Part shown: piece after piece, positions 1 to 43,111 of the stretch | How the letters are laid out: the number at the start of each line of letters is the position of its first letter | How positions within the stretch are numbered: position 1 is the stretch's first letter | Assembly: GCA_025056465.1 (NCBI GenBank) | Contig: JANWVU010000002.1 | Span: 293 to 43,403 of the forward strand | Source: Verrucomicrobiia bacterium | Lineage (GTDB): Bacteria; Verrucomicrobiota; Verrucomicrobiia; Palsa-1439 | Length of the DNA: 43,111 nucleotides | Direction: 5' to 3' | The notes under the pieces: generated by a model | What the model was told of the DNA's origin: nothing | The model's input: only the letters and a program-made list of their open reading frames with translations | Database searches by the model: none | Position numbers and translations under genes: made by a program

Positions 1-514
1 CGGCGAGAATTACGGCCGGGTTGTTGGCCAACGCGCGCGCGATTGCCACCCGTTGCTGTTGCCCGCCCGATAACTCGAACGGTTTGTGATGCAACCGGTG
101 GCCCAACCCCACACGCTCCAAAATCCGCGTCGCACGCGCCGTCGCCTCCGCCTTGCTTGCGCCCTGAAAAATCATCGGCAACATCACATTTTGCAGTGCG
201 GTCATCACCGGTATCAGGTTGAACGTCTGGAAGATGTACCCGATTTTGTTGCAGCGAATCCATGCTTGTTGCCGTTCGCTAAGCTCAAGCAGATTTTGTC
301 CCTCGAAATACACGCGCCCTTCCGTTGGCACATCCAGCGCGCCCACCTGATTGAAAAACGTGGACTTGCCGGACCCGCTCGGGCCCATGATGGACAAAAA
401 TTCGCCCCGATAAATGTCGAGTGTGATGCCCCGCAACGCCCACACATCCTCATCGCCCAACCGGTAACGCTTCTTGACCTCTTGGGCCGAGATGATGACG
501 TCACGGCTGCTCAC
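1..514 (-). CDS. ABC transporter ATP-binding protein (MacB/LolD-type), paralog 2; its C-terminus runs off the left window edge
   Basis: Absent from the ORF track because no stop codon lies in the window. Hand translation of the minus strand from GTG (514..512) gives VSSRDVIISAQEVKKRYRLGDEDVWALRGITLDIYRGEFLSIMGPSGSGKSTFFNQVGALD...IGYIFQTFNLIPVMT...LSGGQQQRVAIARALANNPAVILA. This shows Walker A, the Q-loop region and the ABC signature. The GTG overlaps the TGA of the upstream gene (GTGA at 511-514). Confidence 0.9.
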   Translation of the reverse strand, partial: MSSRDVIISAQEVKKRYRLGDEDVWALRGITLDIYRGEFLSIMGPSGSGKSTFFNQVGALDVPTEGRVYFEGQNLLELSERQQAWIRCNKIGYIFQTFNLIPVMTALQNVMLPMIFQGASKAEATARATRILERVGLGHRLHHKPFELSGGQQQRVAIARALANNPAVILA

Positions 515-879
515 GCCTTGTCCTCCGTACCGGTTGCCGCGGGATGATGAAGTTGAATCAATCGGCGGTCCAACAGGTCGCGGGTGAATTGAACCACCGC
601 GCGCCGACTGTCCGCCAACGAATGACCAAATCGCGCCGCAAATCGTGCCGCGATTTCACCCAGCGAATTCTCGCCATTGATCTGCTGCCAGTAGAACGTG
701 CCGTACTCGTCGAGTTGCACATGCAAATCCGCGCGCCAACCAAGCCGGTAGGCCAACCGTTGCGGCCAACCGCCACTGTAAAGCTGCGCTTTTCGCACGT
801 GCATCCGTCCGCGTGAATCCATACGCGCTTCCACCCCGGCAGCAATCAGAGGAATCGCGGCCAACGGGTCGTCCATCAT
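511..879 (-). CDS. PqqD-family-like small protein (RiPP recognition element fold), 122 aa
   Basis: ORF track 511..879. The segment HVQLDEYGTFYWQQINGENSLGEIAARFAARFGHSLADSRRAVVQFTRDLLDRRLIQL matches the PqqD pattern. That pattern is: L-n-x-x-g-x-x-iW-x-x-idG-x-x-s/t-v-x-eIa, then an acidic/variable stretch, then v-x-x-F-l-x-x-L-x-x-x-x-li. ATGA overlap with the upstream ATPase (876-879) and GTGA overlap with the downstream ATPase (511-514). Confidence 0.6.
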   Translation of the reverse strand: MMDDPLAAIPLIAAGVEARMDSRGRMHVRKAQLYSGGWPQRLAYRLGWRADLHVQLDEYGTFYWQQINGENSLGEIAARFAARFGHSLADSRRAVVQFTRDLLDRRLIQLHHPAATGTEDKA

Positions 880-1655
880 CGGAACTCTCCGCTGTTGAAA
901 TCCACCTCGCTCGGGCGCGCCATCCGCACAATGCGACCATCTTCAATCCACAAAATTCGGTCGGACCGCTTGAGCATTTTTAGATCGTGCGTGGCGCTCA
1001 CAATGGTCACCCCAAGTTTCTCTTTCAGCGCCGCCAGCAATTCAATCATCTCCTCGCCCGTTTTGAGGTCCAGGTTGCCGGTTGGTTCGTCGGCCAAAAT
1101 GATTTCGGGGCTGTTGGCCAGCGCACGCGCAATCGCCAATCGTTGTTGTTGTCCTCCCGACAACTCGGCCGGCTTGTGCAGCAACCGGTGTCCCAGTCCC
1201 ACCAAACGCAACAGATACACCGCCTTGTCGCGCGCCGTCTCATCGTCCAACCCGGCAAAGCTCATCGGCAACGTGACGTTTTCCAGACAGGTCATCACCT
1301 GAATCAGGTTGAATGTCTGAAAAATGTATCCGATTTTGCGACAGCGCAGCCACGCCAGCTCGTTATGGTTAAGCTGTGCAATGTCAACCTGGTCAATGTA
1401 CACCTTGCCCGAGGTCGGCTTGTCCAACGCGCCGATCATGTTGAACAACGTGGATTTGCCCGAACCGCTCGGTCCCATGATCGAGAGATATTCACCCTTG
1501 TACACGTCCAAGGTCGCTCCGCGCAGTGCGTGTGTCTCCACCGACCCCATCCGGTAGACCTTTTTGACATCGACCGCGCGGATGACACAGGCCGGCTCGC
1601 CCTGCGCCGGTGGTTTGAACAGATTTTCGTATTGGGCAGTGGCCGGTTGGTTCAT
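876..1655 (-). CDS. ABC transporter ATP-binding protein (MacB/LolD-type), paralog 1, 259 aa
   Basis: ORF 876..1784, trimmed to the internal ATG at 1655 (MNQPATAQ...), which forms an ATGA overlap with the stop of the upstream permease (1652-1655). Motifs: GPSGSGKST (Walker A), IGYIFQTFNL, LSGGQQQRLAIARALA (signature), ILADEPTGNLD (Walker B), SATHD (H-loop). Confidence 0.93.
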   Translation of the reverse strand: MNQPATAQYENLFKPPAQGEPACVIRAVDVKKVYRMGSVETHALRGATLDVYKGEYLSIMGPSGSGKSTLFNMIGALDKPTSGKVYIDQVDIAQLNHNELAWLRCRKIGYIFQTFNLIQVMTCLENVTLPMSFAGLDDETARDKAVYLLRLVGLGHRLLHKPAELSGGQQQRLAIARALANSPEIILADEPTGNLDLKTGEEMIELLAALKEKLGVTIVSATHDLKMLKRSDRILWIEDGRIVRMARPSEVDFNSGEFR

Positions 1656-2578
1656 ACGTTTGCTCGCAAGGCGTGCGCCGGTACCATCCGCGACGCAAAC
1701 TGCGCGGGATAAATCGCCGCCACCACCGAAAGAACCAGCCCCGCCAACACGCTCACAAAAAAGTATCCACCCAGCGTCCCCCACGAAATCGCCTCCCAGA
1801 CTCGTCCCAAACCAAACGACAACCCGTACACCACGATCGCGACCAGCGCACCGGCCATGCTGCCGACCAACCCACCCACCAACCCAATGATGCTCGACTC
1901 AATAAAAAATATCTCGCGAATAAACGCCGACAATGCACCCAAGCATTTCATCGTTCCGATTTCGCGAAATCGCTCCGTGACCGACATTAACATCGCGTTA
2001 CTGATCCCAATAACCGTGACCAGCAATGAAACCGCTAGGATCCACACCGTGCGCGTGCGCGCTTCCCGCTCGCGTTGTTGTTGTATGGCCAACTCTTCCG
2101 CACTCGGTTGGTACTGCAATGACCTCACACCCTCCCGTGCACTGACCCGTGTGGTGAAAACCAGCCGCGTTGACTCGGGTGTCGGTGGCTCGGCGGTTCC
2201 GACGACCAACACGGCGGTCACACCCTCGCCCGCGCCGACGAAGTGGACTCCCTCGCGCCGCAACGCTTCCAACAGCCGGTATTCACGCACCTCCAACTCG
2301 CCTTCTTGCACCAAATGGATGCGACGATCTTTTAGCGGCCCGATTTCAGAGCTCATCGTGTTGACCATCCGCCGCACGTCCGTGCGCAACTCCGCCTCGG
2401 CACGCACCCCCGTTTTGATCATTTGGCCTGTGAGGATGGACATCAGAAACGCCAATCCCAAAACCACACCGGTGATCGTCACCAGCGAGCGGCCCAACCG
2501 AATGCGAATTCCCTGCAACACCACACCCACGGCAATTGCGAACGGCAAGCGAACTTGTTCCTGAACCGCCTGTGGCAT
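1652..2578 (-). CDS. FtsX-family ABC transporter permease, 308 aa, with a short extracytoplasmic domain
   Basis: ORF 1652..2905, trimmed to the ATG at 2578 (MPQAVQEQVRLPF...), 2 nt after the stop of the upstream gene (2581-2583). N-terminal TM (ITGVVLGLAFLMSIL), then a loop of about 125 aa, then a C-terminal FtsX module (TERFREIGTMKCLGA... plus three hydrophobic helices). Confidence 0.85.
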   Translation of the reverse strand: MPQAVQEQVRLPFAIAVGVVLQGIRIRLGRSLVTITGVVLGLAFLMSILTGQMIKTGVRAEAELRTDVRRMVNTMSSEIGPLKDRRIHLVQEGELEVREYRLLEALRREGVHFVGAGEGVTAVLVVGTAEPPTPESTRLVFTTRVSAREGVRSLQYQPSAEELAIQQQREREARTRTVWILAVSLLVTVIGISNAMLMSVTERFREIGTMKCLGALSAFIREIFFIESSIIGLVGGLVGSMAGALVAIVVYGLSFGLGRVWEAISWGTLGGYFFVSVLAGLVLSVVAAIYPAQFASRMVPAHALRANV

Positions 2579-2580
2579 GG

Positions 2581-4686
2581 TCAGAAGGGAGCTCCCGACA
2601 CTGCTTGTTTGATCAGATTCAGCGCGATGGTGGCCATGCTCACCAGCCCAACCCCGGTAAAGTACCCTGCCGTGACCGTTGGAATCATCCGCAGGAAATT
2701 TTCCGCGCCGAATTTCCTCTGGAAGTAATACCGGCCAATCATAGCGCCCACGATCTCCAACACCATCGTATGCGGAATCCCACCCAACCCGCGCACCACA
2801 CCGTACACCAGCAACACCGGCAGGCCCACCATGCTCAATACGCTGTAGCCAGCCACCGTCACAACGGCGCCCGCCAGAATGACCGGCCCTTTCAATGCCT
2901 TCCAAAACTGACTGTCGCGAATGTCTTTTTTGGCGGGATCCTCACCCGGTGGGACAAATGTTGAGGATAAGCGCAAAGCAAAATGTTTCGCGTTCAACTC
3001 CCAAAACTTTTGCGCGTAGGGAAATGCCGGTGAGGGAATCGGTGTGGACGACCAGATGAACAGGAAGAATAAAAACGACAACACATACAACACTGGCAGC
3101 GCCACCAAATCCACTTTCACCAACGACGTGAATTTCACGCCGGTCAGCTCCGTGATGCGGAAGCCTTGCACCTGACCGCCGTAATTCTCAACCGGTATCG
3201 GTGCCAGCCAGATTTCTGTGCCTTTGACCCCCGACAGAATGAATGCTGTCTCGCGCACGAACGGCAAATCCACCGTTTGCCCCGCCACACCGAGCAACCG
3301 ACCGTTGATGTACGTCAGCAACGGCGTGTACACAAACTCAAACAGGATAATGAACACCAGCAGCATCCACGAACGCGGCAACAGCAACCAGCACAAAAGG
3401 ACCGTTGCCGTCCCCGCCACGATGTAACCCGCCAGCGCCAACCACAACGGAAAATCTCCCCGTCCCGTTCGCGGCGTGTCCCAGACACGCTCCGACGCTT
3501 GATTGGCGCGGCGCTGTTGCCGCAACTCAGCCACTCGCGCGCGCACATCGCGCACCGTCACAAAAATGCTGACGGCCGCAATCCCGATCGCCATGCCGAT
3601 GCCAAAGCTGAGATAAAAATCGAGCTGGTTGGCGAATAGCGTGTTGATGGTGTCCATACCGGGTTGCCAATGCGTCAGCACGCCGGTTTTGTGGAGTACC
3701 GGGTTCAACACCAGGGTGAGCATCACCGCGATAAATCCGCCCACAACTGCCCAGAACGGAATGATCATCCCGATCAGTACGATGCCGAGATCAAACGAGA
3801 TACCGGTCGGCGTGGCCGGTAGCAGTCCCTCCGTCAGGGCCGTGGTCTCGATCCACGGTTGCGGGATCAAAAAGACCGGTTTGTCGAGCACCAACGCAGT
3901 CAATGCGGGAATGCCGACCTGAAAGAAACCAAATCCCAATCCCAGCGTAGCGCCGAGCGCAAACAATCGCCACTTCGTACCCGTTTTCTTTTGTCCCGCC
4001 GCAAGAAACGCTTCCCGCGTGAATTCGACCCGGTCGGCCTCTCCACTGACTTTCTTGGGAGCCGCGGACTCGGTTTCCTCGGCCAACGCCATTGCGCCTT
4101 GTGCGTTGATCGGCGCCAGTGGGAACGGCAACTTCTCGATGTCCGATAACATGCGAAAGAAGAAATAACCGAGGCAGTATCGTTTGATGTAGCCGGCCAC
4201 CATCAGAAACACCATCAACGCCACCGGGATCATCCAATCAACATGCAGCAAATTGCGTTGAAGAATCGCCGGACTATTGGGGCCCGGCGCCCACCATGCC
4301 GGTAGGCTCTCGCTCATCCCGGCATCGCGCACGGCATCGCTGGTGACGTAATAGGCCCGTACGATCAAATCGCCGAATGGTCCCCCGGGCATCGTCGCCA
4401 CCATCACACTGGCCACGTGCAGCAGCACCACCAGCTCCTGTTTCGACATCGTTTTCAGCGCGCGCCGCGACACCTCGCTGAAGAGAATGACCGTGACCCA
4501 CGAAGCCACCGCGCCGAAACTGCCGCCAATCATCAACCCGAGATAGATCGAGCCCGGCAACATCACCAGGCCGCAAAACAAAATCCCCACCACCGCTTTC
4601 CAGCCGAAGCCCTCCCGAAACTCCGTTGGCGGCTCCAGCAGGTTGCGATACAGCGCCAGCTCGCGGTCTTCAGCGGTCGGTGGCAT
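2581..4686 (-). CDS. Large polytopic membrane protein, 701 aa, with distant OPT (oligopeptide transporter) superfamily resemblance
   Basis: ORF 2581..4809, trimmed to the ATG at 4686 (MPPTAEDRELALYRNLLEPP...). There are many hydrophobic helices throughout. OPT-like segments: GSIYLGLMIGGSFGAVASWVTVILFSEV, IEKLPFPLAPINAQGAMALAE (compare the OPT L-P-F/Y-P-E/S-G-T-A motif), and the C-terminal IPTVTAGYFTGVGLVSM. The family call is motif-level only. Confidence 0.7.
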   Translation of the reverse strand: MPPTAEDRELALYRNLLEPPTEFREGFGWKAVVGILFCGLVMLPGSIYLGLMIGGSFGAVASWVTVILFSEVSRRALKTMSKQELVVLLHVASVMVATMPGGPFGDLIVRAYYVTSDAVRDAGMSESLPAWWAPGPNSPAILQRNLLHVDWMIPVALMVFLMVAGYIKRYCLGYFFFRMLSDIEKLPFPLAPINAQGAMALAEETESAAPKKVSGEADRVEFTREAFLAAGQKKTGTKWRLFALGATLGLGFGFFQVGIPALTALVLDKPVFLIPQPWIETTALTEGLLPATPTGISFDLGIVLIGMIIPFWAVVGGFIAVMLTLVLNPVLHKTGVLTHWQPGMDTINTLFANQLDFYLSFGIGMAIGIAAVSIFVTVRDVRARVAELRQQRRANQASERVWDTPRTGRGDFPLWLALAGYIVAGTATVLLCWLLLPRSWMLLVFIILFEFVYTPLLTYINGRLLGVAGQTVDLPFVRETAFILSGVKGTEIWLAPIPVENYGGQVQGFRITELTGVKFTSLVKVDLVALPVLYVLSFLFFLFIWSSTPIPSPAFPYAQKFWELNAKHFALRLSSTFVPPGEDPAKKDIRDSQFWKALKGPVILAGAVVTVAGYSVLSMVGLPVLLVYGVVRGLGGIPHTMVLEIVGAMIGRYYFQRKFGAENFLRMIPTVTAGYFTGVGLVSMATIALNLIKQAVSGAPF

Positions 4687-7600
4687 GGGCGGGAACGCCG
4701 AGTTGGGCGTCGAGCAATTGTTTCGCTTCCTCGAACAACTCGGCGCGCTGGCCGGCATCCACGGCGCGCCAGTGCAGGAAATGACGGCGGATTTGTGCCA
4801 CGAAACCATGATTGAGCCGCATCCAGGCTTCGCGCGTGCCGCTCAGCCGTTCGAGCCGGATCATGGCGATGTACTCGCGGGTCTCGAGATCGGTCTGCAT
4901 GTGGATGACCAATTCCTGCGACACGCCGAGGTCGAACGGTTTGAGCCAGATGGTGCATCGAATTTCCGGGATCGGACACTCGGGTTGCAACGGATCCGGT
5001 TGCTCCGCCAGACCTAGCTGCGGTGGCCCCGCATAGAATCGGCCCGCGCTACCCTCTCCGTGGTCGAGGAAGTATCGGTGGAAAAATGCCAGAATCGCGA
5101 TGCGATCCCGGTGGCTGAACGTGAACGGCAGAGCAAACGAGAGCCGGTCGCCTTCGGGAGCCGGTAGTTTCCACCCCACGTCCTCGCTAGGCGCGGCAAT
5201 GCGCAACGCCGCCCGCGCCGGAAAATACGTCGAGAGCAACGTTGCGCCGATGATCGTGGCGGAGACATACACCGTCATTCGTGATGTGAAATTGAGCTGC
5301 ACCCCACCGGTCCAATCCAGCGCCGTCAACACGCTGCCGGTACCCTGAGCGAGCAAATAGCCCACGACCGTGCCCACCACCGAATAGACCAGCGCCTCCG
5401 CCATGAACATGAAAAACACGTAGCGTGGGGCAATGCCCACAGCGTTGTAAACGAAGATTTCATCCCGCCGCTCATATACCGAGCCGCGCATGGTGTTCAA
5501 CACTGTGATAGCCGCAATGAATAGCGGGATGAGCAAATCCAGCATGCCCTCTGCCGTGATCTCACGGCTCCGTCTGCCGAGGTAAGCAATGCCGCCCAAC
5601 CCATAGTAAACCGCGCGACCGGTCTGCTCGAGGTAACGGTTGATTTCCTCCCGCACCTCAGCGTATGGAGCGCTGCCCATGTCCACTGCCACGGATACCA
5701 TGCGCAGGAAACCATACGGCACGTGGAAGCCCACCAAATCGTCACGCGTGATCGCAACGAGCGCCGGGTCAATTAACGGTGCATTCTCATCCGCGATGAT
5801 CTCCCAAAACCGACCGGGCGCCGTCGGGCGCAATTCCGTCATCGCGGTCACGTCGAACGGCAACAAATTGCGACCGTCGAGGTCCGTCAACGACGCCAAA
5901 TCGGCTGGCTCGAAAATACCCCAAACCACAAACGGGCGTCCGTTGATCGTGACCGGCTGGGGTTGCTGCTCCACACGGGCCACCGTGATGCCGAGCTGAC
6001 GCGCCATGGGGGCGGAAATCAACACTGGCGTATCGGTCAGCTCGCTGACTTTGGGAAGCCAACCGGTCTTTGTCAGCAGGGGCAGTCGCGCGCCCAAAGG
6101 CTCCAACGCGTTGAGCAGAATGAGCGATTTGAAACTCACCTTACGGGTCTCACCCTCGCTCGTTGTGTGTTGCATGGTCAGCGCGGGGTTAAACGTTTCC
6201 CGCTCCCAGGTCTGCATCCCCACATACATCTGACGCGCGACGACGTTGTATTTTCGGCCATAGCGACGGTCCAACGCGAATTTTTCATCGGACGACACCG
6301 GCCGAAATTGCGGCGGCTTCACCAGCAACCCGTTGTACGGCGCCGGGCCGGTGGGCGTGACCATGTCGACAACATCGCTGTGCAGCGAACTGAAACACAG
6401 CATCGCGAACGTGATGAGCACGAGCGTGGCGCAAGTTAGCCCCGTGCGCACTTTGCGCCGGTGCATGTTGTTCAACCCGAGCGCAAAGGCCGTCCCAATG
6501 ACGCCGATAGTGTTCACCTCGGCCGCCTCTACCTGCGCACGTTTCCGCCGCAACGCTTCGAGATTCTCGCGGAAGCGTCCGCTGACCAGCGCAATGACTC
6601 CCAGGGAGATCAGCAAAATGATGAACCCCAACAAAATCATCAGCGAGGAGCGAATCATCGCGAACGCCGGATGCAACACTGCCAGCAGCGTGAACACGAC
6701 CACGAATATGATCGCGTTGGCGGTTAGTTGCAGGCGAATGTCGGCAAACCCGAAAACCAGTCGCTCAAAGAAAAACACAAACGGCACAAGCAAAAACAAA
6801 TACCAAATGATGCCCACGATCGCGTCGTAAATTGCGCCGCGGATAATCGGATAGTTTAGAATCGAGTACGTTGCCGAGCCCCGTGCATCTTCCAGCACGT
6901 CCGCGAGCGGTCGTTCGGGTTGTTCGGCCCGTTGCCAGAGCGTGCGCGCGTTTTCGTGAAACTCAGTGGTGCGCCGGTCGGCCATCCGGTAACGTTGCAA
7001 CGCCTCCAAACGTGGGCTGTTCAGCGATAGCATGGATCGCGCGGTTTCGAGCGCCTCCGGCTGCAGCAGCGGATGATGGGCAACAAGGTAGCCGCGAGCA
7101 TTGACCGTTGCGAGGCCGGCGGCAGGCTCATCGGGATGGGTGTTCATCATCACCGCGCGCGTGGTTTGAACCAATTCATTGTCAGGGGCACCGGCTTTGA
7201 GGCGGACAATGAAGCGCTGGTCCGGGGGGAGAAAAATCGTGACCGGCCCGTCGGTGCGGCAGAGGTTGAACGATCCAAACGGCGTCAGTGTGTCGGCACG
7301 GTCAAAATCCAAACCCGAATACTGTTTCATCGTCTGGGGGTTGGCGACGTCCAACACCGTGACCGGAGCCGCGCGAAACAGAATAAAATGGATTGGCTTC
7401 GTGACTCCTCCGTAAAGCGAGATACCGGCTGTGCGGTACAATGACTGCGCGGTAGCCCCTTCATCATTGACGTGGGCGATGACGCCGTCGGCACCATAGG
7501 CGGCAGCAAAAAACTGGTGCCCCCAACCGGCAAAGAATCCTGAAGGTGCTGACAACAACTCGTAATTTCCGTACGCATCGGTCACAAGAAAGAGCCGACG

Positions 7601-9697
7601 GAAGTGGCCATTGTGATGAAACTCAGGTCCTTTGCTGCCAACCAAGGCTCCAGCGAGCGTATAATTAGGAATTACCGATTCGCCGATCCCGCCGACGTAA
7701 ACCGTTCCGTGGGCAACTAGGGGTGATGCCCAGCCGGGCTCCGCAAAGCGTCCGTTGCCGTGCGCATAAAAGAGGACCGTCTCCCCCCAAAATGCAAGCC
7801 CACGCTGGATCGTGGTCGCCTCCCGCATAAACGGCAACTCGACCGGCAACGCTGCACTGAGGTACGCGTCTGGCCGGTCGGGGTAGATCAAATCAAAGGC
7901 GGGGTACCAGAACTGATTCCAAAAATGCGCGCTGGGTGGCACATGTGCCATCGCACTGTCGGTCTGTTGAGCGAATTGCGGTGAGTAGGTGATTAGCTCG
8001 GGAACATCTTGGCCTTCGCGTTCCATGAGCTGGCGTACGGAAAATAGGTGTCGACTGATGAGCGGTCCGTTGATGCGATGCACAACACCCGGCCCGAGAT
8101 GGAAACTCACCGTTTCCGTGTTCTTCGCGAATGGCACCAGGCGCGGGCGCAGGACCACGATTTCACGGTAGCGTGCGAACAGATCATGAATCGCTAACTG
8201 TTGCTGCCGGTATCGCTCACGGCGCGCATGGTGCTCCGCCAACTCGGCAAACCGTTCCCGAAGCCGGTCGCGAAGCTGGCGTTCCTTGACCGTGTCCAAC
8301 CGCACCTGCATCAACCGCTCCAAGGAATAACCGGCGGCCGAGAAACTGTCGTCATACCGGCGTTTGGCCGCCAGATACACCTGATAGAGCGGATGGTGTA
8401 CATCGCGCAGTCCCTCCGCCACAACCGGGATGCGCGCCTGAAGCACCTGCTCGTTGTCCACCATCACGAGGGTGTTGAGGACGTGGCGTAATTGTTCATC
8501 AAAAAACCTTCGCATCGGTCCGGTCACGCTCTGCATGGCTTGGACCGTTGCGGACCGGTCGTCTAAAAAACCCGGTTGCTCGATCAGTCCACGCAGTTCG
8601 TTGACCCACCGAGCACGTTCCTGCTCTGCGACCCGCCGACGCTCAATTTCCGCGCGCGTGTTTTCGCGGCCCAACCGAGGTCCCATCGCTGCCAACAATT
8701 GCGAGTCTGCCTCGCAGGCCATGACGTCGGTGCCGGTCGCAATGAAAATGACATCGCGCAGCAGCGACGTCCGGTAGGCTTGCAGCCCTTTCAGTGCTTG
8801 CAACATCTGCACGAGCCCGTGCGCCTGAATTACGCCTGGTGCGCGATCCGGCAGGATCGAATAGGCATCGTAACCGGCCCGAATCACAAGCGCTTCAGCC
8901 GCTGGCTTTGGGCTTCTCATCACGCCAACAAGCACCGTGTTGGCAATGGGACGGATCGCGGTCTGAACATGCAGCGTGACGGATTCGCCGAGATGCCGGT
9001 AGATATCGGACGTGGCCATGAGCCGCACGAAGTTGATCGGCTCATGCGACAGCATGTTTTGGTTGATCTGATGCCACTGCTCGATTTTGAGTTGTTCCCA
9101 ACCGCCGCGCGGTGCCACGATCACGGCACGCACGCCGAGTTGCGCGTATGATGTCCAGCGCAGACCATAAATCGGCGGAGGCGCCAACGGGTCTAAGACC
9201 GCTATGCAGTCGTCAAACCGCTGTCGCGTCGCCAGCTCCTCGGGCGTCATCAAGACCAACCGCCCGGTTAGCCCGTTGGTTGGCGTGACCATGGGTTGGA
9301 CGTGATTGGGGAAAAACGGGTAAATCTCCACATCACCCAAAGGCCGTCCGCTGACATCAAGAATTTCGCGGCGCAACGTGACCGGCGCCGGAGTTTCTAG
9401 GTTCAATTCATAAGTCTCTAAGCCCGCTTGCTCAAATGCGCGTCGCACGTACTCCGCCGCGCGGACGTATCCCGGTTGCCCGATGAACCGGGAGCCGAAC
9501 GAGAGCACCACGTTCAATGCCGATTCGACCTCGCGCACGGACAGCGCGGCGCGCATCGCGTGGCGGTCGTAGTCGGTGGCCAGGTCCGTATCTGGTGGTC
9601 GCGGTTTGGGCGCGTAACACCGCACAAACGCCCCCATCGCCAGCACCGTTAGCGTCAAGGCCACGGCGGCTGTCACGATATTGAACACTCGATTCAA
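4670..9697 (-). CDS. Giant (1675 aa) double-FtsX ABC permease fusion. Order: N-terminal TM anchor, degenerate M28/PA peptidase-like ectodomain, helical charged region, unknown ectodomain, TM cluster, MacB-like periplasmic domain, canonical FtsX module, and an unknown cytoplasmic domain of about 175 aa
   Basis: Single uninterrupted ORF with a TTG start at 9697; GTG alternatives lie 3 and 7 codons in. aa 5-25 are hydrophobic (VFNIVTAAVALTLTVLAMGAF). aa ~55-340 are M28/PA-like (LTGRLVLM...DDCIAVLDP...LGVRAVIV; ALVIRAGYDAYS; VIFIATGTDVMA). aa 950-1040 hold three hydrophobic helices. aa 1086-1106 are a TM (LTCATLVLITFAMLCFSSL). aa 1386-1500 are FtsX (VYERRDEIFVYNAVGIAPRYVFFMFMAEALVYSVVG...). Confidence 0.85.
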   Translation of the reverse strand: MNRVFNIVTAAVALTLTVLAMGAFVRCYAPKPRPPDTDLATDYDRHAMRAALSVREVESALNVVLSFGSRFIGQPGYVRAAEYVRRAFEQAGLETYELNLETPAPVTLRREILDVSGRPLGDVEIYPFFPNHVQPMVTPTNGLTGRLVLMTPEELATRQRFDDCIAVLDPLAPPPIYGLRWTSYAQLGVRAVIVAPRGGWEQLKIEQWHQINQNMLSHEPINFVRLMATSDIYRHLGESVTLHVQTAIRPIANTVLVGVMRSPKPAAEALVIRAGYDAYSILPDRAPGVIQAHGLVQMLQALKGLQAYRTSLLRDVIFIATGTDVMACEADSQLLAAMGPRLGRENTRAEIERRRVAEQERARWVNELRGLIEQPGFLDDRSATVQAMQSVTGPMRRFFDEQLRHVLNTLVMVDNEQVLQARIPVVAEGLRDVHHPLYQVYLAAKRRYDDSFSAAGYSLERLMQVRLDTVKERQLRDRLRERFAELAEHHARRERYRQQQLAIHDLFARYREIVVLRPRLVPFAKNTETVSFHLGPGVVHRINGPLISRHLFSVRQLMEREGQDVPELITYSPQFAQQTDSAMAHVPPSAHFWNQFWYPAFDLIYPDRPDAYLSAALPVELPFMREATTIQRGLAFWGETVLFYAHGNGRFAEPGWASPLVAHGTVYVGGIGESVIPNYTLAGALVGSKGPEFHHNGHFRRLFLVTDAYGNYELLSAPSGFFAGWGHQFFAAAYGADGVIAHVNDEGATAQSLYRTAGISLYGGVTKPIHFILFRAAPVTVLDVANPQTMKQYSGLDFDRADTLTPFGSFNLCRTDGPVTIFLPPDQRFIVRLKAGAPDNELVQTTRAVMMNTHPDEPAAGLATVNARGYLVAHHPLLQPEALETARSMLSLNSPRLEALQRYRMADRRTTEFHENARTLWQRAEQPERPLADVLEDARGSATYSILNYPIIRGAIYDAIVGIIWYLFLLVPFVFFFERLVFGFADIRLQLTANAIIFVVVFTLLAVLHPAFAMIRSSLMILLGFIILLISLGVIALVSGRFRENLEALRRKRAQVEAAEVNTIGVIGTAFALGLNNMHRRKVRTGLTCATLVLITFAMLCFSSLHSDVVDMVTPTGPAPYNGLLVKPPQFRPVSSDEKFALDRRYGRKYNVVARQMYVGMQTWERETFNPALTMQHTTSEGETRKVSFKSLILLNALEPLGARLPLLTKTGWLPKVSELTDTPVLISAPMARQLGITVARVEQQPQPVTINGRPFVVWGIFEPADLASLTDLDGRNLLPFDVTAMTELRPTAPGRFWEIIADENAPLIDPALVAITRDDLVGFHVPYGFLRMVSVAVDMGSAPYAEVREEINRYLEQTGRAVYYGLGGIAYLGRRSREITAEGMLDLLIPLFIAAITVLNTMRGSVYERRDEIFVYNAVGIAPRYVFFMFMAEALVYSVVGTVVGYLLAQGTGSVLTALDWTGGVQLNFTSRMTVYVSATIIGATLLSTYFPARAALRIAAPSEDVGWKLPAPEGDRLSFALPFTFSHRDRIAILAFFHRYFLDHGEGSAGRFYAGPPQLGLAEQPDPLQPECPIPEIRCTIWLKPFDLGVSQELVIHMQTDLETREYIAMIRLERLSGTREAWMRLNHGFVAQIRRHFLHWRAVDAGQRAELFEEAKQLLDAQLGVPAHATDR

Positions 9698-9809
9698 GTT
9701 TTCCCGATGAATCCTTGTTGGCGTGTGCCCGCGGTCGCGCCCCTCCTCGTGGCGTGCGACGTTTCCGCTCGCGCCACCGCCTCGCTTTTTGCTGCGCCGT
9801 CAGGTTGGT

Positions 9810-9885
9810 TGGTGAGCCGGGAGGGGCTCGAACCCTCGACCCACGGCTTAAAAGGCCGTTGCTCTTCCTACTGAGCTACCGGCTC
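9810..9885 (-). tRNA. tRNA-Lys (anticodon UUU), 76 nt with encoded CCA
   Basis: The reverse complement reads GAGCCGGTAGCTCAGTAGGAAGAGCAACGGCCTTTTAAGCCGTGGGTCGAGGGTTCGAGCCCCTCCCGGCTCACCA. It folds by hand into a cloverleaf: acceptor GAGCCGG/CCGGCTC, D stem GCTC/GAGC, anticodon stem ACGGC/GCCGT with loop CTTTTAA, and T stem GAGGG/CCCTC with a TTCGAGC loop. Confidence 0.93.
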
Positions 9886-10049
9886 GACGTTGCGCAGTAC
9901 ATTTGCAGCACAATCCGCGGTTTGACAACCCCAATTCAACGAGCCAACGCATGCTTGCACACTGGCCCGTGGCCGGGCGCAGCCTCCTGGGTCGCATCGG
10001 CCTGACTTTCCTTGAAAAATGTTGGTCGGCTCATACCATCGGGCGCACC

Positions 10050-10916
10050 GTGAAATCGTTCTCGTTGTCCGAATACCTTGCGCGGGTCACTCGGCAAGTG
10101 GACGCAGCACTCGACCGGTATTTGCCCTCGGAAGAAACCCCACCGGCAACTATTCACAAATCCATGCGTTACTCGGTGTTTGCCGGTGGCAAACGACTCC
10201 GACCGGCCTTGTGTCTCGCCGCCTGCGAAGCGGTCGGCGGACGCGTGCGCGACGCGATCCCCTTGGCCTGCGCCGTCGAATGTATCCATACCTACTCGCT
10301 CATTCACGACGATTTGCCGTGCATGGACGACGATGATTTCCGACGTGGCAAACCGACGAACCACAAAGTTTTCGGCGAAGCCATCGCGGTGCTGGCGGGT
10401 GATGCCTTACTGACTTTGGCGTTTGAACTGGCCGCGCGGGATGCGCGCTACGTCCGTGAGTTGGCTGTGGCGGCCGGTAGCCGTGGGTTGATTGCCGGCC
10501 AGGTGCAAGATTTGCAGAACGAAAATCGCGCGGTCACACTTGAGGAAGTCAAAGCCACCCACTTGAACAAAACTGCCGCGCTCATCACCGCCAGCGTTCG
10601 CCTGGGCGCGTTGGCCGGCAACGCGACGGCCGCGCAATTACGGCGATTGACCCGATACGGGCGCGACATCGGTTTGGCTTTCCAGGTCGTGGACGACATT
10701 CTCGATGTGACCAGCACCAAGGAGGTCATGGGCAAAAGCGTTGGGGCCGATGCGAAACATCACAAAAGCACCTACCCCAAGTTGCTCGGAGTTGAGGGCA
10801 GCCGGCAATATGCGCAGAGCTTGATCACCGATGCGCACAAACAACTGGAACCGTTCGGCGCCCGCGCAACCCCACTTCGGGCGATTGCCGATTTTATCCT
10901 GAACCGCACCCACTAA
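10050..10916 (+). CDS. Polyprenyl diphosphate synthase (FPP/GGPP synthase, IspA-like), 288 aa
   Basis: ORF 9903..10916, trimmed to the GTG at 10050 so that the distance to GGKRLRP matches IspA-type proteins. First aspartate-rich motif is LIHDDLPCMDDDDFRRGKPT. Second is FQVVDDILD. Confidence 0.9.
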   Translation: MKSFSLSEYLARVTRQVDAALDRYLPSEETPPATIHKSMRYSVFAGGKRLRPALCLAACEAVGGRVRDAIPLACAVECIHTYSLIHDDLPCMDDDDFRRGKPTNHKVFGEAIAVLAGDALLTLAFELAARDARYVRELAVAAGSRGLIAGQVQDLQNENRAVTLEEVKATHLNKTAALITASVRLGALAGNATAAQLRRLTRYGRDIGLAFQVVDDILDVTSTKEVMGKSVGADAKHHKSTYPKLLGVEGSRQYAQSLITDAHKQLEPFGARATPLRAIADFILNRTH

Positions 10917-10920
10917 TCCC

Positions 10921-12036
10921 ATGAGCATTCGCGACACGGTTATCTCTGCGTTTCAAAAGGAATTTGGCTCACGTCCGCACGTTCTGGTGCGCGCTCCCGG
11001 TCGGGTCAACTTGATTGGCGAACACACCGACTACAACGAAGGGTTTGTGCTGCCCATGGCGATTGACCGCACGACTTGGATTGCGTTGCGTCCGCGCACC
11101 GACGAGCAAGTCCGGTTGCACTCGCTGGCGCATGGCGAAACGATGACTTTCTCACTGAGCGCGCTCACCAAGAACCACCGGCATTGGGCCGAATATGCCA
11201 AAGGGGTCGCGTGGGCGTTGCAACAGGCCGGTCACCGTCTATGCGGATGGGAGGGCGTGGTCGGCAGTGACGTGCCGATTGGCGCAGGACTCGCATCGTC
11301 GGCCTCATTCGAGCTGGCCGTGGCGCGGGCTTTCGCCGCCGTTTCGCAACTCCCATGGGACCCGGTGGGCATGGCGCGGTTGTGTCAGCGCGCCGAGAAC
11401 CAGTGGGTGGGCGTCAATTGCGGTATCATGGATCAGACAATTGCCGCCGCCGGGAAAGCAGGTCATGCGTTGCTGATTGATTGCCGGTCGCTCGACTTGC
11501 AGCCGGTACCCTTGCCTACCGGCTGCAAGGTCGTGGTCATGGATACCGCGACCCGGCATGGTTTGGTCAACTCGGAGTACAACCAACGGCGCGCGGAGTG
11601 CGAGGCGGTAGCCCGTCAGTTTGGCGTCCGCGCGTTGCGTGACCTGACCCCGCAACAGTTGCCTGCCAACGTGAGCCGGCGGGCGCGACATGTGGTGACT
11701 GAAATTGATCGGACACTCCGCGCCGCGCAAACACGCGACCCGGTGGAGTTCGGCCGACTGATGAACGCCAGCCATGACAGTCTGCGAGATGATTTTGAGG
11801 TGACGAATAAGGAGCTAAACATCATGGTCGAGTGCGCTCGCGCAATACGGGGTTGCTATGGTGCGCGGATGACGGGTGCGGGATTTGGTGGTTGCGCGGT
11901 GGCGCTGGTGGCGGCATCCGCTGCCGATGAATTTGTGCACCGAGTAGCCGAGACGTATGCGGCCCGGAGCGGGCTGACGCCGAAGATCTACATTTGCACC
12001 CCAAGCGACGGCGCGAGCGTCGAACCGCTCCGGTGA
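10921..12036 (+). CDS. galK: Galactokinase
   Basis: Galactokinase signature GRVNLIGEHTDYNEGFVLPMAI and GHMP kinase motif PIGAGLASSASFE. The 371-aa length is typical. Confidence 0.93.
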   Translation: MSIRDTVISAFQKEFGSRPHVLVRAPGRVNLIGEHTDYNEGFVLPMAIDRTTWIALRPRTDEQVRLHSLAHGETMTFSLSALTKNHRHWAEYAKGVAWALQQAGHRLCGWEGVVGSDVPIGAGLASSASFELAVARAFAAVSQLPWDPVGMARLCQRAENQWVGVNCGIMDQTIAAAGKAGHALLIDCRSLDLQPVPLPTGCKVVVMDTATRHGLVNSEYNQRRAECEAVARQFGVRALRDLTPQQLPANVSRRARHVVTEIDRTLRAAQTRDPVEFGRLMNASHDSLRDDFEVTNKELNIMVECARAIRGCYGARMTGAGFGGCAVALVAASAADEFVHRVAETYAARSGLTPKIYICTPSDGASVEPLR

Positions 12037-12068
12037 GATGTTGGTTTCGCCGGCGGTGCCGCAAGTTG

Positions 12069-12947
12069 TTAGCCGGCAAATTCGAAGGCCTCGATGCCGG
12101 TCACGCCGGGGCGTGTGGCGAACAGCGCGCCTTCGTGGGGATTTTGGCGGATGGCGAGCGGACTGAGACCGGCACGCGCCGTGGTGATGTAAAGCACATC
12201 AAGAGTGGCTCCGCCAAAGGCCACCGAGGTGACATTGGTGGCGGGCACCGGCAGCTTGGCAAGCAACGCTCCGGTCTGCGGGTTCCAGCGCGTCACGCAT
12301 CCGCCGCCATAGTGGGCAATCCACAGCATGCCCTCCGCGTCAATTGTGCAGCCGTCCGGCCATCCGAGCTCGGGCGGCACCACAATGGCGTCGCGGCGAT
12401 TGGAAATGTTGGCGGTGGCAAAATCGTAGTCGAACGCGTCCACGACGCGTCGCGGCGTGTCAATGAAGTACATCGTGCGCGCGTCGAGGCTCCACGCGAT
12501 ACCGTTGGAGACGGTGACCGGGCTGAGCATTTTTTTGACGGTGCGATCAGGAAACAAGCAATACAAACTGCCGGTGGGTTCCGACCCGCTCATCGGCATC
12601 GTACCGGCCCAAAATCGTCCTGCCGGGTCGCACTTGCCGTCGTTGAACCGATTGGCAGGCTTATCTGGCTCGGGGTCCGCGTAGAACGCCAACATCTCCG
12701 TGTTGAGGTCGAGGTGAGCGAAACCGTGTTTGGCGGCCACCATCACCCCACCGGCTTTGCGAGGCACGACGGTGCCAACCGGTTCAGCCAGTTGAATGGT
12801 GCGGTTGCGCCGAGTTTTGGGGTTAAAGACGTGCACCTGTTGTTTGAGGATGTCCACCCAGTACAACACCTGCCGCTGTGCGTGCCAGATGGCTCCTTCA
12901 CCCAATTCGGCGTGAGCGTCCAAAACCACTTCCACGTCGGTAGCCAC
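12069..12947 (-). CDS. SMP-30/gluconolactonase/LRE-family protein (regucalcin-like lactonase)
   Basis: ELGEGAIWHAQRQVLYWVDI, NRFNDGKCDPAGRFWAGTM, SNGIAWS, PDGCTIDAEGMLWIA, TSVAFGGATLDVLYITTA. This is the typical six-blade propeller lactonase pattern. Confidence 0.9.
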   Translation of the reverse strand: MATDVEVVLDAHAELGEGAIWHAQRQVLYWVDILKQQVHVFNPKTRRNRTIQLAEPVGTVVPRKAGGVMVAAKHGFAHLDLNTEMLAFYADPEPDKPANRFNDGKCDPAGRFWAGTMPMSGSEPTGSLYCLFPDRTVKKMLSPVTVSNGIAWSLDARTMYFIDTPRRVVDAFDYDFATANISNRRDAIVVPPELGWPDGCTIDAEGMLWIAHYGGGCVTRWNPQTGALLAKLPVPATNVTSVAFGGATLDVLYITTARAGLSPLAIRQNPHEGALFATRPGVTGIEAFEFAG

Positions 12948-13002
12948 GGAATAGTAGGTATGCGAACCGCGAGCCTAATTCGAGGCGAAATTTCTTTGCC
13001 TC

Positions 13003-14277
13003 CTACTTCAAGAACAGCTCCACCACCGGCACCGTGACGGTCGGGCGCACAGCCGGCAACGTCAATGTTAGCGTGCGCTCCGAGCCGCCAAGCTGGGAGG
13101 CATGCCATGCATCCATTCCCATTTTGACCTCGCTGGCGTCATGCAACAGTTGCGCGTAGGCTACGCGGTCGGCAAACGCGCCGTCCAAATGCAGATGTTT
13201 GTACGGCCACGCGAAGATGTGCACATAGATGCGGTTGGTTTGGGGATTGTAAGTCAGCCGGCAATCTTGCGGACAAGGAAACTCGGGCGGGGCCTGCGTG
13301 CAGCCATAGATGGCGCGGTTGTGCCGTTTCATCCACTCACCGATACCGGCCAACCGAGACAAGGCGCGTTCATCGAACTCGCCACGCCCGGTCGGGCCGA
13401 CGTTCAGCAGGAGGTTCCCGCCTTTGCTGACGCAATCAATCAGTGTCCGCACCAACTCGTCCACGCTGCGCCATGTCATTTCATCGCGGTGATAACCCCA
13501 CGAGCCGCTAAATGTCTGGCAGGCTTCCCACACCACCGGTTTGCCGTCCACCACCGGCCAAGAGCGCGGTTGGACTTGCTCGGGCGTCTTGACGTCCCAC
13601 GCGCCGGGCACGTCCATGAGGTCGAGCCGGTCGTCGAGGATGATGTGCGGTTGGAGCTTACGGACGAGTTTGAGCAACTTCAGGCTCTGCCAATCGTCTC
13701 GACCCTTGCCATCCTCGCCCGGGTAACTGAAATCGAACCAGAGGATATCAATCTTGCCGAACTGGGTCAGCAACTCACGCGTCTGGCCGTAGAGATACGC
13801 CGCGTACTTGCGCTGGTCTCGTCCCCGGTTGAGCTTGGCGCGGTCAGGATGATCGCGCAATGGATGGAGCTTGTCGATGATGAAGTGGGGATGATGCCAG
13901 TCCAGCAATGAATAATAGAACCCCACGCGCAAGCCCCGCCGTCGAAAAGCTTCGACCATTGGCTTGAGTAAATCCCGTTTGGCCGGCGTGTTGGTGGCCT
14001 TGTAGTCAGTTAGCTTGCTGTCCCACAAACAAAAACCCTCGTGGTGTTTGGTGGTCACCACGAAGTACTTCATACCGGCGTTTGCCGCCGCCGCGGCCCA
14101 CTCGTCCGGGTTGTACAAATCTGGGTCAAATCGCTCGAAGTAACGCTGATACTCTTCATCCGTCATTCGCTCGTAGTTTTTGACCCACTCGTGACGAGCG
14201 GGCAACGCATAGAGACCCCAGTGAATAAAGAGACCGAAACGGTCATGGACAAACCACGAAGTGTCACCTTTTTGCAT
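13003..14277 (-). CDS. Alpha-L-fucosidase (GH29), 424 aa; start ambiguous (14277 or 14367)
   Basis: WFVHDRFGLFIHWGLYALPARHEW...NAGMKYFVVTTKHHEGFCLWDS...RDLLKPMVEAFRRRGLRVGFYYSLLDW. The ATG at 14277 (MQKGDTSWF) is preferred. The 30-aa upstream extension is Cys-rich and not signal-peptide-like. Confidence 0.88.
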   Translation of the reverse strand: MQKGDTSWFVHDRFGLFIHWGLYALPARHEWVKNYERMTDEEYQRYFERFDPDLYNPDEWAAAAANAGMKYFVVTTKHHEGFCLWDSKLTDYKATNTPAKRDLLKPMVEAFRRRGLRVGFYYSLLDWHHPHFIIDKLHPLRDHPDRAKLNRGRDQRKYAAYLYGQTRELLTQFGKIDILWFDFSYPGEDGKGRDDWQSLKLLKLVRKLQPHIILDDRLDLMDVPGAWDVKTPEQVQPRSWPVVDGKPVVWEACQTFSGSWGYHRDEMTWRSVDELVRTLIDCVSKGGNLLLNVGPTGRGEFDERALSRLAGIGEWMKRHNRAIYGCTQAPPEFPCPQDCRLTYNPQTNRIYVHIFAWPYKHLHLDGAFADRVAYAQLLHDASEVKMGMDAWHASQLGGSERTLTLTLPAVRPTVTVPVVELFLK

Positions 14278-14414
14278 GCGCGCGCGTATAGCACAGCAGA
14301 CGGGGCAAGCAATCGAAAAGCAGACAGAGAAAATGGGAGCGTGGCGGGAAAACCACCACGCTCCCACGGGACCGTCAAGCGGTTGGCGCTGGACCCTTCT
14401 TGCTTACCAGAGCT

Positions 14415-17128
<2,714 letters not shown>

Positions 17129-17279
17129 GCGGACGCGACGCTATCGCCGATGATACATTTTTGCAACGAGAAAATCCCCGGTGCTGTAACTTTTCGCCCG
17201 CCCCCGCATCTATGCCGATGAGCGCTTGCTGCCAGTCATCGAAAATCATAACGTTGGTTCAGCGAAAGGAGGCTATGTC
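17129..17279. promoter_or_regulatory. Divergent control region between the fur-family/katG pair and the ferritin-like/RND operon
   Basis: 151-bp intergenic spacer between divergent start codons. It has two AT-rich patches in otherwise GC-rich DNA: 17149-17176 (gatgatacatttttgcaacgagaaaatc) and 17235-17255 (gtcatcgaaaatcataacgtt). A strong SD, AAGGAGG, lies at 17266-17272, 7 nt before the ATG at 17280. No perfect Fur/PerR box palindrome was found by eye. Confidence 0.4.
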
Positions 17280-17744
17280 ATGAAACAAAAAACGATCGTG
17301 AATTTGCTCCAGAAAGCCTACGCCGCGGAATTGGAAACGGTGGCCAACTACCTCGCCAACTCCGTCTGGCTCGACGGATTGCGCGCCGAGGAAATCAAGG
17401 AGTCGCTCGCCGCCGACGTCACGGAAGAACTGGGTCATGCGCAAAAGCTGGCCCACCGGCTCAAGGTCTTGGGTGTGGCCCCGAAAGGCTCTCTCGACTT
17501 GGAACGCACCCAGAAATCCTTGCAACCCCCGGCCGACTCCACGGACATCATGTCGGTTGTCAAGGGGGTGATTGACGCGGAAAAGGACGCGATTTCGACG
17601 TACAAAACGATCATCAAAGAGTGCGAGGGTACCGATTACGTCACCCAAGACCTAGCCATCAGTCTGCTGGCTGATGAGGAACAGCACCTGTGTTTGTTCG
17701 AAGGGTTTTTGCGGAGCCTCGAGAAACATGGTCCGAGAGCCTGA
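17280..17744 (+). CDS. Ferritin-like di-iron protein (bacterioferritin/Dps-type four-helix bundle), 154 aa
   Basis: ORF 17226..17744, trimmed to the ATG at 17280 behind AAGGAGG. Candidate di-iron ligands are spaced as in ferritin-like proteins: AAELETVANY, TEELGHAQKL (ExxH), DAEKDAISTY, ADEEQHLCLF (ExxH). Confidence 0.8.
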   Translation: MKQKTIVNLLQKAYAAELETVANYLANSVWLDGLRAEEIKESLAADVTEELGHAQKLAHRLKVLGVAPKGSLDLERTQKSLQPPADSTDIMSVVKGVIDAEKDAISTYKTIIKECEGTDYVTQDLAISLLADEEQHLCLFEGFLRSLEKHGPRA

Positions 17745-17787
17745 CCGTTTACGAGAACCACCCGAATCCAGCGAAAGGAGGTAGCCG

Positions 17788-17991
17788 ATGAGTTTGGAGC
17801 GCATCATCCGTGCGATTGCCGGCTCATTCATCTTGATCAGTTTGGCCTTGGCACACTTCGTCAGCCCGTACTGGCTGTGGTTCACCGTATTTGTGGGAGC
17901 CAACTTGCTGCAATCTGCTTTCACGAACTGGTGCCTCATGGAAATCATTTTGAGAAAGGCCGGTGTGGGTGGCGCATGCGCAAGCCGGTAG
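17788..17991 (+). CDS. DUF2892 (YgaP-like) small inner-membrane protein, 67 aa
   Basis: RIIRAIAGSFILISLALAHF...WLWFTVFVGANLLQSAFTNWCLMEIIL gives two hydrophobic helices and the conserved Cys-containing C-terminal motif. SD AAGGAGG lies at 17775-17781. Confidence 0.72.
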   Translation: MSLERIIRAIAGSFILISLALAHFVSPYWLWFTVFVGANLLQSAFTNWCLMEIILRKAGVGGACASR

Positions 17992-18950
17992 TTGTCCTCA
18001 GCGCGGTTGCCGCGTTGGCTCTCTACGGATGCGGGCACCGCACCGAGCCGGTGGCCGACACGACCACAACGGTGTCAGTAGAGACCCTTACCGTGCACCT
18101 GCAAAGGACGCCCGAAATTTTTGAAGTTGTTGGCACCGTGCGACCCCGCGTGTCGGCCACCATTTCAGCAAAGGTGCTGGCCGCGGTTGAGGAGGTCGCG
18201 GTCAAAGCCGGTGACGTCGTAACCAATGGCCAGTTGCTGGCGCGCTTGGATGCCCGTGAGTTGGCGGCCGAGTTCGACCGGGCGCGTGCCGATTATGAAC
18301 GGATCAAGACGTTGGTTGAACAACAAGCCGCCGCACCGGCGGAATTGGACGCCGTATATGCACGCTACCTGGTTGCCCAAGCAGCCCTGAGCAACACACG
18401 GGTGGTCGCGCCTTTCGATGGCGTAATCGCCAGCAAGCTTTGTGATGTCGGGGATATGGCCGCTCCGAACAAACCTCTGTTTATCATCGAGCAAACCGAC
18501 CGCTACCGGCTGGAGGCGTTTGTGCCCGAACGGTACGCCGCCGCCGCTGCGATCGGAAAACACGTGCACGTCATTCCCGAGGTGACGGGCGAAAAGTGCC
18601 AGGGCGTAATCGGGGAATCGGAACCCACGGCGGACACGGCGAGCCGGAGTTTTCTCATCAAGATTGATCTCGACTGCCGGCAACCGGTCAAATCCGGTGG
18701 CTTTGGCCGTGCGCAGTTGATCATCGGCGAGCGGTTTGCGTTGTTCGTGCCGCGCGAGGCCATCCACGTGCACGGCCAGTTGATGTACGTGTTTGTCGCC
18801 GAGAACAACCGCGCGACGATGCGTCTGGTGAAGCTCGGTCAGGAATACCTTGGAGCAGTGGAGATTTTGTCGGGTGTAAATCCCGACGAGCGCGTCATCG
18901 TAAAAGCCGAGGGTGTGCTGCGTGACGGCGCGCCCATCCGAACGCTGTGA
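17976..18950 (+). CDS. RND efflux periplasmic adaptor (membrane fusion protein), lipoprotein, 324 aa
   Basis: ORF 17877..18950, trimmed to the ATG at 17976 ([19 protein letters not shown], signal peptide plus lipobox). Shows the biotinyl-lipoyl/hairpin pattern ([17 protein letters not shown]...[16 protein letters not shown]...VVAPFDGVI). Overlaps the DUF2892 gene by 16 nt. Confidence 0.9.
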
Positions 18951-21900
18951 ACTCCCCAGCGCATCCAACTGATAACTTGGCGGGGCGGATTGTCCGTTAT
19001 TTCATTGATTCGAAGCTGACCCCGCTGGTGGTGATTGCCTCGGTGCTGCTCGGGGTTGCGGCGGTCGTGTTACTGCCCCGCGAGGAAGAGCCCCAAATCA
19101 TCGTACCGATGATTGACGTGTTTGTGAGCTTTCCAGGCGCATCCGCCGAGGAGGTTGCCGAGCGGGTCACCAAGCCGATGGAAAAGCTACTATGGGAAAT
19201 CCCTGGCGTTGAGTACATCTACTCGACGTCGCGGCGGGACGGCGCGATGGCGATTGTGCGGTTCGAGGTCGGTCACAATGAAGAAGACGCCATTGTCCGA
19301 CTGAACCAGAAGATGTTCGCCAACTATGACCTGATCCCGCCGGGGGTCAGCCAACCACTTATCAAACCGCGTCGCATCGATGACGTGCCCATCCTAACCT
19401 TGACGCTACACAGTCGCCGCTACGACCATTACATGTTGCGGCGGCTGGCGGCGCAGTTAGACGATGTCATCAAGCAAACCCCGGATGTTTCGGCAACTAC
19501 GTTGATTGGCGGACTGCGCCGACAATGCCGGGTGCTGCTGGACGTGAATCGGTTGGCAGCCTACCGGATTGATCCTCTCCGCGTGGTTAAAATGTTACAG
19601 GCCGCCAACCAGCAAACGTCGGCTGGCAGCTTTGCCTCGCAAAATCAGGAGATCTTGGTGGATACGGGAGGCTTCCTGCGCGATGCCGACGATGTGGCCG
19701 CCGTGGTGCTCGGTGTCGCCAACGGGCGGCCGGTATACCTGCGAGACGTCGCCACCATCGTGGATGGACCAGAGGAACCTTCCCAATACGTGTTATTCGG
19801 ACGGGGTCGAGCGCACGCCCCGGGTCAGGAATCGGTTGCGACCGGTGAAGAGCCTGCCGTCACCATCGCCGTGGCCAAGCGCAAAGGCACAAACGCAATT
19901 CGCGTCGCCGACCAAGTCCTGAAACGCATTGAGGCCCTCAAAGGCGTGGTGATTCCCTCCGATGTCGAAATCACAATCACCCGCCACTACGGTCACACTG
20001 CTGCGGAAAAATCCAACGAGTTACTGCTGCACATGGGCATCGCGGTAATTGGGGTCAGCGTCTTGATCGGCGTCGTGCTTGGCTGGCGCGAGTCCGGTGT
20101 GGTGGCCGTGGCCATCCCGGTCACACTCGCGCTGACATTGGCAACATTCTACTTTTTCGGGTTCACGCTGAATCGCATCACGTTGTTCGCGCTGATTTTC
20201 TCGATCGGTATCCTCGTGGATGACCCCATTGTGGATGTCGAAAACATCGTGCGCCATTTTCGATTGCCGCAGAATAAAGGACGTCCTCTTTTGGAGGTCA
20301 CCATCGAAGCCGTCAACGAAGTGCGTTCGCCGTTGATCTTGGCCACGTTGACGGTGATTGCGGCGATTTTGCCGATGGCATTTGTGCGCGGATTGATGGG
20401 GCCGTACATGCGACCAATCCCCATTGGAGCCAGCGCGGCGATGATCTTCTCGATGATCGTGGCGTTTGTGGTCACCCCATGGGCCGCCTATCGGATTTTG
20501 CGCGGTCAGGCAGGCCGTCACGATCATCATGGCGAGCAAGAGGACTGGACCACGCGCCTGTATCGGCGAGTGATGGCGCCGTTGATTCACCATCCGCTTT
20601 GGCAAGCTGCGTTTTTGGTGGGCATCACGGTGTTGCTCATTGGCTCGATAGCACTGGTGTATTTCAAGGCGGTTCGCGTGAAGATGTTGCCCTTCGATAA
20701 CAAAAGCGAGTTCCAAATTATTGTCGACATGGATGAGGGCACGACGCTCGAACACACCGCCCGCGTGGCGCGAGAAATCGCGGCGGTGGTGGCGGCCGAA
20801 CCGGAGGTGACGGACTACCAGATATACGTTGGCACCGCCGCGCCGTTTAATTTCAACGGATTGGTGCGCCACTACTTCTTACGGCAGGGGTCGAACGTTG
20901 CGGACATTCAGGTCAATCTTTTGCCAAGACATGAACGGCGGGCACAAAGCCATGAGATAGCCAAGCGAGTCCGACCGGCCGTGCAAGCGGTCGCCAACCG
21001 GTATCACGCACGGGTAAAAATCGCGGAGGTGCCACCGGGCCCCCCAGTATTACAAACCTTGGTCGCGGAGGTTTACGGACCCAACCGGTTTGAAAATGCG
21101 GCCAAGATCAAAGACCTCTTCCAGCGCACGGAGGGCGTGGTGGATGTGGACTGGTATGTTGAGGCGCCCCAGCAAAAAATTGTGTTGCAGATCGATCACG
21201 AGAAAGCCGCCCTCCACAACATCCAAGCCGCCGACATTGCACAGGTTGTGGCCATCGCGCTTGGAGGCCAGCCGGTGGGATTGATCCACCAACCGCAGGA
21301 GAAAGAAGACGTACGCATCGTCGTGCAGCTTCCGGTCGAGCAACGGTCACGTTTGACAGGATTAATGCAACTGCATGTGGGCGGCGTACCGTTGAGTGAG
21401 TTGGTTCGCGAACATAACACCGTGCGCGACCGCAGCATTTATCACAAAAATCTGCTGCCGGTTACCTATGTGACCGCCGACGTCGCCGGCAGGGAGGAAA
21501 GTCCCGTTTACGCGATTTTGAAGTTGAATCAAGCAATCGCCGAGATGGGTCTCGACATCTATTTCACACGCCAACCGGATTCTCTCGACCGCCCGTCCAT
21601 CAAGTGGGATGGCGAGTGGCACATCACCTACGAGGTGTTTCGCGATCTGGGATTGGCGTTCGCCGCCGTGCTGGTTCTGATTTATGTGCTGGTCGTAGGG
21701 TGGTTTCGTTCATTCCAAACACCGTTTATCATCATGGCAGCGATTCCCTTTTCCCTCGTCGGTATCCTACCGGCTCATTGGGCCATGGACGCGTTTTTCA
21801 CGGCAACTAGCATGATTGGATTTATCGCCGGCGCCGGGATCGTTGTGCGCAACTCGATCATCTTGGTGGACTTCATTGAGCTGCGCCTCGCCGAGGGAAT

Positions 21901-22129
21901 GTCGCTGGCGGATGCGGTCGTGGATGCTGGCGCGGTGCGGTTCCGTCCGATGATGTTGACCGCCGCGGCGGTGGTGGTCGGCGCCAGCGTGATTCTGTTC
22001 GATCCAATCTTTCAGGGTCTGGCCATCTCGTTGATGGCCGGTGAGATTGCTTCCCTGCTGCTGAGCCGATTGGCCGTGCCGGTAATCTACTACTTGGCCA
22101 ACCGCCACCGCTACGCCGCAACTTCGTGA
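18947..22129 (+). CDS. RND efflux transporter permease (AcrB/CzcA superfamily), 1060 aa
   Basis: The GTG at 18947 overlaps the adaptor stop (GTGA). Typical 12-TM, two-large-loop organisation, with [33 protein letters not shown] near the N-terminus, [22 protein letters not shown] in TM4, and [20 protein letters not shown] in the second half. Confidence 0.94.
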
Positions 22130-22136
22130 GCCGGCC

Positions 22137-23156
22137 TTATTCGAGGACATCGCGGACAGGCCGCCGGGGCGTGGGACGACCTTCCGGCGCATACCCAAAT
22201 CGCAACAATAATTGCGGCAGCCCGGGCCGGCGAAGGATTTGGGCCAGACGTTGCCGAAACGGCGCAACCTCTATCGCCTGGTTGTGGTAAGCGGCACTCA
22301 ACCCGTGTACACGCGCCTGCAACAACGCGGCCTGCAGTGCTTGGCCGGTAACCAGCCAATCCACAATCGTATCCGCCATCGTTCCAATCACCGCTACGAC
22401 AGGTCCCGACCGGATCAGCCGCGCATCGCGTTGACTCCAGCGCTTACCGATATCGGACAATCGAACTAGCACCGGAGCGATCGCGGCGACGAGATTGCCT
22501 AAGCCCAAAGCGTAGCCCGGCATGCCATCGTGAGCGCCACCATAATTGGGCCGCAACCAATCTGCTAACTCACGCCGGTAGTCCGCGTTGCCCATCAACA
22601 ACAGATCTGCTTCCGCAACCAAACCGGCAATCGCATTGAGTTGTTCGGCTGTGGTGACCGCGAACCACCACGCGCCCTCGGTCTCAGCCGCCTCACGCAT
22701 TGCTTCCACCGACGCCGCAAACACCGTTTGCGCGAAAAACTCACCCCGGTGCGTGCGGCGCCGCGTGATCGCCTTAAACACACGATCATCAGCAATCGGA
22801 GGGGGCGACTCGCGGGGGCCGAGCGTAACACGCGCCAGCAATCCCGGCTGGGCTGGATCGGGGAGCAGTTCGACGACCGGGCTGTAGCGAAAGTGACGCA
22901 GCGCGACGCGCAAGTTGTAGAGGGCCGCGCCGCAACTGATGACCAACTCCCTGCGATGTGGATCGGCAACCGGCAAGGCACGCCGTGTATCGGCAAGCAT
23001 CTCGAGTTGGTCGCCGTCGAGACGAAACTTCCAAGGCTGGGTGTTGCGAATCGAGGGTGCGAGCACGGCATAATTCAGCAGGTACATCCAGACAGCGCGG
23101 GACGTGGGCGGTTGCGGGAAATCCGCCTCACGCACCTGCCACGGATCGTCGTGCAT
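22137..23156 (-). CDS. Acg-type nitroreductase-family FMN protein, 339 aa
   Basis: LLNYAVLAPSIRNTQPWKFRLDGDQLEMLADTRRALPVADPHRRELVISCGAAL resembles the tandem nitroreductase-fold Acg family. Convergent with the RND gene, with only 7 nt between the two stops. Confidence 0.78.
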   Translation of the reverse strand: MHDDPWQVREADFPQPPTSRAVWMYLLNYAVLAPSIRNTQPWKFRLDGDQLEMLADTRRALPVADPHRRELVISCGAALYNLRVALRHFRYSPVVELLPDPAQPGLLARVTLGPRESPPPIADDRVFKAITRRRTHRGEFFAQTVFAASVEAMREAAETEGAWWFAVTTAEQLNAIAGLVAEADLLLMGNADYRRELADWLRPNYGGAHDGMPGYALGLGNLVAAIAPVLVRLSDIGKRWSQRDARLIRSGPVVAVIGTMADTIVDWLVTGQALQAALLQARVHGLSAAYHNQAIEVAPFRQRLAQILRRPGLPQLLLRFGYAPEGRPTPRRPVRDVLE

Positions 23157-23224
23157 GATTTTTCCTCACCAACCACCTTGCCGGGAGACTGGCCTGCCGG
23201 GGTGCGGTCGGACGCCGGCAGTCC

Positions 23225-24949
23225 CTACACTTCCAAGACCGACACCTTGTGAAGCGCCAGCGACATCGGCACCAAAATCATCAGCAGGCTAAGCAACGAA
23301 ACGAACAGCCAAGCAACGACGATGTTCAAGGTGAGGTTGCCGCCCCAACTGAAGTAAATCGGTACCGCTTCCGCCGCAATCACCAACGCGATGTAAACCA
23401 TGCTGACTACGAAGCAAAATGTGCCGCCGAACCCCGAAACGATTTTGGCGGGGTTGTCGTACCGGTTGGCCGTTGAACCGCTGCCGAGGTTCGGAAACAG
23501 CGCGCCAATGCCCACGGCAATGCCACATAAACCCAAACTCACCAGCACAGCCGTTGCGCAGAATAAAATGGTCATCCAACCCGGCAGTTGCAGCATCCAG
23601 CTCGACAAGCAGGTCAGCGAAAACGTGATGCATACTGACCACGCGCTGCTCAGCCAAAACTTTTCTAACACCACCCGTTTCAACCCGTAGGGCACCAGCC
23701 CAACGATCCAAAGGCGTCGAATTTCGAGGCTGAATTGCGGGTACACAAACCGTGTTGTCAGCGTCGCGAGTGTCATGCTCGACGCGCCGAGGTTCAAGAA
23801 CGCGACAAAACCCGCCCAATGCTGGTTGTTCCAGTCATAAGAGACATTGCGCAGATTGATCACATACAGGCCGAGCAACCCGAAGAAGATCACAAACTGG
23901 CTCCACTGCGATGTATCGCGCCAAAACACGCGCATATCTTTGATCATCAGCGCGCGGGTGGCAGGGTGCAAACCGGGCCACAGGCTCATCAAACGCTCCA
24001 GCCAGGTGCAGTTACTATCCCCGAGCAGATTTCGGTGAAAAACCTGACCCGGGGTACCGATGGTGCCCTGGCTTTTGTTGCGTGACCAGCTTTCGTAAAA
24101 AAGTCGCTGACTGACCACCGAGCAAACCAGCAACACCATCATCGCGTTGCTGACCAACAACAGAAAGAAAAACAACCCACGCCCGCTCCAACCTTCACCC
24201 CACGCAATCATTCCGGTTGCCATCCAGTAACTGGGTAACAACGGTTGCAAGGCGATCCGGCTGTTGGCGAGCAACTGATTCAAGGATTGCACCAACTCGG
24301 TCTGTTGAAGCTGCGCCGCGTCTACCGGCCGTAGGTACCAACCGGCGAAAATGACGAGCACCGTTCCAAGCGTGAACAATCCCCATTTGAAGTATTGCCG
24401 ATGCAAAAACCGCGTCAGCGCCAACACCACCAACAAGCCCAATCCACCCGGTATGATGATGAACGGCACGAACAGCAGCAGTGCCTTCAAATAAAACGCC
24501 GGTGCCGCGTCACGCACCACCCCGTAGGCCGCCACAAACGGGGCCGCCAAAAACAGAAACGCCCAACTGGCGAGAAAAACGGTTTCGACGGTTTTCCAGC
24601 GGAACACATCTGCGTATCGAATGGGCATGGTTAACAACCAGCCCGTTTCCGGGCTTTTGAACAACGTGGAGTACCCGATGACCACGTTGGAGAAAAACAA
24701 CATGACCAGTAGGAACGCAAAAAACAGATACAGCATGCGGTCCATCAAGACTTCGCCCAGACCCGGTACCCGAAGGAGATACCCAAACCCGGACCGGAAC
24801 AACACGTACGCCGCAATCCAATAGCCCACCACGAAAATGCCGATGACAAACAGCATCAATCGTGATTGATCGCGTAGCGACTGAATGCGGCGCTGGCTCA
24901 TCCGCCCGTAAAGCGCCAACAGCAAACCCAAAACTCGTGACGCGCTCAT
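23225..24949 (-). CDS. Multi-pass membrane permease of an ABC exporter, 574 aa
   Basis: Hydrophobic helices run along the whole length (for example LMLFVIGIFVVGYWIAAYVLF, LYLFFAFLLVMLFFSNVVIGY, LLLFVPFIIIPGGLGLLVVLAL, TFCFVVSMVYIALVIAAEAV). The ATG forms an ATGA overlap with the stop of the upstream ATPase (24946-24949). No specific family motif was recognised. Confidence 0.75.
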   Translation of the reverse strand: MSASRVLGLLLALYGRMSQRRIQSLRDQSRLMLFVIGIFVVGYWIAAYVLFRSGFGYLLRVPGLGEVLMDRMLYLFFAFLLVMLFFSNVVIGYSTLFKSPETGWLLTMPIRYADVFRWKTVETVFLASWAFLFLAAPFVAAYGVVRDAAPAFYLKALLLFVPFIIIPGGLGLLVVLALTRFLHRQYFKWGLFTLGTVLVIFAGWYLRPVDAAQLQQTELVQSLNQLLANSRIALQPLLPSYWMATGMIAWGEGWSGRGLFFFLLLVSNAMMVLLVCSVVSQRLFYESWSRNKSQGTIGTPGQVFHRNLLGDSNCTWLERLMSLWPGLHPATRALMIKDMRVFWRDTSQWSQFVIFFGLLGLYVINLRNVSYDWNNQHWAGFVAFLNLGASSMTLATLTTRFVYPQFSLEIRRLWIVGLVPYGLKRVVLEKFWLSSAWSVCITFSLTCLSSWMLQLPGWMTILFCATAVLVSLGLCGIAVGIGALFPNLGSGSTANRYDNPAKIVSGFGGTFCFVVSMVYIALVIAAEAVPIYFSWGGNLTLNIVVAWLFVSLLSLLMILVPMSLALHKVSVLEV

Positions 24950-25698
24950 GCCTCTGGCGCGGGCACGCCCTCTTCCTCTTCTGCACGTGTGAGCGTCAGG
25001 AACGCATCTTCCAACGCGCCCATCACTCCGCTGGCCACGCGCAGCTCTTCCATCGTTCCTACGGCGATCAGCCGACCGTTGTTCAGAATGCCAATTCGGT
25101 CGGCCAACTCCTCGGCGATGTGCAAAATGTGAGTGGAGAGAAACACCGTCATGCCGTTGCGCGAGCGTTCTTTCAGCACATCCTTGACGACCCGCGCGCT
25201 GCGGGGGTCCAGCCCTACCATCGGTTCATCAATGATGAAGACTTTCGGGTCGTGGAGTAACGCCGAGGCAATCACAAGCCGTTGCCGTGTGCCATGCGAC
25301 AACGTTTCAATTTGATCATGCGCATGCTCGCCGAGCGAAAACAGTTCAAACAGTTCCTCAATGCCTCGCTCGATACGCGCGCGGTCCATCCCGTACAACT
25401 CGCCTACAAACCGTAAAAACTCGCGCGGCGTCAGCTTGTCATACAGAAACGGCATGTCCGGCACATACGCCAGCAACCGTCGCGCCTCGATGGGGTGTTG
25501 CTGAATATCAAAACCGCCAATGAACGCCCGGCCTGCCGTGGGCTTGAGCAACCCCGTCAACAATTTGATCGTTGTGGTCTTGCCGGCGCCGTTGGGGCCG
25601 AGAAAAGCGAAAAATTCGCCCGTGCCAATTTCCAGATTGAGATCGTCTACGGCGCGAAAGTTGCCAAAGTCTTTCGTCAGATGTTCGGTGCGGATCAC
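24946..25698 (-). CDS. ABC transporter ATP-binding protein (ABC-2/DrrA-like), 250 aa
   Basis: ORF 24946..25800, trimmed to the GTG at 25698 (VIRTEHLTKDFG...), which forms a GTGA overlap with the upstream stop (25695-25698). Motifs: GPNGAGKTT, LSHGTRQRLVIASALL, FIIDEPMVGLD, LSTHIL. Confidence 0.92.
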   Translation of the reverse strand: MIRTEHLTKDFGNFRAVDDLNLEIGTGEFFAFLGPNGAGKTTTIKLLTGLLKPTAGRAFIGGFDIQQHPIEARRLLAYVPDMPFLYDKLTPREFLRFVGELYGMDRARIERGIEELFELFSLGEHAHDQIETLSHGTRQRLVIASALLHDPKVFIIDEPMVGLDPRSARVVKDVLKERSRNGMTVFLSTHILHIAEELADRIGILNNGRLIAVGTMEELRVASGVMGALEDAFLTLTRAEEEEGVPAPEA

Positions 25699-26495
25699 AG
25701 TCGGTCGCTGAGCAGCAACGGCTCTTGTTGCATCGTGAGGCCAAGCGAGGTCTCTACTTTGAGCAATTCGCCCCGCAAGCTGACCCACATTTTCGCCCAC
25801 AAGCTGTCGTCAATCCGGTAATCCACAAGATACGTTTTCAGTCTCGTGTCCCCCACCGGTAAGTCGGAAAGGTAGCAACGGGTGCTGGCGTTCAGGCCGG
25901 CCACCACGCCGCTGGCGCCGCCGCCCAACAAGCCCAATCCGCTCATGCCCGGTAGCCCCATCGCACCGGCAATCCCGCTGCCCACAAATCGGTCGAACTC
26001 GAACTCGCGCCGTTCCCGGTAGTTGGCAAACTCAAAATCCACCACTAACCGGTTGCTGGCTTTGTCGCCCTGCACCTCGACCACACCTTCCGCAAACGTG
26101 GTTCGTAACCGCAGGGTCTGCAATTCGTATTGCGGGTCGAACCGGCTCTGACTGACCACGCGCAGACGGTTGGATTTGTTGCTGCCAGGTAATAGAAAAT
26201 TTAATTCGCTCTGAACCTGGTAGCCTTCCACTGTGCCACCGGTTCTGTCCGCGCCCCGTGCCTCGCCGCCTTCGTGGATCGGAGTGAAATCCACCTTGAA
26301 GAAACCAAGCGACTGACCCCGATAATTGACGGATAAACCGGGACTTTCGGTGTTGTTAAACATCTTTCGCAACACCAATTCCAGTGGCACTTCGCTAACG
26401 CCTGTCGGGTGCGGGAAAAATTCCGTTCGCACCAGCGTCAACATCATCCCCGCCCAGAAAACCACCACAAAACCCGAAGCGAACCTGCCTATCAT
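25695..26495 (-). CDS. Hypothetical membrane-anchored protein, 266 aa
   Basis: ORF 25695..26585, trimmed to the ATG at 26495 (MIGRFASGFVVVFWAGMMLTLV, one N-terminal TM), 5 nt after the upstream stop. The remainder looks beta-rich, with a Gly-rich patch (GSGIAGAMGLPGMSGLGLLGGGASGVVAG). No recognisable family. Confidence 0.6.
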   Translation of the reverse strand: MIGRFASGFVVVFWAGMMLTLVRTEFFPHPTGVSEVPLELVLRKMFNNTESPGLSVNYRGQSLGFFKVDFTPIHEGGEARGADRTGGTVEGYQVQSELNFLLPGSNKSNRLRVVSQSRFDPQYELQTLRLRTTFAEGVVEVQGDKASNRLVVDFEFANYRERREFEFDRFVGSGIAGAMGLPGMSGLGLLGGGASGVVAGLNASTRCYLSDLPVGDTRLKTYLVDYRIDDSLWAKMWVSLRGELLKVETSLGLTMQQEPLLLSDRL

Positions 26496-26500
26496 GTGCC

Positions 26501-27265
26501 CTAGGGAATAATCAGTTGTTGCCCGATTTTGAGGTCGTCTTTGCTCGCCAAATGATGACGGTTGGCGGCGTAGATTTTGGTCCACTCAGACCTCGACCCA
26601 TAATAACGCAAGGCGAGCGACTGCAAGGTGTCACGAGGTTGAACCGTGTGGATGCGCGGACTACCGGCTTCGGGAATAGTTGCCGCCGATGCGACAGGTG
26701 GCGAGACGGGACGTGGCAGTTGCTCCACGACCGGCACGGTTCGCGCCAATGCCGACACATCCGCCAACTGGCGTTCCAACTCCAGCACCCGCGCCTGCAA
26801 CGCGGCATTTTGCTCCAGTAACACTGCCTTCTCGGTCTGCCACGCAGCGGGAGGCGCGTTCGGCACCACGGGTCCTAGCTTCGTAAGCAGGTTGAGCTTC
26901 GCTCGCTCAATGAAATCTTCCACAAGGGCGCGTTTGGGTGAGTCAGGACGCAGCTCCAAGAAACAGCGGTAATGATAAATTGCCGCAATCGGATCCCCCA
27001 ATTTATCATCGTACAACAATCCCAACTCCAAGTGCGCGCCGGCGAGATCCGGGTTGACGCGCAAGGCTTTGCGGTAAAGCTCGGCGGCAGCCGCGAAGTT
27101 TCGGTTCTGAATCGCCTCTTTCGCCCTACGCGCGTATGGATTTTGCGCAAGCTCGGTGTTGGCCGTCTCGCCAACTTGGTAGCATCCGATGACCAAAATC
27201 GCCGACGTCAGAATCAAACTAGCTAACAACCTTACGAGGAAGCAGTTGTCAGAGTTCTGTTTCAC
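26501..27265 (-). CDS. Lipoprotein with TPR repeats, a coiled-coil segment and a C-terminal LysM domain, 254 aa
   Basis: Signal peptide plus lipobox (LTSAILVIGC). TPR-like AAAELYRKALRVNPDLAGAHLELGLLY...YHYRCFLELRPDS. Heptad-like LLEQNAALQARVLELERQLADV. LysM at HTVQPRDTLQSLALRYYGSRSEWTKIYAANRHHLASKDDLKIGQQLIIP. Confidence 0.8.
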   Translation of the reverse strand: MKQNSDNCFLVRLLASLILTSAILVIGCYQVGETANTELAQNPYARRAKEAIQNRNFAAAAELYRKALRVNPDLAGAHLELGLLYDDKLGDPIAAIYHYRCFLELRPDSPKRALVEDFIERAKLNLLTKLGPVVPNAPPAAWQTEKAVLLEQNAALQARVLELERQLADVSALARTVPVVEQLPRPVSPPVASAATIPEAGSPRIHTVQPRDTLQSLALRYYGSRSEWTKIYAANRHHLASKDDLKIGQQLIIP

Positions 27266-27371
27266 GGCTGCTTTGACCAGCAGACTATCACAGCGCCCCC
27301 AAAAAACAAGCGCGGCAGCCCACCGAATTCGGCCCGTCCCACCCCGAGTGCCGCGATTTGCGAGCTCGGGG

Positions 27372-27932
27372 CTATACGGTCAGAATCTCTTTCTCCTTGT
27401 GCGCCAGTGTGGTGTCGATCTCCCCAATATACTCGTCGGTTTTTTCCTGAATCTTTTTTTCCACCTGACGCAATTCGTCTTCCGTTATCTTGCCCTCTTT
27501 CTGAAGCTTCTTGACCTGCTCCATCGCATGCCGTCGCTCGTTACGCACCGCAATCCGCCCATCCTCCGCCAACTTTTTACACACCCGGTCGAGTTCCCGC
27601 CGCCGCTCTTGGTCCAGAGGCGGAATGGGAATGCGAATGATTTTCCCATCAACCACCGGGTTGATTCCGAGGTCTGATTTCTGGATCGCGTGTGCCACTG
27701 CTTGCACCAACGACGCATCCCACGGTTGAATCACGATCAACCGCGGCTCGGGCGTGGAAATACCGGCTAACTCCCGTAAGCGCATCGTTGCCCCATAAGC
27801 CTCCACCGGGATGTTTTCCACCAACGAGGTCGAAGCCTTGCCGGTGCGCACCGTGGCAAACTCACGGTGCACCACCTCCAACGTCTTCATCATTTTTTCT
27901 TCCATCTCATCGAGGACTTGTTGCACCGTCAT
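27372..27932 (-). CDS. frr: Ribosome recycling factor
   Basis: ORF 27372..27968, trimmed to the ATG at 27932, so the N-terminus aligns residue-for-residue with E. coli Frr up to the RTGKAS motif (MTVQQVLDEMEEKMMKTLEVVHREFATVRTGKAS). Also IRIPIPPLDQERRREL. Confidence 0.94.
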   Translation of the reverse strand: MTVQQVLDEMEEKMMKTLEVVHREFATVRTGKASTSLVENIPVEAYGATMRLRELAGISTPEPRLIVIQPWDASLVQAVAHAIQKSDLGINPVVDGKIIRIPIPPLDQERRRELDRVCKKLAEDGRIAVRNERRHAMEQVKKLQKEGKITEDELRQVEKKIQEKTDEYIGEIDTTLAHKEKEILTV

Positions 27933-27967
27933 AACGGCCAGATTAGAAATTGAGCCCGGCAAAGTCA

Positions 27968-28717
27968 ATGCAACGCACCCTGTTCCTCGATGCCGACGAC
28001 ACGCTCTGGGAAAACAACATCTACTTCGAGCGGGTCGTTGCCGCGTTTCTCCGCAAACTTCAGCGACGTGGCGTGCCCACGGCGATCGCGCGCCAACGTC
28101 TCTGGGATACCGAGCAGCGGATCATTCGCCGCTTCGGCTACGGCAGCCACCCGTTCTGCCGCGCGCTCGCCGAAGTTGCTCGCCAGCTCGCCTGTCCCGA
28201 CCTGACCGGCTGGATTTACGAACAACAAAAGTTCCTTGCTCATCATCCCATCGAGCTCATGCCGGGCGTCGCCCAAACCTTACCGGCGCTGGCCGAGTGC
28301 AACCGACTCATCCTTGTCACCAAAGGCGATCCTGAGGAACAACTTGGCAAACTTCACCGCGCGCAACTCGCCCGGTACTTCACCGCCACCGAAGTCGTGT
28401 TCGAGAAAAACGTCGCGACCTACCGACGCCTGCTCCGTCGCCACCGCGCGCACGCCGCCCACTCTTGGATGATTGGCAACTCACCTCGCTCCGATATCAA
28501 CCCTGCCAAAGCCGCCGGCCTCAACACCGTGTTCATCCCCTACCACACCACCTGGCAGCACGAGTTGGAAGAAATCTCATCAAACGGCGGTCACACGCTC
28601 GTGCTAGATCACTTCGGCCAACTCGCCGATCATTTCCTCGACACACGGGTCCTTAGCCCACCGGCGACTCGTCGCTCACCAAGGTCCCGATCGGCTCACC
28701 AAGAATCGCGCGCTTGA
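27968..28717 (+). CDS. HAD-superfamily hydrolase, 249 aa
   Basis: ORF 27950..28717, trimmed to the ATG at 27968 ([20 protein letters not shown] motif I DxDxT). Later motifs LILVTKGD and [11 protein letters not shown]. The last 65 nt overlap the 3' end of pyrH on the other strand. Confidence 0.8.
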
Positions 28718-29384
28718 TGTTGCCGCGTTTGAACAAATCGAACACGATGATCGGCATCTTGTTATCCATGCATAACGAAAACGCGGTGCTATCCATCACC
28801 GCCAACCGTCGTTGCAACGCCTCGGTGTAACTGATTCGGTCAAACCGCTGCGCATGGGGATCACGTTTGGGATCCGACGTGTAGATTCCGTCCACCTTGG
28901 TTGCCTTCAACAGCACCTCACAGCCCATCTCACTGGCGCGCAGCGCGGCGGTCGTGTCCGTGCTAAAAAACGGATTGCCGGTACCCGCCGCAAAAATTAC
29001 CACGCGCCCCTTCTCCAAATGCCGCACGGCGCGACGGCGGATGAACGGCTCCGCCACACTCCGCATCTCGATGGCTGATTGCACGCGCGTGTGCACACCG
29101 GCACGCTCCAGCGAATCCTGCAACGCGAGCGCGTTGATCACCGTGGCCAACATCCCCATGTAATCGCCGGTAACCCGATCCAGCCCATGCCGGCTGCCCG
29201 CCGTGCCGCGAAAAATGTTTCCGCCCCCAATGACAATGCAAAGCTGAATGCCCAGCTCCAACACGTCCTTGATTTCTGCGGCAATGCTGTCGCAGGTCTC
29301 GGGGGAAATCCCGTGTTCGCGAGGACCCAACAATGCCTCGCCGCTGAGTTTGAGCATTACCCGCCGGTAGCGTAGCGTGGCCAT
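28653..29384 (-). CDS. pyrH: UMP kinase
   Basis: [77 protein letters not shown]. Confidence 0.95.
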
Positions 29385-29447
29385 CGTCCTTCGCTTTTAG
29401 CCGGTGGGCTGATGCTTGGCAAGCCCACCAACGGCGCACGCTGATCC

Positions 29448-30056
29448 TCAGCTCCCGCTCGCTGGCAACTCCTCGCCCAATTGCCAACGCACAAACCGCC
29501 GCACTACGATGTTTTCTCCCAACGCCGCGATTTTCTGGGCGATGTGCTCCTTGACCGTGATGTCGGGGTTTTTCACAAACGGCTGCTCAATCAAACACAC
29601 CGTGGAAAAAAACTTCTCCAGCTTCCCCTGACAAATCTTCTCCACCGCTGCCGGCGGTTTGTCTTTGACCTGTGCTGCATAGATATCCCGTTCCGCCGCA
29701 ATGACGTCGGCCGGTACGTCCTCCCGCCGGATCCAACGCGGATTGGTCGCGGCAATCTGTTGCGCGATTTCCTTTACCAATTCGCGAAACTGATCGTTGC
29801 GGGCCACAAAATCCGTCTCGCAATTGACCTCCACCAGTACACCCAACTTGCTGCCGTGATGAATGTAACTGGCAATGCATCCCTCTGACGCTACGCGTGA
29901 CGCGCGCCCTTGCGCAAACGCGATGCCTTTCTTTCGCAAAATCACCTCCGCCTCCGCCGCGTTGCCCTTGGCCTCAATCAACGCGCGCTTACAGTCCATC
30001 ATTCCCGCGCCAGTTTTTTCGCGTAACGCTTGCACTTGTTTCGGATCGATATCCAT
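29448..30056 (-). CDS. tsf: Elongation factor Ts (short form, 202 aa)
   Basis: ORF 29448..30113, trimmed to the ATG at 30056 (MDIDPKQVQALREKTGAGMMDCKRALIEAKGN, the UBA-like N-domain signature). Also VEVNCETDFVARN. Confidence 0.93.
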   Translation of the reverse strand: MDIDPKQVQALREKTGAGMMDCKRALIEAKGNAAEAEVILRKKGIAFAQGRASRVASEGCIASYIHHGSKLGVLVEVNCETDFVARNDQFRELVKEIAQQIAATNPRWIRREDVPADVIAAERDIYAAQVKDKPPAAVEKICQGKLEKFFSTVCLIEQPFVKNPDITVKEHIAQKIAALGENIVVRRFVRWQLGEELPASGS

Positions 30057-30084
30057 GGTTCGCTCCAAAAAAGAAATGTTTTCC

Positions 30085-30855
30085 CTAGGCCACCGGCCCC
30101 ACCGGCGCCCCACTCGCTGCCGATGCCTCCGTCGGCTCGCTCACCGATTCTACGGGGGCTAGCGACTTACCCAACTCCGCTTGGGCTTCCAAAATCGTCT
30201 GGGTGATTACGCCGGTGATGCACTTGATCGAGCGGATTGCATCATCGTTGCCGGCGATGGGGTACGTCACCCAGTCCGGGTCCGCGTTCGAGTCCACAAT
30301 CGCCACAATTGGAATCCTCAGGCGTCGCGCCTCGCGCACGGCGATTTCTTCGCGCACGATGTCCACCACATACAACGCACCCGGTAGCTGTTCCATGTTT
30401 ACAATGCCATCGAGATTGCGATGCAACTTAAACTGTTCGCGCCGCAACGAGGCTAGTTCCTTCTTCGGCATCAGCGCTGCATCCGCCGATTCCAATTTCG
30501 CGTCAATCTCGCGCATTCGTTTTACGCTGTTGCGGATGGTGCGCAAATTCGTCAGCGTGCCGCCGAGCCACCGATCCACGCAGTAGGGCATCCCGGTTCG
30601 CAGCGCTGCCTCCTTCAATTCTTGCTGTGCCTGCTTTTTTGTGCCCACAAACAGAACCTGTCCGCCTCCCAGAACCAGTTCGTGCAAGAACCCACAAGCA
30701 ATTTCAATTTGGGTCAGCGTCTTATTCAGATCAAAAAGATGAACGCCGTTGCGCTCACCGTAGATGAACTTTCGCATTTTCGGGTTCCACCGTTGGACTT
30801 GGTGTCCGAAGTGAACCCCCGCATCCATTAATTCCTGAATGGTTATGTTTGCCAA
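30085..30855 (-). CDS. rpsB: 30S ribosomal protein S2
   Basis: LMDAGVHFGHQVQRWNPKMRKFIYGERNGVHLFDL...ILFVGTKKQA...RWLGGTLTN...PGALYVVD. TTG start at 30855..30853 preceded by GGAGGA (complement of 30860-30865). Confidence 0.95.
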   Translation of the reverse strand: MANITIQELMDAGVHFGHQVQRWNPKMRKFIYGERNGVHLFDLNKTLTQIEIACGFLHELVLGGGQVLFVGTKKQAQQELKEAALRTGMPYCVDRWLGGTLTNLRTIRNSVKRMREIDAKLESADAALMPKKELASLRREQFKLHRNLDGIVNMEQLPGALYVVDIVREEIAVREARRLRIPIVAIVDSNADPDWVTYPIAGNDDAIRSIKCITGVITQTILEAQAELGKSLAPVESVSEPTEASAASGAPVGPVA

Positions 30856-30935
30856 TCGATCCTCCGTGGTTCATCCCCGGCACCAACCGACTACCGGGGA
30901 CATCCTGCCAGTGGCAGGATTTGGGTTGTTTTCAC
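30856..30935 (-). promoter_or_regulatory. Structured rpsB 5' leader (two stem-loops immediately upstream of the SD)
   Basis: Hairpin 1 has an 8-bp perfect stem, atcctgcc/ggcaggat (30902-30909 and 30913-30920), with a 3-nt loop. Hairpin 2 has a 6-bp stem, ccccgg/ccgggg (30875-30880 and 30894-30899), with a 13-nt loop and lies 9 nt from the SD. Function is not established. Confidence 0.3.
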
Positions 30936-31116
30936 GCCACGCCGACACCGTGCCGACATGGGAAGTGCGATTCTATGCAGGGAGCCTCGCTTTGCAAGCC
31001 CCTATACCCTTGTCTGTTTCGCGGCTTTCATCCCCTTCCCCACGTCAACTCTGCACGTCCAGCCAACGCGCTTTCGCTTGCATCCGAAGTGCTTCCCAGC
31101 TTAGTTTTCGACTGCC

Positions 31117-31620
31117 ATGGCTGCAAAACAACCGCTTGGCACCCAATCGGAGGCAACTACGATTAGTGCTCGCGATATTTTTTTTGAGTGCCCCGCTTGC
31201 AACAAAAGTTTGGTGGTGGATGAATCCGCGGAAGGTCTGATGGTGGAATGTCCGCAATGCCACATCAATGTCATCGTGCCCCCGAAATCCTCTTCAGTGA
31301 TGCCTCCACCGCCAAGCCCCGAAACCAAACCTCCTGCCCGTCCTTCCGAGCCAACCCCATCGCCGGCCGCTCACGACGATTTGATGCAGCGACTCAACAC
31401 CCTCGCCGCGCAACTGCGCGAACAGCAAACCCAATGGGCCGAAGTCACCAACCGCATCGCCTCGCACATCAACGATGTGAACCGCGAACTGGTGATTCTC
31501 GGTCGCTTGGAAACCCGTCACAAGCAGTTGCTCCAAGAGTGGAATCAACTGGTGGCCGAATTTACGTCGCGCACAACACCCACTGTCCCAACCCCACCAA
31601 CCGCCTCTGGCGCTCAGTAG
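31117..31620 (+). CDS. Zinc-ribbon protein with a Pro-rich linker and C-terminal coiled-coil-like region, 167 aa
   Basis: Two CxxC pairs (CPACNKSLVV...ECPQCHINVIVP), then PPPPSPETKPPARPSEPTPSP, then a heptad-like segment LMQRLNTLAAQLREQQTQWAEVTNRIASHINDVNRELVILGRLE. No family recognised. Confidence 0.55.
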   Translation: MAAKQPLGTQSEATTISARDIFFECPACNKSLVVDESAEGLMVECPQCHINVIVPPKSSSVMPPPPSPETKPPARPSEPTPSPAAHDDLMQRLNTLAAQLREQQTQWAEVTNRIASHINDVNRELVILGRLETRHKQLLQEWNQLVAEFTSRTTPTVPTPPTASGAQ

Positions 31621-31656
31621 CGACATCGGGGCCGCGTTGTTGTCCTCACCGCTGAG

Positions 31657-33000
31657 TTACTTGCCGTTTACCCCAGCTAAACTCGGCGCGGGCGCGGAAG
31701 ACACCGTGGGCGCAGCCGGTAACGCCAAGCTCTTGACCAAAATTTTCGAGCGCCGACCGTTCTGTTCATATTTCTCACGGCGACCCGGTGGCAAATCATC
31801 AATCGTGCCTTCCCGGTATCCGAGTTTGTGTTGGAAAAACGTGAATGCTTGCGTCGAAAGACAAAAAATTTGCTCACACCCCCGTTCACGAGCCAACGTC
31901 TCCGCGTACTGCGCCAGTTTGGTGCCGATACCGCGATTGGCATGGGGCGGACTTACATGCAGACACGCCAGCTCTGCTTTCTTCAGCTCGGGCGTCGGAT
32001 GCAGTTGGCAACAGCCCACGATATTTCCATCAATCTCGAATACGAAAAACTCGTTCAGCTCTTTCTCCAACGTCCGCCGATTCCGCTTGATCAACTGCTC
32101 GCCCTCCATCGCGGGTTTGATCAATGCAAAAATGTGGCGCAGATCCTTGCGCTGCGCCGGCCGGATTCCCTGATACTGGTTCGCGTAGATCAAAGTGCCG
32201 ATGCCCTCGTTCGAAAACACCTCCGCCAACAGTCCCTCATCCACCGTCCCACTCAGGATGTGCACCCGCTCCACCCCACCTTGCAACGCCTGCAGCGCAT
32301 GGACCGCTTTCGACTGCACCGCGGCGGGGATCTTCTCGAACGCCTGTTTCAGCACCGACTCCAACTCTTTCACCGACATCTGCGGCACAAGCTTCCCATC
32401 CAACTCGATTCCCGGTGCCGTCCCGATATACATCAACTTCACCGCTCCCAACTGTCGGGCTACCTCCACCGCCACGCTGTCCGAGTTCAATCGATAGGTA
32501 TTCCCGCTGCCGTCGCACGCCACCGGTGGAATCACCGGAATGATCCCGCGGTCCAACAACGTCCGCAGCAACTCCACATCCACTTGGTGAACCTTGCCGG
32601 TGTACTGATGATCTACCCCCTTCAAAATTCCCAACGGCACCGCCTCGATGCAATTAGTCAACGCGCCACGCAGGTTATTCAACGACAGCCCTTCCAAAAT
32701 CTCATGCGTCACGTTATTGGCTGCCATGATCGCAACCCGCAACGTGGCCCCATCCGTGATTCCCGTCCCGTCCCAGTTGGTGATCGGCACGCTTAACTCC
32801 TGTGCCAACTTCTGAACCTGATAACCGGCACCGTGCACCAACACCAACCGGATGCTCAAACTCCGCAACACCGCCACATCCATCAGCAGATTCGGGAAAT
32901 TGTCATCCGCCACCACCGCACCGTCCATCGCCAGAATGAACACCTGATCGCGAAACTGGGGGATGTAATGCAGAATGCCGCGCAAATCCGTTGGTTTCAT
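31657..33000 (-). CDS. argA: Amino-acid N-acetyltransferase (N-acetylglutamate synthase, ArgA-type: amino-acid kinase fold plus GNAT)
   Basis: N-terminal AAK-fold segments FRDQVFILAMDGAVV, RLVLVHGAG and YRLNSDSVAVEVARQLGAVKLMYI. C-terminal GNAT segment with HVSPPHANRGIGTKLAQYAE. 447 aa, typical for bifunctional-fold ArgA. Confidence 0.85.
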   Translation of the reverse strand: MKPTDLRGILHYIPQFRDQVFILAMDGAVVADDNFPNLLMDVAVLRSLSIRLVLVHGAGYQVQKLAQELSVPITNWDGTGITDGATLRVAIMAANNVTHEILEGLSLNNLRGALTNCIEAVPLGILKGVDHQYTGKVHQVDVELLRTLLDRGIIPVIPPVACDGSGNTYRLNSDSVAVEVARQLGAVKLMYIGTAPGIELDGKLVPQMSVKELESVLKQAFEKIPAAVQSKAVHALQALQGGVERVHILSGTVDEGLLAEVFSNEGIGTLIYANQYQGIRPAQRKDLRHIFALIKPAMEGEQLIKRNRRTLEKELNEFFVFEIDGNIVGCCQLHPTPELKKAELACLHVSPPHANRGIGTKLAQYAETLARERGCEQIFCLSTQAFTFFQHKLGYREGTIDDLPPGRREKYEQNGRRSKILVKSLALPAAPTVSSAPAPSLAGVNGK

Positions 33001-33998
33001 TAGCGATTCGCTTTATACGCCCCAACACCGGCCTTTTCAACCGACGATTTCCCCCCGGCGCCAACTCCCTTCAATCCGCGCTCATTCACAGAACGCCGAT
33101 TAAACTCATATTGCGGCACCAGCTCTGCTGACCGACCAGCTCCCAATAGATATCCGCAACACTGCCCTACCCCGTCCGCCGTCAAACCAACGGCCAACGC
33201 CGGTAGCGCGGACCACCGGCCCACGCGCCGTACGGCCGACCACAGCCTCCACATTCGCACCACCGGAATCAGCGGCGACCCAACGACGAACATCGCACGC
33301 CGCCGCCAATCCCAACGGCTTGCCCGCGCCGCGGCGAAAACTCGCCCACCATGAAACATCGCCCCCAACCACACGTCCCATCGGGCAAAGTTCGTATGCC
33401 GCACCCGCGCCCTCGGCTCCAGCCACAACACCTCGCCCCGCTGCCGCATGTCCCAATGCAACAGGGTTTCCGCCTCCAGAAACGCCGGTAGTTGATCGCC
33501 ATACCGTAACAGCGCGGAGCGTTTGTAACTGGAATTGTGGCCCGGCAAAAATTCCACGGGTCCCTCGCGCGCCGGTACCAACCACGGCCCGTAGCCAATG
33601 ATCAAGTCCGCCCAGCTCACAGCATTGACCGGGTTCGCACATTCGATGCCCGGTCCAACCGCAACCACCGGCCGCTGGTGCGCCGCCAACAATCTTTCGG
33701 CACAATCAGACAATGGGAACGCATGATCCTCAGCGAAGAGCACAATCGGCGCGCGCGCCGACATCACGCCCACGGCGTTGCCATGCCCCACCGAACGCAC
33801 CGATGGCTCTTCAACCAACTGCCAGCAACCCAACCCATTTACCGCGGACTCATCCACGGCCAACGTCGAGCGCGATGGTGTCACCAACACCAGTTCTATA
33901 CGTTTCGCGATCGTTTGCGCCACTACATGCCGCACTGTTTCCCGCACCACCTCGAACGAATCGCGCGTGGTGAGAATCACCGATAGCGCAGGTTCCAT
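33000..33998 (-). CDS. Family 2 glycosyltransferase, 332 aa
   Basis: ORF 33000..34133, trimmed to the ATG at 33998 (MEPALSVILTTRDSFEVVRETVRHVVAQT, GT-A N-terminal pattern), with FAEDH as the DxD-equivalent region. Its stop TAA (33002..33000) shares one nucleotide with the argA ATG. Confidence 0.75.
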   Translation of the reverse strand: MEPALSVILTTRDSFEVVRETVRHVVAQTIAKRIELVLVTPSRSTLAVDESAVNGLGCWQLVEEPSVRSVGHGNAVGVMSARAPIVLFAEDHAFPLSDCAERLLAAHQRPVVAVGPGIECANPVNAVSWADLIIGYGPWLVPAREGPVEFLPGHNSSYKRSALLRYGDQLPAFLEAETLLHWDMRQRGEVLWLEPRARVRHTNFARWDVWLGAMFHGGRVFAAARASRWDWRRRAMFVVGSPLIPVVRMWRLWSAVRRVGRWSALPALAVGLTADGVGQCCGYLLGAGRSAELVPQYEFNRRSVNERGLKGVGAGGKSSVEKAGVGAYKANR

Positions 33999-34873
33999 TG
34001 CGTCAGTCGCTCCCAAAAAAATCCAAGCGCGTTCGCCACTTGTGCCACCACCAGCAGAGCCATCAACTGCATCGCGCGTGCTCCCCTGTGACAATTCCAC
34101 GGGTACCGCAGCAATCCCACATAGAACGACCACGGCTCCACCCGCAGACCTTCATTCCACCGTCGGGCGCGTGTCACGTGGTAGTAATGCGCTCCGCGAC
34201 CGTAATTGAAATGCTGTTGCCAAAACCGACTCGCATTCAGATTGTGCGCGTGGTGCACAACCATCCCGGGCACGAACCGCAACCGGTATCCCGCGTGAAG
34301 CCATCGGTCACAAAACTCGCGGTCCTCGGCCGCCGCGCGCGGCAGCGCCTCATCAAAGCCTCCCAATTCGAGAAAACGCCGTCGCCCCAACGCCACGTTG
34401 TTTGTTGTAAAAAACCTCGGTCCCGCGGCACCTCGACTGTAGTAGTCATAGAGATAACTTACCAACGTTTGGCTCGCCTCGGCCCAAGGATTGTTCGCCA
34501 ACGCATTCGTGACGGGTCCCCCCAACAGGTCATTGGGATACCTTCGCCACGCGTCCACCGCCGCGCGTAGCCAACCAACGTCCGGGTAGCAATCATCATC
34601 CGTAAATGCCACCAACTCCCCCCGCGCCACCTGCGCGCCCGCGTTGCGCGCTTTGGCTGGCCCAGCCGGTGGTTGCCGAATCAGCTTTGCACCCTCAACC
34701 TCTACCGGCCTCACGCTGCCATCGTCCACCACGATGACCTCATAACGGTCGCGTGGGTAGTCCAATCCCATCAGACACTCCACGCACGCCCGTACCTTTT
34801 GCGGACGGTTTCGCGTGGGAATCACGATGGAGCAGAACGGTTCCATGCCATCAATGACCTCGCGAGGTTCCAT
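33977..34873 (-). CDS. Family 2 glycosyltransferase, 298 aa
   Basis: CSIVIPTRNRPQKVRACVECLMGLDYPRDRYEVIVVDDGS...ARNAGAQVARGELVAFTDDDC (classic GT2 motifs including DDD/DxD). Overlaps both neighbours. Confidence 0.87.
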   Translation of the reverse strand: MEPREVIDGMEPFCSIVIPTRNRPQKVRACVECLMGLDYPRDRYEVIVVDDGSVRPVEVEGAKLIRQPPAGPAKARNAGAQVARGELVAFTDDDCYPDVGWLRAAVDAWRRYPNDLLGGPVTNALANNPWAEASQTLVSYLYDYYSRGAAGPRFFTTNNVALGRRRFLELGGFDEALPRAAAEDREFCDRWLHAGYRLRFVPGMVVHHAHNLNASRFWQQHFNYGRGAHYYHVTRARRWNEGLRVEPWSFYVGLLRYPWNCHRGARAMQLMALLVVAQVANALGFFWERLTQWNLRYR

Positions 34874-36291
34874 TCACGCCATCCCCACTCGCGCACGATG
34901 ACCAACCCGAAAACCGCGCCCGTCGCCAACAGCATCATCTTGAGCACCACCCACCCGCCCGGGGTAGCCCACTCTCGCGCCACCCACCACACCGCCACAC
35001 CTACAATCGCGCACCGCCCCAGCGCGGTTACCGGCATCTCGACCTTCCACACCCGATGCACCGTCCACAATGCCAATCCGGCGCCGAACCACGCGCTGAT
35101 GCTCCACGCCATCGCCGCCCCGAGCGCACCCCAGCTCGGGACCCACCACAAACCCAAACCGATTCCCGCCACCACCAGCGCCACCGCATAACCTACCGTT
35201 GCGCGCGGGTAGCCCGCCGCCGTCAGCACACCCGTCACCACATTGAAAACCACCGTCCCAATCGCACCCCACATCAACCAACCCAACAGTGGTCCCGCTT
35301 CCACAAACCTTGCCCCAAACAACAACCCGGCGATTTCCCGCCCTGCCCCCGCCGTCAAACCCACCAACGGCAACATCCACCACACCACCCGCAACGCATC
35401 CCGCGTCAACGCCCGCGCGCGCTCATGCTCTCCATCACGCACCGCATGCGTCAACGTCGCCGTCAACATCGGAACAAACGTCATCGAAAGCAGCCGCGGC
35501 AAAATCGCCACATTCACCGCCGCCCCCAACCAACCCACTTCCTGCGCGCTCCCACCGCACGCTTTCAACATCAACACCATTTGCACATCAAACAACCGCA
35601 AGCACGCCGACGCCACAAACAACGGCACCGCATACCCCAACACCTCACGCACACTCACCGGGTTTGCCACCCGCCACGGAATCGAGCAATACCGTCGCGT
35701 CACCACCAACTCGATCACCGTTGCCGCGAGGTTGCCCAAGATTGCGCCCGAAACCGACATCCCCAACTCAACCAACCCCACAATCAATACCAACCGGCTC
35801 AACCACCGCCACACGCTCGCCACCGCACGCTGCCGGTATCCTCCCCGACCGGTCAACACACTGCGATGCGCATGCGCGACGCTGAACACGGGTATCTCCA
35901 ACGCCATCAAACCCAGCCACCAAGCCACTGACTCATCCCCAAACACGCGTCCCAACGGTGACGCCAAACCCATCACCAATAACATCGCACCACAGCCCAA
36001 CCACAAATGCCACCGTACCAGCGCCGACCCAATCCGCTGCCAATCCTCACCGGCTTCACCCACCAACTTCAACGCCGCTCGCGAAAACACCGTCGCCACC
36101 GTCCACTCCACCCAACCCACAAACGACGCCACCAGCGTGAACCACCCATAACCTTCCGGCAGCAACGCCCGCGTCAAATACGCCGCCGTCACCAACCCGG
36201 TCAGCGGAAACAACGACTCGGCCATCAACCCACGAACCACTCCATCGGCGAGATGGCGGCTTCGATTCTCATTGGTTGTTCGCCCCATCAT
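34822..36291 (-). CDS. Polysaccharide/oligosaccharide flippase (Wzx-like, MOP superfamily), 489 aa
   Basis: About 12-14 hydrophobic helices with short loops. The N-terminal GVVRGLMAESLFPLTGLVTAAYLTRALLPEGYGWFTLV resembles the polysaccharide biosynthesis protein family. Context is among GT genes. Confidence 0.78.
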   Translation of the reverse strand: MMGRTTNENRSRHLADGVVRGLMAESLFPLTGLVTAAYLTRALLPEGYGWFTLVASFVGWVEWTVATVFSRAALKLVGEAGEDWQRIGSALVRWHLWLGCGAMLLVMGLASPLGRVFGDESVAWWLGLMALEIPVFSVAHAHRSVLTGRGGYRQRAVASVWRWLSRLVLIVGLVELGMSVSGAILGNLAATVIELVVTRRYCSIPWRVANPVSVREVLGYAVPLFVASACLRLFDVQMVLMLKACGGSAQEVGWLGAAVNVAILPRLLSMTFVPMLTATLTHAVRDGEHERARALTRDALRVVWWMLPLVGLTAGAGREIAGLLFGARFVEAGPLLGWLMWGAIGTVVFNVVTGVLTAAGYPRATVGYAVALVVAGIGLGLWWVPSWGALGAAMAWSISAWFGAGLALWTVHRVWKVEMPVTALGRCAIVGVAVWWVAREWATPGGWVVLKMMLLATGAVFGLVIVREWGWREWNLARSLMAWNRSAPS

Positions 36292-36340
36292 GACAACGGC
36301 CCCGAGCGCACCTTCGACCGAAACAGTTGCAGGCTGCAGT

Positions 36341-37186
36341 TCACACCAACGCCCATTCCGTTAGATCCCGGCGCAAAAATTTTCTCAACGCCTGCACATC
36401 GTCTGCCAGCCAACCACGCAACCGCTCTCGCGCTGTTTCCGTCACAATTGGCACAGGAACCGGCCGCGAAAATGGCCAGTAGGGCAAAAACGTCAGCCGC
36501 CAATGCAGTTCGGGCGGAAGCAAACTTTCCGGCAGGCGCCCCGTGATCCGTCGCATCCAGGAGCCCAACCTCGTCGGTTTTCGTTGATCACCCGCTCGGA
36601 ATCTCTCCTGCGAAAAACGAGGTGATTGAAATGTGTCGTCCACACATAGGAACCGAAAAATCTTTTGCAGGGTCTCCACTCGCCGTTCTTTCAAGTCCTC
36701 GCTGAGCACCACAAGGATTTGTTCTGGCGGGTACCACTGCAAAAATTGCTGCAACTGCCACCAGTACCGGCTTCGATACACGTAATCACAGTCCGGGCGC
36801 CCCACAGCCTCCTCGAACGGCCGCATCTCGCGTCCCAGCGCCACCCAATGCACGTAATGCGATACGATCCGCTGAATTGGATCCCGCACCAAATAGATCA
36901 GCCGTGCCTGTGGGATCACTTCATGCATCCGAGATGCGACGGCTGACTCTGACGGAAACGAAGTGTAATGCGGAGAGCTTTCCCCCCGCACCGGCTTTTT
37001 CGTGGAAAATTGCGCCTGGTACCATGCCAACCCGCGCGACCAATTGCCATTCAGACAAAAGAAATTCAGCTCCTTTATTCGCGACATGAAAATTTGCGGG
37101 TGTTGCTTCAGGTAAAAATGCAAACTGGTGGTTCCACATTTTTGCGCGCCGATCACCACCAAGTTTGGCAGCATCCCCATGGTCAA
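36341..37186 (-). CDS. Sulfotransferase (PAPS-dependent), about 277-281 aa; start at TTG 37186, ATG 37180 or ATG 37174
   Basis: 5'-phosphosulfate binding loop VVIGAQKCGTTSL and 3'-phosphate binding motif LVRDPIQRIVSHY. The TTG at 37186 overlaps the stop of the upstream gene (37183-37185). Confidence 0.85.
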   Translation of the reverse strand: MTMGMLPNLVVIGAQKCGTTSLHFYLKQHPQIFMSRIKELNFFCLNGNWSRGLAWYQAQFSTKKPVRGESSPHYTSFPSESAVASRMHEVIPQARLIYLVRDPIQRIVSHYVHWVALGREMRPFEEAVGRPDCDYVYRSRYWWQLQQFLQWYPPEQILVVLSEDLKERRVETLQKIFRFLCVDDTFQSPRFSQERFRAGDQRKPTRLGSWMRRITGRLPESLLPPELHWRLTFLPYWPFSRPVPVPIVTETARERLRGWLADDVQALRKFLRRDLTEWALV

Positions 37187-38688
37187 ATTTCATTTAGCGG
37201 CGTCGCCAATCCGGCCGGTATCGGTTCGCCCAACATTTTCAATAAGGTCGGCGCGACAGCTAAAACATCACAGGCCGTGCGGGCGCCCCGCTCCTGCACA
37301 TCGGGCCCCGCCATCGCAATCCAACCTTCCTGCGAATGATCAGTGTCTCGAAAAAACTCGGGGCGCGCTTGGCACAAGTCCATTTGCGGATGGACTACGC
37401 GATCCCAAAATCGTGTACTCGGACGCCAAACAATCCACAAATCGGGCCATGTTTGCGGTGGATCTTCTCCAAACAACTTCCCAGGCCGATACACCGCTCC
37501 CACGACTGGCTCGCCCTCCACGGGATCAACTAAGGCCCTAAAATCCGCCTCCAACCGATCCAGCAACTCCGCGTACTCGCAACCCGGTTCCACGATTCCT
37601 TGCGGTTCCCGCCCCCGTAGATTTACGCGGATCATCCCATTGAAAAAACCCGGTAACGCAAATGCCTTCGTTCGTGTCCAATCGGTCTCGCGCCGAAACT
37701 GATCTGCCAGCAATCGCTCCCGCGTGTCACGTGGAAGAATCCGGCTCGCCCAGCAACGCCACCGCTCCGGCACGACCCGCCGCACCATCGCCATCGGATG
37801 CCATGACCATGAGTCTTGCGCTGCGGGCACCTGATAACCAAGCCGACAACAAAGTGATTTCACTAATCCACCCGTGGGGAAATGATCCTCCAATCCGACG
37901 CTGCTGAGCACCACGACATTTACATCACTGCCCACTACCCCTAGTAGTCGCCCCAACTCCGCATCCACCGCTTTGTAGATTTGCTTTATCGCCGTCGCGA
38001 GTTCACCGTCCGCTGTACCTTCGCGGTACTTCCAAAAAACGTGTCCCGCTGTGTGCGGCTCGGTGAAAACCACCACCACCAGGTCGTAATTTTCTCGGCT
38101 CAACAATCCCTCGCACAAATCGCCTTTCCGTTGAATCCGGCGTAGCATCCGCCGTAGCATGTGCCGTTCCTGTGCCGCATTGGTGCCTACGCGCTCGATG
38201 ATCTCGTCGCGCGGCCCAAATCGTCGCGCCAACTCTCGCGCCAGTCCTTCGGGCTCGCTCACCAACTGATGTGCTGGATGCCGGCTCTTCCATCCCCGGT
38301 GCGGTGCCCAATTCGCAACTTGAACCCCCGCGACGCCTGGTGACGGCAAAACCTCCGGAACGTCCACAACGGCCACTTTCCGCCCCGCCGACAATCGCTG
38401 CCACACAAATGTCGCCTTTACGTCCAATCCTGTCACCTCCACCAAGTCATAAGACCCGGGTCGCAGTTGCCGAAAGTAGTAGTATCCCAGCCGTCCCCGC
38501 GATTCCCCGCTCAACAAAACCGTCCATAACCCATGCTCACTGATCAGCTCCGTCCCACGTGTTCGTGCCCACCAACCGCGCTCCATGATCTGCCGCACAA
38601 AAGGCAACGTACCCTCGAGGGCCCATTGCTCCATCCAGGGCGGATGTCCCGCATCAAAACCAAACACCAGCAAACGCGACCTCTTCAT
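37183..38688 (-). CDS. Alkaline-phosphatase-superfamily protein (type I phosphodiesterase/nucleotide pyrophosphatase-like), about 501 aa
   Basis: LLVFGFDAGHPPWM (N-terminal metal/nucleophile-region pattern of the AP superfamily), FTEPHTAGHVFW, VLSSVG. The ATG at 38688 forms an ATGA overlap with the upstream stop (38685-38688). An alternative GTG lies at 38694. Confidence 0.7.
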   Translation of the reverse strand: MKRSRLLVFGFDAGHPPWMEQWALEGTLPFVRQIMERGWWARTRGTELISEHGLWTVLLSGESRGRLGYYYFRQLRPGSYDLVEVTGLDVKATFVWQRLSAGRKVAVVDVPEVLPSPGVAGVQVANWAPHRGWKSRHPAHQLVSEPEGLARELARRFGPRDEIIERVGTNAAQERHMLRRMLRRIQRKGDLCEGLLSRENYDLVVVVFTEPHTAGHVFWKYREGTADGELATAIKQIYKAVDAELGRLLGVVGSDVNVVVLSSVGLEDHFPTGGLVKSLCCRLGYQVPAAQDSWSWHPMAMVRRVVPERWRCWASRILPRDTRERLLADQFRRETDWTRTKAFALPGFFNGMIRVNLRGREPQGIVEPGCEYAELLDRLEADFRALVDPVEGEPVVGAVYRPGKLFGEDPPQTWPDLWIVWRPSTRFWDRVVHPQMDLCQARPEFFRDTDHSQEGWIAMAGPDVQERGARTACDVLAVAPTLLKMLGEPIPAGLATPLNEI

Positions 38689-39893
38689 CGACACACATGC
38701 TCTCTCGCCGTTCGTGCTCGATTAGCGCAATTCTCAATGACTCTCGCATACACACCCTCCCACTGCTCCGCCGCCCGCGGAATGCCGAAATGCTTCGAAG
38801 CCCGTTCGTGAGCTGCCACCCCCCACTGTTCCAGCAACTCGCGCGATCGCAGGAGCCGACCCAACGCCCGCGCCAGCTCCTGCACATTCCCCGGTGGCAC
38901 CAACAGGCCGGTGCGCTCATGTTCCACGGTCTCCACCAACCCGCCTGTTGCGCTCGCCACAACCACCGTGCCACGCATCGCCGCCTCAACAGCCACCAAG
39001 CCAAACGGCTCAGCCCACAGCGATGGGACCACTTGGACCCACGCCTGCTCCAGTAACCGCTCCGCCTCCTCCCGCGCCAAGTGCCCGAAAAACTTCACCC
39101 GATCATCCAACTGCCACTGCCGAACCAACTGCTCCAGCGCTGCTCGCTCGGGACCGTCCCCCACGATCCAGCCCTCTGCGCTCGGCACTTCTCGTAACGC
39201 GGCCATTAACACCTCAACACCCTTTTCTTTCGTCAACCGACCGGCATACGCAATCACCGGCCTCGTGCCGAGTGGCGGACGCATGGGACGCTCTCGAACC
39301 CCCGGCGCAATCTTGTCCATTACAACAAACCCATGCTCCTCCAGCATCCTCCGCACCGCGTCGCTCTCCACCACGATTCGGCGGATCACCGCACGATTTT
39401 GCCACCACCAATGCATCTGGATCATCAGCAACAACCAGTCCCTGCTTGGTAAGCAGCCCTCCCGATAACACGCGATCCCCCAAGGGTACCGGCACTGAGC
39501 CTCGCGCGGCAACCACTTCAATCCGGTCGGACACACACCTCGATACCACATGGCATGCCACACCACCGGCCAGCCTCGAAGCACCGCCAGAATCGCCGGC
39601 GACAGTTGCGTCAAAAACATCGTGACGTGCACCACATCAGGTCGAAACGACTTCAACGTGCGACGCAGTGCCCAAGCCGCCCAGGGATTCCATGTTTGCA
39701 ACACGGTCCGCCACCGCGACGTTGTCCCCAAGCAACGTTCATCTGCCTCAAACCGCAGCGCTCTGCCACCTGCCGTGCTTGCAAACCAGCGCACCTCGTG
39801 GCCGCGCCGCCGGAATTCCTCTCGCAAGTTTGCCACCGTGGTTTCTGCCCCGCCCATCAATCGCCCATAATCACTGATCAACACAATCCTCAT
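38685..39893 (-). CDS. Family 4 (GT-B) glycosyltransferase, 402 aa
   Basis: ORF trimmed to the ATG at 39893 (MRIVLISDYGRLMGGAETTVANL), an ATGA overlap with the upstream stop (39890-39893). C-terminal E-x7-E region WAEPFGLVAVEAAMRGTVVVAS. Confidence 0.88.
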   Translation of the reverse strand: MRIVLISDYGRLMGGAETTVANLREEFRRRGHEVRWFASTAGGRALRFEADERCLGTTSRWRTVLQTWNPWAAWALRRTLKSFRPDVVHVTMFLTQLSPAILAVLRGWPVVWHAMWYRGVCPTGLKWLPREAQCRYPWGIACYREGCLPSRDWLLLMIQMHWWWQNRAVIRRIVVESDAVRRMLEEHGFVVMDKIAPGVRERPMRPPLGTRPVIAYAGRLTKEKGVEVLMAALREVPSAEGWIVGDGPERAALEQLVRQWQLDDRVKFFGHLAREEAERLLEQAWVQVVPSLWAEPFGLVAVEAAMRGTVVVASATGGLVETVEHERTGLLVPPGNVQELARALGRLLRSRELLEQWGVAAHERASKHFGIPRAAEQWEGVYARVIENCANRARTAREHVCR

Positions 39894-40891
39894 TCCAACG
39901 TTACCGGCCGACCGACTCGCGCCGACTCCTCCGCCGCTAACACCCAACGTAAGCTGCGATATCCATCCTCAATGCTCGGCGACACCTGGGCGCCCGCTTG
40001 CACGGCCTCAATAAAGGCGCGCCATGCGCGCTCATACGACGGTTCATTCCCAACAGTGCGCATCCGGCGCCACCAATACGCTCCCGGAACTCGCGCCAGC
40101 CAACGCCACCCACTCAACCACACCGACCGATTCCGGTACCGATCAAACCGCAGACTCCCTCGCTCACACTCCAACTCCATTCCATCCGCGTCGCTTGCTG
40201 CGGACACCGAAAACAACGACTCCACCCGCACCCCACCCTCCAGCTCCCATTTCACCCCCGCCCAATCCATCTCCACTCGCTCGGACCGAACCACCGCTTC
40301 TACGCAAACCGGTTGCCGACCCATCACCCACGGCACCCAATCAAAATGATGCGACCCCAACTCCAGCAACGCTCCACCTCCACTTGCCCTCGCCTGTCGC
40401 CACATCGGCATCGGTCGAACCGGCGTGGTAAACCAGCTCCGAACCCGCCGCACCGCGCCCAATCGGCCCGACCGCAAAATGCAACGCACGCGCTCCACCA
40501 ACGGATTGAACCGATAATTGAAACCCATCATTGCCACCACGCCGGCCCGCTCACGCGCCCGCACCAACATCGCCGCCTCCTCCAGACTCATCGCCAGCGG
40601 CTTCTCCATGTACAAATGCCTACCGGCTTCCAACACTGCCAAGCCTACCGGCCCATGTGAGCTGGTTGGCGTCGCGACCAACACCGCATCACAATTTGTT
40701 CGCAAGGCCTCTCCCACATCCGGGACCGCTTTGGCCCCCGGCGCCCACGTCAACGCCTGCTGCCGGTTTGCCTCGTCAGGGTCTGCCACCGCCACCACTT
40801 CCACCCCCAACTTTCGCAACACCGGCAAATGGACGGTCCGCGTAATGTGACCGCACCCTACAACGGCCATCCGAATCGATCCTCGCTTCAT
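39890..40891 (-). CDS. Gfo/Idh/MocA-family NAD(P)-dependent oxidoreductase, 333 aa
   Basis: Rossmann N-terminus MAVVGCGHITRTVHLPVLRKL, then VLVATPTSSHGPVGLAVLEAGRHLYMEKPLA (the EKP motif). Confidence 0.88.
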   Translation of the reverse strand: MKRGSIRMAVVGCGHITRTVHLPVLRKLGVEVVAVADPDEANRQQALTWAPGAKAVPDVGEALRTNCDAVLVATPTSSHGPVGLAVLEAGRHLYMEKPLAMSLEEAAMLVRARERAGVVAMMGFNYRFNPLVERVRCILRSGRLGAVRRVRSWFTTPVRPMPMWRQARASGGGALLELGSHHFDWVPWVMGRQPVCVEAVVRSERVEMDWAGVKWELEGGVRVESLFSVSAASDADGMELECERGSLRFDRYRNRSVWLSGWRWLARVPGAYWWRRMRTVGNEPSYERAWRAFIEAVQAGAQVSPSIEDGYRSLRWVLAAEESARVGRPVTLE

Positions 40892-41045
40892 TCCCCATCA
40901 CAGCATGACAAAAAGCTGTGCCCTCGCAAAGAACACAACCCACATCATTCACCCTCTCAACCGCGGCTTCTCCATTCCCCACCGTCGCTAGATTCGCCAA
41001 GCATACCGGCTTCGTGGACGCAGTCCGGTTTGCTAGCTTGCCAGC

Positions 41046-41972
41046 ATGGACGTGTTTTTCTACGAGGCGTTCGCGGAGGAGGAGGCTGAACTGCGCGCGT
41101 TGTTGCCCGCCCACATTCATGCCGGGTTCACCCGCGACACCATTCAAGAAACCGGCCATCGCCAACCGCCCGCACCCCTCATCAGCATACGCACCCAATC
41201 CATCATCCCACCGGATTGGCCCTTGGCCGGTATCGTCTCACGGACCACCGGCTACGACCATCTCATCGGACTGCGCGTGCCGTGTGGATACCTCCCTCGC
41301 TACTGTGCTCGGGCCGTCGCCGAACAGGCGATCATGCTGATGCTCGCGCTCCTGCGAAAACTACCGGCCCAAATCCGACAATTCGACCGGTTCGATCGCG
41401 ATGGGCTTACCGGCACCGAGTGCGCCGGAAAAAATCTGCTCGTCGTCGGTGCCGGTAACATTGGTTCGGAGGTCGTCAGACTCGCGCGCGCACTCGACAT
41501 GCACGTACGCCGCGTAGATATCCTTCCCGAACGCGCTGATGTCTCGCTCGACGAAGGGTTGCCGTGGGCCGACGCGATCATCTGCGCGATGAACCTGACG
41601 CCCCACAACCGCGGCTATTTTCGCTACGATGTGTTGCGTCGTGCGCGACGCGGTGTCGTGCTGGTCAACATCGCGCGTGGCGAATTCACCCCGTTGACCG
41701 ACCTGGTGCGATTGCTCAACGAGAGACATCTCGGCGGCGTCGCGCTCGACGTCTTCGAGGATGAACCCCACCTCGCCACGGCTTTGCGACGCGGTGAGCC
41801 TGTTTTGACCGAGCTGCGGCGCCACCCCAACGTCATCCTCACACCCCACAACGCGTTTAACACCCGGGAAGCTTTGCAGCGCAAGGCCGCGCAGACGATT
41901 GAACAGGTATTGGAGTTTTTGAAAACCGGCCAGATGCGCTGGCCCGTGCCCTCGTCAACAACAGCCGCGTAA
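41046..41972 (+). CDS. D-isomer-specific 2-hydroxyacid dehydrogenase family protein, 308 aa
   Basis: NAD-binding LLVVGAGNIGSEVVRLARALDMHV. Catalytic-domain segments LVNIARGEF, GGVALDVFEDEP and ILTPHNAF. Confidence 0.88.
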   Translation: MDVFFYEAFAEEEAELRALLPAHIHAGFTRDTIQETGHRQPPAPLISIRTQSIIPPDWPLAGIVSRTTGYDHLIGLRVPCGYLPRYCARAVAEQAIMLMLALLRKLPAQIRQFDRFDRDGLTGTECAGKNLLVVGAGNIGSEVVRLARALDMHVRRVDILPERADVSLDEGLPWADAIICAMNLTPHNRGYFRYDVLRRARRGVVLVNIARGEFTPLTDLVRLLNERHLGGVALDVFEDEPHLATALRRGEPVLTELRRHPNVILTPHNAFNTREALQRKAAQTIEQVLEFLKTGQMRWPVPSSTTAA

Positions 41973-42076
41973 GCAACTGCCCGAAAGATAGAAACCGGGC
42001 CATCGCCCGGAAAACTGTTTTGCCGACCGTGGGTTGACAACCGCTGACACACCGTAGTAGCAGGTCAATCAGGCCG

Positions 42077-43111
42077 ATGAACAACCGACCTGGTATGAGT
42101 GACCTCGACCGCCTGCGCCACTCCTGCGCGCACGTGATGGCGACCGCCATCCTCCGACTTTGGCCCGAAGCGCAGTTTGCCTACGGACCACCGGTGGCCG
42201 ACGGTTTTTACTACGATGTCGAGCTCCCGCACCGCATCACGCCGGATGATTTCCCCGCCATCGAAGCGGAAATGCAGAAAGAAATCGCCGCTGATCATCC
42301 CTTCGAGCAAATCACCGTCACGCGCGAGCAGGCCATCGCCGATGCCCAGCGCGGTCGGCTCGGCGCGTTGAGCGATCGCCCCGGCAATCCCAGCAAGTTC
42401 AAGCTCGACCTGATCAATGACATACCGGCCGACGAGCCGATCACATACTACCGCAACGGCGACTTCCTAGACCTTTGCGCGGGCCCACACATCGAACGCA
42501 CGGGGCAAATCAAAGCCTTCAAACTCACCTCCGTAGCCAGTGCCTACTACAAAGGGGACGAGCGCAACCCCCAACTCCAGCGAATTTACGGCACCGCATT
42601 CCCCAGTCGCGAAGAACTCGAGCAACATTTCGCGATGCTCGAGGAAGCCAAGAAACGGGACCACCGCAAACTCGGCAGTGAGCTGGAGTTGTATGTGATG
42701 GATCCCGACTATGTCGGGCCCGGTTTACCATTGTGGTTGCCCAAAGGCGCCGCGATTGCTGAGGAGTTGGAAAAACTCGCCAAAGAAACCGAATTTCTCG
42801 CCGGCTACCAACGTGTGCGCACTCCGCACGTGGCGCGCGAAAAAATGTATCGCACCTCGGGTCATCTGCCCTACTACGAAGAAAGCATGTTTCCGCCGAT
42901 GGAGGTGCGCGAAGAGGGCACCGTCAGCACGCGCTACTACCTCAAAGCGATGAACTGCCCGCACCACCACCGCATCTACGCCGCCCAGCCGCGAAGCTAC
43001 CGGGATTTGCCCTTGCGCCTCGCAGAGTACGGATGCTGTTATCGCTACGAACAATCCGGTGAGTTGTTCGGCCTAATGCGGGTGCGCTCCCTCAACATGA
43101 ACGATGCCCAC
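42077..43111 (+). CDS. thrS: Threonine--tRNA ligase lacking the N-terminal TGS domain; 3' end runs off the right window edge
   Basis: Absent from the ORF track because there is no stop in the window. Hand translation from the ATG at 42077 gives MNNRPGMSDLDRLRHSCAHVMATAILRLWPEAQFAYGPPVADGFYYDVEL...DHRKLGSELELY...WLPKGAAIAEELE...RTSGHLPYYEESMF...YYLKAMNCPHHHRIY...YRYEQSGELFGLMRVRSLNMNDAH. This shows the editing-domain HxxxH region and class II motifs. An alternative ATG lies at 42095. Confidence 0.93.
   Translation, partial: MNNRPGMSDLDRLRHSCAHVMATAILRLWPEAQFAYGPPVADGFYYDVELPHRITPDDFPAIEAEMQKEIAADHPFEQITVTREQAIADAQRGRLGALSDRPGNPSKFKLDLINDIPADEPITYYRNGDFLDLCAGPHIERTGQIKAFKLTSVASAYYKGDERNPQLQRIYGTAFPSREELEQHFAMLEEAKKRDHRKLGSELELYVMDPDYVGPGLPLWLPKGAAIAEELEKLAKETEFLAGYQRVRTPHVAREKMYRTSGHLPYYEESMFPPMEVREEGTVSTRYYLKAMNCPHHHRIYAAQPRSYRDLPLRLAEYGCCYRYEQSGELFGLMRVRSLNMNDAH

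Follow-up and report, generated by a model that had tools for sequence, protein, structure and literature searches.

Six genes at the left end of the window (the whole stretch of DNA analysed, 43,111 nucleotides) may together encode a single multi-subunit machine of the cytoplasmic membrane, in which a heteromeric type VII ABC mechanotransducer would operate with an OPT-fold conduit for a peptide-like ligand. We give this reading about an even chance of being right. It builds on a tightly packed operon whose composition is kept across distant phyla, on the folds of its membrane proteins, and on two ATPases that have been conserved separately.

Layout and conservation of the operon

All six open reading frames lie on the minus strand between positions 1 and 9697, and all five junctions were recovered from the letters exactly as previously described. 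The stop of the first gene overlaps the start of the 701-aa gene by 17 nt (ATG at 4686), while the 308-aa FtsX gene starts with an ATG at 2578, 2 nt downstream of the stop at 2581. The remaining genes overlap in ATGA (1652-1655), ATGA (876-879) and GTGA (511-514). The chosen starts are backed by conserved N-termini in orthologs (alignments A1 and A7, and the N-terminal extension of ATPase1); the 224-aa version of ATPase1 called by NCBI is probably too short. The features are as follows.

4670-9697, minus: BigFtsX, 1675-aa permease with eight TM helices, first gene of the operon here (ORF, Pfam FtsX, homologs, TM map)
7748-9565, minus: BigFtsX aa 45-650, predicted M28/PA pseudopeptidase with an inserted helical domain (profile, AF2, Foldseek)
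6833-7735, minus: BigFtsX aa 655-955, beta-rich ectodomain followed by stalk helices (AF2 secondary structure)
6578-6832, minus: BigFtsX aa 956-1040, three strongly conserved TM helices (hydropathy)
5198-6439, minus: BigFtsX aa 1087-1500, canonical MacB-type unit with TM, periplasmic domain and FtsX TM2-4 (Pfam, profile)
4673-5197, minus: BigFtsX aa 1501-1675, conserved cytoplasmic C-terminal domain (conservation)
2581-4686, minus: predicted OPT-fold polytopic membrane protein, 701 aa (AF2/Foldseek; Pfam OPT in relatives)
1652-2578, minus: SmallFtsX, 308 aa (Pfam FtsX 1.6e-13; profile; TM map)
876-1655, minus: ATPase1, LolD/MacB-type NBD, 259 aa (ABC_tran 2e-33)
511-879, minus: PqqD-type (RRE-like) protein, 122 aa (Pfam PqqD)
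1-514, minus: ATPase2, first 171 of 246 aa inside the window, GTG start at 514 (ABC_tran 7.4e-31)

The earlier note held that the unit continues past the left edge. This applies to the last 75 codons of ATPase2, whose complete 246-aa gene is present on the contig (L001), and not to further operon genes: the ATPase remainder is followed by housekeeping genes for a 3'-5' exonuclease, a ROK protein, a metallophosphatase and an Orn/DAP decarboxylase. Beyond this edge no RiPP, Lol or Mac partner genes were found. A literature search likewise returned no published description of the gene set, in agreement with the initial impression of a novel combination; no substrate gene, regulator or riboswitch hinting at the substrate was found.

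About 80 species genomes from at least six phyla, namely Verrucomicrobiota, Lentisphaerota, Kiritimatiellota, Planctomycetota, Sumerlaeota and Armatimonadota, carry the gene set in this order, and such recurrence in independent genomes takes the arrangement beyond chance. Its distribution is nevertheless patchy, with 288 of 185,579 species genomes positive in a pattern scan. Among loci with enough flanking DNA, those of this order (type A) contain BigFtsX in 55/59, SmallFtsX in 65/69, ATPase1 in 61/63 and ATPase2 in 48/53, so that a multi-gene unit is indeed kept across genomes. The PqqD gene is more variable, being present in 30 of 53 type-A loci and missing from 23 (43%), and was found in every type-B locus seen. 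Type-B variants carry BigFtsX, the OPT-like protein, PqqD, a small FtsX and an ABC ATPase in shuffled order, with BigFtsX identity of about 25%. A DUF6785 gene precedes the set in most loci as the usual seventh member and is absent from the operon under study; together with the losses of PqqD, this indicates that neither protein is essential to the core action.

A looser association, in which an OPT-type secondary importer of peptides does no more than share an operon with one or two independent ABC transporters of the FtsX type, would suit OPT proteins, which normally operate alone as proton symporters. A few split loci also fit: the upstream BigFtsX and DUF6785 genes are missing from L030, L041 and L064, the downstream genes are missing from L083, and L004 retains nothing but the OPT-like and ATPase1 genes. 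We nonetheless judge such coincidental clustering very improbable, since the same five families stay together at about 25-45% identity whether a locus is type A or shuffled type B, every junction is translationally coupled, all membrane parts are conserved in parallel to an unusually high degree, and the OPT-like proteins form a small, distinct clade with 1031 representatives among 1.84 billion proteins. At the level of sequence, the stop/start overlaps or tiny gaps, the gene order shared by about 80 genomes and the retention of the parts in type-B variants argue for one functional unit. The machine finds further support in L004 and L005, where an OPT-like gene adjoins an ATPase1 ortholog alone.

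The membrane proteins

BigFtsX has 28 homologs at 21-83% identity. Hydropathy places its first TM helix at aa 7-25 (nt 9623-9679) and the next from aa 959, leaving an ectodomain of about 930 aa, close to the 900 aa proposed before. Residues 45-650 resemble the transferrin receptor, GCPII and nicastrin in domain arrangement. The family profile matched the aminopeptidases 2ek8 (2.6e-12) and YwaD as well as nicastrin (1.7e-5), and Foldseek searches with the AF2 model (pLDDT 87.6) retrieved 2ek8, PaAP and BSAP (1e-12 to 1e-10) along with TfR and GCPII (1e-9). An M28/PA fold is thus upheld, but not an active peptidase. The metal-ligand motifs are changed (HxD to YDA, GAxDD to GVIQA, EE to TD), with loss of the catalytic Glu as well. 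The check covered the first His, bridging Asp and Glu-Glu pair, each of which is replaced in all close family members. This loss marks the domain as a predicted pseudopeptidase akin to nicastrin and the transferrin receptor, and rules out peptide processing by it, one of the activities originally suggested. The following region (aa 655-955) gave no separate PDB match.

The earlier description of a double FtsX protein holds for the 4+4 TM topology and not for the sequence. The first 4-TM unit, formed by TM1 and the helices of aa 956-1040, has no detectable FtsX homology (hhalign probability 0.6%), and the sole sequence-detectable FtsX domain is the Pfam match at aa 1391-1500. The helices of aa 956-1040 contain invariant E978, H1009 and P1010 and are 65% identical to distant members, against 25-41% for the ectodomains. 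In the MacB-type unit, the profile matched MacB 5nik at aa 1244-1510 (8.8e-11) as well as YtrF, LolC and LolF, and MacB_PCD was detected in 5 of 28 relatives. The C-terminal domain (aa 1501-1675) has no Pfam match and retains 57% identity among distant members. It also shows a borderline 55-aa likeness to alpha-tubulin H11-H12 (E about 0.05).

The PADLOC model 'CARF_m8--CARF_LolE_TM' matched BigFtsX at aa 963-1293 (E 1.9e-34), as might be expected of an anti-phage defence or signalling module. The match, however, spans TM and periplasmic core with no identifiable CARF domain, the other PADLOC matches reflect generic ABC/AAA similarity, and CRISPR, CBASS and other defence genes are absent from the window and flanks; we give this explanation hardly any credence.

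SmallFtsX consists of TM1, a variable periplasmic domain of about 125 aa and FtsX TM2-4, and its profile matched MacB, YtrF, LolF, LolE and FtsX in the PDB. The 701-aa protein has nothing in Pfam or NCBIfam, Pfam OPT included, so its designation as OPT-like stands on fold and relatives and not on a family match of its own. Its AF2 model is of moderate confidence (pLDDT 68), and the sole significant PDB match by Foldseek is barley YS1 (7wst, E 2e-8, TM 0.50/0.56); relatives P0056, P0272 and P0392 do match Pfam OPT. According to this model, it is a very divergent OPT-fold membrane protein. Its homologs share 56-61% identity across phyla, and some relatives carry PDZ, Reg_prop or WD40 inserts within one loop. 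These inserts, together with the M28/PA fold and its lost residues, argue for binding rather than catalysis outside the membrane.

The bound ligand might instead be an oligosaccharide, taken up or sensed by polysaccharide-degrading PVC-type bacteria. Reg_prop domains serve as glycan sensors in Bacteroides hybrid two-component systems, and most hosts belong to Verrucomicrobiota, Lentisphaerota, Kiritimatiellota, Planctomycetota and Sumerlaeota. The Puniceicoccus vermicola operon comes immediately after a GntR/Peripla_BP_3 regulator and an alpha-L-fucosidase, one distant OPT relative lies between GH57 and GH2 genes, and GFO/IDH/MocA, sulfatase, GH2, GH29, GH43 and GH130 genes are scattered in the flanks. 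No single carbohydrate gene is conserved beside the operon, however, the commonest family accounting for 4 of 69 upstream ORFs, and such genes are so abundant in these phyla that the background is high. Moreover, the binding modules that can be identified, M28/PA, PqqD and (in relatives) PDZ, are all three of peptide type. An oligosaccharide ligand therefore appears quite unlikely.

The ATPases and the PqqD-type protein

Pfam FtsX and ABC_tran, the LolD/MacB-like NBDs and the PDB profile matches bear out the original assignment of FtsX permeases with MacB/LolD-type ATPases. ATPase1 and ATPase2 are 61% identical, with canonical Walker A, signature, Walker B-Glu and H-loop. ATPase1 has a conserved N-terminal extension and a C-terminal 'PSE(I/V)DF..EF' tail, and scores 1.3e-67 against the LolD model, yet below that model's cut-off; all scores against Lol and FtsX NCBIfam models fall far below their cut-offs. 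Between loci, first-position ATPases are 74.5% and second-position ones 71.8% identical, compared with 55% for cross-position pairs, and the nearest neighbour occupied the same operon position in 106/106 cases. As judged from these comparisons, the two are ancient, separately conserved paralogs, as their reported paralogy had implied, and the pattern fits an asymmetric NBD pair. The fully asymmetric complex envisaged earlier is thereby only partly sustained: distant variants carry one ATPase gene, so NBD asymmetry is not essential to the machine.

The PqqD assignment was confirmed by Pfam (34.1 bits against a cut-off of 23.4, E 3.5e-8) and by a family profile matching PqqD 3g2b (3e-6) and lasso-peptide B1 chaperones. 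The 122-aa protein has no TM or signal-like hydrophobic segment. PqqD/RRE membership raises the prospect of a RiPP or bacteriocin exporter, in which PqqD would read a leader peptide on the cytoplasmic side and the product would leave through the ABC/OPT-like parts. MacB-type pumps are known to export peptides, and the NBDs show similarity, below cut-offs, to DarD, the darobactin exporter (6.3e-61), and to lactococcin-972-type exporters. On the other hand, the tight packing leaves no room for a precursor ORF, no membrane-fusion or TolC gene is adjacent, and neither radical-SAM proteins, lasso cyclase/protease, cyclodehydratase nor other maturases occur in the window, the contig or 145 flanking ORFs from about 70 loci. 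With PqqD itself so often missing, a role in RiPP export seems improbable.

A proposed peptide-handling machine

From the gene set, folds, conservation and synteny, we infer a physical complex with its subunit pairing, substrate class and direction. High cross-phylum identity of the TM and cytoplasmic parts of BigFtsX (65-70%, versus 25-41% in ectodomains), of the OPT-like protein and of the NBDs (72-75%) argues for a membrane-embedded complex, as far as sequence can indicate. Its motor would be a heteromeric MacB/Lol/FtsEX-like mechanotransducer in which SmallFtsX is the partner of the MacB-type half at the C-terminus of BigFtsX, in the manner of LolC and LolE, powered by a heterodimer of the two anciently diverged LolD-type ATPases. 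The OPT-fold protein would form a membrane conduit coupled to this motor, with the DUF6785 polytopic protein as an additional partner in most genomes, and the extra, highly conserved N-terminal 4-TM unit of BigFtsX would probably provide the contact. The dead M28/PA domain may act as a binding module outside the membrane, and the PqqD-type protein as a dispensable cytoplasmic peptide-binding adaptor. ATP would power the capture of a peptide-like ligand, or of the terminus of a polypeptide, which would then be passed between the periplasmic side and the conduit. We lean towards uptake or retrieval over export; to our knowledge, no characterised type VII ABC system works in uptake, all of them acting outward or in the periplasm, so the direction is a guess. 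With processing set aside, the export or sensing once proposed stays conjectural.

The same parts could serve envelope maintenance, with the motor moving the dead-peptidase ectodomain so that some component of the envelope (a cell-wall hydrolase, lipoprotein or stem peptide) is activated or extracted, and the OPT-like protein recycling released peptides. FtsEX works through the degenerate peptidase EnvC, a dead M28 domain suits regulation or binding, LolC/E/F, FtsX and YtrF are relatives of the type VII ABC core, and LptD encoded on the contig identifies the host as diderm. Similarly, YtrBCDEF, which affects cell-wall thickness, combines two NBDs, extra polytopic proteins and a MacB-PCD protein, as this operon does (PMC8060467). 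Yet the operon has no conserved hydrolase, LolA/B, amidase or cell-division gene as a neighbour, the Lol/FtsX NCBIfam scores are low, and the patchy distribution is unlike that of an essential envelope function. We regard this explanation as unlikely.

Within the favoured peptide-handling machine, the pairing of permeases allows another arrangement, since the 4+4 topology means that BigFtsX could alone be a complete pseudo-dimeric TMD, leaving SmallFtsX to a second transporter. Type-B loci, however, have a single ATPase gene for two FtsX proteins, which suggests one NBD dimer common to Big and Small FtsX, much as one ATPase serves two FtsX proteins in LolCDE.

Operon layout and boundaries

The earlier note's description of six consecutive minus-strand genes at 1-9697 was borne out by ORF reading, and the junctions, read directly from the DNA, are coupled as it had claimed, with a 17-nt overlap, a 2-nt gap, two ATGA junctions and one GTGA. 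The operon and its upstream boundary comprise the following features.

1-514, minus strand: ATPase2, a LolD/MacB-type ABC ATPase (first 171 aa; the window begins inside the gene)
511-879, minus strand: PqqD-type protein (122 aa)
876-1655, minus strand: ATPase1, the second LolD/MacB-type ABC ATPase (259 aa)
1652-2578, minus strand: SmallFtsX, an FtsX permease (308 aa)
2581-4686, minus strand: OPT-like polytopic protein (701 aa)
4670-9697, minus strand: BigFtsX, a large permease (1675 aa)
9810-9885: tRNA-Lys(UUU), marking the upstream boundary together with a divergent polyprenyl-synthetase gene

Beyond the left edge of the window, the contig (L001) completes ATPase2 to 246 aa and continues downstream with genes for a 3'-5' exonuclease, a ROK protein, a metallophosphatase and an Orn/DAP decarboxylase. 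Since this continuation consists of the remainder of ATPase2 and housekeeping-type genes, nothing relevant is hidden past the edge, and a lasso-peptide, RiPP, Lol or Mac cluster there is ruled out. The exonuclease gene (DNA_pol_A_exo1) follows ATPase2 by 3-11 nt in L001 (11111-11707) and in the related loci L008, L010 and L088; it is restricted to the window's verrucomicrobial sub-clade, and other lineages do without it. The NCBI annotation of the contig gives ATPase1 224 aa; the start at the ATGA overlap, yielding 259 aa, is backed by an N-terminal extension ('..LF..P...') kept in orthologs. No riboswitch or leader RNA was found among Rfam elements, either in the window or across six diverse loci, the promoter scan returned no sigma-70 matches, and the terminator scan found terminator-like sites at the chance rate.

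The ABC motor and the BigFtsX ectodomain

Both ATPases match Pfam ABC_tran (ATPase1 2e-33, ATPase2 7e-31) and are nucleotide-binding subunits of the LolD/MacB/FtsE type with intact catalytic motifs. Their best NCBIfam models are LolD, then the MacB NBD, DarD and FtsE (1e-67 to 1e-60), all scoring below the equivalog cut-offs. The paralogy proposed for them is well supported: they are 61% identical to each other, identity across loci is 72-75% at the same position and 55% between positions, and the nearest neighbour of an ATPase shares its operon position in 106/106 cases. ATPase1 and ATPase2 are ancient paralogs, the former carrying its own conserved N- and C-terminal tails.

On the permease side, Pfam FtsX (PF02687) is matched above cut-off by SmallFtsX at aa 180-299 (1.6e-13) and by BigFtsX at aa 1391-1500 (1.4e-11). 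SmallFtsX, whose PDB profile matches are MacB (1e-17), YtrF, LolF, LolE and FtsX, is by these similarities a single MacB-type unit; its periplasmic domain of ~125 aa is poorly conserved. Hydropathy gives BigFtsX eight TM helices, arranged as follows.

aa 7-25: TM1
between TM1 and aa 959: ectodomain of ~930 aa
aa 959-1038: three TMs, followed by a short cytoplasmic linker
aa 1087 to 1500: canonical MacB-type unit (TM at 1087, periplasmic domain, FtsX TMs 1382-1500)
aa 1501-1675 (window 4673-5197): C-terminal cytoplasmic domain of 175 aa

The TM1-extracytoplasmic domain-TM2-4 topology is found by hydropathy in SmallFtsX and in the C-unit of BigFtsX (TM at 1087, then from 1382). The N-unit has a topology like that of an FtsX unit (TM 7-25, then 959-1038), and its homology to FtsX was not detected (hhalign probability 0.6%), which speaks against an internal FtsX duplication. 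The proposal of a double-FtsX permease therefore holds for the 4+4 TM topology, but FtsX itself is recognised in the second unit only. The MacB-like periplasmic core (PF12704) has no Pfam match in the window's BigFtsX; 5/28 relatives match it, and the family profile aligns with MacB 5nik from aa 1244, the MacB matches of BigFtsX in the PDB ranging from 3e-11 to 1e-9. Among distant members of the family, identity reaches 57-70% in the TM and cytoplasmic parts, as against 25-41% in the extracytoplasmic domains.

The ectodomain was characterised by both profile and structure, and both identify an M28 fold. The BigFtsX family profile matches the M28/PA aminopeptidase 2ek8 (2.6e-12), YwaD and nicastrin (1.7e-5) in the PDB, and Pfam M28 is found in 6/28 relatives. 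With an AF2 model of aa 1-1066 (pLDDT 87.6, pTM 0.85), Foldseek returned 2ek8 (1.6e-12), PaAP and BSAP first, followed by transferrin receptor and GCPII (1e-9). Of the M28 Zn ligands (His, Asp, Glu, Asp, His) and catalytic Glu, the residues checked were the first His, the bridging Asp and the Glu-Glu pair. All close family members have Y or F (one has L) in place of the first His, and Q, A or a similar residue in place of the bridging Asp, which only the most distant relatives may retain. The Glu-Glu pair, which includes the catalytic Glu, is replaced in 28/28 sequences (TD, SR, SQ or similar). The M28/PA module suggested earlier is thus confirmed as a fold but not as an enzyme: an active M28 aminopeptidase is ruled out by the loss of metal ligands and catalytic Glu at the checked positions, and the ectodomain is accordingly read from its sequence as a pseudopeptidase module of receptor type. 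The arrangement of M28, PA (apical) and helical domains recalls nicastrin, transferrin receptor and GCPII; in contrast to these, the BigFtsX module comes from a bacterium, forms part of an ABC permease and precedes a further, beta-rich domain. Nicastrin and transferrin receptor are non-catalytic binding modules.

The C-terminal domain of BigFtsX has no Pfam match. Within aa 1501-1675, a conserved motif ('SGTREAW.RLN..FV...RRHFLHWRAV....R.E.F.EA') resembles alpha-tubulin H11-H12 at E ~0.05 against the PDB, a similarity that is not significant and is probably due to chance.

A role in defence was also considered as a rival. PADLOC reports a 'CARF_m8--CARF_LolE_TM' match (E 1.9e-34) at BigFtsX aa 963-1293 (window 5818-6811). 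The match spans the TM part and the periplasmic core only, and it follows that a CARF-domain census has included relatives of this part of the permease. The PADLOC matches can be traced to the FtsX core and to similarity common to ATPases in general, and a defence role is considered very unlikely.

The OPT-like, DUF6785 and PqqD-type partners

The 701-aa protein has no Pfam, NCBIfam or PDB sequence match and stays below the gathering score of Pfam OPT (PF03169), which is passed by 1/30 close orthologs (1.1e-10) and by more distant relatives such as P0272 (33.9 bits) and P0392. The sole significant Foldseek match of its AF2 model (pLDDT 68) is the transporter structure HvYS1 7wst (E 2e-8, probability 1.0, TM 0.50/0.56), at 13% identity. 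The OPT assignment thus stands as an OPT/YSL fold predicted from the model, although the window protein itself is under the Pfam threshold. It also contains an 'LPFP...A..GA.A' motif, which we take to be typical of OPT proteins. An exhaustive profile search of 1.84 billion proteins recovered 1031 representatives; homologs number >900, those from other phyla being 56-61% identical, and together they are a small, separate branch of the OPT superfamily. In relatives of 800-1083 aa (P0272-P0291), inserted PDZ, Reg_prop or WD40 domains interrupt the sequence near profile position 580, which corresponds to a single loop at aa ~575-598 of the window protein. These insertions point to ligand or protein binding at that loop. 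In one lineage (L004/L005, 10001-13114), the OPT-like gene is accompanied only by a true ortholog of ATPase1, recognisable by its two tails, and no FtsX genes are nearby, a pairing that hints at a specific relationship between the two proteins.

Most orthologous operons are headed by a polytopic DUF6785/DUF6784 protein of ~850 aa. Its place in the window (9698-9885) is taken by tRNA-Lys(UUU) and the divergent polyprenyl-synthetase gene, an arrangement shared by L088, a relative at 93% identity. A DUF6785 gene was not found elsewhere in the window or, among the database matches, from the host MAG, which is possibly incomplete. DUF6785 has no match among PDB sequences. In hhalign, OPT-like 151-392 aligns with DUF6785 370-574 (E 0.017, including 'E.LPFPlAPI' against 'ERy.LPl.rIP') and the OPT-like C-terminus with DUF6784 (E 0.01); from these two weak, collinear matches, DUF6785/6784 may be a second remote member of the OPT superfamily.

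For the 122-aa protein, the PqqD assignment made earlier is upheld by Pfam PqqD (34.1 bits against a gathering score of 23.4) and by matches of its family profile to PqqD 3g2b (3e-6) and lasso B1 9x90 (8.4e-5) in the PDB. By Pfam and profile membership it is a genuine PqqD/RRE-type protein outside a RiPP context; unlike PqqD and lasso B1, it has no precursor and no PqqE- or B2-like maturase nearby, and its gene lies between two ABC ATPase genes. The PqqD-fold protein invites the rival reading of the operon as a RiPP exporter. This reading is weak because no precursor or maturase was found near ~70 loci: the window, contig L001 and the 145 ORFs that flank other loci yielded none. For each set of flanks the 25 most frequent families were considered, and rare cases may have escaped. 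The PqqD gene is missing from 43% of type-A loci (those with the usual gene order), where it is dispensable. It is present in the shuffled gene sets of distant type-B variants, which shows at the level of gene content that PqqD belongs to the system despite its loss from many type-A loci.

Conservation, known relatives and a candidate mechanism

A scan of one genome per species counted 288 genomes that carry a relative. The best 80 of these, all MAGs, include ~26 Verrucomicrobiota, 20 Lentisphaerota, 5 Kiritimatiellia, 11 Planctomycetota, 6 Sumerlaeota/BRC1 and 1 Armatimonadota, with a few labelled Myxococcota or Proteobacteria; a cultured carrier, Puniceicoccus vermicola, has the complete seven-gene form. 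Conservation of the gene neighbourhood is evident in loci searched with the window proteins, which share almost everywhere the order DUF6785, BigFtsX, OPT-like, SmallFtsX, ATPase1, (PqqD), ATPase2.

Presence of each gene, counted only over loci with enough flanking sequence
DUF6785: 48/52 loci
BigFtsX: 55/59 loci
SmallFtsX: 65/69 loci
ATPase1: 61/63 loci
ATPase2: 48/53 loci
PqqD: 30/53 loci

No flanking gene is conserved, the commonest Pfam family occurring in 4/69 upstream and 3/76 downstream ORFs. Type-B loci encode BigFtsX relatives at 22-28% identity with equivalent parts in other orders, and the identity of their OPT-like proteins is confirmed at 1e-149 and 1e-110.

Gene order in type-B loci
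L092: small FtsX, ABC, BigFtsX, DUF6785, OPT-like, two uncharacterised proteins, PqqD
L093: BigFtsX, thioredoxin, OPT-like, two uncharacterised proteins, PqqD, small FtsX, ABC
L095/L096: TPR, BigFtsX, OPT-like with a Reg_prop insert, one uncharacterised protein, PqqD, small FtsX, ABC

This content defines a core set of BigFtsX, OPT-like protein, PqqD, small FtsX and one ABC ATPase, which is the window's set minus the ATPase duplication. Loose clustering of otherwise independent genes is a rival explanation, and the survival of the core set in type-B loci is the strongest argument for their joint working. The presence of one ATPase gene for two FtsX proteins argues, in addition, for a single NBD dimer common to Big and Small FtsX, in the way that LolD serves both LolC and LolE. 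The extra type-B proteins, of 200-360 aa, are encoded directly upstream of PqqD (L092 18895-20413, L093 15879-17878, L095 12872-13843). They have no Pfam match; those of 302, 323 and 359 aa show weak mutual homology, and no relation was found between the extra proteins of 300-360 aa and the BigFtsX C-terminal domain.

Another rival reading sees a machine for envelope maintenance, comparable to FtsEX or Lol. Like LolCDE, the lipoprotein-releasing type VII ABC system of E. coli, the operon combines two differing FtsX-type permeases with LolD-type NBDs; LolC, LolE and LolF are among the PDB profile matches of its permeases, and type-B variants pair one NBD gene with two FtsX genes. In contrast to LolCDE, it has two distinct NBDs, a BigFtsX enlarged by a 4-TM unit, the ~930-aa pseudopeptidase ectodomain and the C-terminal cytoplasmic domain, and OPT-fold and PqqD partners, whereas LolA and LolB genes are missing from its vicinity. 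Scores also miss the Lol equivalog cut-offs (LolD 227.5 vs 307.75; LolE 39.5 vs 439; LolC 18.5-21.7 vs 473). FtsEX with EnvC, PcsB or RipC likewise has a type VII ABC motor that acts in the periplasm by way of a peptidase-like module. In EnvC this module is a degenerate LytM domain, and the window's module is similarly without catalytic residues; however, the latter belongs to the M28/PA type and is built into the permease itself, scores against FtsX models stay far under the cut-offs, division-gene context is absent, and FtsEX has no counterpart of the OPT-fold and PqqD partners. The MacB-type TM regions of BigFtsX and SmallFtsX, together with a probable MacB-like periplasmic core, recall MacAB-TolC, from which the operon differs in having its NBDs as separate polypeptides; no HlyD/MFP or TolC gene was found in or next to it in the window, the contig or the flanks of other loci. 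As the scores stay below the cut-offs and defining partners are lacking, the ABC parts are placed by sequence membership in the type VII (MacB/FtsX) superfamily but outside Lol, Mac and FtsEX.

The YtrBCDEF operon of Bacillus subtilis offers a further comparison, with two NBD genes (YtrB/YtrE), extra polytopic proteins (YtrC/YtrD) and a MacB-PCD/FtsX protein, YtrF (PMC8060467), which is also among the PDB matches of the window permeases. It differs in lacking PqqD and an M28 domain and in its Gram-positive host, and homology of YtrC/YtrD to the OPT-like or DUF6785 proteins is not expected. The nearest analogies are LolCDE for the heteromeric permeases and FtsEX-EnvC for a motor with a dead peptidase, YtrBCDEF also being similar. 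The earlier note had not recognised the gene combination as a described system, and we likewise found no paper on it or on DUF6785/DUF6784 when looking for FtsX with PqqD (with or without OPT), OPT with MacB and Planctomycetes, and FtsX with M28. We regard it as a type VII ABC system with an unprecedented set of partners.

OPT proteins are regarded as self-sufficient proton symporters, and PqqD/RRE domains are taken as markers of RiPP biosynthesis. Type VII ABC systems (MacB, Lol, FtsEX, Bce) are generally seen as performing mechanical work at the membrane, and they are not known to use a substrate channel across it. Here the three are locked together in a strongly conserved operon of hundreds of mostly uncultured species (PVC group, Sumerlaeota, Armatimonadota), an association that outlasts the reshuffling of genes in distant variants. 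Known OPTs are secondary transporters that work alone, whereas the gene for this OPT-like protein always accompanies those for ABC parts. The chance that the system represents a new transport principle is not negligible.

Given the established folds, catalytic-residue loss, gene coupling and deep co-conservation, all parts may well form one complex, in which the pair of BigFtsX C-unit and SmallFtsX would sit on an ATPase1:ATPase2 dimer and the conserved extra 4-TM unit of BigFtsX would contact the OPT-fold protein. The ligand may be peptide-like, because three binding modules of peptide type occur (M28/PA, PqqD and, in relatives, PDZ). In the favoured scheme, ATP drives the capture of a peptide or polypeptide terminus, or its transfer between an OPT-fold conduit and the periplasmic side, with a slight lean to uptake; direction and substrate are guesses. 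A rival would assign the operon to a glycan system instead. A bolder reading takes the OPT-fold protein not as a stand-alone secondary transporter but as the channel for translocation in a primary-active machine: a MacB-type ABC mechanotransducer would move poly- or oligopeptides through it, with a nicastrin/transferrin receptor-like receptor domain outside and an RRE-type peptide chaperone inside; we consider it rather unlikely. If true, ABC-energised OPT translocons would form a class of their own, and this would be the first RRE/PqqD protein paired with a transporter rather than a RiPP maturase. A single machine of any form would tie a mechanotransducing ABC motor to a channel-forming partner, extend the RRE fold beyond RiPP pathways, and give a function to three families without one, namely the OPT-like clade, DUF6785/DUF6784 and the 'ABC transporter permease' family of 1,600-1,800 aa. 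The complete seven-gene form in the cultured P. vermicola makes the one-machine question testable.

Several neighbours in the window lie outside the operon, the following being unrelated to it.

14415-16703: KatG-type catalase-peroxidase
17877-22129: HlyD-type adaptor and AcrB-type RND pump, a separate pump
23225-25800: ABC_tran_2 and ABC ATPase pair

A long minus-strand run at 28000-42000, with strongly negative GC skew (-0.15 to -0.35), contains amino-acid kinases, and from ~33 kb there is a polysaccharide-synthesis cluster encoding a Wzx/MurJ-like flippase, a sulfotransferase, a phosphodiesterase-family protein, a GT4 glycosyltransferase and a GFO/IDH/MocA oxidoreductase. An alpha-L-fucosidase gene (13003-14367) lies 3.3 kb upstream of the operon; in P. 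vermicola (L089 8653-9963), such a gene, itself preceded by a GntR/Peripla_BP_3 regulator, directly adjoins the operon on its upstream side and shares its strand. The proximity may be a coincidence in Verrucomicrobia rich in fucosidases.

Follow-up and report, generated by a model that had tools for sequence, protein, structure and literature searches.

A predicted M28/PA pseudo-peptidase ectodomain fused to a type VII ABC permease in uncultured bacteria

The giant permease gene in the window (the whole 43,111-nucleotide stretch of verrucomicrobial DNA analysed here) encodes a protein whose residues ~45-655 are predicted to adopt the fold of the M28 (co-catalytic zinc aminopeptidase) family, interrupted at two places, once by a PA domain and once by ~175 residues of inserted helices. 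Because other residues occupy the positions of all five zinc ligands and of the general-base Glu, family-wide, this M28-fold ectodomain appears to be a pseudo-peptidase. It lies on the outer side of the cytoplasmic membrane, preceded by an N-terminal anchor helix, and is joined covalently to a MacB/LolC/FtsX-type module through a β-rich region and three extra TM helices (Table 1). All of the peptides quoted in a preliminary description of this DNA were found in the minus-strand ORF 4670-9697, at the residue numbers given below. Its proposal of a pseudo-M28 domain tethered outside the membrane to an FtsX module agreed with our results, which place the domain N-terminal to an FtsX module of the MacB/LolC type, with LolD/MacB-type ATPases in the operon.

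The database entry for a protein 99% identical to the giant product says only 'ABC transporter permease [Verrucomicrobiae bacterium]'. The homologue search returned 561 clusters in all, and the full-length architecture of ~1650-1830 residues was found in 25 of 29 homologues. The orientation of TM1 followed from counting the helices back from the FtsX module in the hydropathy plot and the AF2 model. The N-termini of the homologues were Arg-rich. Core segment 1 bears an invariant GSRFxGxPG motif, with R70, G73 and G76 conserved at 97-100%, and the PA region includes the stretches LTGRLVLM (residues 143-150), DDCIAVLDP (residues 162-170) and LGVRAVIVAP (residues 187-196). The insertion consists of four to five long helices within the M28 core. 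Core segment 3 was supported by the distant relative P0029, which reads NIDL and FDG in the family alignment, and Foldseek alignments of ~650 columns against aminopeptidases of 410-470 residues bridged the helical insertion; the sole PDB match of a profile of the C-terminal half was a weak one (E 1.3), to the C-terminus of the M28 peptidase 3iib. Pfam and PDB sequence searches gave no family match for the β-rich region, and Pfam and PDB searches gave none for the C-terminal α/β domain.

Table 1. Features of the giant permease gene and its operon, in window coordinates
Feature	Position (nt)	Strand	Residues or size	Basis or remark
Giant permease gene	4670..9697	(-)	1675 aa, TTG start	ORF list
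TM1, N-terminal signal anchor	9614..9682	(-)	aa 6-28	hydropathy; N-in/C-out
M28-like core segment 1	9356..9565	(-)	aa ~45-114	profile alignment to 2ek8/6hc6, AF2 secondary structure
PA domain inside core	8963..9355	(-)	aa ~115-245	aligned to PA domains of 2ek8 and BSAP
M28-like core segment 2, degenerate motifs	8693..8962	(-)	aa ~246-335	HMMER alignments, family columns, AF2 register
Helical insertion, ~175 aa	8171..8692	(-)	aa ~336-509	AF2 helices 294-473 (model numbering), pLDDT ~90
M28-like core segment 3	7733..8170	(-)	aa ~510-655	Foldseek span, alignment with P0029, secondary-structure register
β-rich extracytoplasmic region	7058..7732	(-)	aa ~656-880	AF2 strands
Stalk helices and three extra TM helices (TM2-4)	6536..7057	(-)	aa ~881-1054	hydropathy, AF2 helices
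Type VII ABC (MacB/LolC/FtsX) permease module	5195..6511	(-)	aa ~1063-1501	Pfam FtsX, profile, Foldseek
C-terminal cytoplasmic α/β domain	4673..5194	(-)	aa ~1502-1675	AF2; many invariant residues
Polytopic membrane protein	2581..4686	(-)	701 aa	directly downstream of giant gene
Small FtsX/LolE-like permease	1652..2578	(-)	~308 aa from Met110 of ORF	Pfam FtsX 3e-13, NCBIfam MacB/LolE/FtsX
LolD/MacB/FtsE-type ABC ATPase 1	876..1655	(-)	~259 aa	Pfam ABC_tran 2.9e-33, NCBIfam LolD 2e-67
PqqD-like small protein	511..879	(-)	122 aa	Pfam PqqD 3.5e-8, above gathering score
Second ABC ATPase, cut by window start	1..520	(-)		Walker A (GPSGSGKST) and LSGGQQQR signature in translation

Single-sequence searches with the first 950 residues gave no Pfam, NCBIfam or PDB sequence match, and the window protein alone had no Pfam match to M28/PA even at E ≤ 10. 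A family profile built from 29 sequences and run against PDB sequences matched 2ek8 (E 2.1e-11, profile 57-345 on chain 12-289), BSAP/YwaD 6hc6 (E 3.6e-11), Vibrio AAP 1amp (E 1.5e-5) and nicastrin (E 1.4e-5). Six relatives passed the gathering score of Pfam Peptidase_M28 (PF04389) on their own. The homology to M28 is therefore established by transitivity rather than by the single sequence, since the family profile and these relatives match whereas the window protein alone does not. The AlphaFold model suggested in the preliminary description, built with AF2 for aa 36-700, showed the PA-M28 fold at high confidence (pLDDT 90.9, pTM 0.89). Foldseek matched it to 2ek8, PaAP, 3iib and BSAP at E 3e-13 to 4e-11 with probability 1.00 (target-normalised TM up to 0.62), with TfR1 and GCPII next in rank, and its best matches were all PA-containing M28 proteins. 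The inserted PA domain has the features expected of one (~120 aa in a loop of the protease core, with G-x-I-x-L-x...GA-x-x-V-I motifs) and aligned residue by residue to those of 2ek8 and BSAP; Pfam PA (PF02225) matched only weakly, in the relative P0028 (E 0.18). The layout proposed earlier for aa ~55-340, an M28 core with a PA domain, was thus borne out by profile and Foldseek, but the core continues to ~655. The assignment to M28B was not upheld, since the bacterial PA-M28 aminopeptidases outranked TfR/GCPII and the helical domain is located inside the core.

The ligand positions were numbered after AAP (His97, Asp117, Glu152, Asp179 and His256, with Glu151 as the general base). In the HMMER alignment, the equivalent of His97 was G275 (nt 8873-8875), in ALVIRAGYDAYS (aa 269-280, nt 8858-8893), and that of Asp117, the bridging Asp of 'NDDASG', was Q291 (nt 8825-8827) or I290, in APGVIQAHGLVQML (aa 286-299, nt 8801-8842). 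The Glu151-Glu152 pair corresponded to D324-V325 (nt 8723-8728), in VIFIATGTDVMA (aa 316-327, nt 8717-8752). The same three placements had been read earlier by hand, and the site compared with g-a-H-y-D-s was present, but nt 8858-8875, the interval given for it, covers GYDAYS only. Asp179 and His256 corresponded to R519 (nt 8141-8143) and A590 (nt 7928-7930), equivalences taken from the alignment of family members, from the register of secondary structure and from the Foldseek span rather than from residue-level superposition; MAFFT runs disagreed slightly around aa 585-600. These two C-terminal positions had not been located in the preliminary description; the loss of zinc ligands that it proposed was found here to extend to them as well. 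The alignment to M28 structures thus showed an M28/PA-related region with all five ligand columns substituted in the window protein, and the general-base position is occupied by D324 (family column R/H/Q/S). No intact ligand set was found elsewhere in the segment.

Judged by the aligned sequences, the loss of the ligands is family-wide and not confined to the window protein. Over 142 members, the His97 column was variable (S/P/Y/H/A), the Asp117 column read Q/E/A/S, the Glu151 column R/H/Q, and the Glu152 column was mostly hydrophobic or small (A/V/M/F/G/S); the Glu-Glu motif did not occur in any of the 142. The subfamily recognisable by Pfam carries SG[HQ]xQxLxG where this motif is expected. 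Among the 112 members that span all five ligand columns, half (56) had no ligand-compatible residue, 36 had one, 18 had two, and 2 had three. Only the absence of the ligands is conserved; the replacing residues vary, contrary to the idea that orthologues might keep the particular substitutions.

The permease assignment was based on Pfam FtsX (PF02687; E 1.4e-11), a profile match to MacB 5gko (E 1.1e-11) and Foldseek matches of the permease part to MacB, LolC/E, YtrF and HrtB (E 2e-9 to 1e-6); MacB_PCD was matched in 5 relatives. A connecting helix is followed by one TM helix, a periplasmic core domain (aa ~1109-1378) and three TM helices, which is the four-TM FtsX module of type VII ABC permeases, with the extracytoplasmic core domain between its TM1 and TM2. 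Two LolD/MacB/FtsE-type ATPase genes are present in the operon and kept in relatives; the best NCBIfam matches of the operon ATPase were LolD (2e-67), MacB and FtsE. The 701-aa protein had no match in Pfam, NCBIfam or PDB, and was 57% identical to its counterpart in the relative locus L001; the second ATPase showed 74% identity with its counterpart there. The gene order of the cassette was identical in L001, and its components were also found in the distant locus L002. In the 52 species loci that have sufficient downstream DNA, the 701-aa gene lay immediately 3' of the giant gene in 41, and the downstream partners included the 701-aa protein in 45, the small FtsX permease in 39, the ATPases in 37-38 and the PqqD-like protein in 24. 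Adaptor/OMF genes of the MacA/TolC type were not present in the operon, and no amidase partner was evident. Judged by gene order only, the giant and small permeases probably pair with the two LolD-type ATPases as a LolCDE-like heteromer, the permeases pairing as LolC and LolE do, and the 701-aa and PqqD-like proteins probably belong to this machine too. At least 573 species genomes, mostly from PVC bacteria and almost all uncultured, contain the giant gene, and the hosts of the cassette were PVC bacteria, Sumerlaeota, Armatimonadota and Latescibacterota. No literature on the giant pseudo-M28 permease or the six-gene system was found.

The giant protein shares its fold, extracytoplasmic location and domain order (core, PA insertion, core) with the PA-M28 aminopeptidases (BSAP/YwaD 6hc6, Aneurinibacillus AM-1 2ek8, Pseudomonas PaAP 8acr and Shewanella 3iib). 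These are, however, soluble, active di-zinc enzymes with H/D/E/D/H ligands and Glu-Glu, which the giant protein lacks; it also has the ~175-aa helical domain after the Glu-Glu strand and is a 1675-aa membrane protein. TfR1 and GCPII (M28B; Foldseek E ~1e-10 over 350-390 columns) are similarly membrane-anchored and combine an M28 core with a PA (apical) insert and a helical domain, and TfR1 has also lost the zinc ligands and is a non-catalytic receptor. In M28B the helical domain is C-terminal to the core, whereas in the giant protein it is inserted inside it, and TfR/GCPII are single-pass type II proteins with no transporter fusion. Nicastrin (γ-secretase) and nicalin (Nicalin-NOMO-TMEM147/BOS, ER) likewise place ligand-less M28-like ectodomains, as non-catalytic subunits, in polytopic membrane machines. 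Their sequence similarity to the giant family is weak and limited to ~80 residues (P0029 against nicalin, E 3e-4, with a common YDxFxxxPxxxxGA spacing); they are eukaryotic, single-pass, non-covalent complex members without an ABC engine, whereas that of the giant protein is fused.

Among type VII systems, FtsEX-EnvC (to be grouped with FtsEX-PcsB/RipC/CwlO) resembles the giant system in combining the ABC engine with a helix-rich, extracytoplasmic dead peptidase fold; the ATP cycle of FtsEX is transmitted to EnvC, which has a degenerate LytM/M23 domain (PMC7668044). EnvC is a separate M23-fold protein and FtsX a small homodimer, whereas the M28/PA domain is fused in cis, and the giant operon encodes a pair of permeases and a pair of ATPases along with PqqD and the 701-aa membrane protein. 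MacB, LolCDE, YbbAP-TesA, YtrEF and HrtBA share the four-TM FtsX module with its periplasmic core and the LolD/MacB-type ATPases, but lack the ~930-aa N-terminal ectodomain, the three extra TM helices and the ~170-aa C-terminal cytoplasmic domain.

We consider it likely that the ectodomain, driven by ATP through mechanotransmission, docks or gates an envelope partner or substrate without catalysis. The FtsX helices would relay the effect of cytoplasmic ATP binding and hydrolysis to the core domain in the periplasm, and this would pass it on to the pseudo-M28/PA/helical ectodomain. Models for its role would be nicastrin and nicalin in membrane complexes, TfR as a receptor and EnvC with FtsEX; we infer that the pseudo-M28 ectodomain may bind a ligand. 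FtsEX-EnvC (PMC7668044) and YbbAP-TesA (PMC12646458) are type VII ABC systems that act through an extracytoplasmic partner.

The ectodomain is the least conserved and fastest-evolving part of the cassette (23-54% identity; the 701-aa protein has 34-76% and ATPase 2 has 54-85%), which would fit a fast-evolving binding surface and, equally, a relaxed structural remnant. It is possible, though we doubt it, that the pseudo-M28/PA domain is such a remnant, serving as a spacer, strut or scaffold with no specific ligand, and that the working parts are the MacB-like core domain and the 701-aa protein. The conservation within the ectodomain was concentrated in fold-determining motifs, and conservation was weak both in the inserted helices and in the last third of the core. 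The distant relatives P0026 and P0029 have no such insertion at all. However, ~900 extracytoplasmic residues have been kept at near-constant length in hundreds of species of several phyla, and we therefore argue that selection acts on more than a spacer. The YPFxPNxxQPxxTP motif and the YD..S.LPD.APG loop at the rim of the old active site were also strongly conserved, and the known M28 pseudo-enzymes (TfR, nicastrin and nicalin) all have, to our knowledge, binding or gating roles.

It is much less probable that the ectodomain is still a hydrolase, with a non-canonical metal site or another nucleophile, which the ABC engine regulates or feeds, as in fused YbbAP-TesA or FtsEX-PcsB. The model shows an intact M28 fold with high confidence, and hydrolase partners of type VII ABC systems are known (PMC12646458, PMC7668044). 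D277, the equivalent of Asp99, is invariant in the family, and P283, G288 and R314 are nearly so, but what the family conserves is the structural set found throughout M28 folds, for example GSRxxGxxG and the Asp that follows the lost His. A His occurs at the first ligand position in 20 of the 142 members and a Glu at the bridging position in some, yet no member has more than three of five ligand-compatible residues. In the window protein H293, D324 and H591 adjoin three former ligand positions, and a single-metal site of a non-canonical kind at these residues is a conceivable, if strained, reading of the sequence. These candidate substitutes are not conserved but confined to close relatives: H293 was found in 6 of 143 and D324 in 8 of 140 members, and H591 does not rank with the eight most frequent residues at its position, which puts it in at most 6 of 121. 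The notion that the M28/PA likeness is spurious, or that faulty assembly or annotation has fused separate genes into this ORF, for which the lack of single-sequence matches in the first 950 residues and of homologues from a fragment search might speak, was refuted by the profile (E 2e-11) and Foldseek (E 3e-13, probability 1.00) matches, the six relatives that pass Pfam M28, the collinear ~1650-1830-aa homologues on independent contigs from many studies and the finding that 58 of the 62 loci with enough upstream DNA encode the ectodomain immediately before the permease part.

Beyond the preferred docking or gating role, a more speculative and rather unlikely extension is that the six-gene cassette is an unrecognised envelope machine, in which the dead aminopeptidase ectodomain, as an ATP-actuated, nicastrin-like receptor or gate, would recognise free peptide N-termini. 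It would do so for the substrate, whether peptide or protein, that the orphan 701-aa protein handles, and the PqqD-like protein would sense this peptide, or deliver it, from the cytoplasmic side.

M28-fold pseudo-peptidases such as the transferrin receptor, nicastrin and nicalin are known from eukaryotes, as receptors or gatekeepers, and type VII ABC transporters mechanically drive extracytoplasmic partners such as EnvC, TesA, LolA and MacA. The giant protein combines both ideas on a single chain, with its ligand-less M28/PA ectodomain joined in cis to an engine of the MacB type. It provides a bacterial example of the M28 fold without catalytic ligands, and it draws attention to the C-terminal cytoplasmic domain and the 701-aa membrane protein as orphan components in their own right. 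Its importance is potential rather than demonstrated. As a natural single chain, it offers a model in which to study the movement of a large ectodomain by an ABC engine.

The FtsX domain (aa 1391-1500) was the sole Pfam or NCBIfam match of the giant protein, searched whole and in 400-aa pieces, and the first 950 residues matched neither collection even at E<=10. A phmmer search of the PDB with the first 400 residues gave matches at chance level only, and a word-indexed homologue search with a 400-aa fragment found no homologues; the full-length query was required and returned 29 clusters, of which 25 were about 1650-1830 aa long. The family profile, compared with 177,635 PDB sequences, matched M28 aminopeptidases that carry a PA domain, 2ek8 (E 2.1e-11, profile positions 57-345 on chain residues 12-289) and BSAP/YwaD 6hc6 (3.6e-11), as well as PaAP, 3iib, Vibrio AAP 1amp (1.5e-5) and nicastrin (1.4e-5). 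An AlphaFold2 model of aa 36-700, with the family alignment as input, had a mean pLDDT of 90.9 and a pTM of 0.89. In Foldseek against the PDB the top-ranking matches were PA-M28 aminopeptidases, at E 3e-13 to 4e-11 and probability 1.00, with a target-normalised TM of up to 0.62 for BSAP. Since these alignments ran over about 650 columns on targets of 410-470 residues, they bridged a long insertion and covered both halves of the core. The M28/PA relationship proposed in the preliminary description for window 8678-9535 (aa 55-340) was borne out by both the profile and the model. Its M28B assignment was not, because TfR1 and GCPII ranked below the bacterial aminopeptidases (E about 1e-10) and the helical domain was inserted rather than C-terminal.

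Profile alignment, AF2 and Foldseek divided the M28 core into three segments interrupted by the PA domain and by a helical insertion, as listed in the table. The insertion consisted of four to five long helices directly after the former Glu-Glu strand; it was kept in the main clade and missing from the distant homologues P0026 and P0029. EnvC and PcsB couple to FtsX via coiled coils, of which these helices are loosely reminiscent. A profile of segment 3 alone had one PDB match, to the C-terminus of 3iib, which was collinear but weak and by itself not significant (E 1.3). The beta-rich region after the core contained the conserved motifs G.V.V.GVG.S.VP.YPL.GALV and TDPYGRY; it had no database match, and its model confidence was moderate.

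All peptides cited in the preliminary description were located in the giant ORF at the positions assigned to them, including GYDAYS (nt 8858-8875), the final six residues of ALVIRAGYDAYS. HMMER alignment to 2ek8 and BSAP placed the His of H-x-D at G275, with the next Asp retained as D277, the bridging Asp of NDDASG at I290/Q291, and the Glu-Glu at D324-V325, which was also where these three motifs had been aligned by hand. The C-terminal columns were reached through the P0029 family alignment, in which P0029 retained NIDL and FDG, together with the strand and helix register of the model; Asp179 corresponded to R519 and His256 to A590 (AAP numbering). The neighbouring H591 was not conserved.

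Among 142 relatives, D277 was present in 140, the His97 column contained S, P, Y, H or A (His in 20), and the bridging-Asp column contained Q, E, A or S. The Glu151 column contained R, H or Q and the Glu152 column mostly hydrophobic or small residues (A/V/M/F/G/S), and none of the 142 had Glu-Glu. Among the 112 relatives spanning all five ligand columns, ligand-compatible residues numbered none in 56, one in 36, two in 18 and three in 2. The Desulfobulbaceae-type subfamily, recognised as M28 by Pfam, had SG[HQ]xQxLxG where the Glu-Glu motif was expected. These counts and this motif indicate that loss of the metal site was ancient and common to the whole family. Of the two, orthologues conserved the absence of ligands and not the particular replacement residues, the point raised for checking in the preliminary description. 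Conservation was instead found in the fold-determining motifs GSRFxGxPG, YPFxPNxxQPxxTP and YD..S.LPD.APG, and in R314. A profile built from those members that most resemble M28 was used to look for a fused relative with intact ligands, and found only more ligand-less, mostly partial proteins.

H293, D324 and H591 were considered as a substitute metal site and rejected, as they were not conserved. For the same reason, it is unlikely that catalysis persists at a non-canonical site. The ectodomain is an M28 homologue by fold and descent that fails the catalytic definition of M28 and is therefore a non-peptidase homologue, in agreement with the non-catalytic pseudo-peptidase suggested at the outset. 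Transferrin receptor, nicastrin and nicalin are precedents for M28 folds without ligands.

The order of the remaining parts was derived from a second AF2 model (aa 640-1675, pLDDT 80.7) together with hydropathy. Foldseek matched this model to MacB, LolC/LolE, YtrF, HrtB and YbbP (E 2e-9 to 2e-5), and the C-terminal part of the family profile matched MacB, LolC, YtrF and LolF in the PDB; the C-terminal half is a genuine permease of the MacB/LolCE/FtsX type. In the predicted topology, the helices counted from the FtsX module towards the N-terminus place the M28-like region outside the membrane, with which the Arg-rich N-termini of the homologues agreed. The helix count and the MacB, LolC and LolE matches support the proposed tethering of the ectodomain to FtsX. 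Eight TM helices were counted in total, three of them additional and ahead of the canonical four-helix FtsX module; the part of the alignment corresponding to TM2-TM3 of the window protein held strongly conserved motifs, with the consensus WYLxLLVPFVFFFEKLxFGF and LHPAF. The C-terminal alpha/beta domain, rich in invariant residues in the family alignment of aa 640-1675, had no family or PDB sequence match, and nothing comparable exists in MacB, LolC or FtsX.

Exhaustive HMMER searching with aa 1-960 as the query gave 561 clusters (50% identity) at E<=1e-3, 110 of them at E<=1e-30. Six of the 29 homologues, the most distant ones, passed Pfam Peptidase_M28 unaided (P0029 at 1.5e-13; P0025 with 22.6 bits, cut-off 21.3), and weak PA and nicastrin matches also occurred in the 29. 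One homologue, at 99% identity, carried the name 'ABC transporter permease [Verrucomicrobiae bacterium]'; in naming family proteins, the source databases went no further than 'ABC transporter permease' or 'M28 family peptidase, partial'. When a single genome per species was scanned with the C-terminal alignment, at least 573 loci with a relative were found, mainly in Verrucomicrobiota, Lentisphaerota, Kiritimatiellia and Planctomycetota, and also in Sumerlaeota, Armatimonadota, Latescibacterota and Omnitrophota. Of 80 loci kept, 78 were labelled as MAGs or uncultured bacteria, and the other two contigs belonged to one Verrucomicrobia isolate assembly. P0180, a partial relative of the ligand-less M28-like ectodomain, was assigned to an archaeal MAG (Candidatus Bathyarchaeota); horizontal transfer or erroneous binning may account for this. 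An artefact, either a spurious M28/PA resemblance or a misassembled or misannotated fusion ORF, was refuted. A literature search on the M28-FtsX fusion and its cassette (including DUF6785/DUF6784, PqqD and PVC) found nothing.

The giant gene was the first of a tightly packed minus-strand operon. Identical gene order was found beside P0011 (locus L001), whose ectodomain was 36% identical, and the distant P0028 (locus L002) was surrounded by the same components, including the PqqD gene. In the 52 loci whose downstream DNA extended for 5.5 kb or more, the 701-aa protein was encoded in 45 (immediately after the giant gene in 41), the small FtsX in 39, the ATPases in 37-38 and a detectable PqqD in 24. 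The ectodomain was the least conserved part, at 23-54% identity; the 701-aa protein had 34-76% and ATPase 2 had 54-85%. Against L001, the 701-aa protein was 57% and the giant permease about 36% identical. The giant and 701-aa genes overlapped by 17 nt, the gap between the 701-aa gene and the FtsX start was only 2 nt, and the starts of ATPase 1 and PqqD abutted the FtsX and ATPase 1 stops, respectively, which suggests translational coupling; the mechanical starts of the 742-, 417- and 302-aa ORFs were probably placed too far upstream. The presence of a PqqD-like protein points tentatively to a peptide substrate; no radical-SAM gene, other RiPP or modifying enzyme, or precursor gene was seen beside it in the operon. 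A DUF6785/DUF6784 membrane protein gene adjoined the giant gene in L001 (7447-9999) and L002 (14763-16763); none adjoined the window copy, upstream of which lay a polyprenyl synthetase gene on the opposite strand. The 701-aa protein was rejected as a diverged DUF6785 (BLASTP E 0.83), DUF6785 being present in both L001 and L002. The remaining genes of the window appear unrelated to the cassette.

Features of the giant protein, its operon and other genes of the window
Feature	Residues (aa)	Window (nt)	Strand	Remark
Giant permease ORF		4670-9697	-	1675 codons, TTG start; ORF list
TM1	6-28		-	hydropathy, AF2
Ectodomain	up to ~955		-	includes beta-rich region; hydropathy, AF2
Core segment 1	~45-114		-	profile alignment, AF2, Foldseek
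PA domain	~115-245		-	profile alignment, AF2, Foldseek
Core segment 2	~246-335		-	profile alignment, AF2, Foldseek
ALVIRAGYDAYS	269-280	8858-8893	-	giant protein
Helical insertion	~336-509	8171-8692	-	~175 aa; profile alignment, AF2, Foldseek
Core segment 3	~510-655		-	profile alignment, AF2, Foldseek
Beta-rich extracytoplasmic region	656-880	7058-7732	-	between M28 core and TM2
Stalk and three additional TMs	881-1054	6536-7057	-	before FtsX module
The three additional TM helices of the row above	~958-1040		-	hydropathy, AF2
Basic cytoplasmic linker			-	between extra TMs and FtsX module; hydropathy, AF2
FtsX module, canonical	TM 1085-1107; periplasmic core domain ~1109-1378; then three TMs		-	hydropathy, AF2
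Cytoplasmic alpha/beta domain, conserved	1502-1675	4673-5194	-	after last FtsX helix
Polytopic membrane protein, 701 aa		2581-4686	-	no Pfam, NCBIfam or PDB match
Small FtsX/LolE-like permease		1652-2578	-	operon partner
LolD/MacB/FtsE-type ATPase 1		876-1655	-	operon partner
PqqD-like protein, 122 aa		511-879	-	peptide-chaperone/RRE fold; between two LolD-type ATPase genes
ATPase 2		cut by window start	-	operon partner
Catalase-peroxidase-type gene		14415-16703	-	other window gene
HlyD-plus-AcrB RND efflux pair		17877-22129	+	other window genes
ABC_tran_2 protein		23225-24949	-	other window gene
Amino-acid kinase/GNAT fusion		31657-33000	-	other window gene
Polysaccharide flippase, phosphodiesterase, GT4 glycosyltransferase cluster		34.8-40 kb (to 39947)	-	other window genes

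Our results showed an extracytoplasmic M28 and PA fold that lacks every zinc ligand, forms one polypeptide with a type VII ABC permease and is encoded in a conserved multi-component operon. The pseudo-peptidase and its helical insertion would serve for docking or gating without catalysis and would receive ATP-driven movements through the FtsX helices and periplasmic core domain, and the giant permease would have the small FtsX protein and both ATPases as its partners in a LolCDE-like arrangement. A less likely reading is that the ectodomain is a purely structural remnant. Type VII ABC engines act through an extracytoplasmic partner in FtsEX-EnvC, where EnvC is a dead LytM protein (PMC7668044), and in YbbAP-TesA (PMC12646458). 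The M28-FtsX fusion and its cassette are real and widespread, and they combine components of known kinds.
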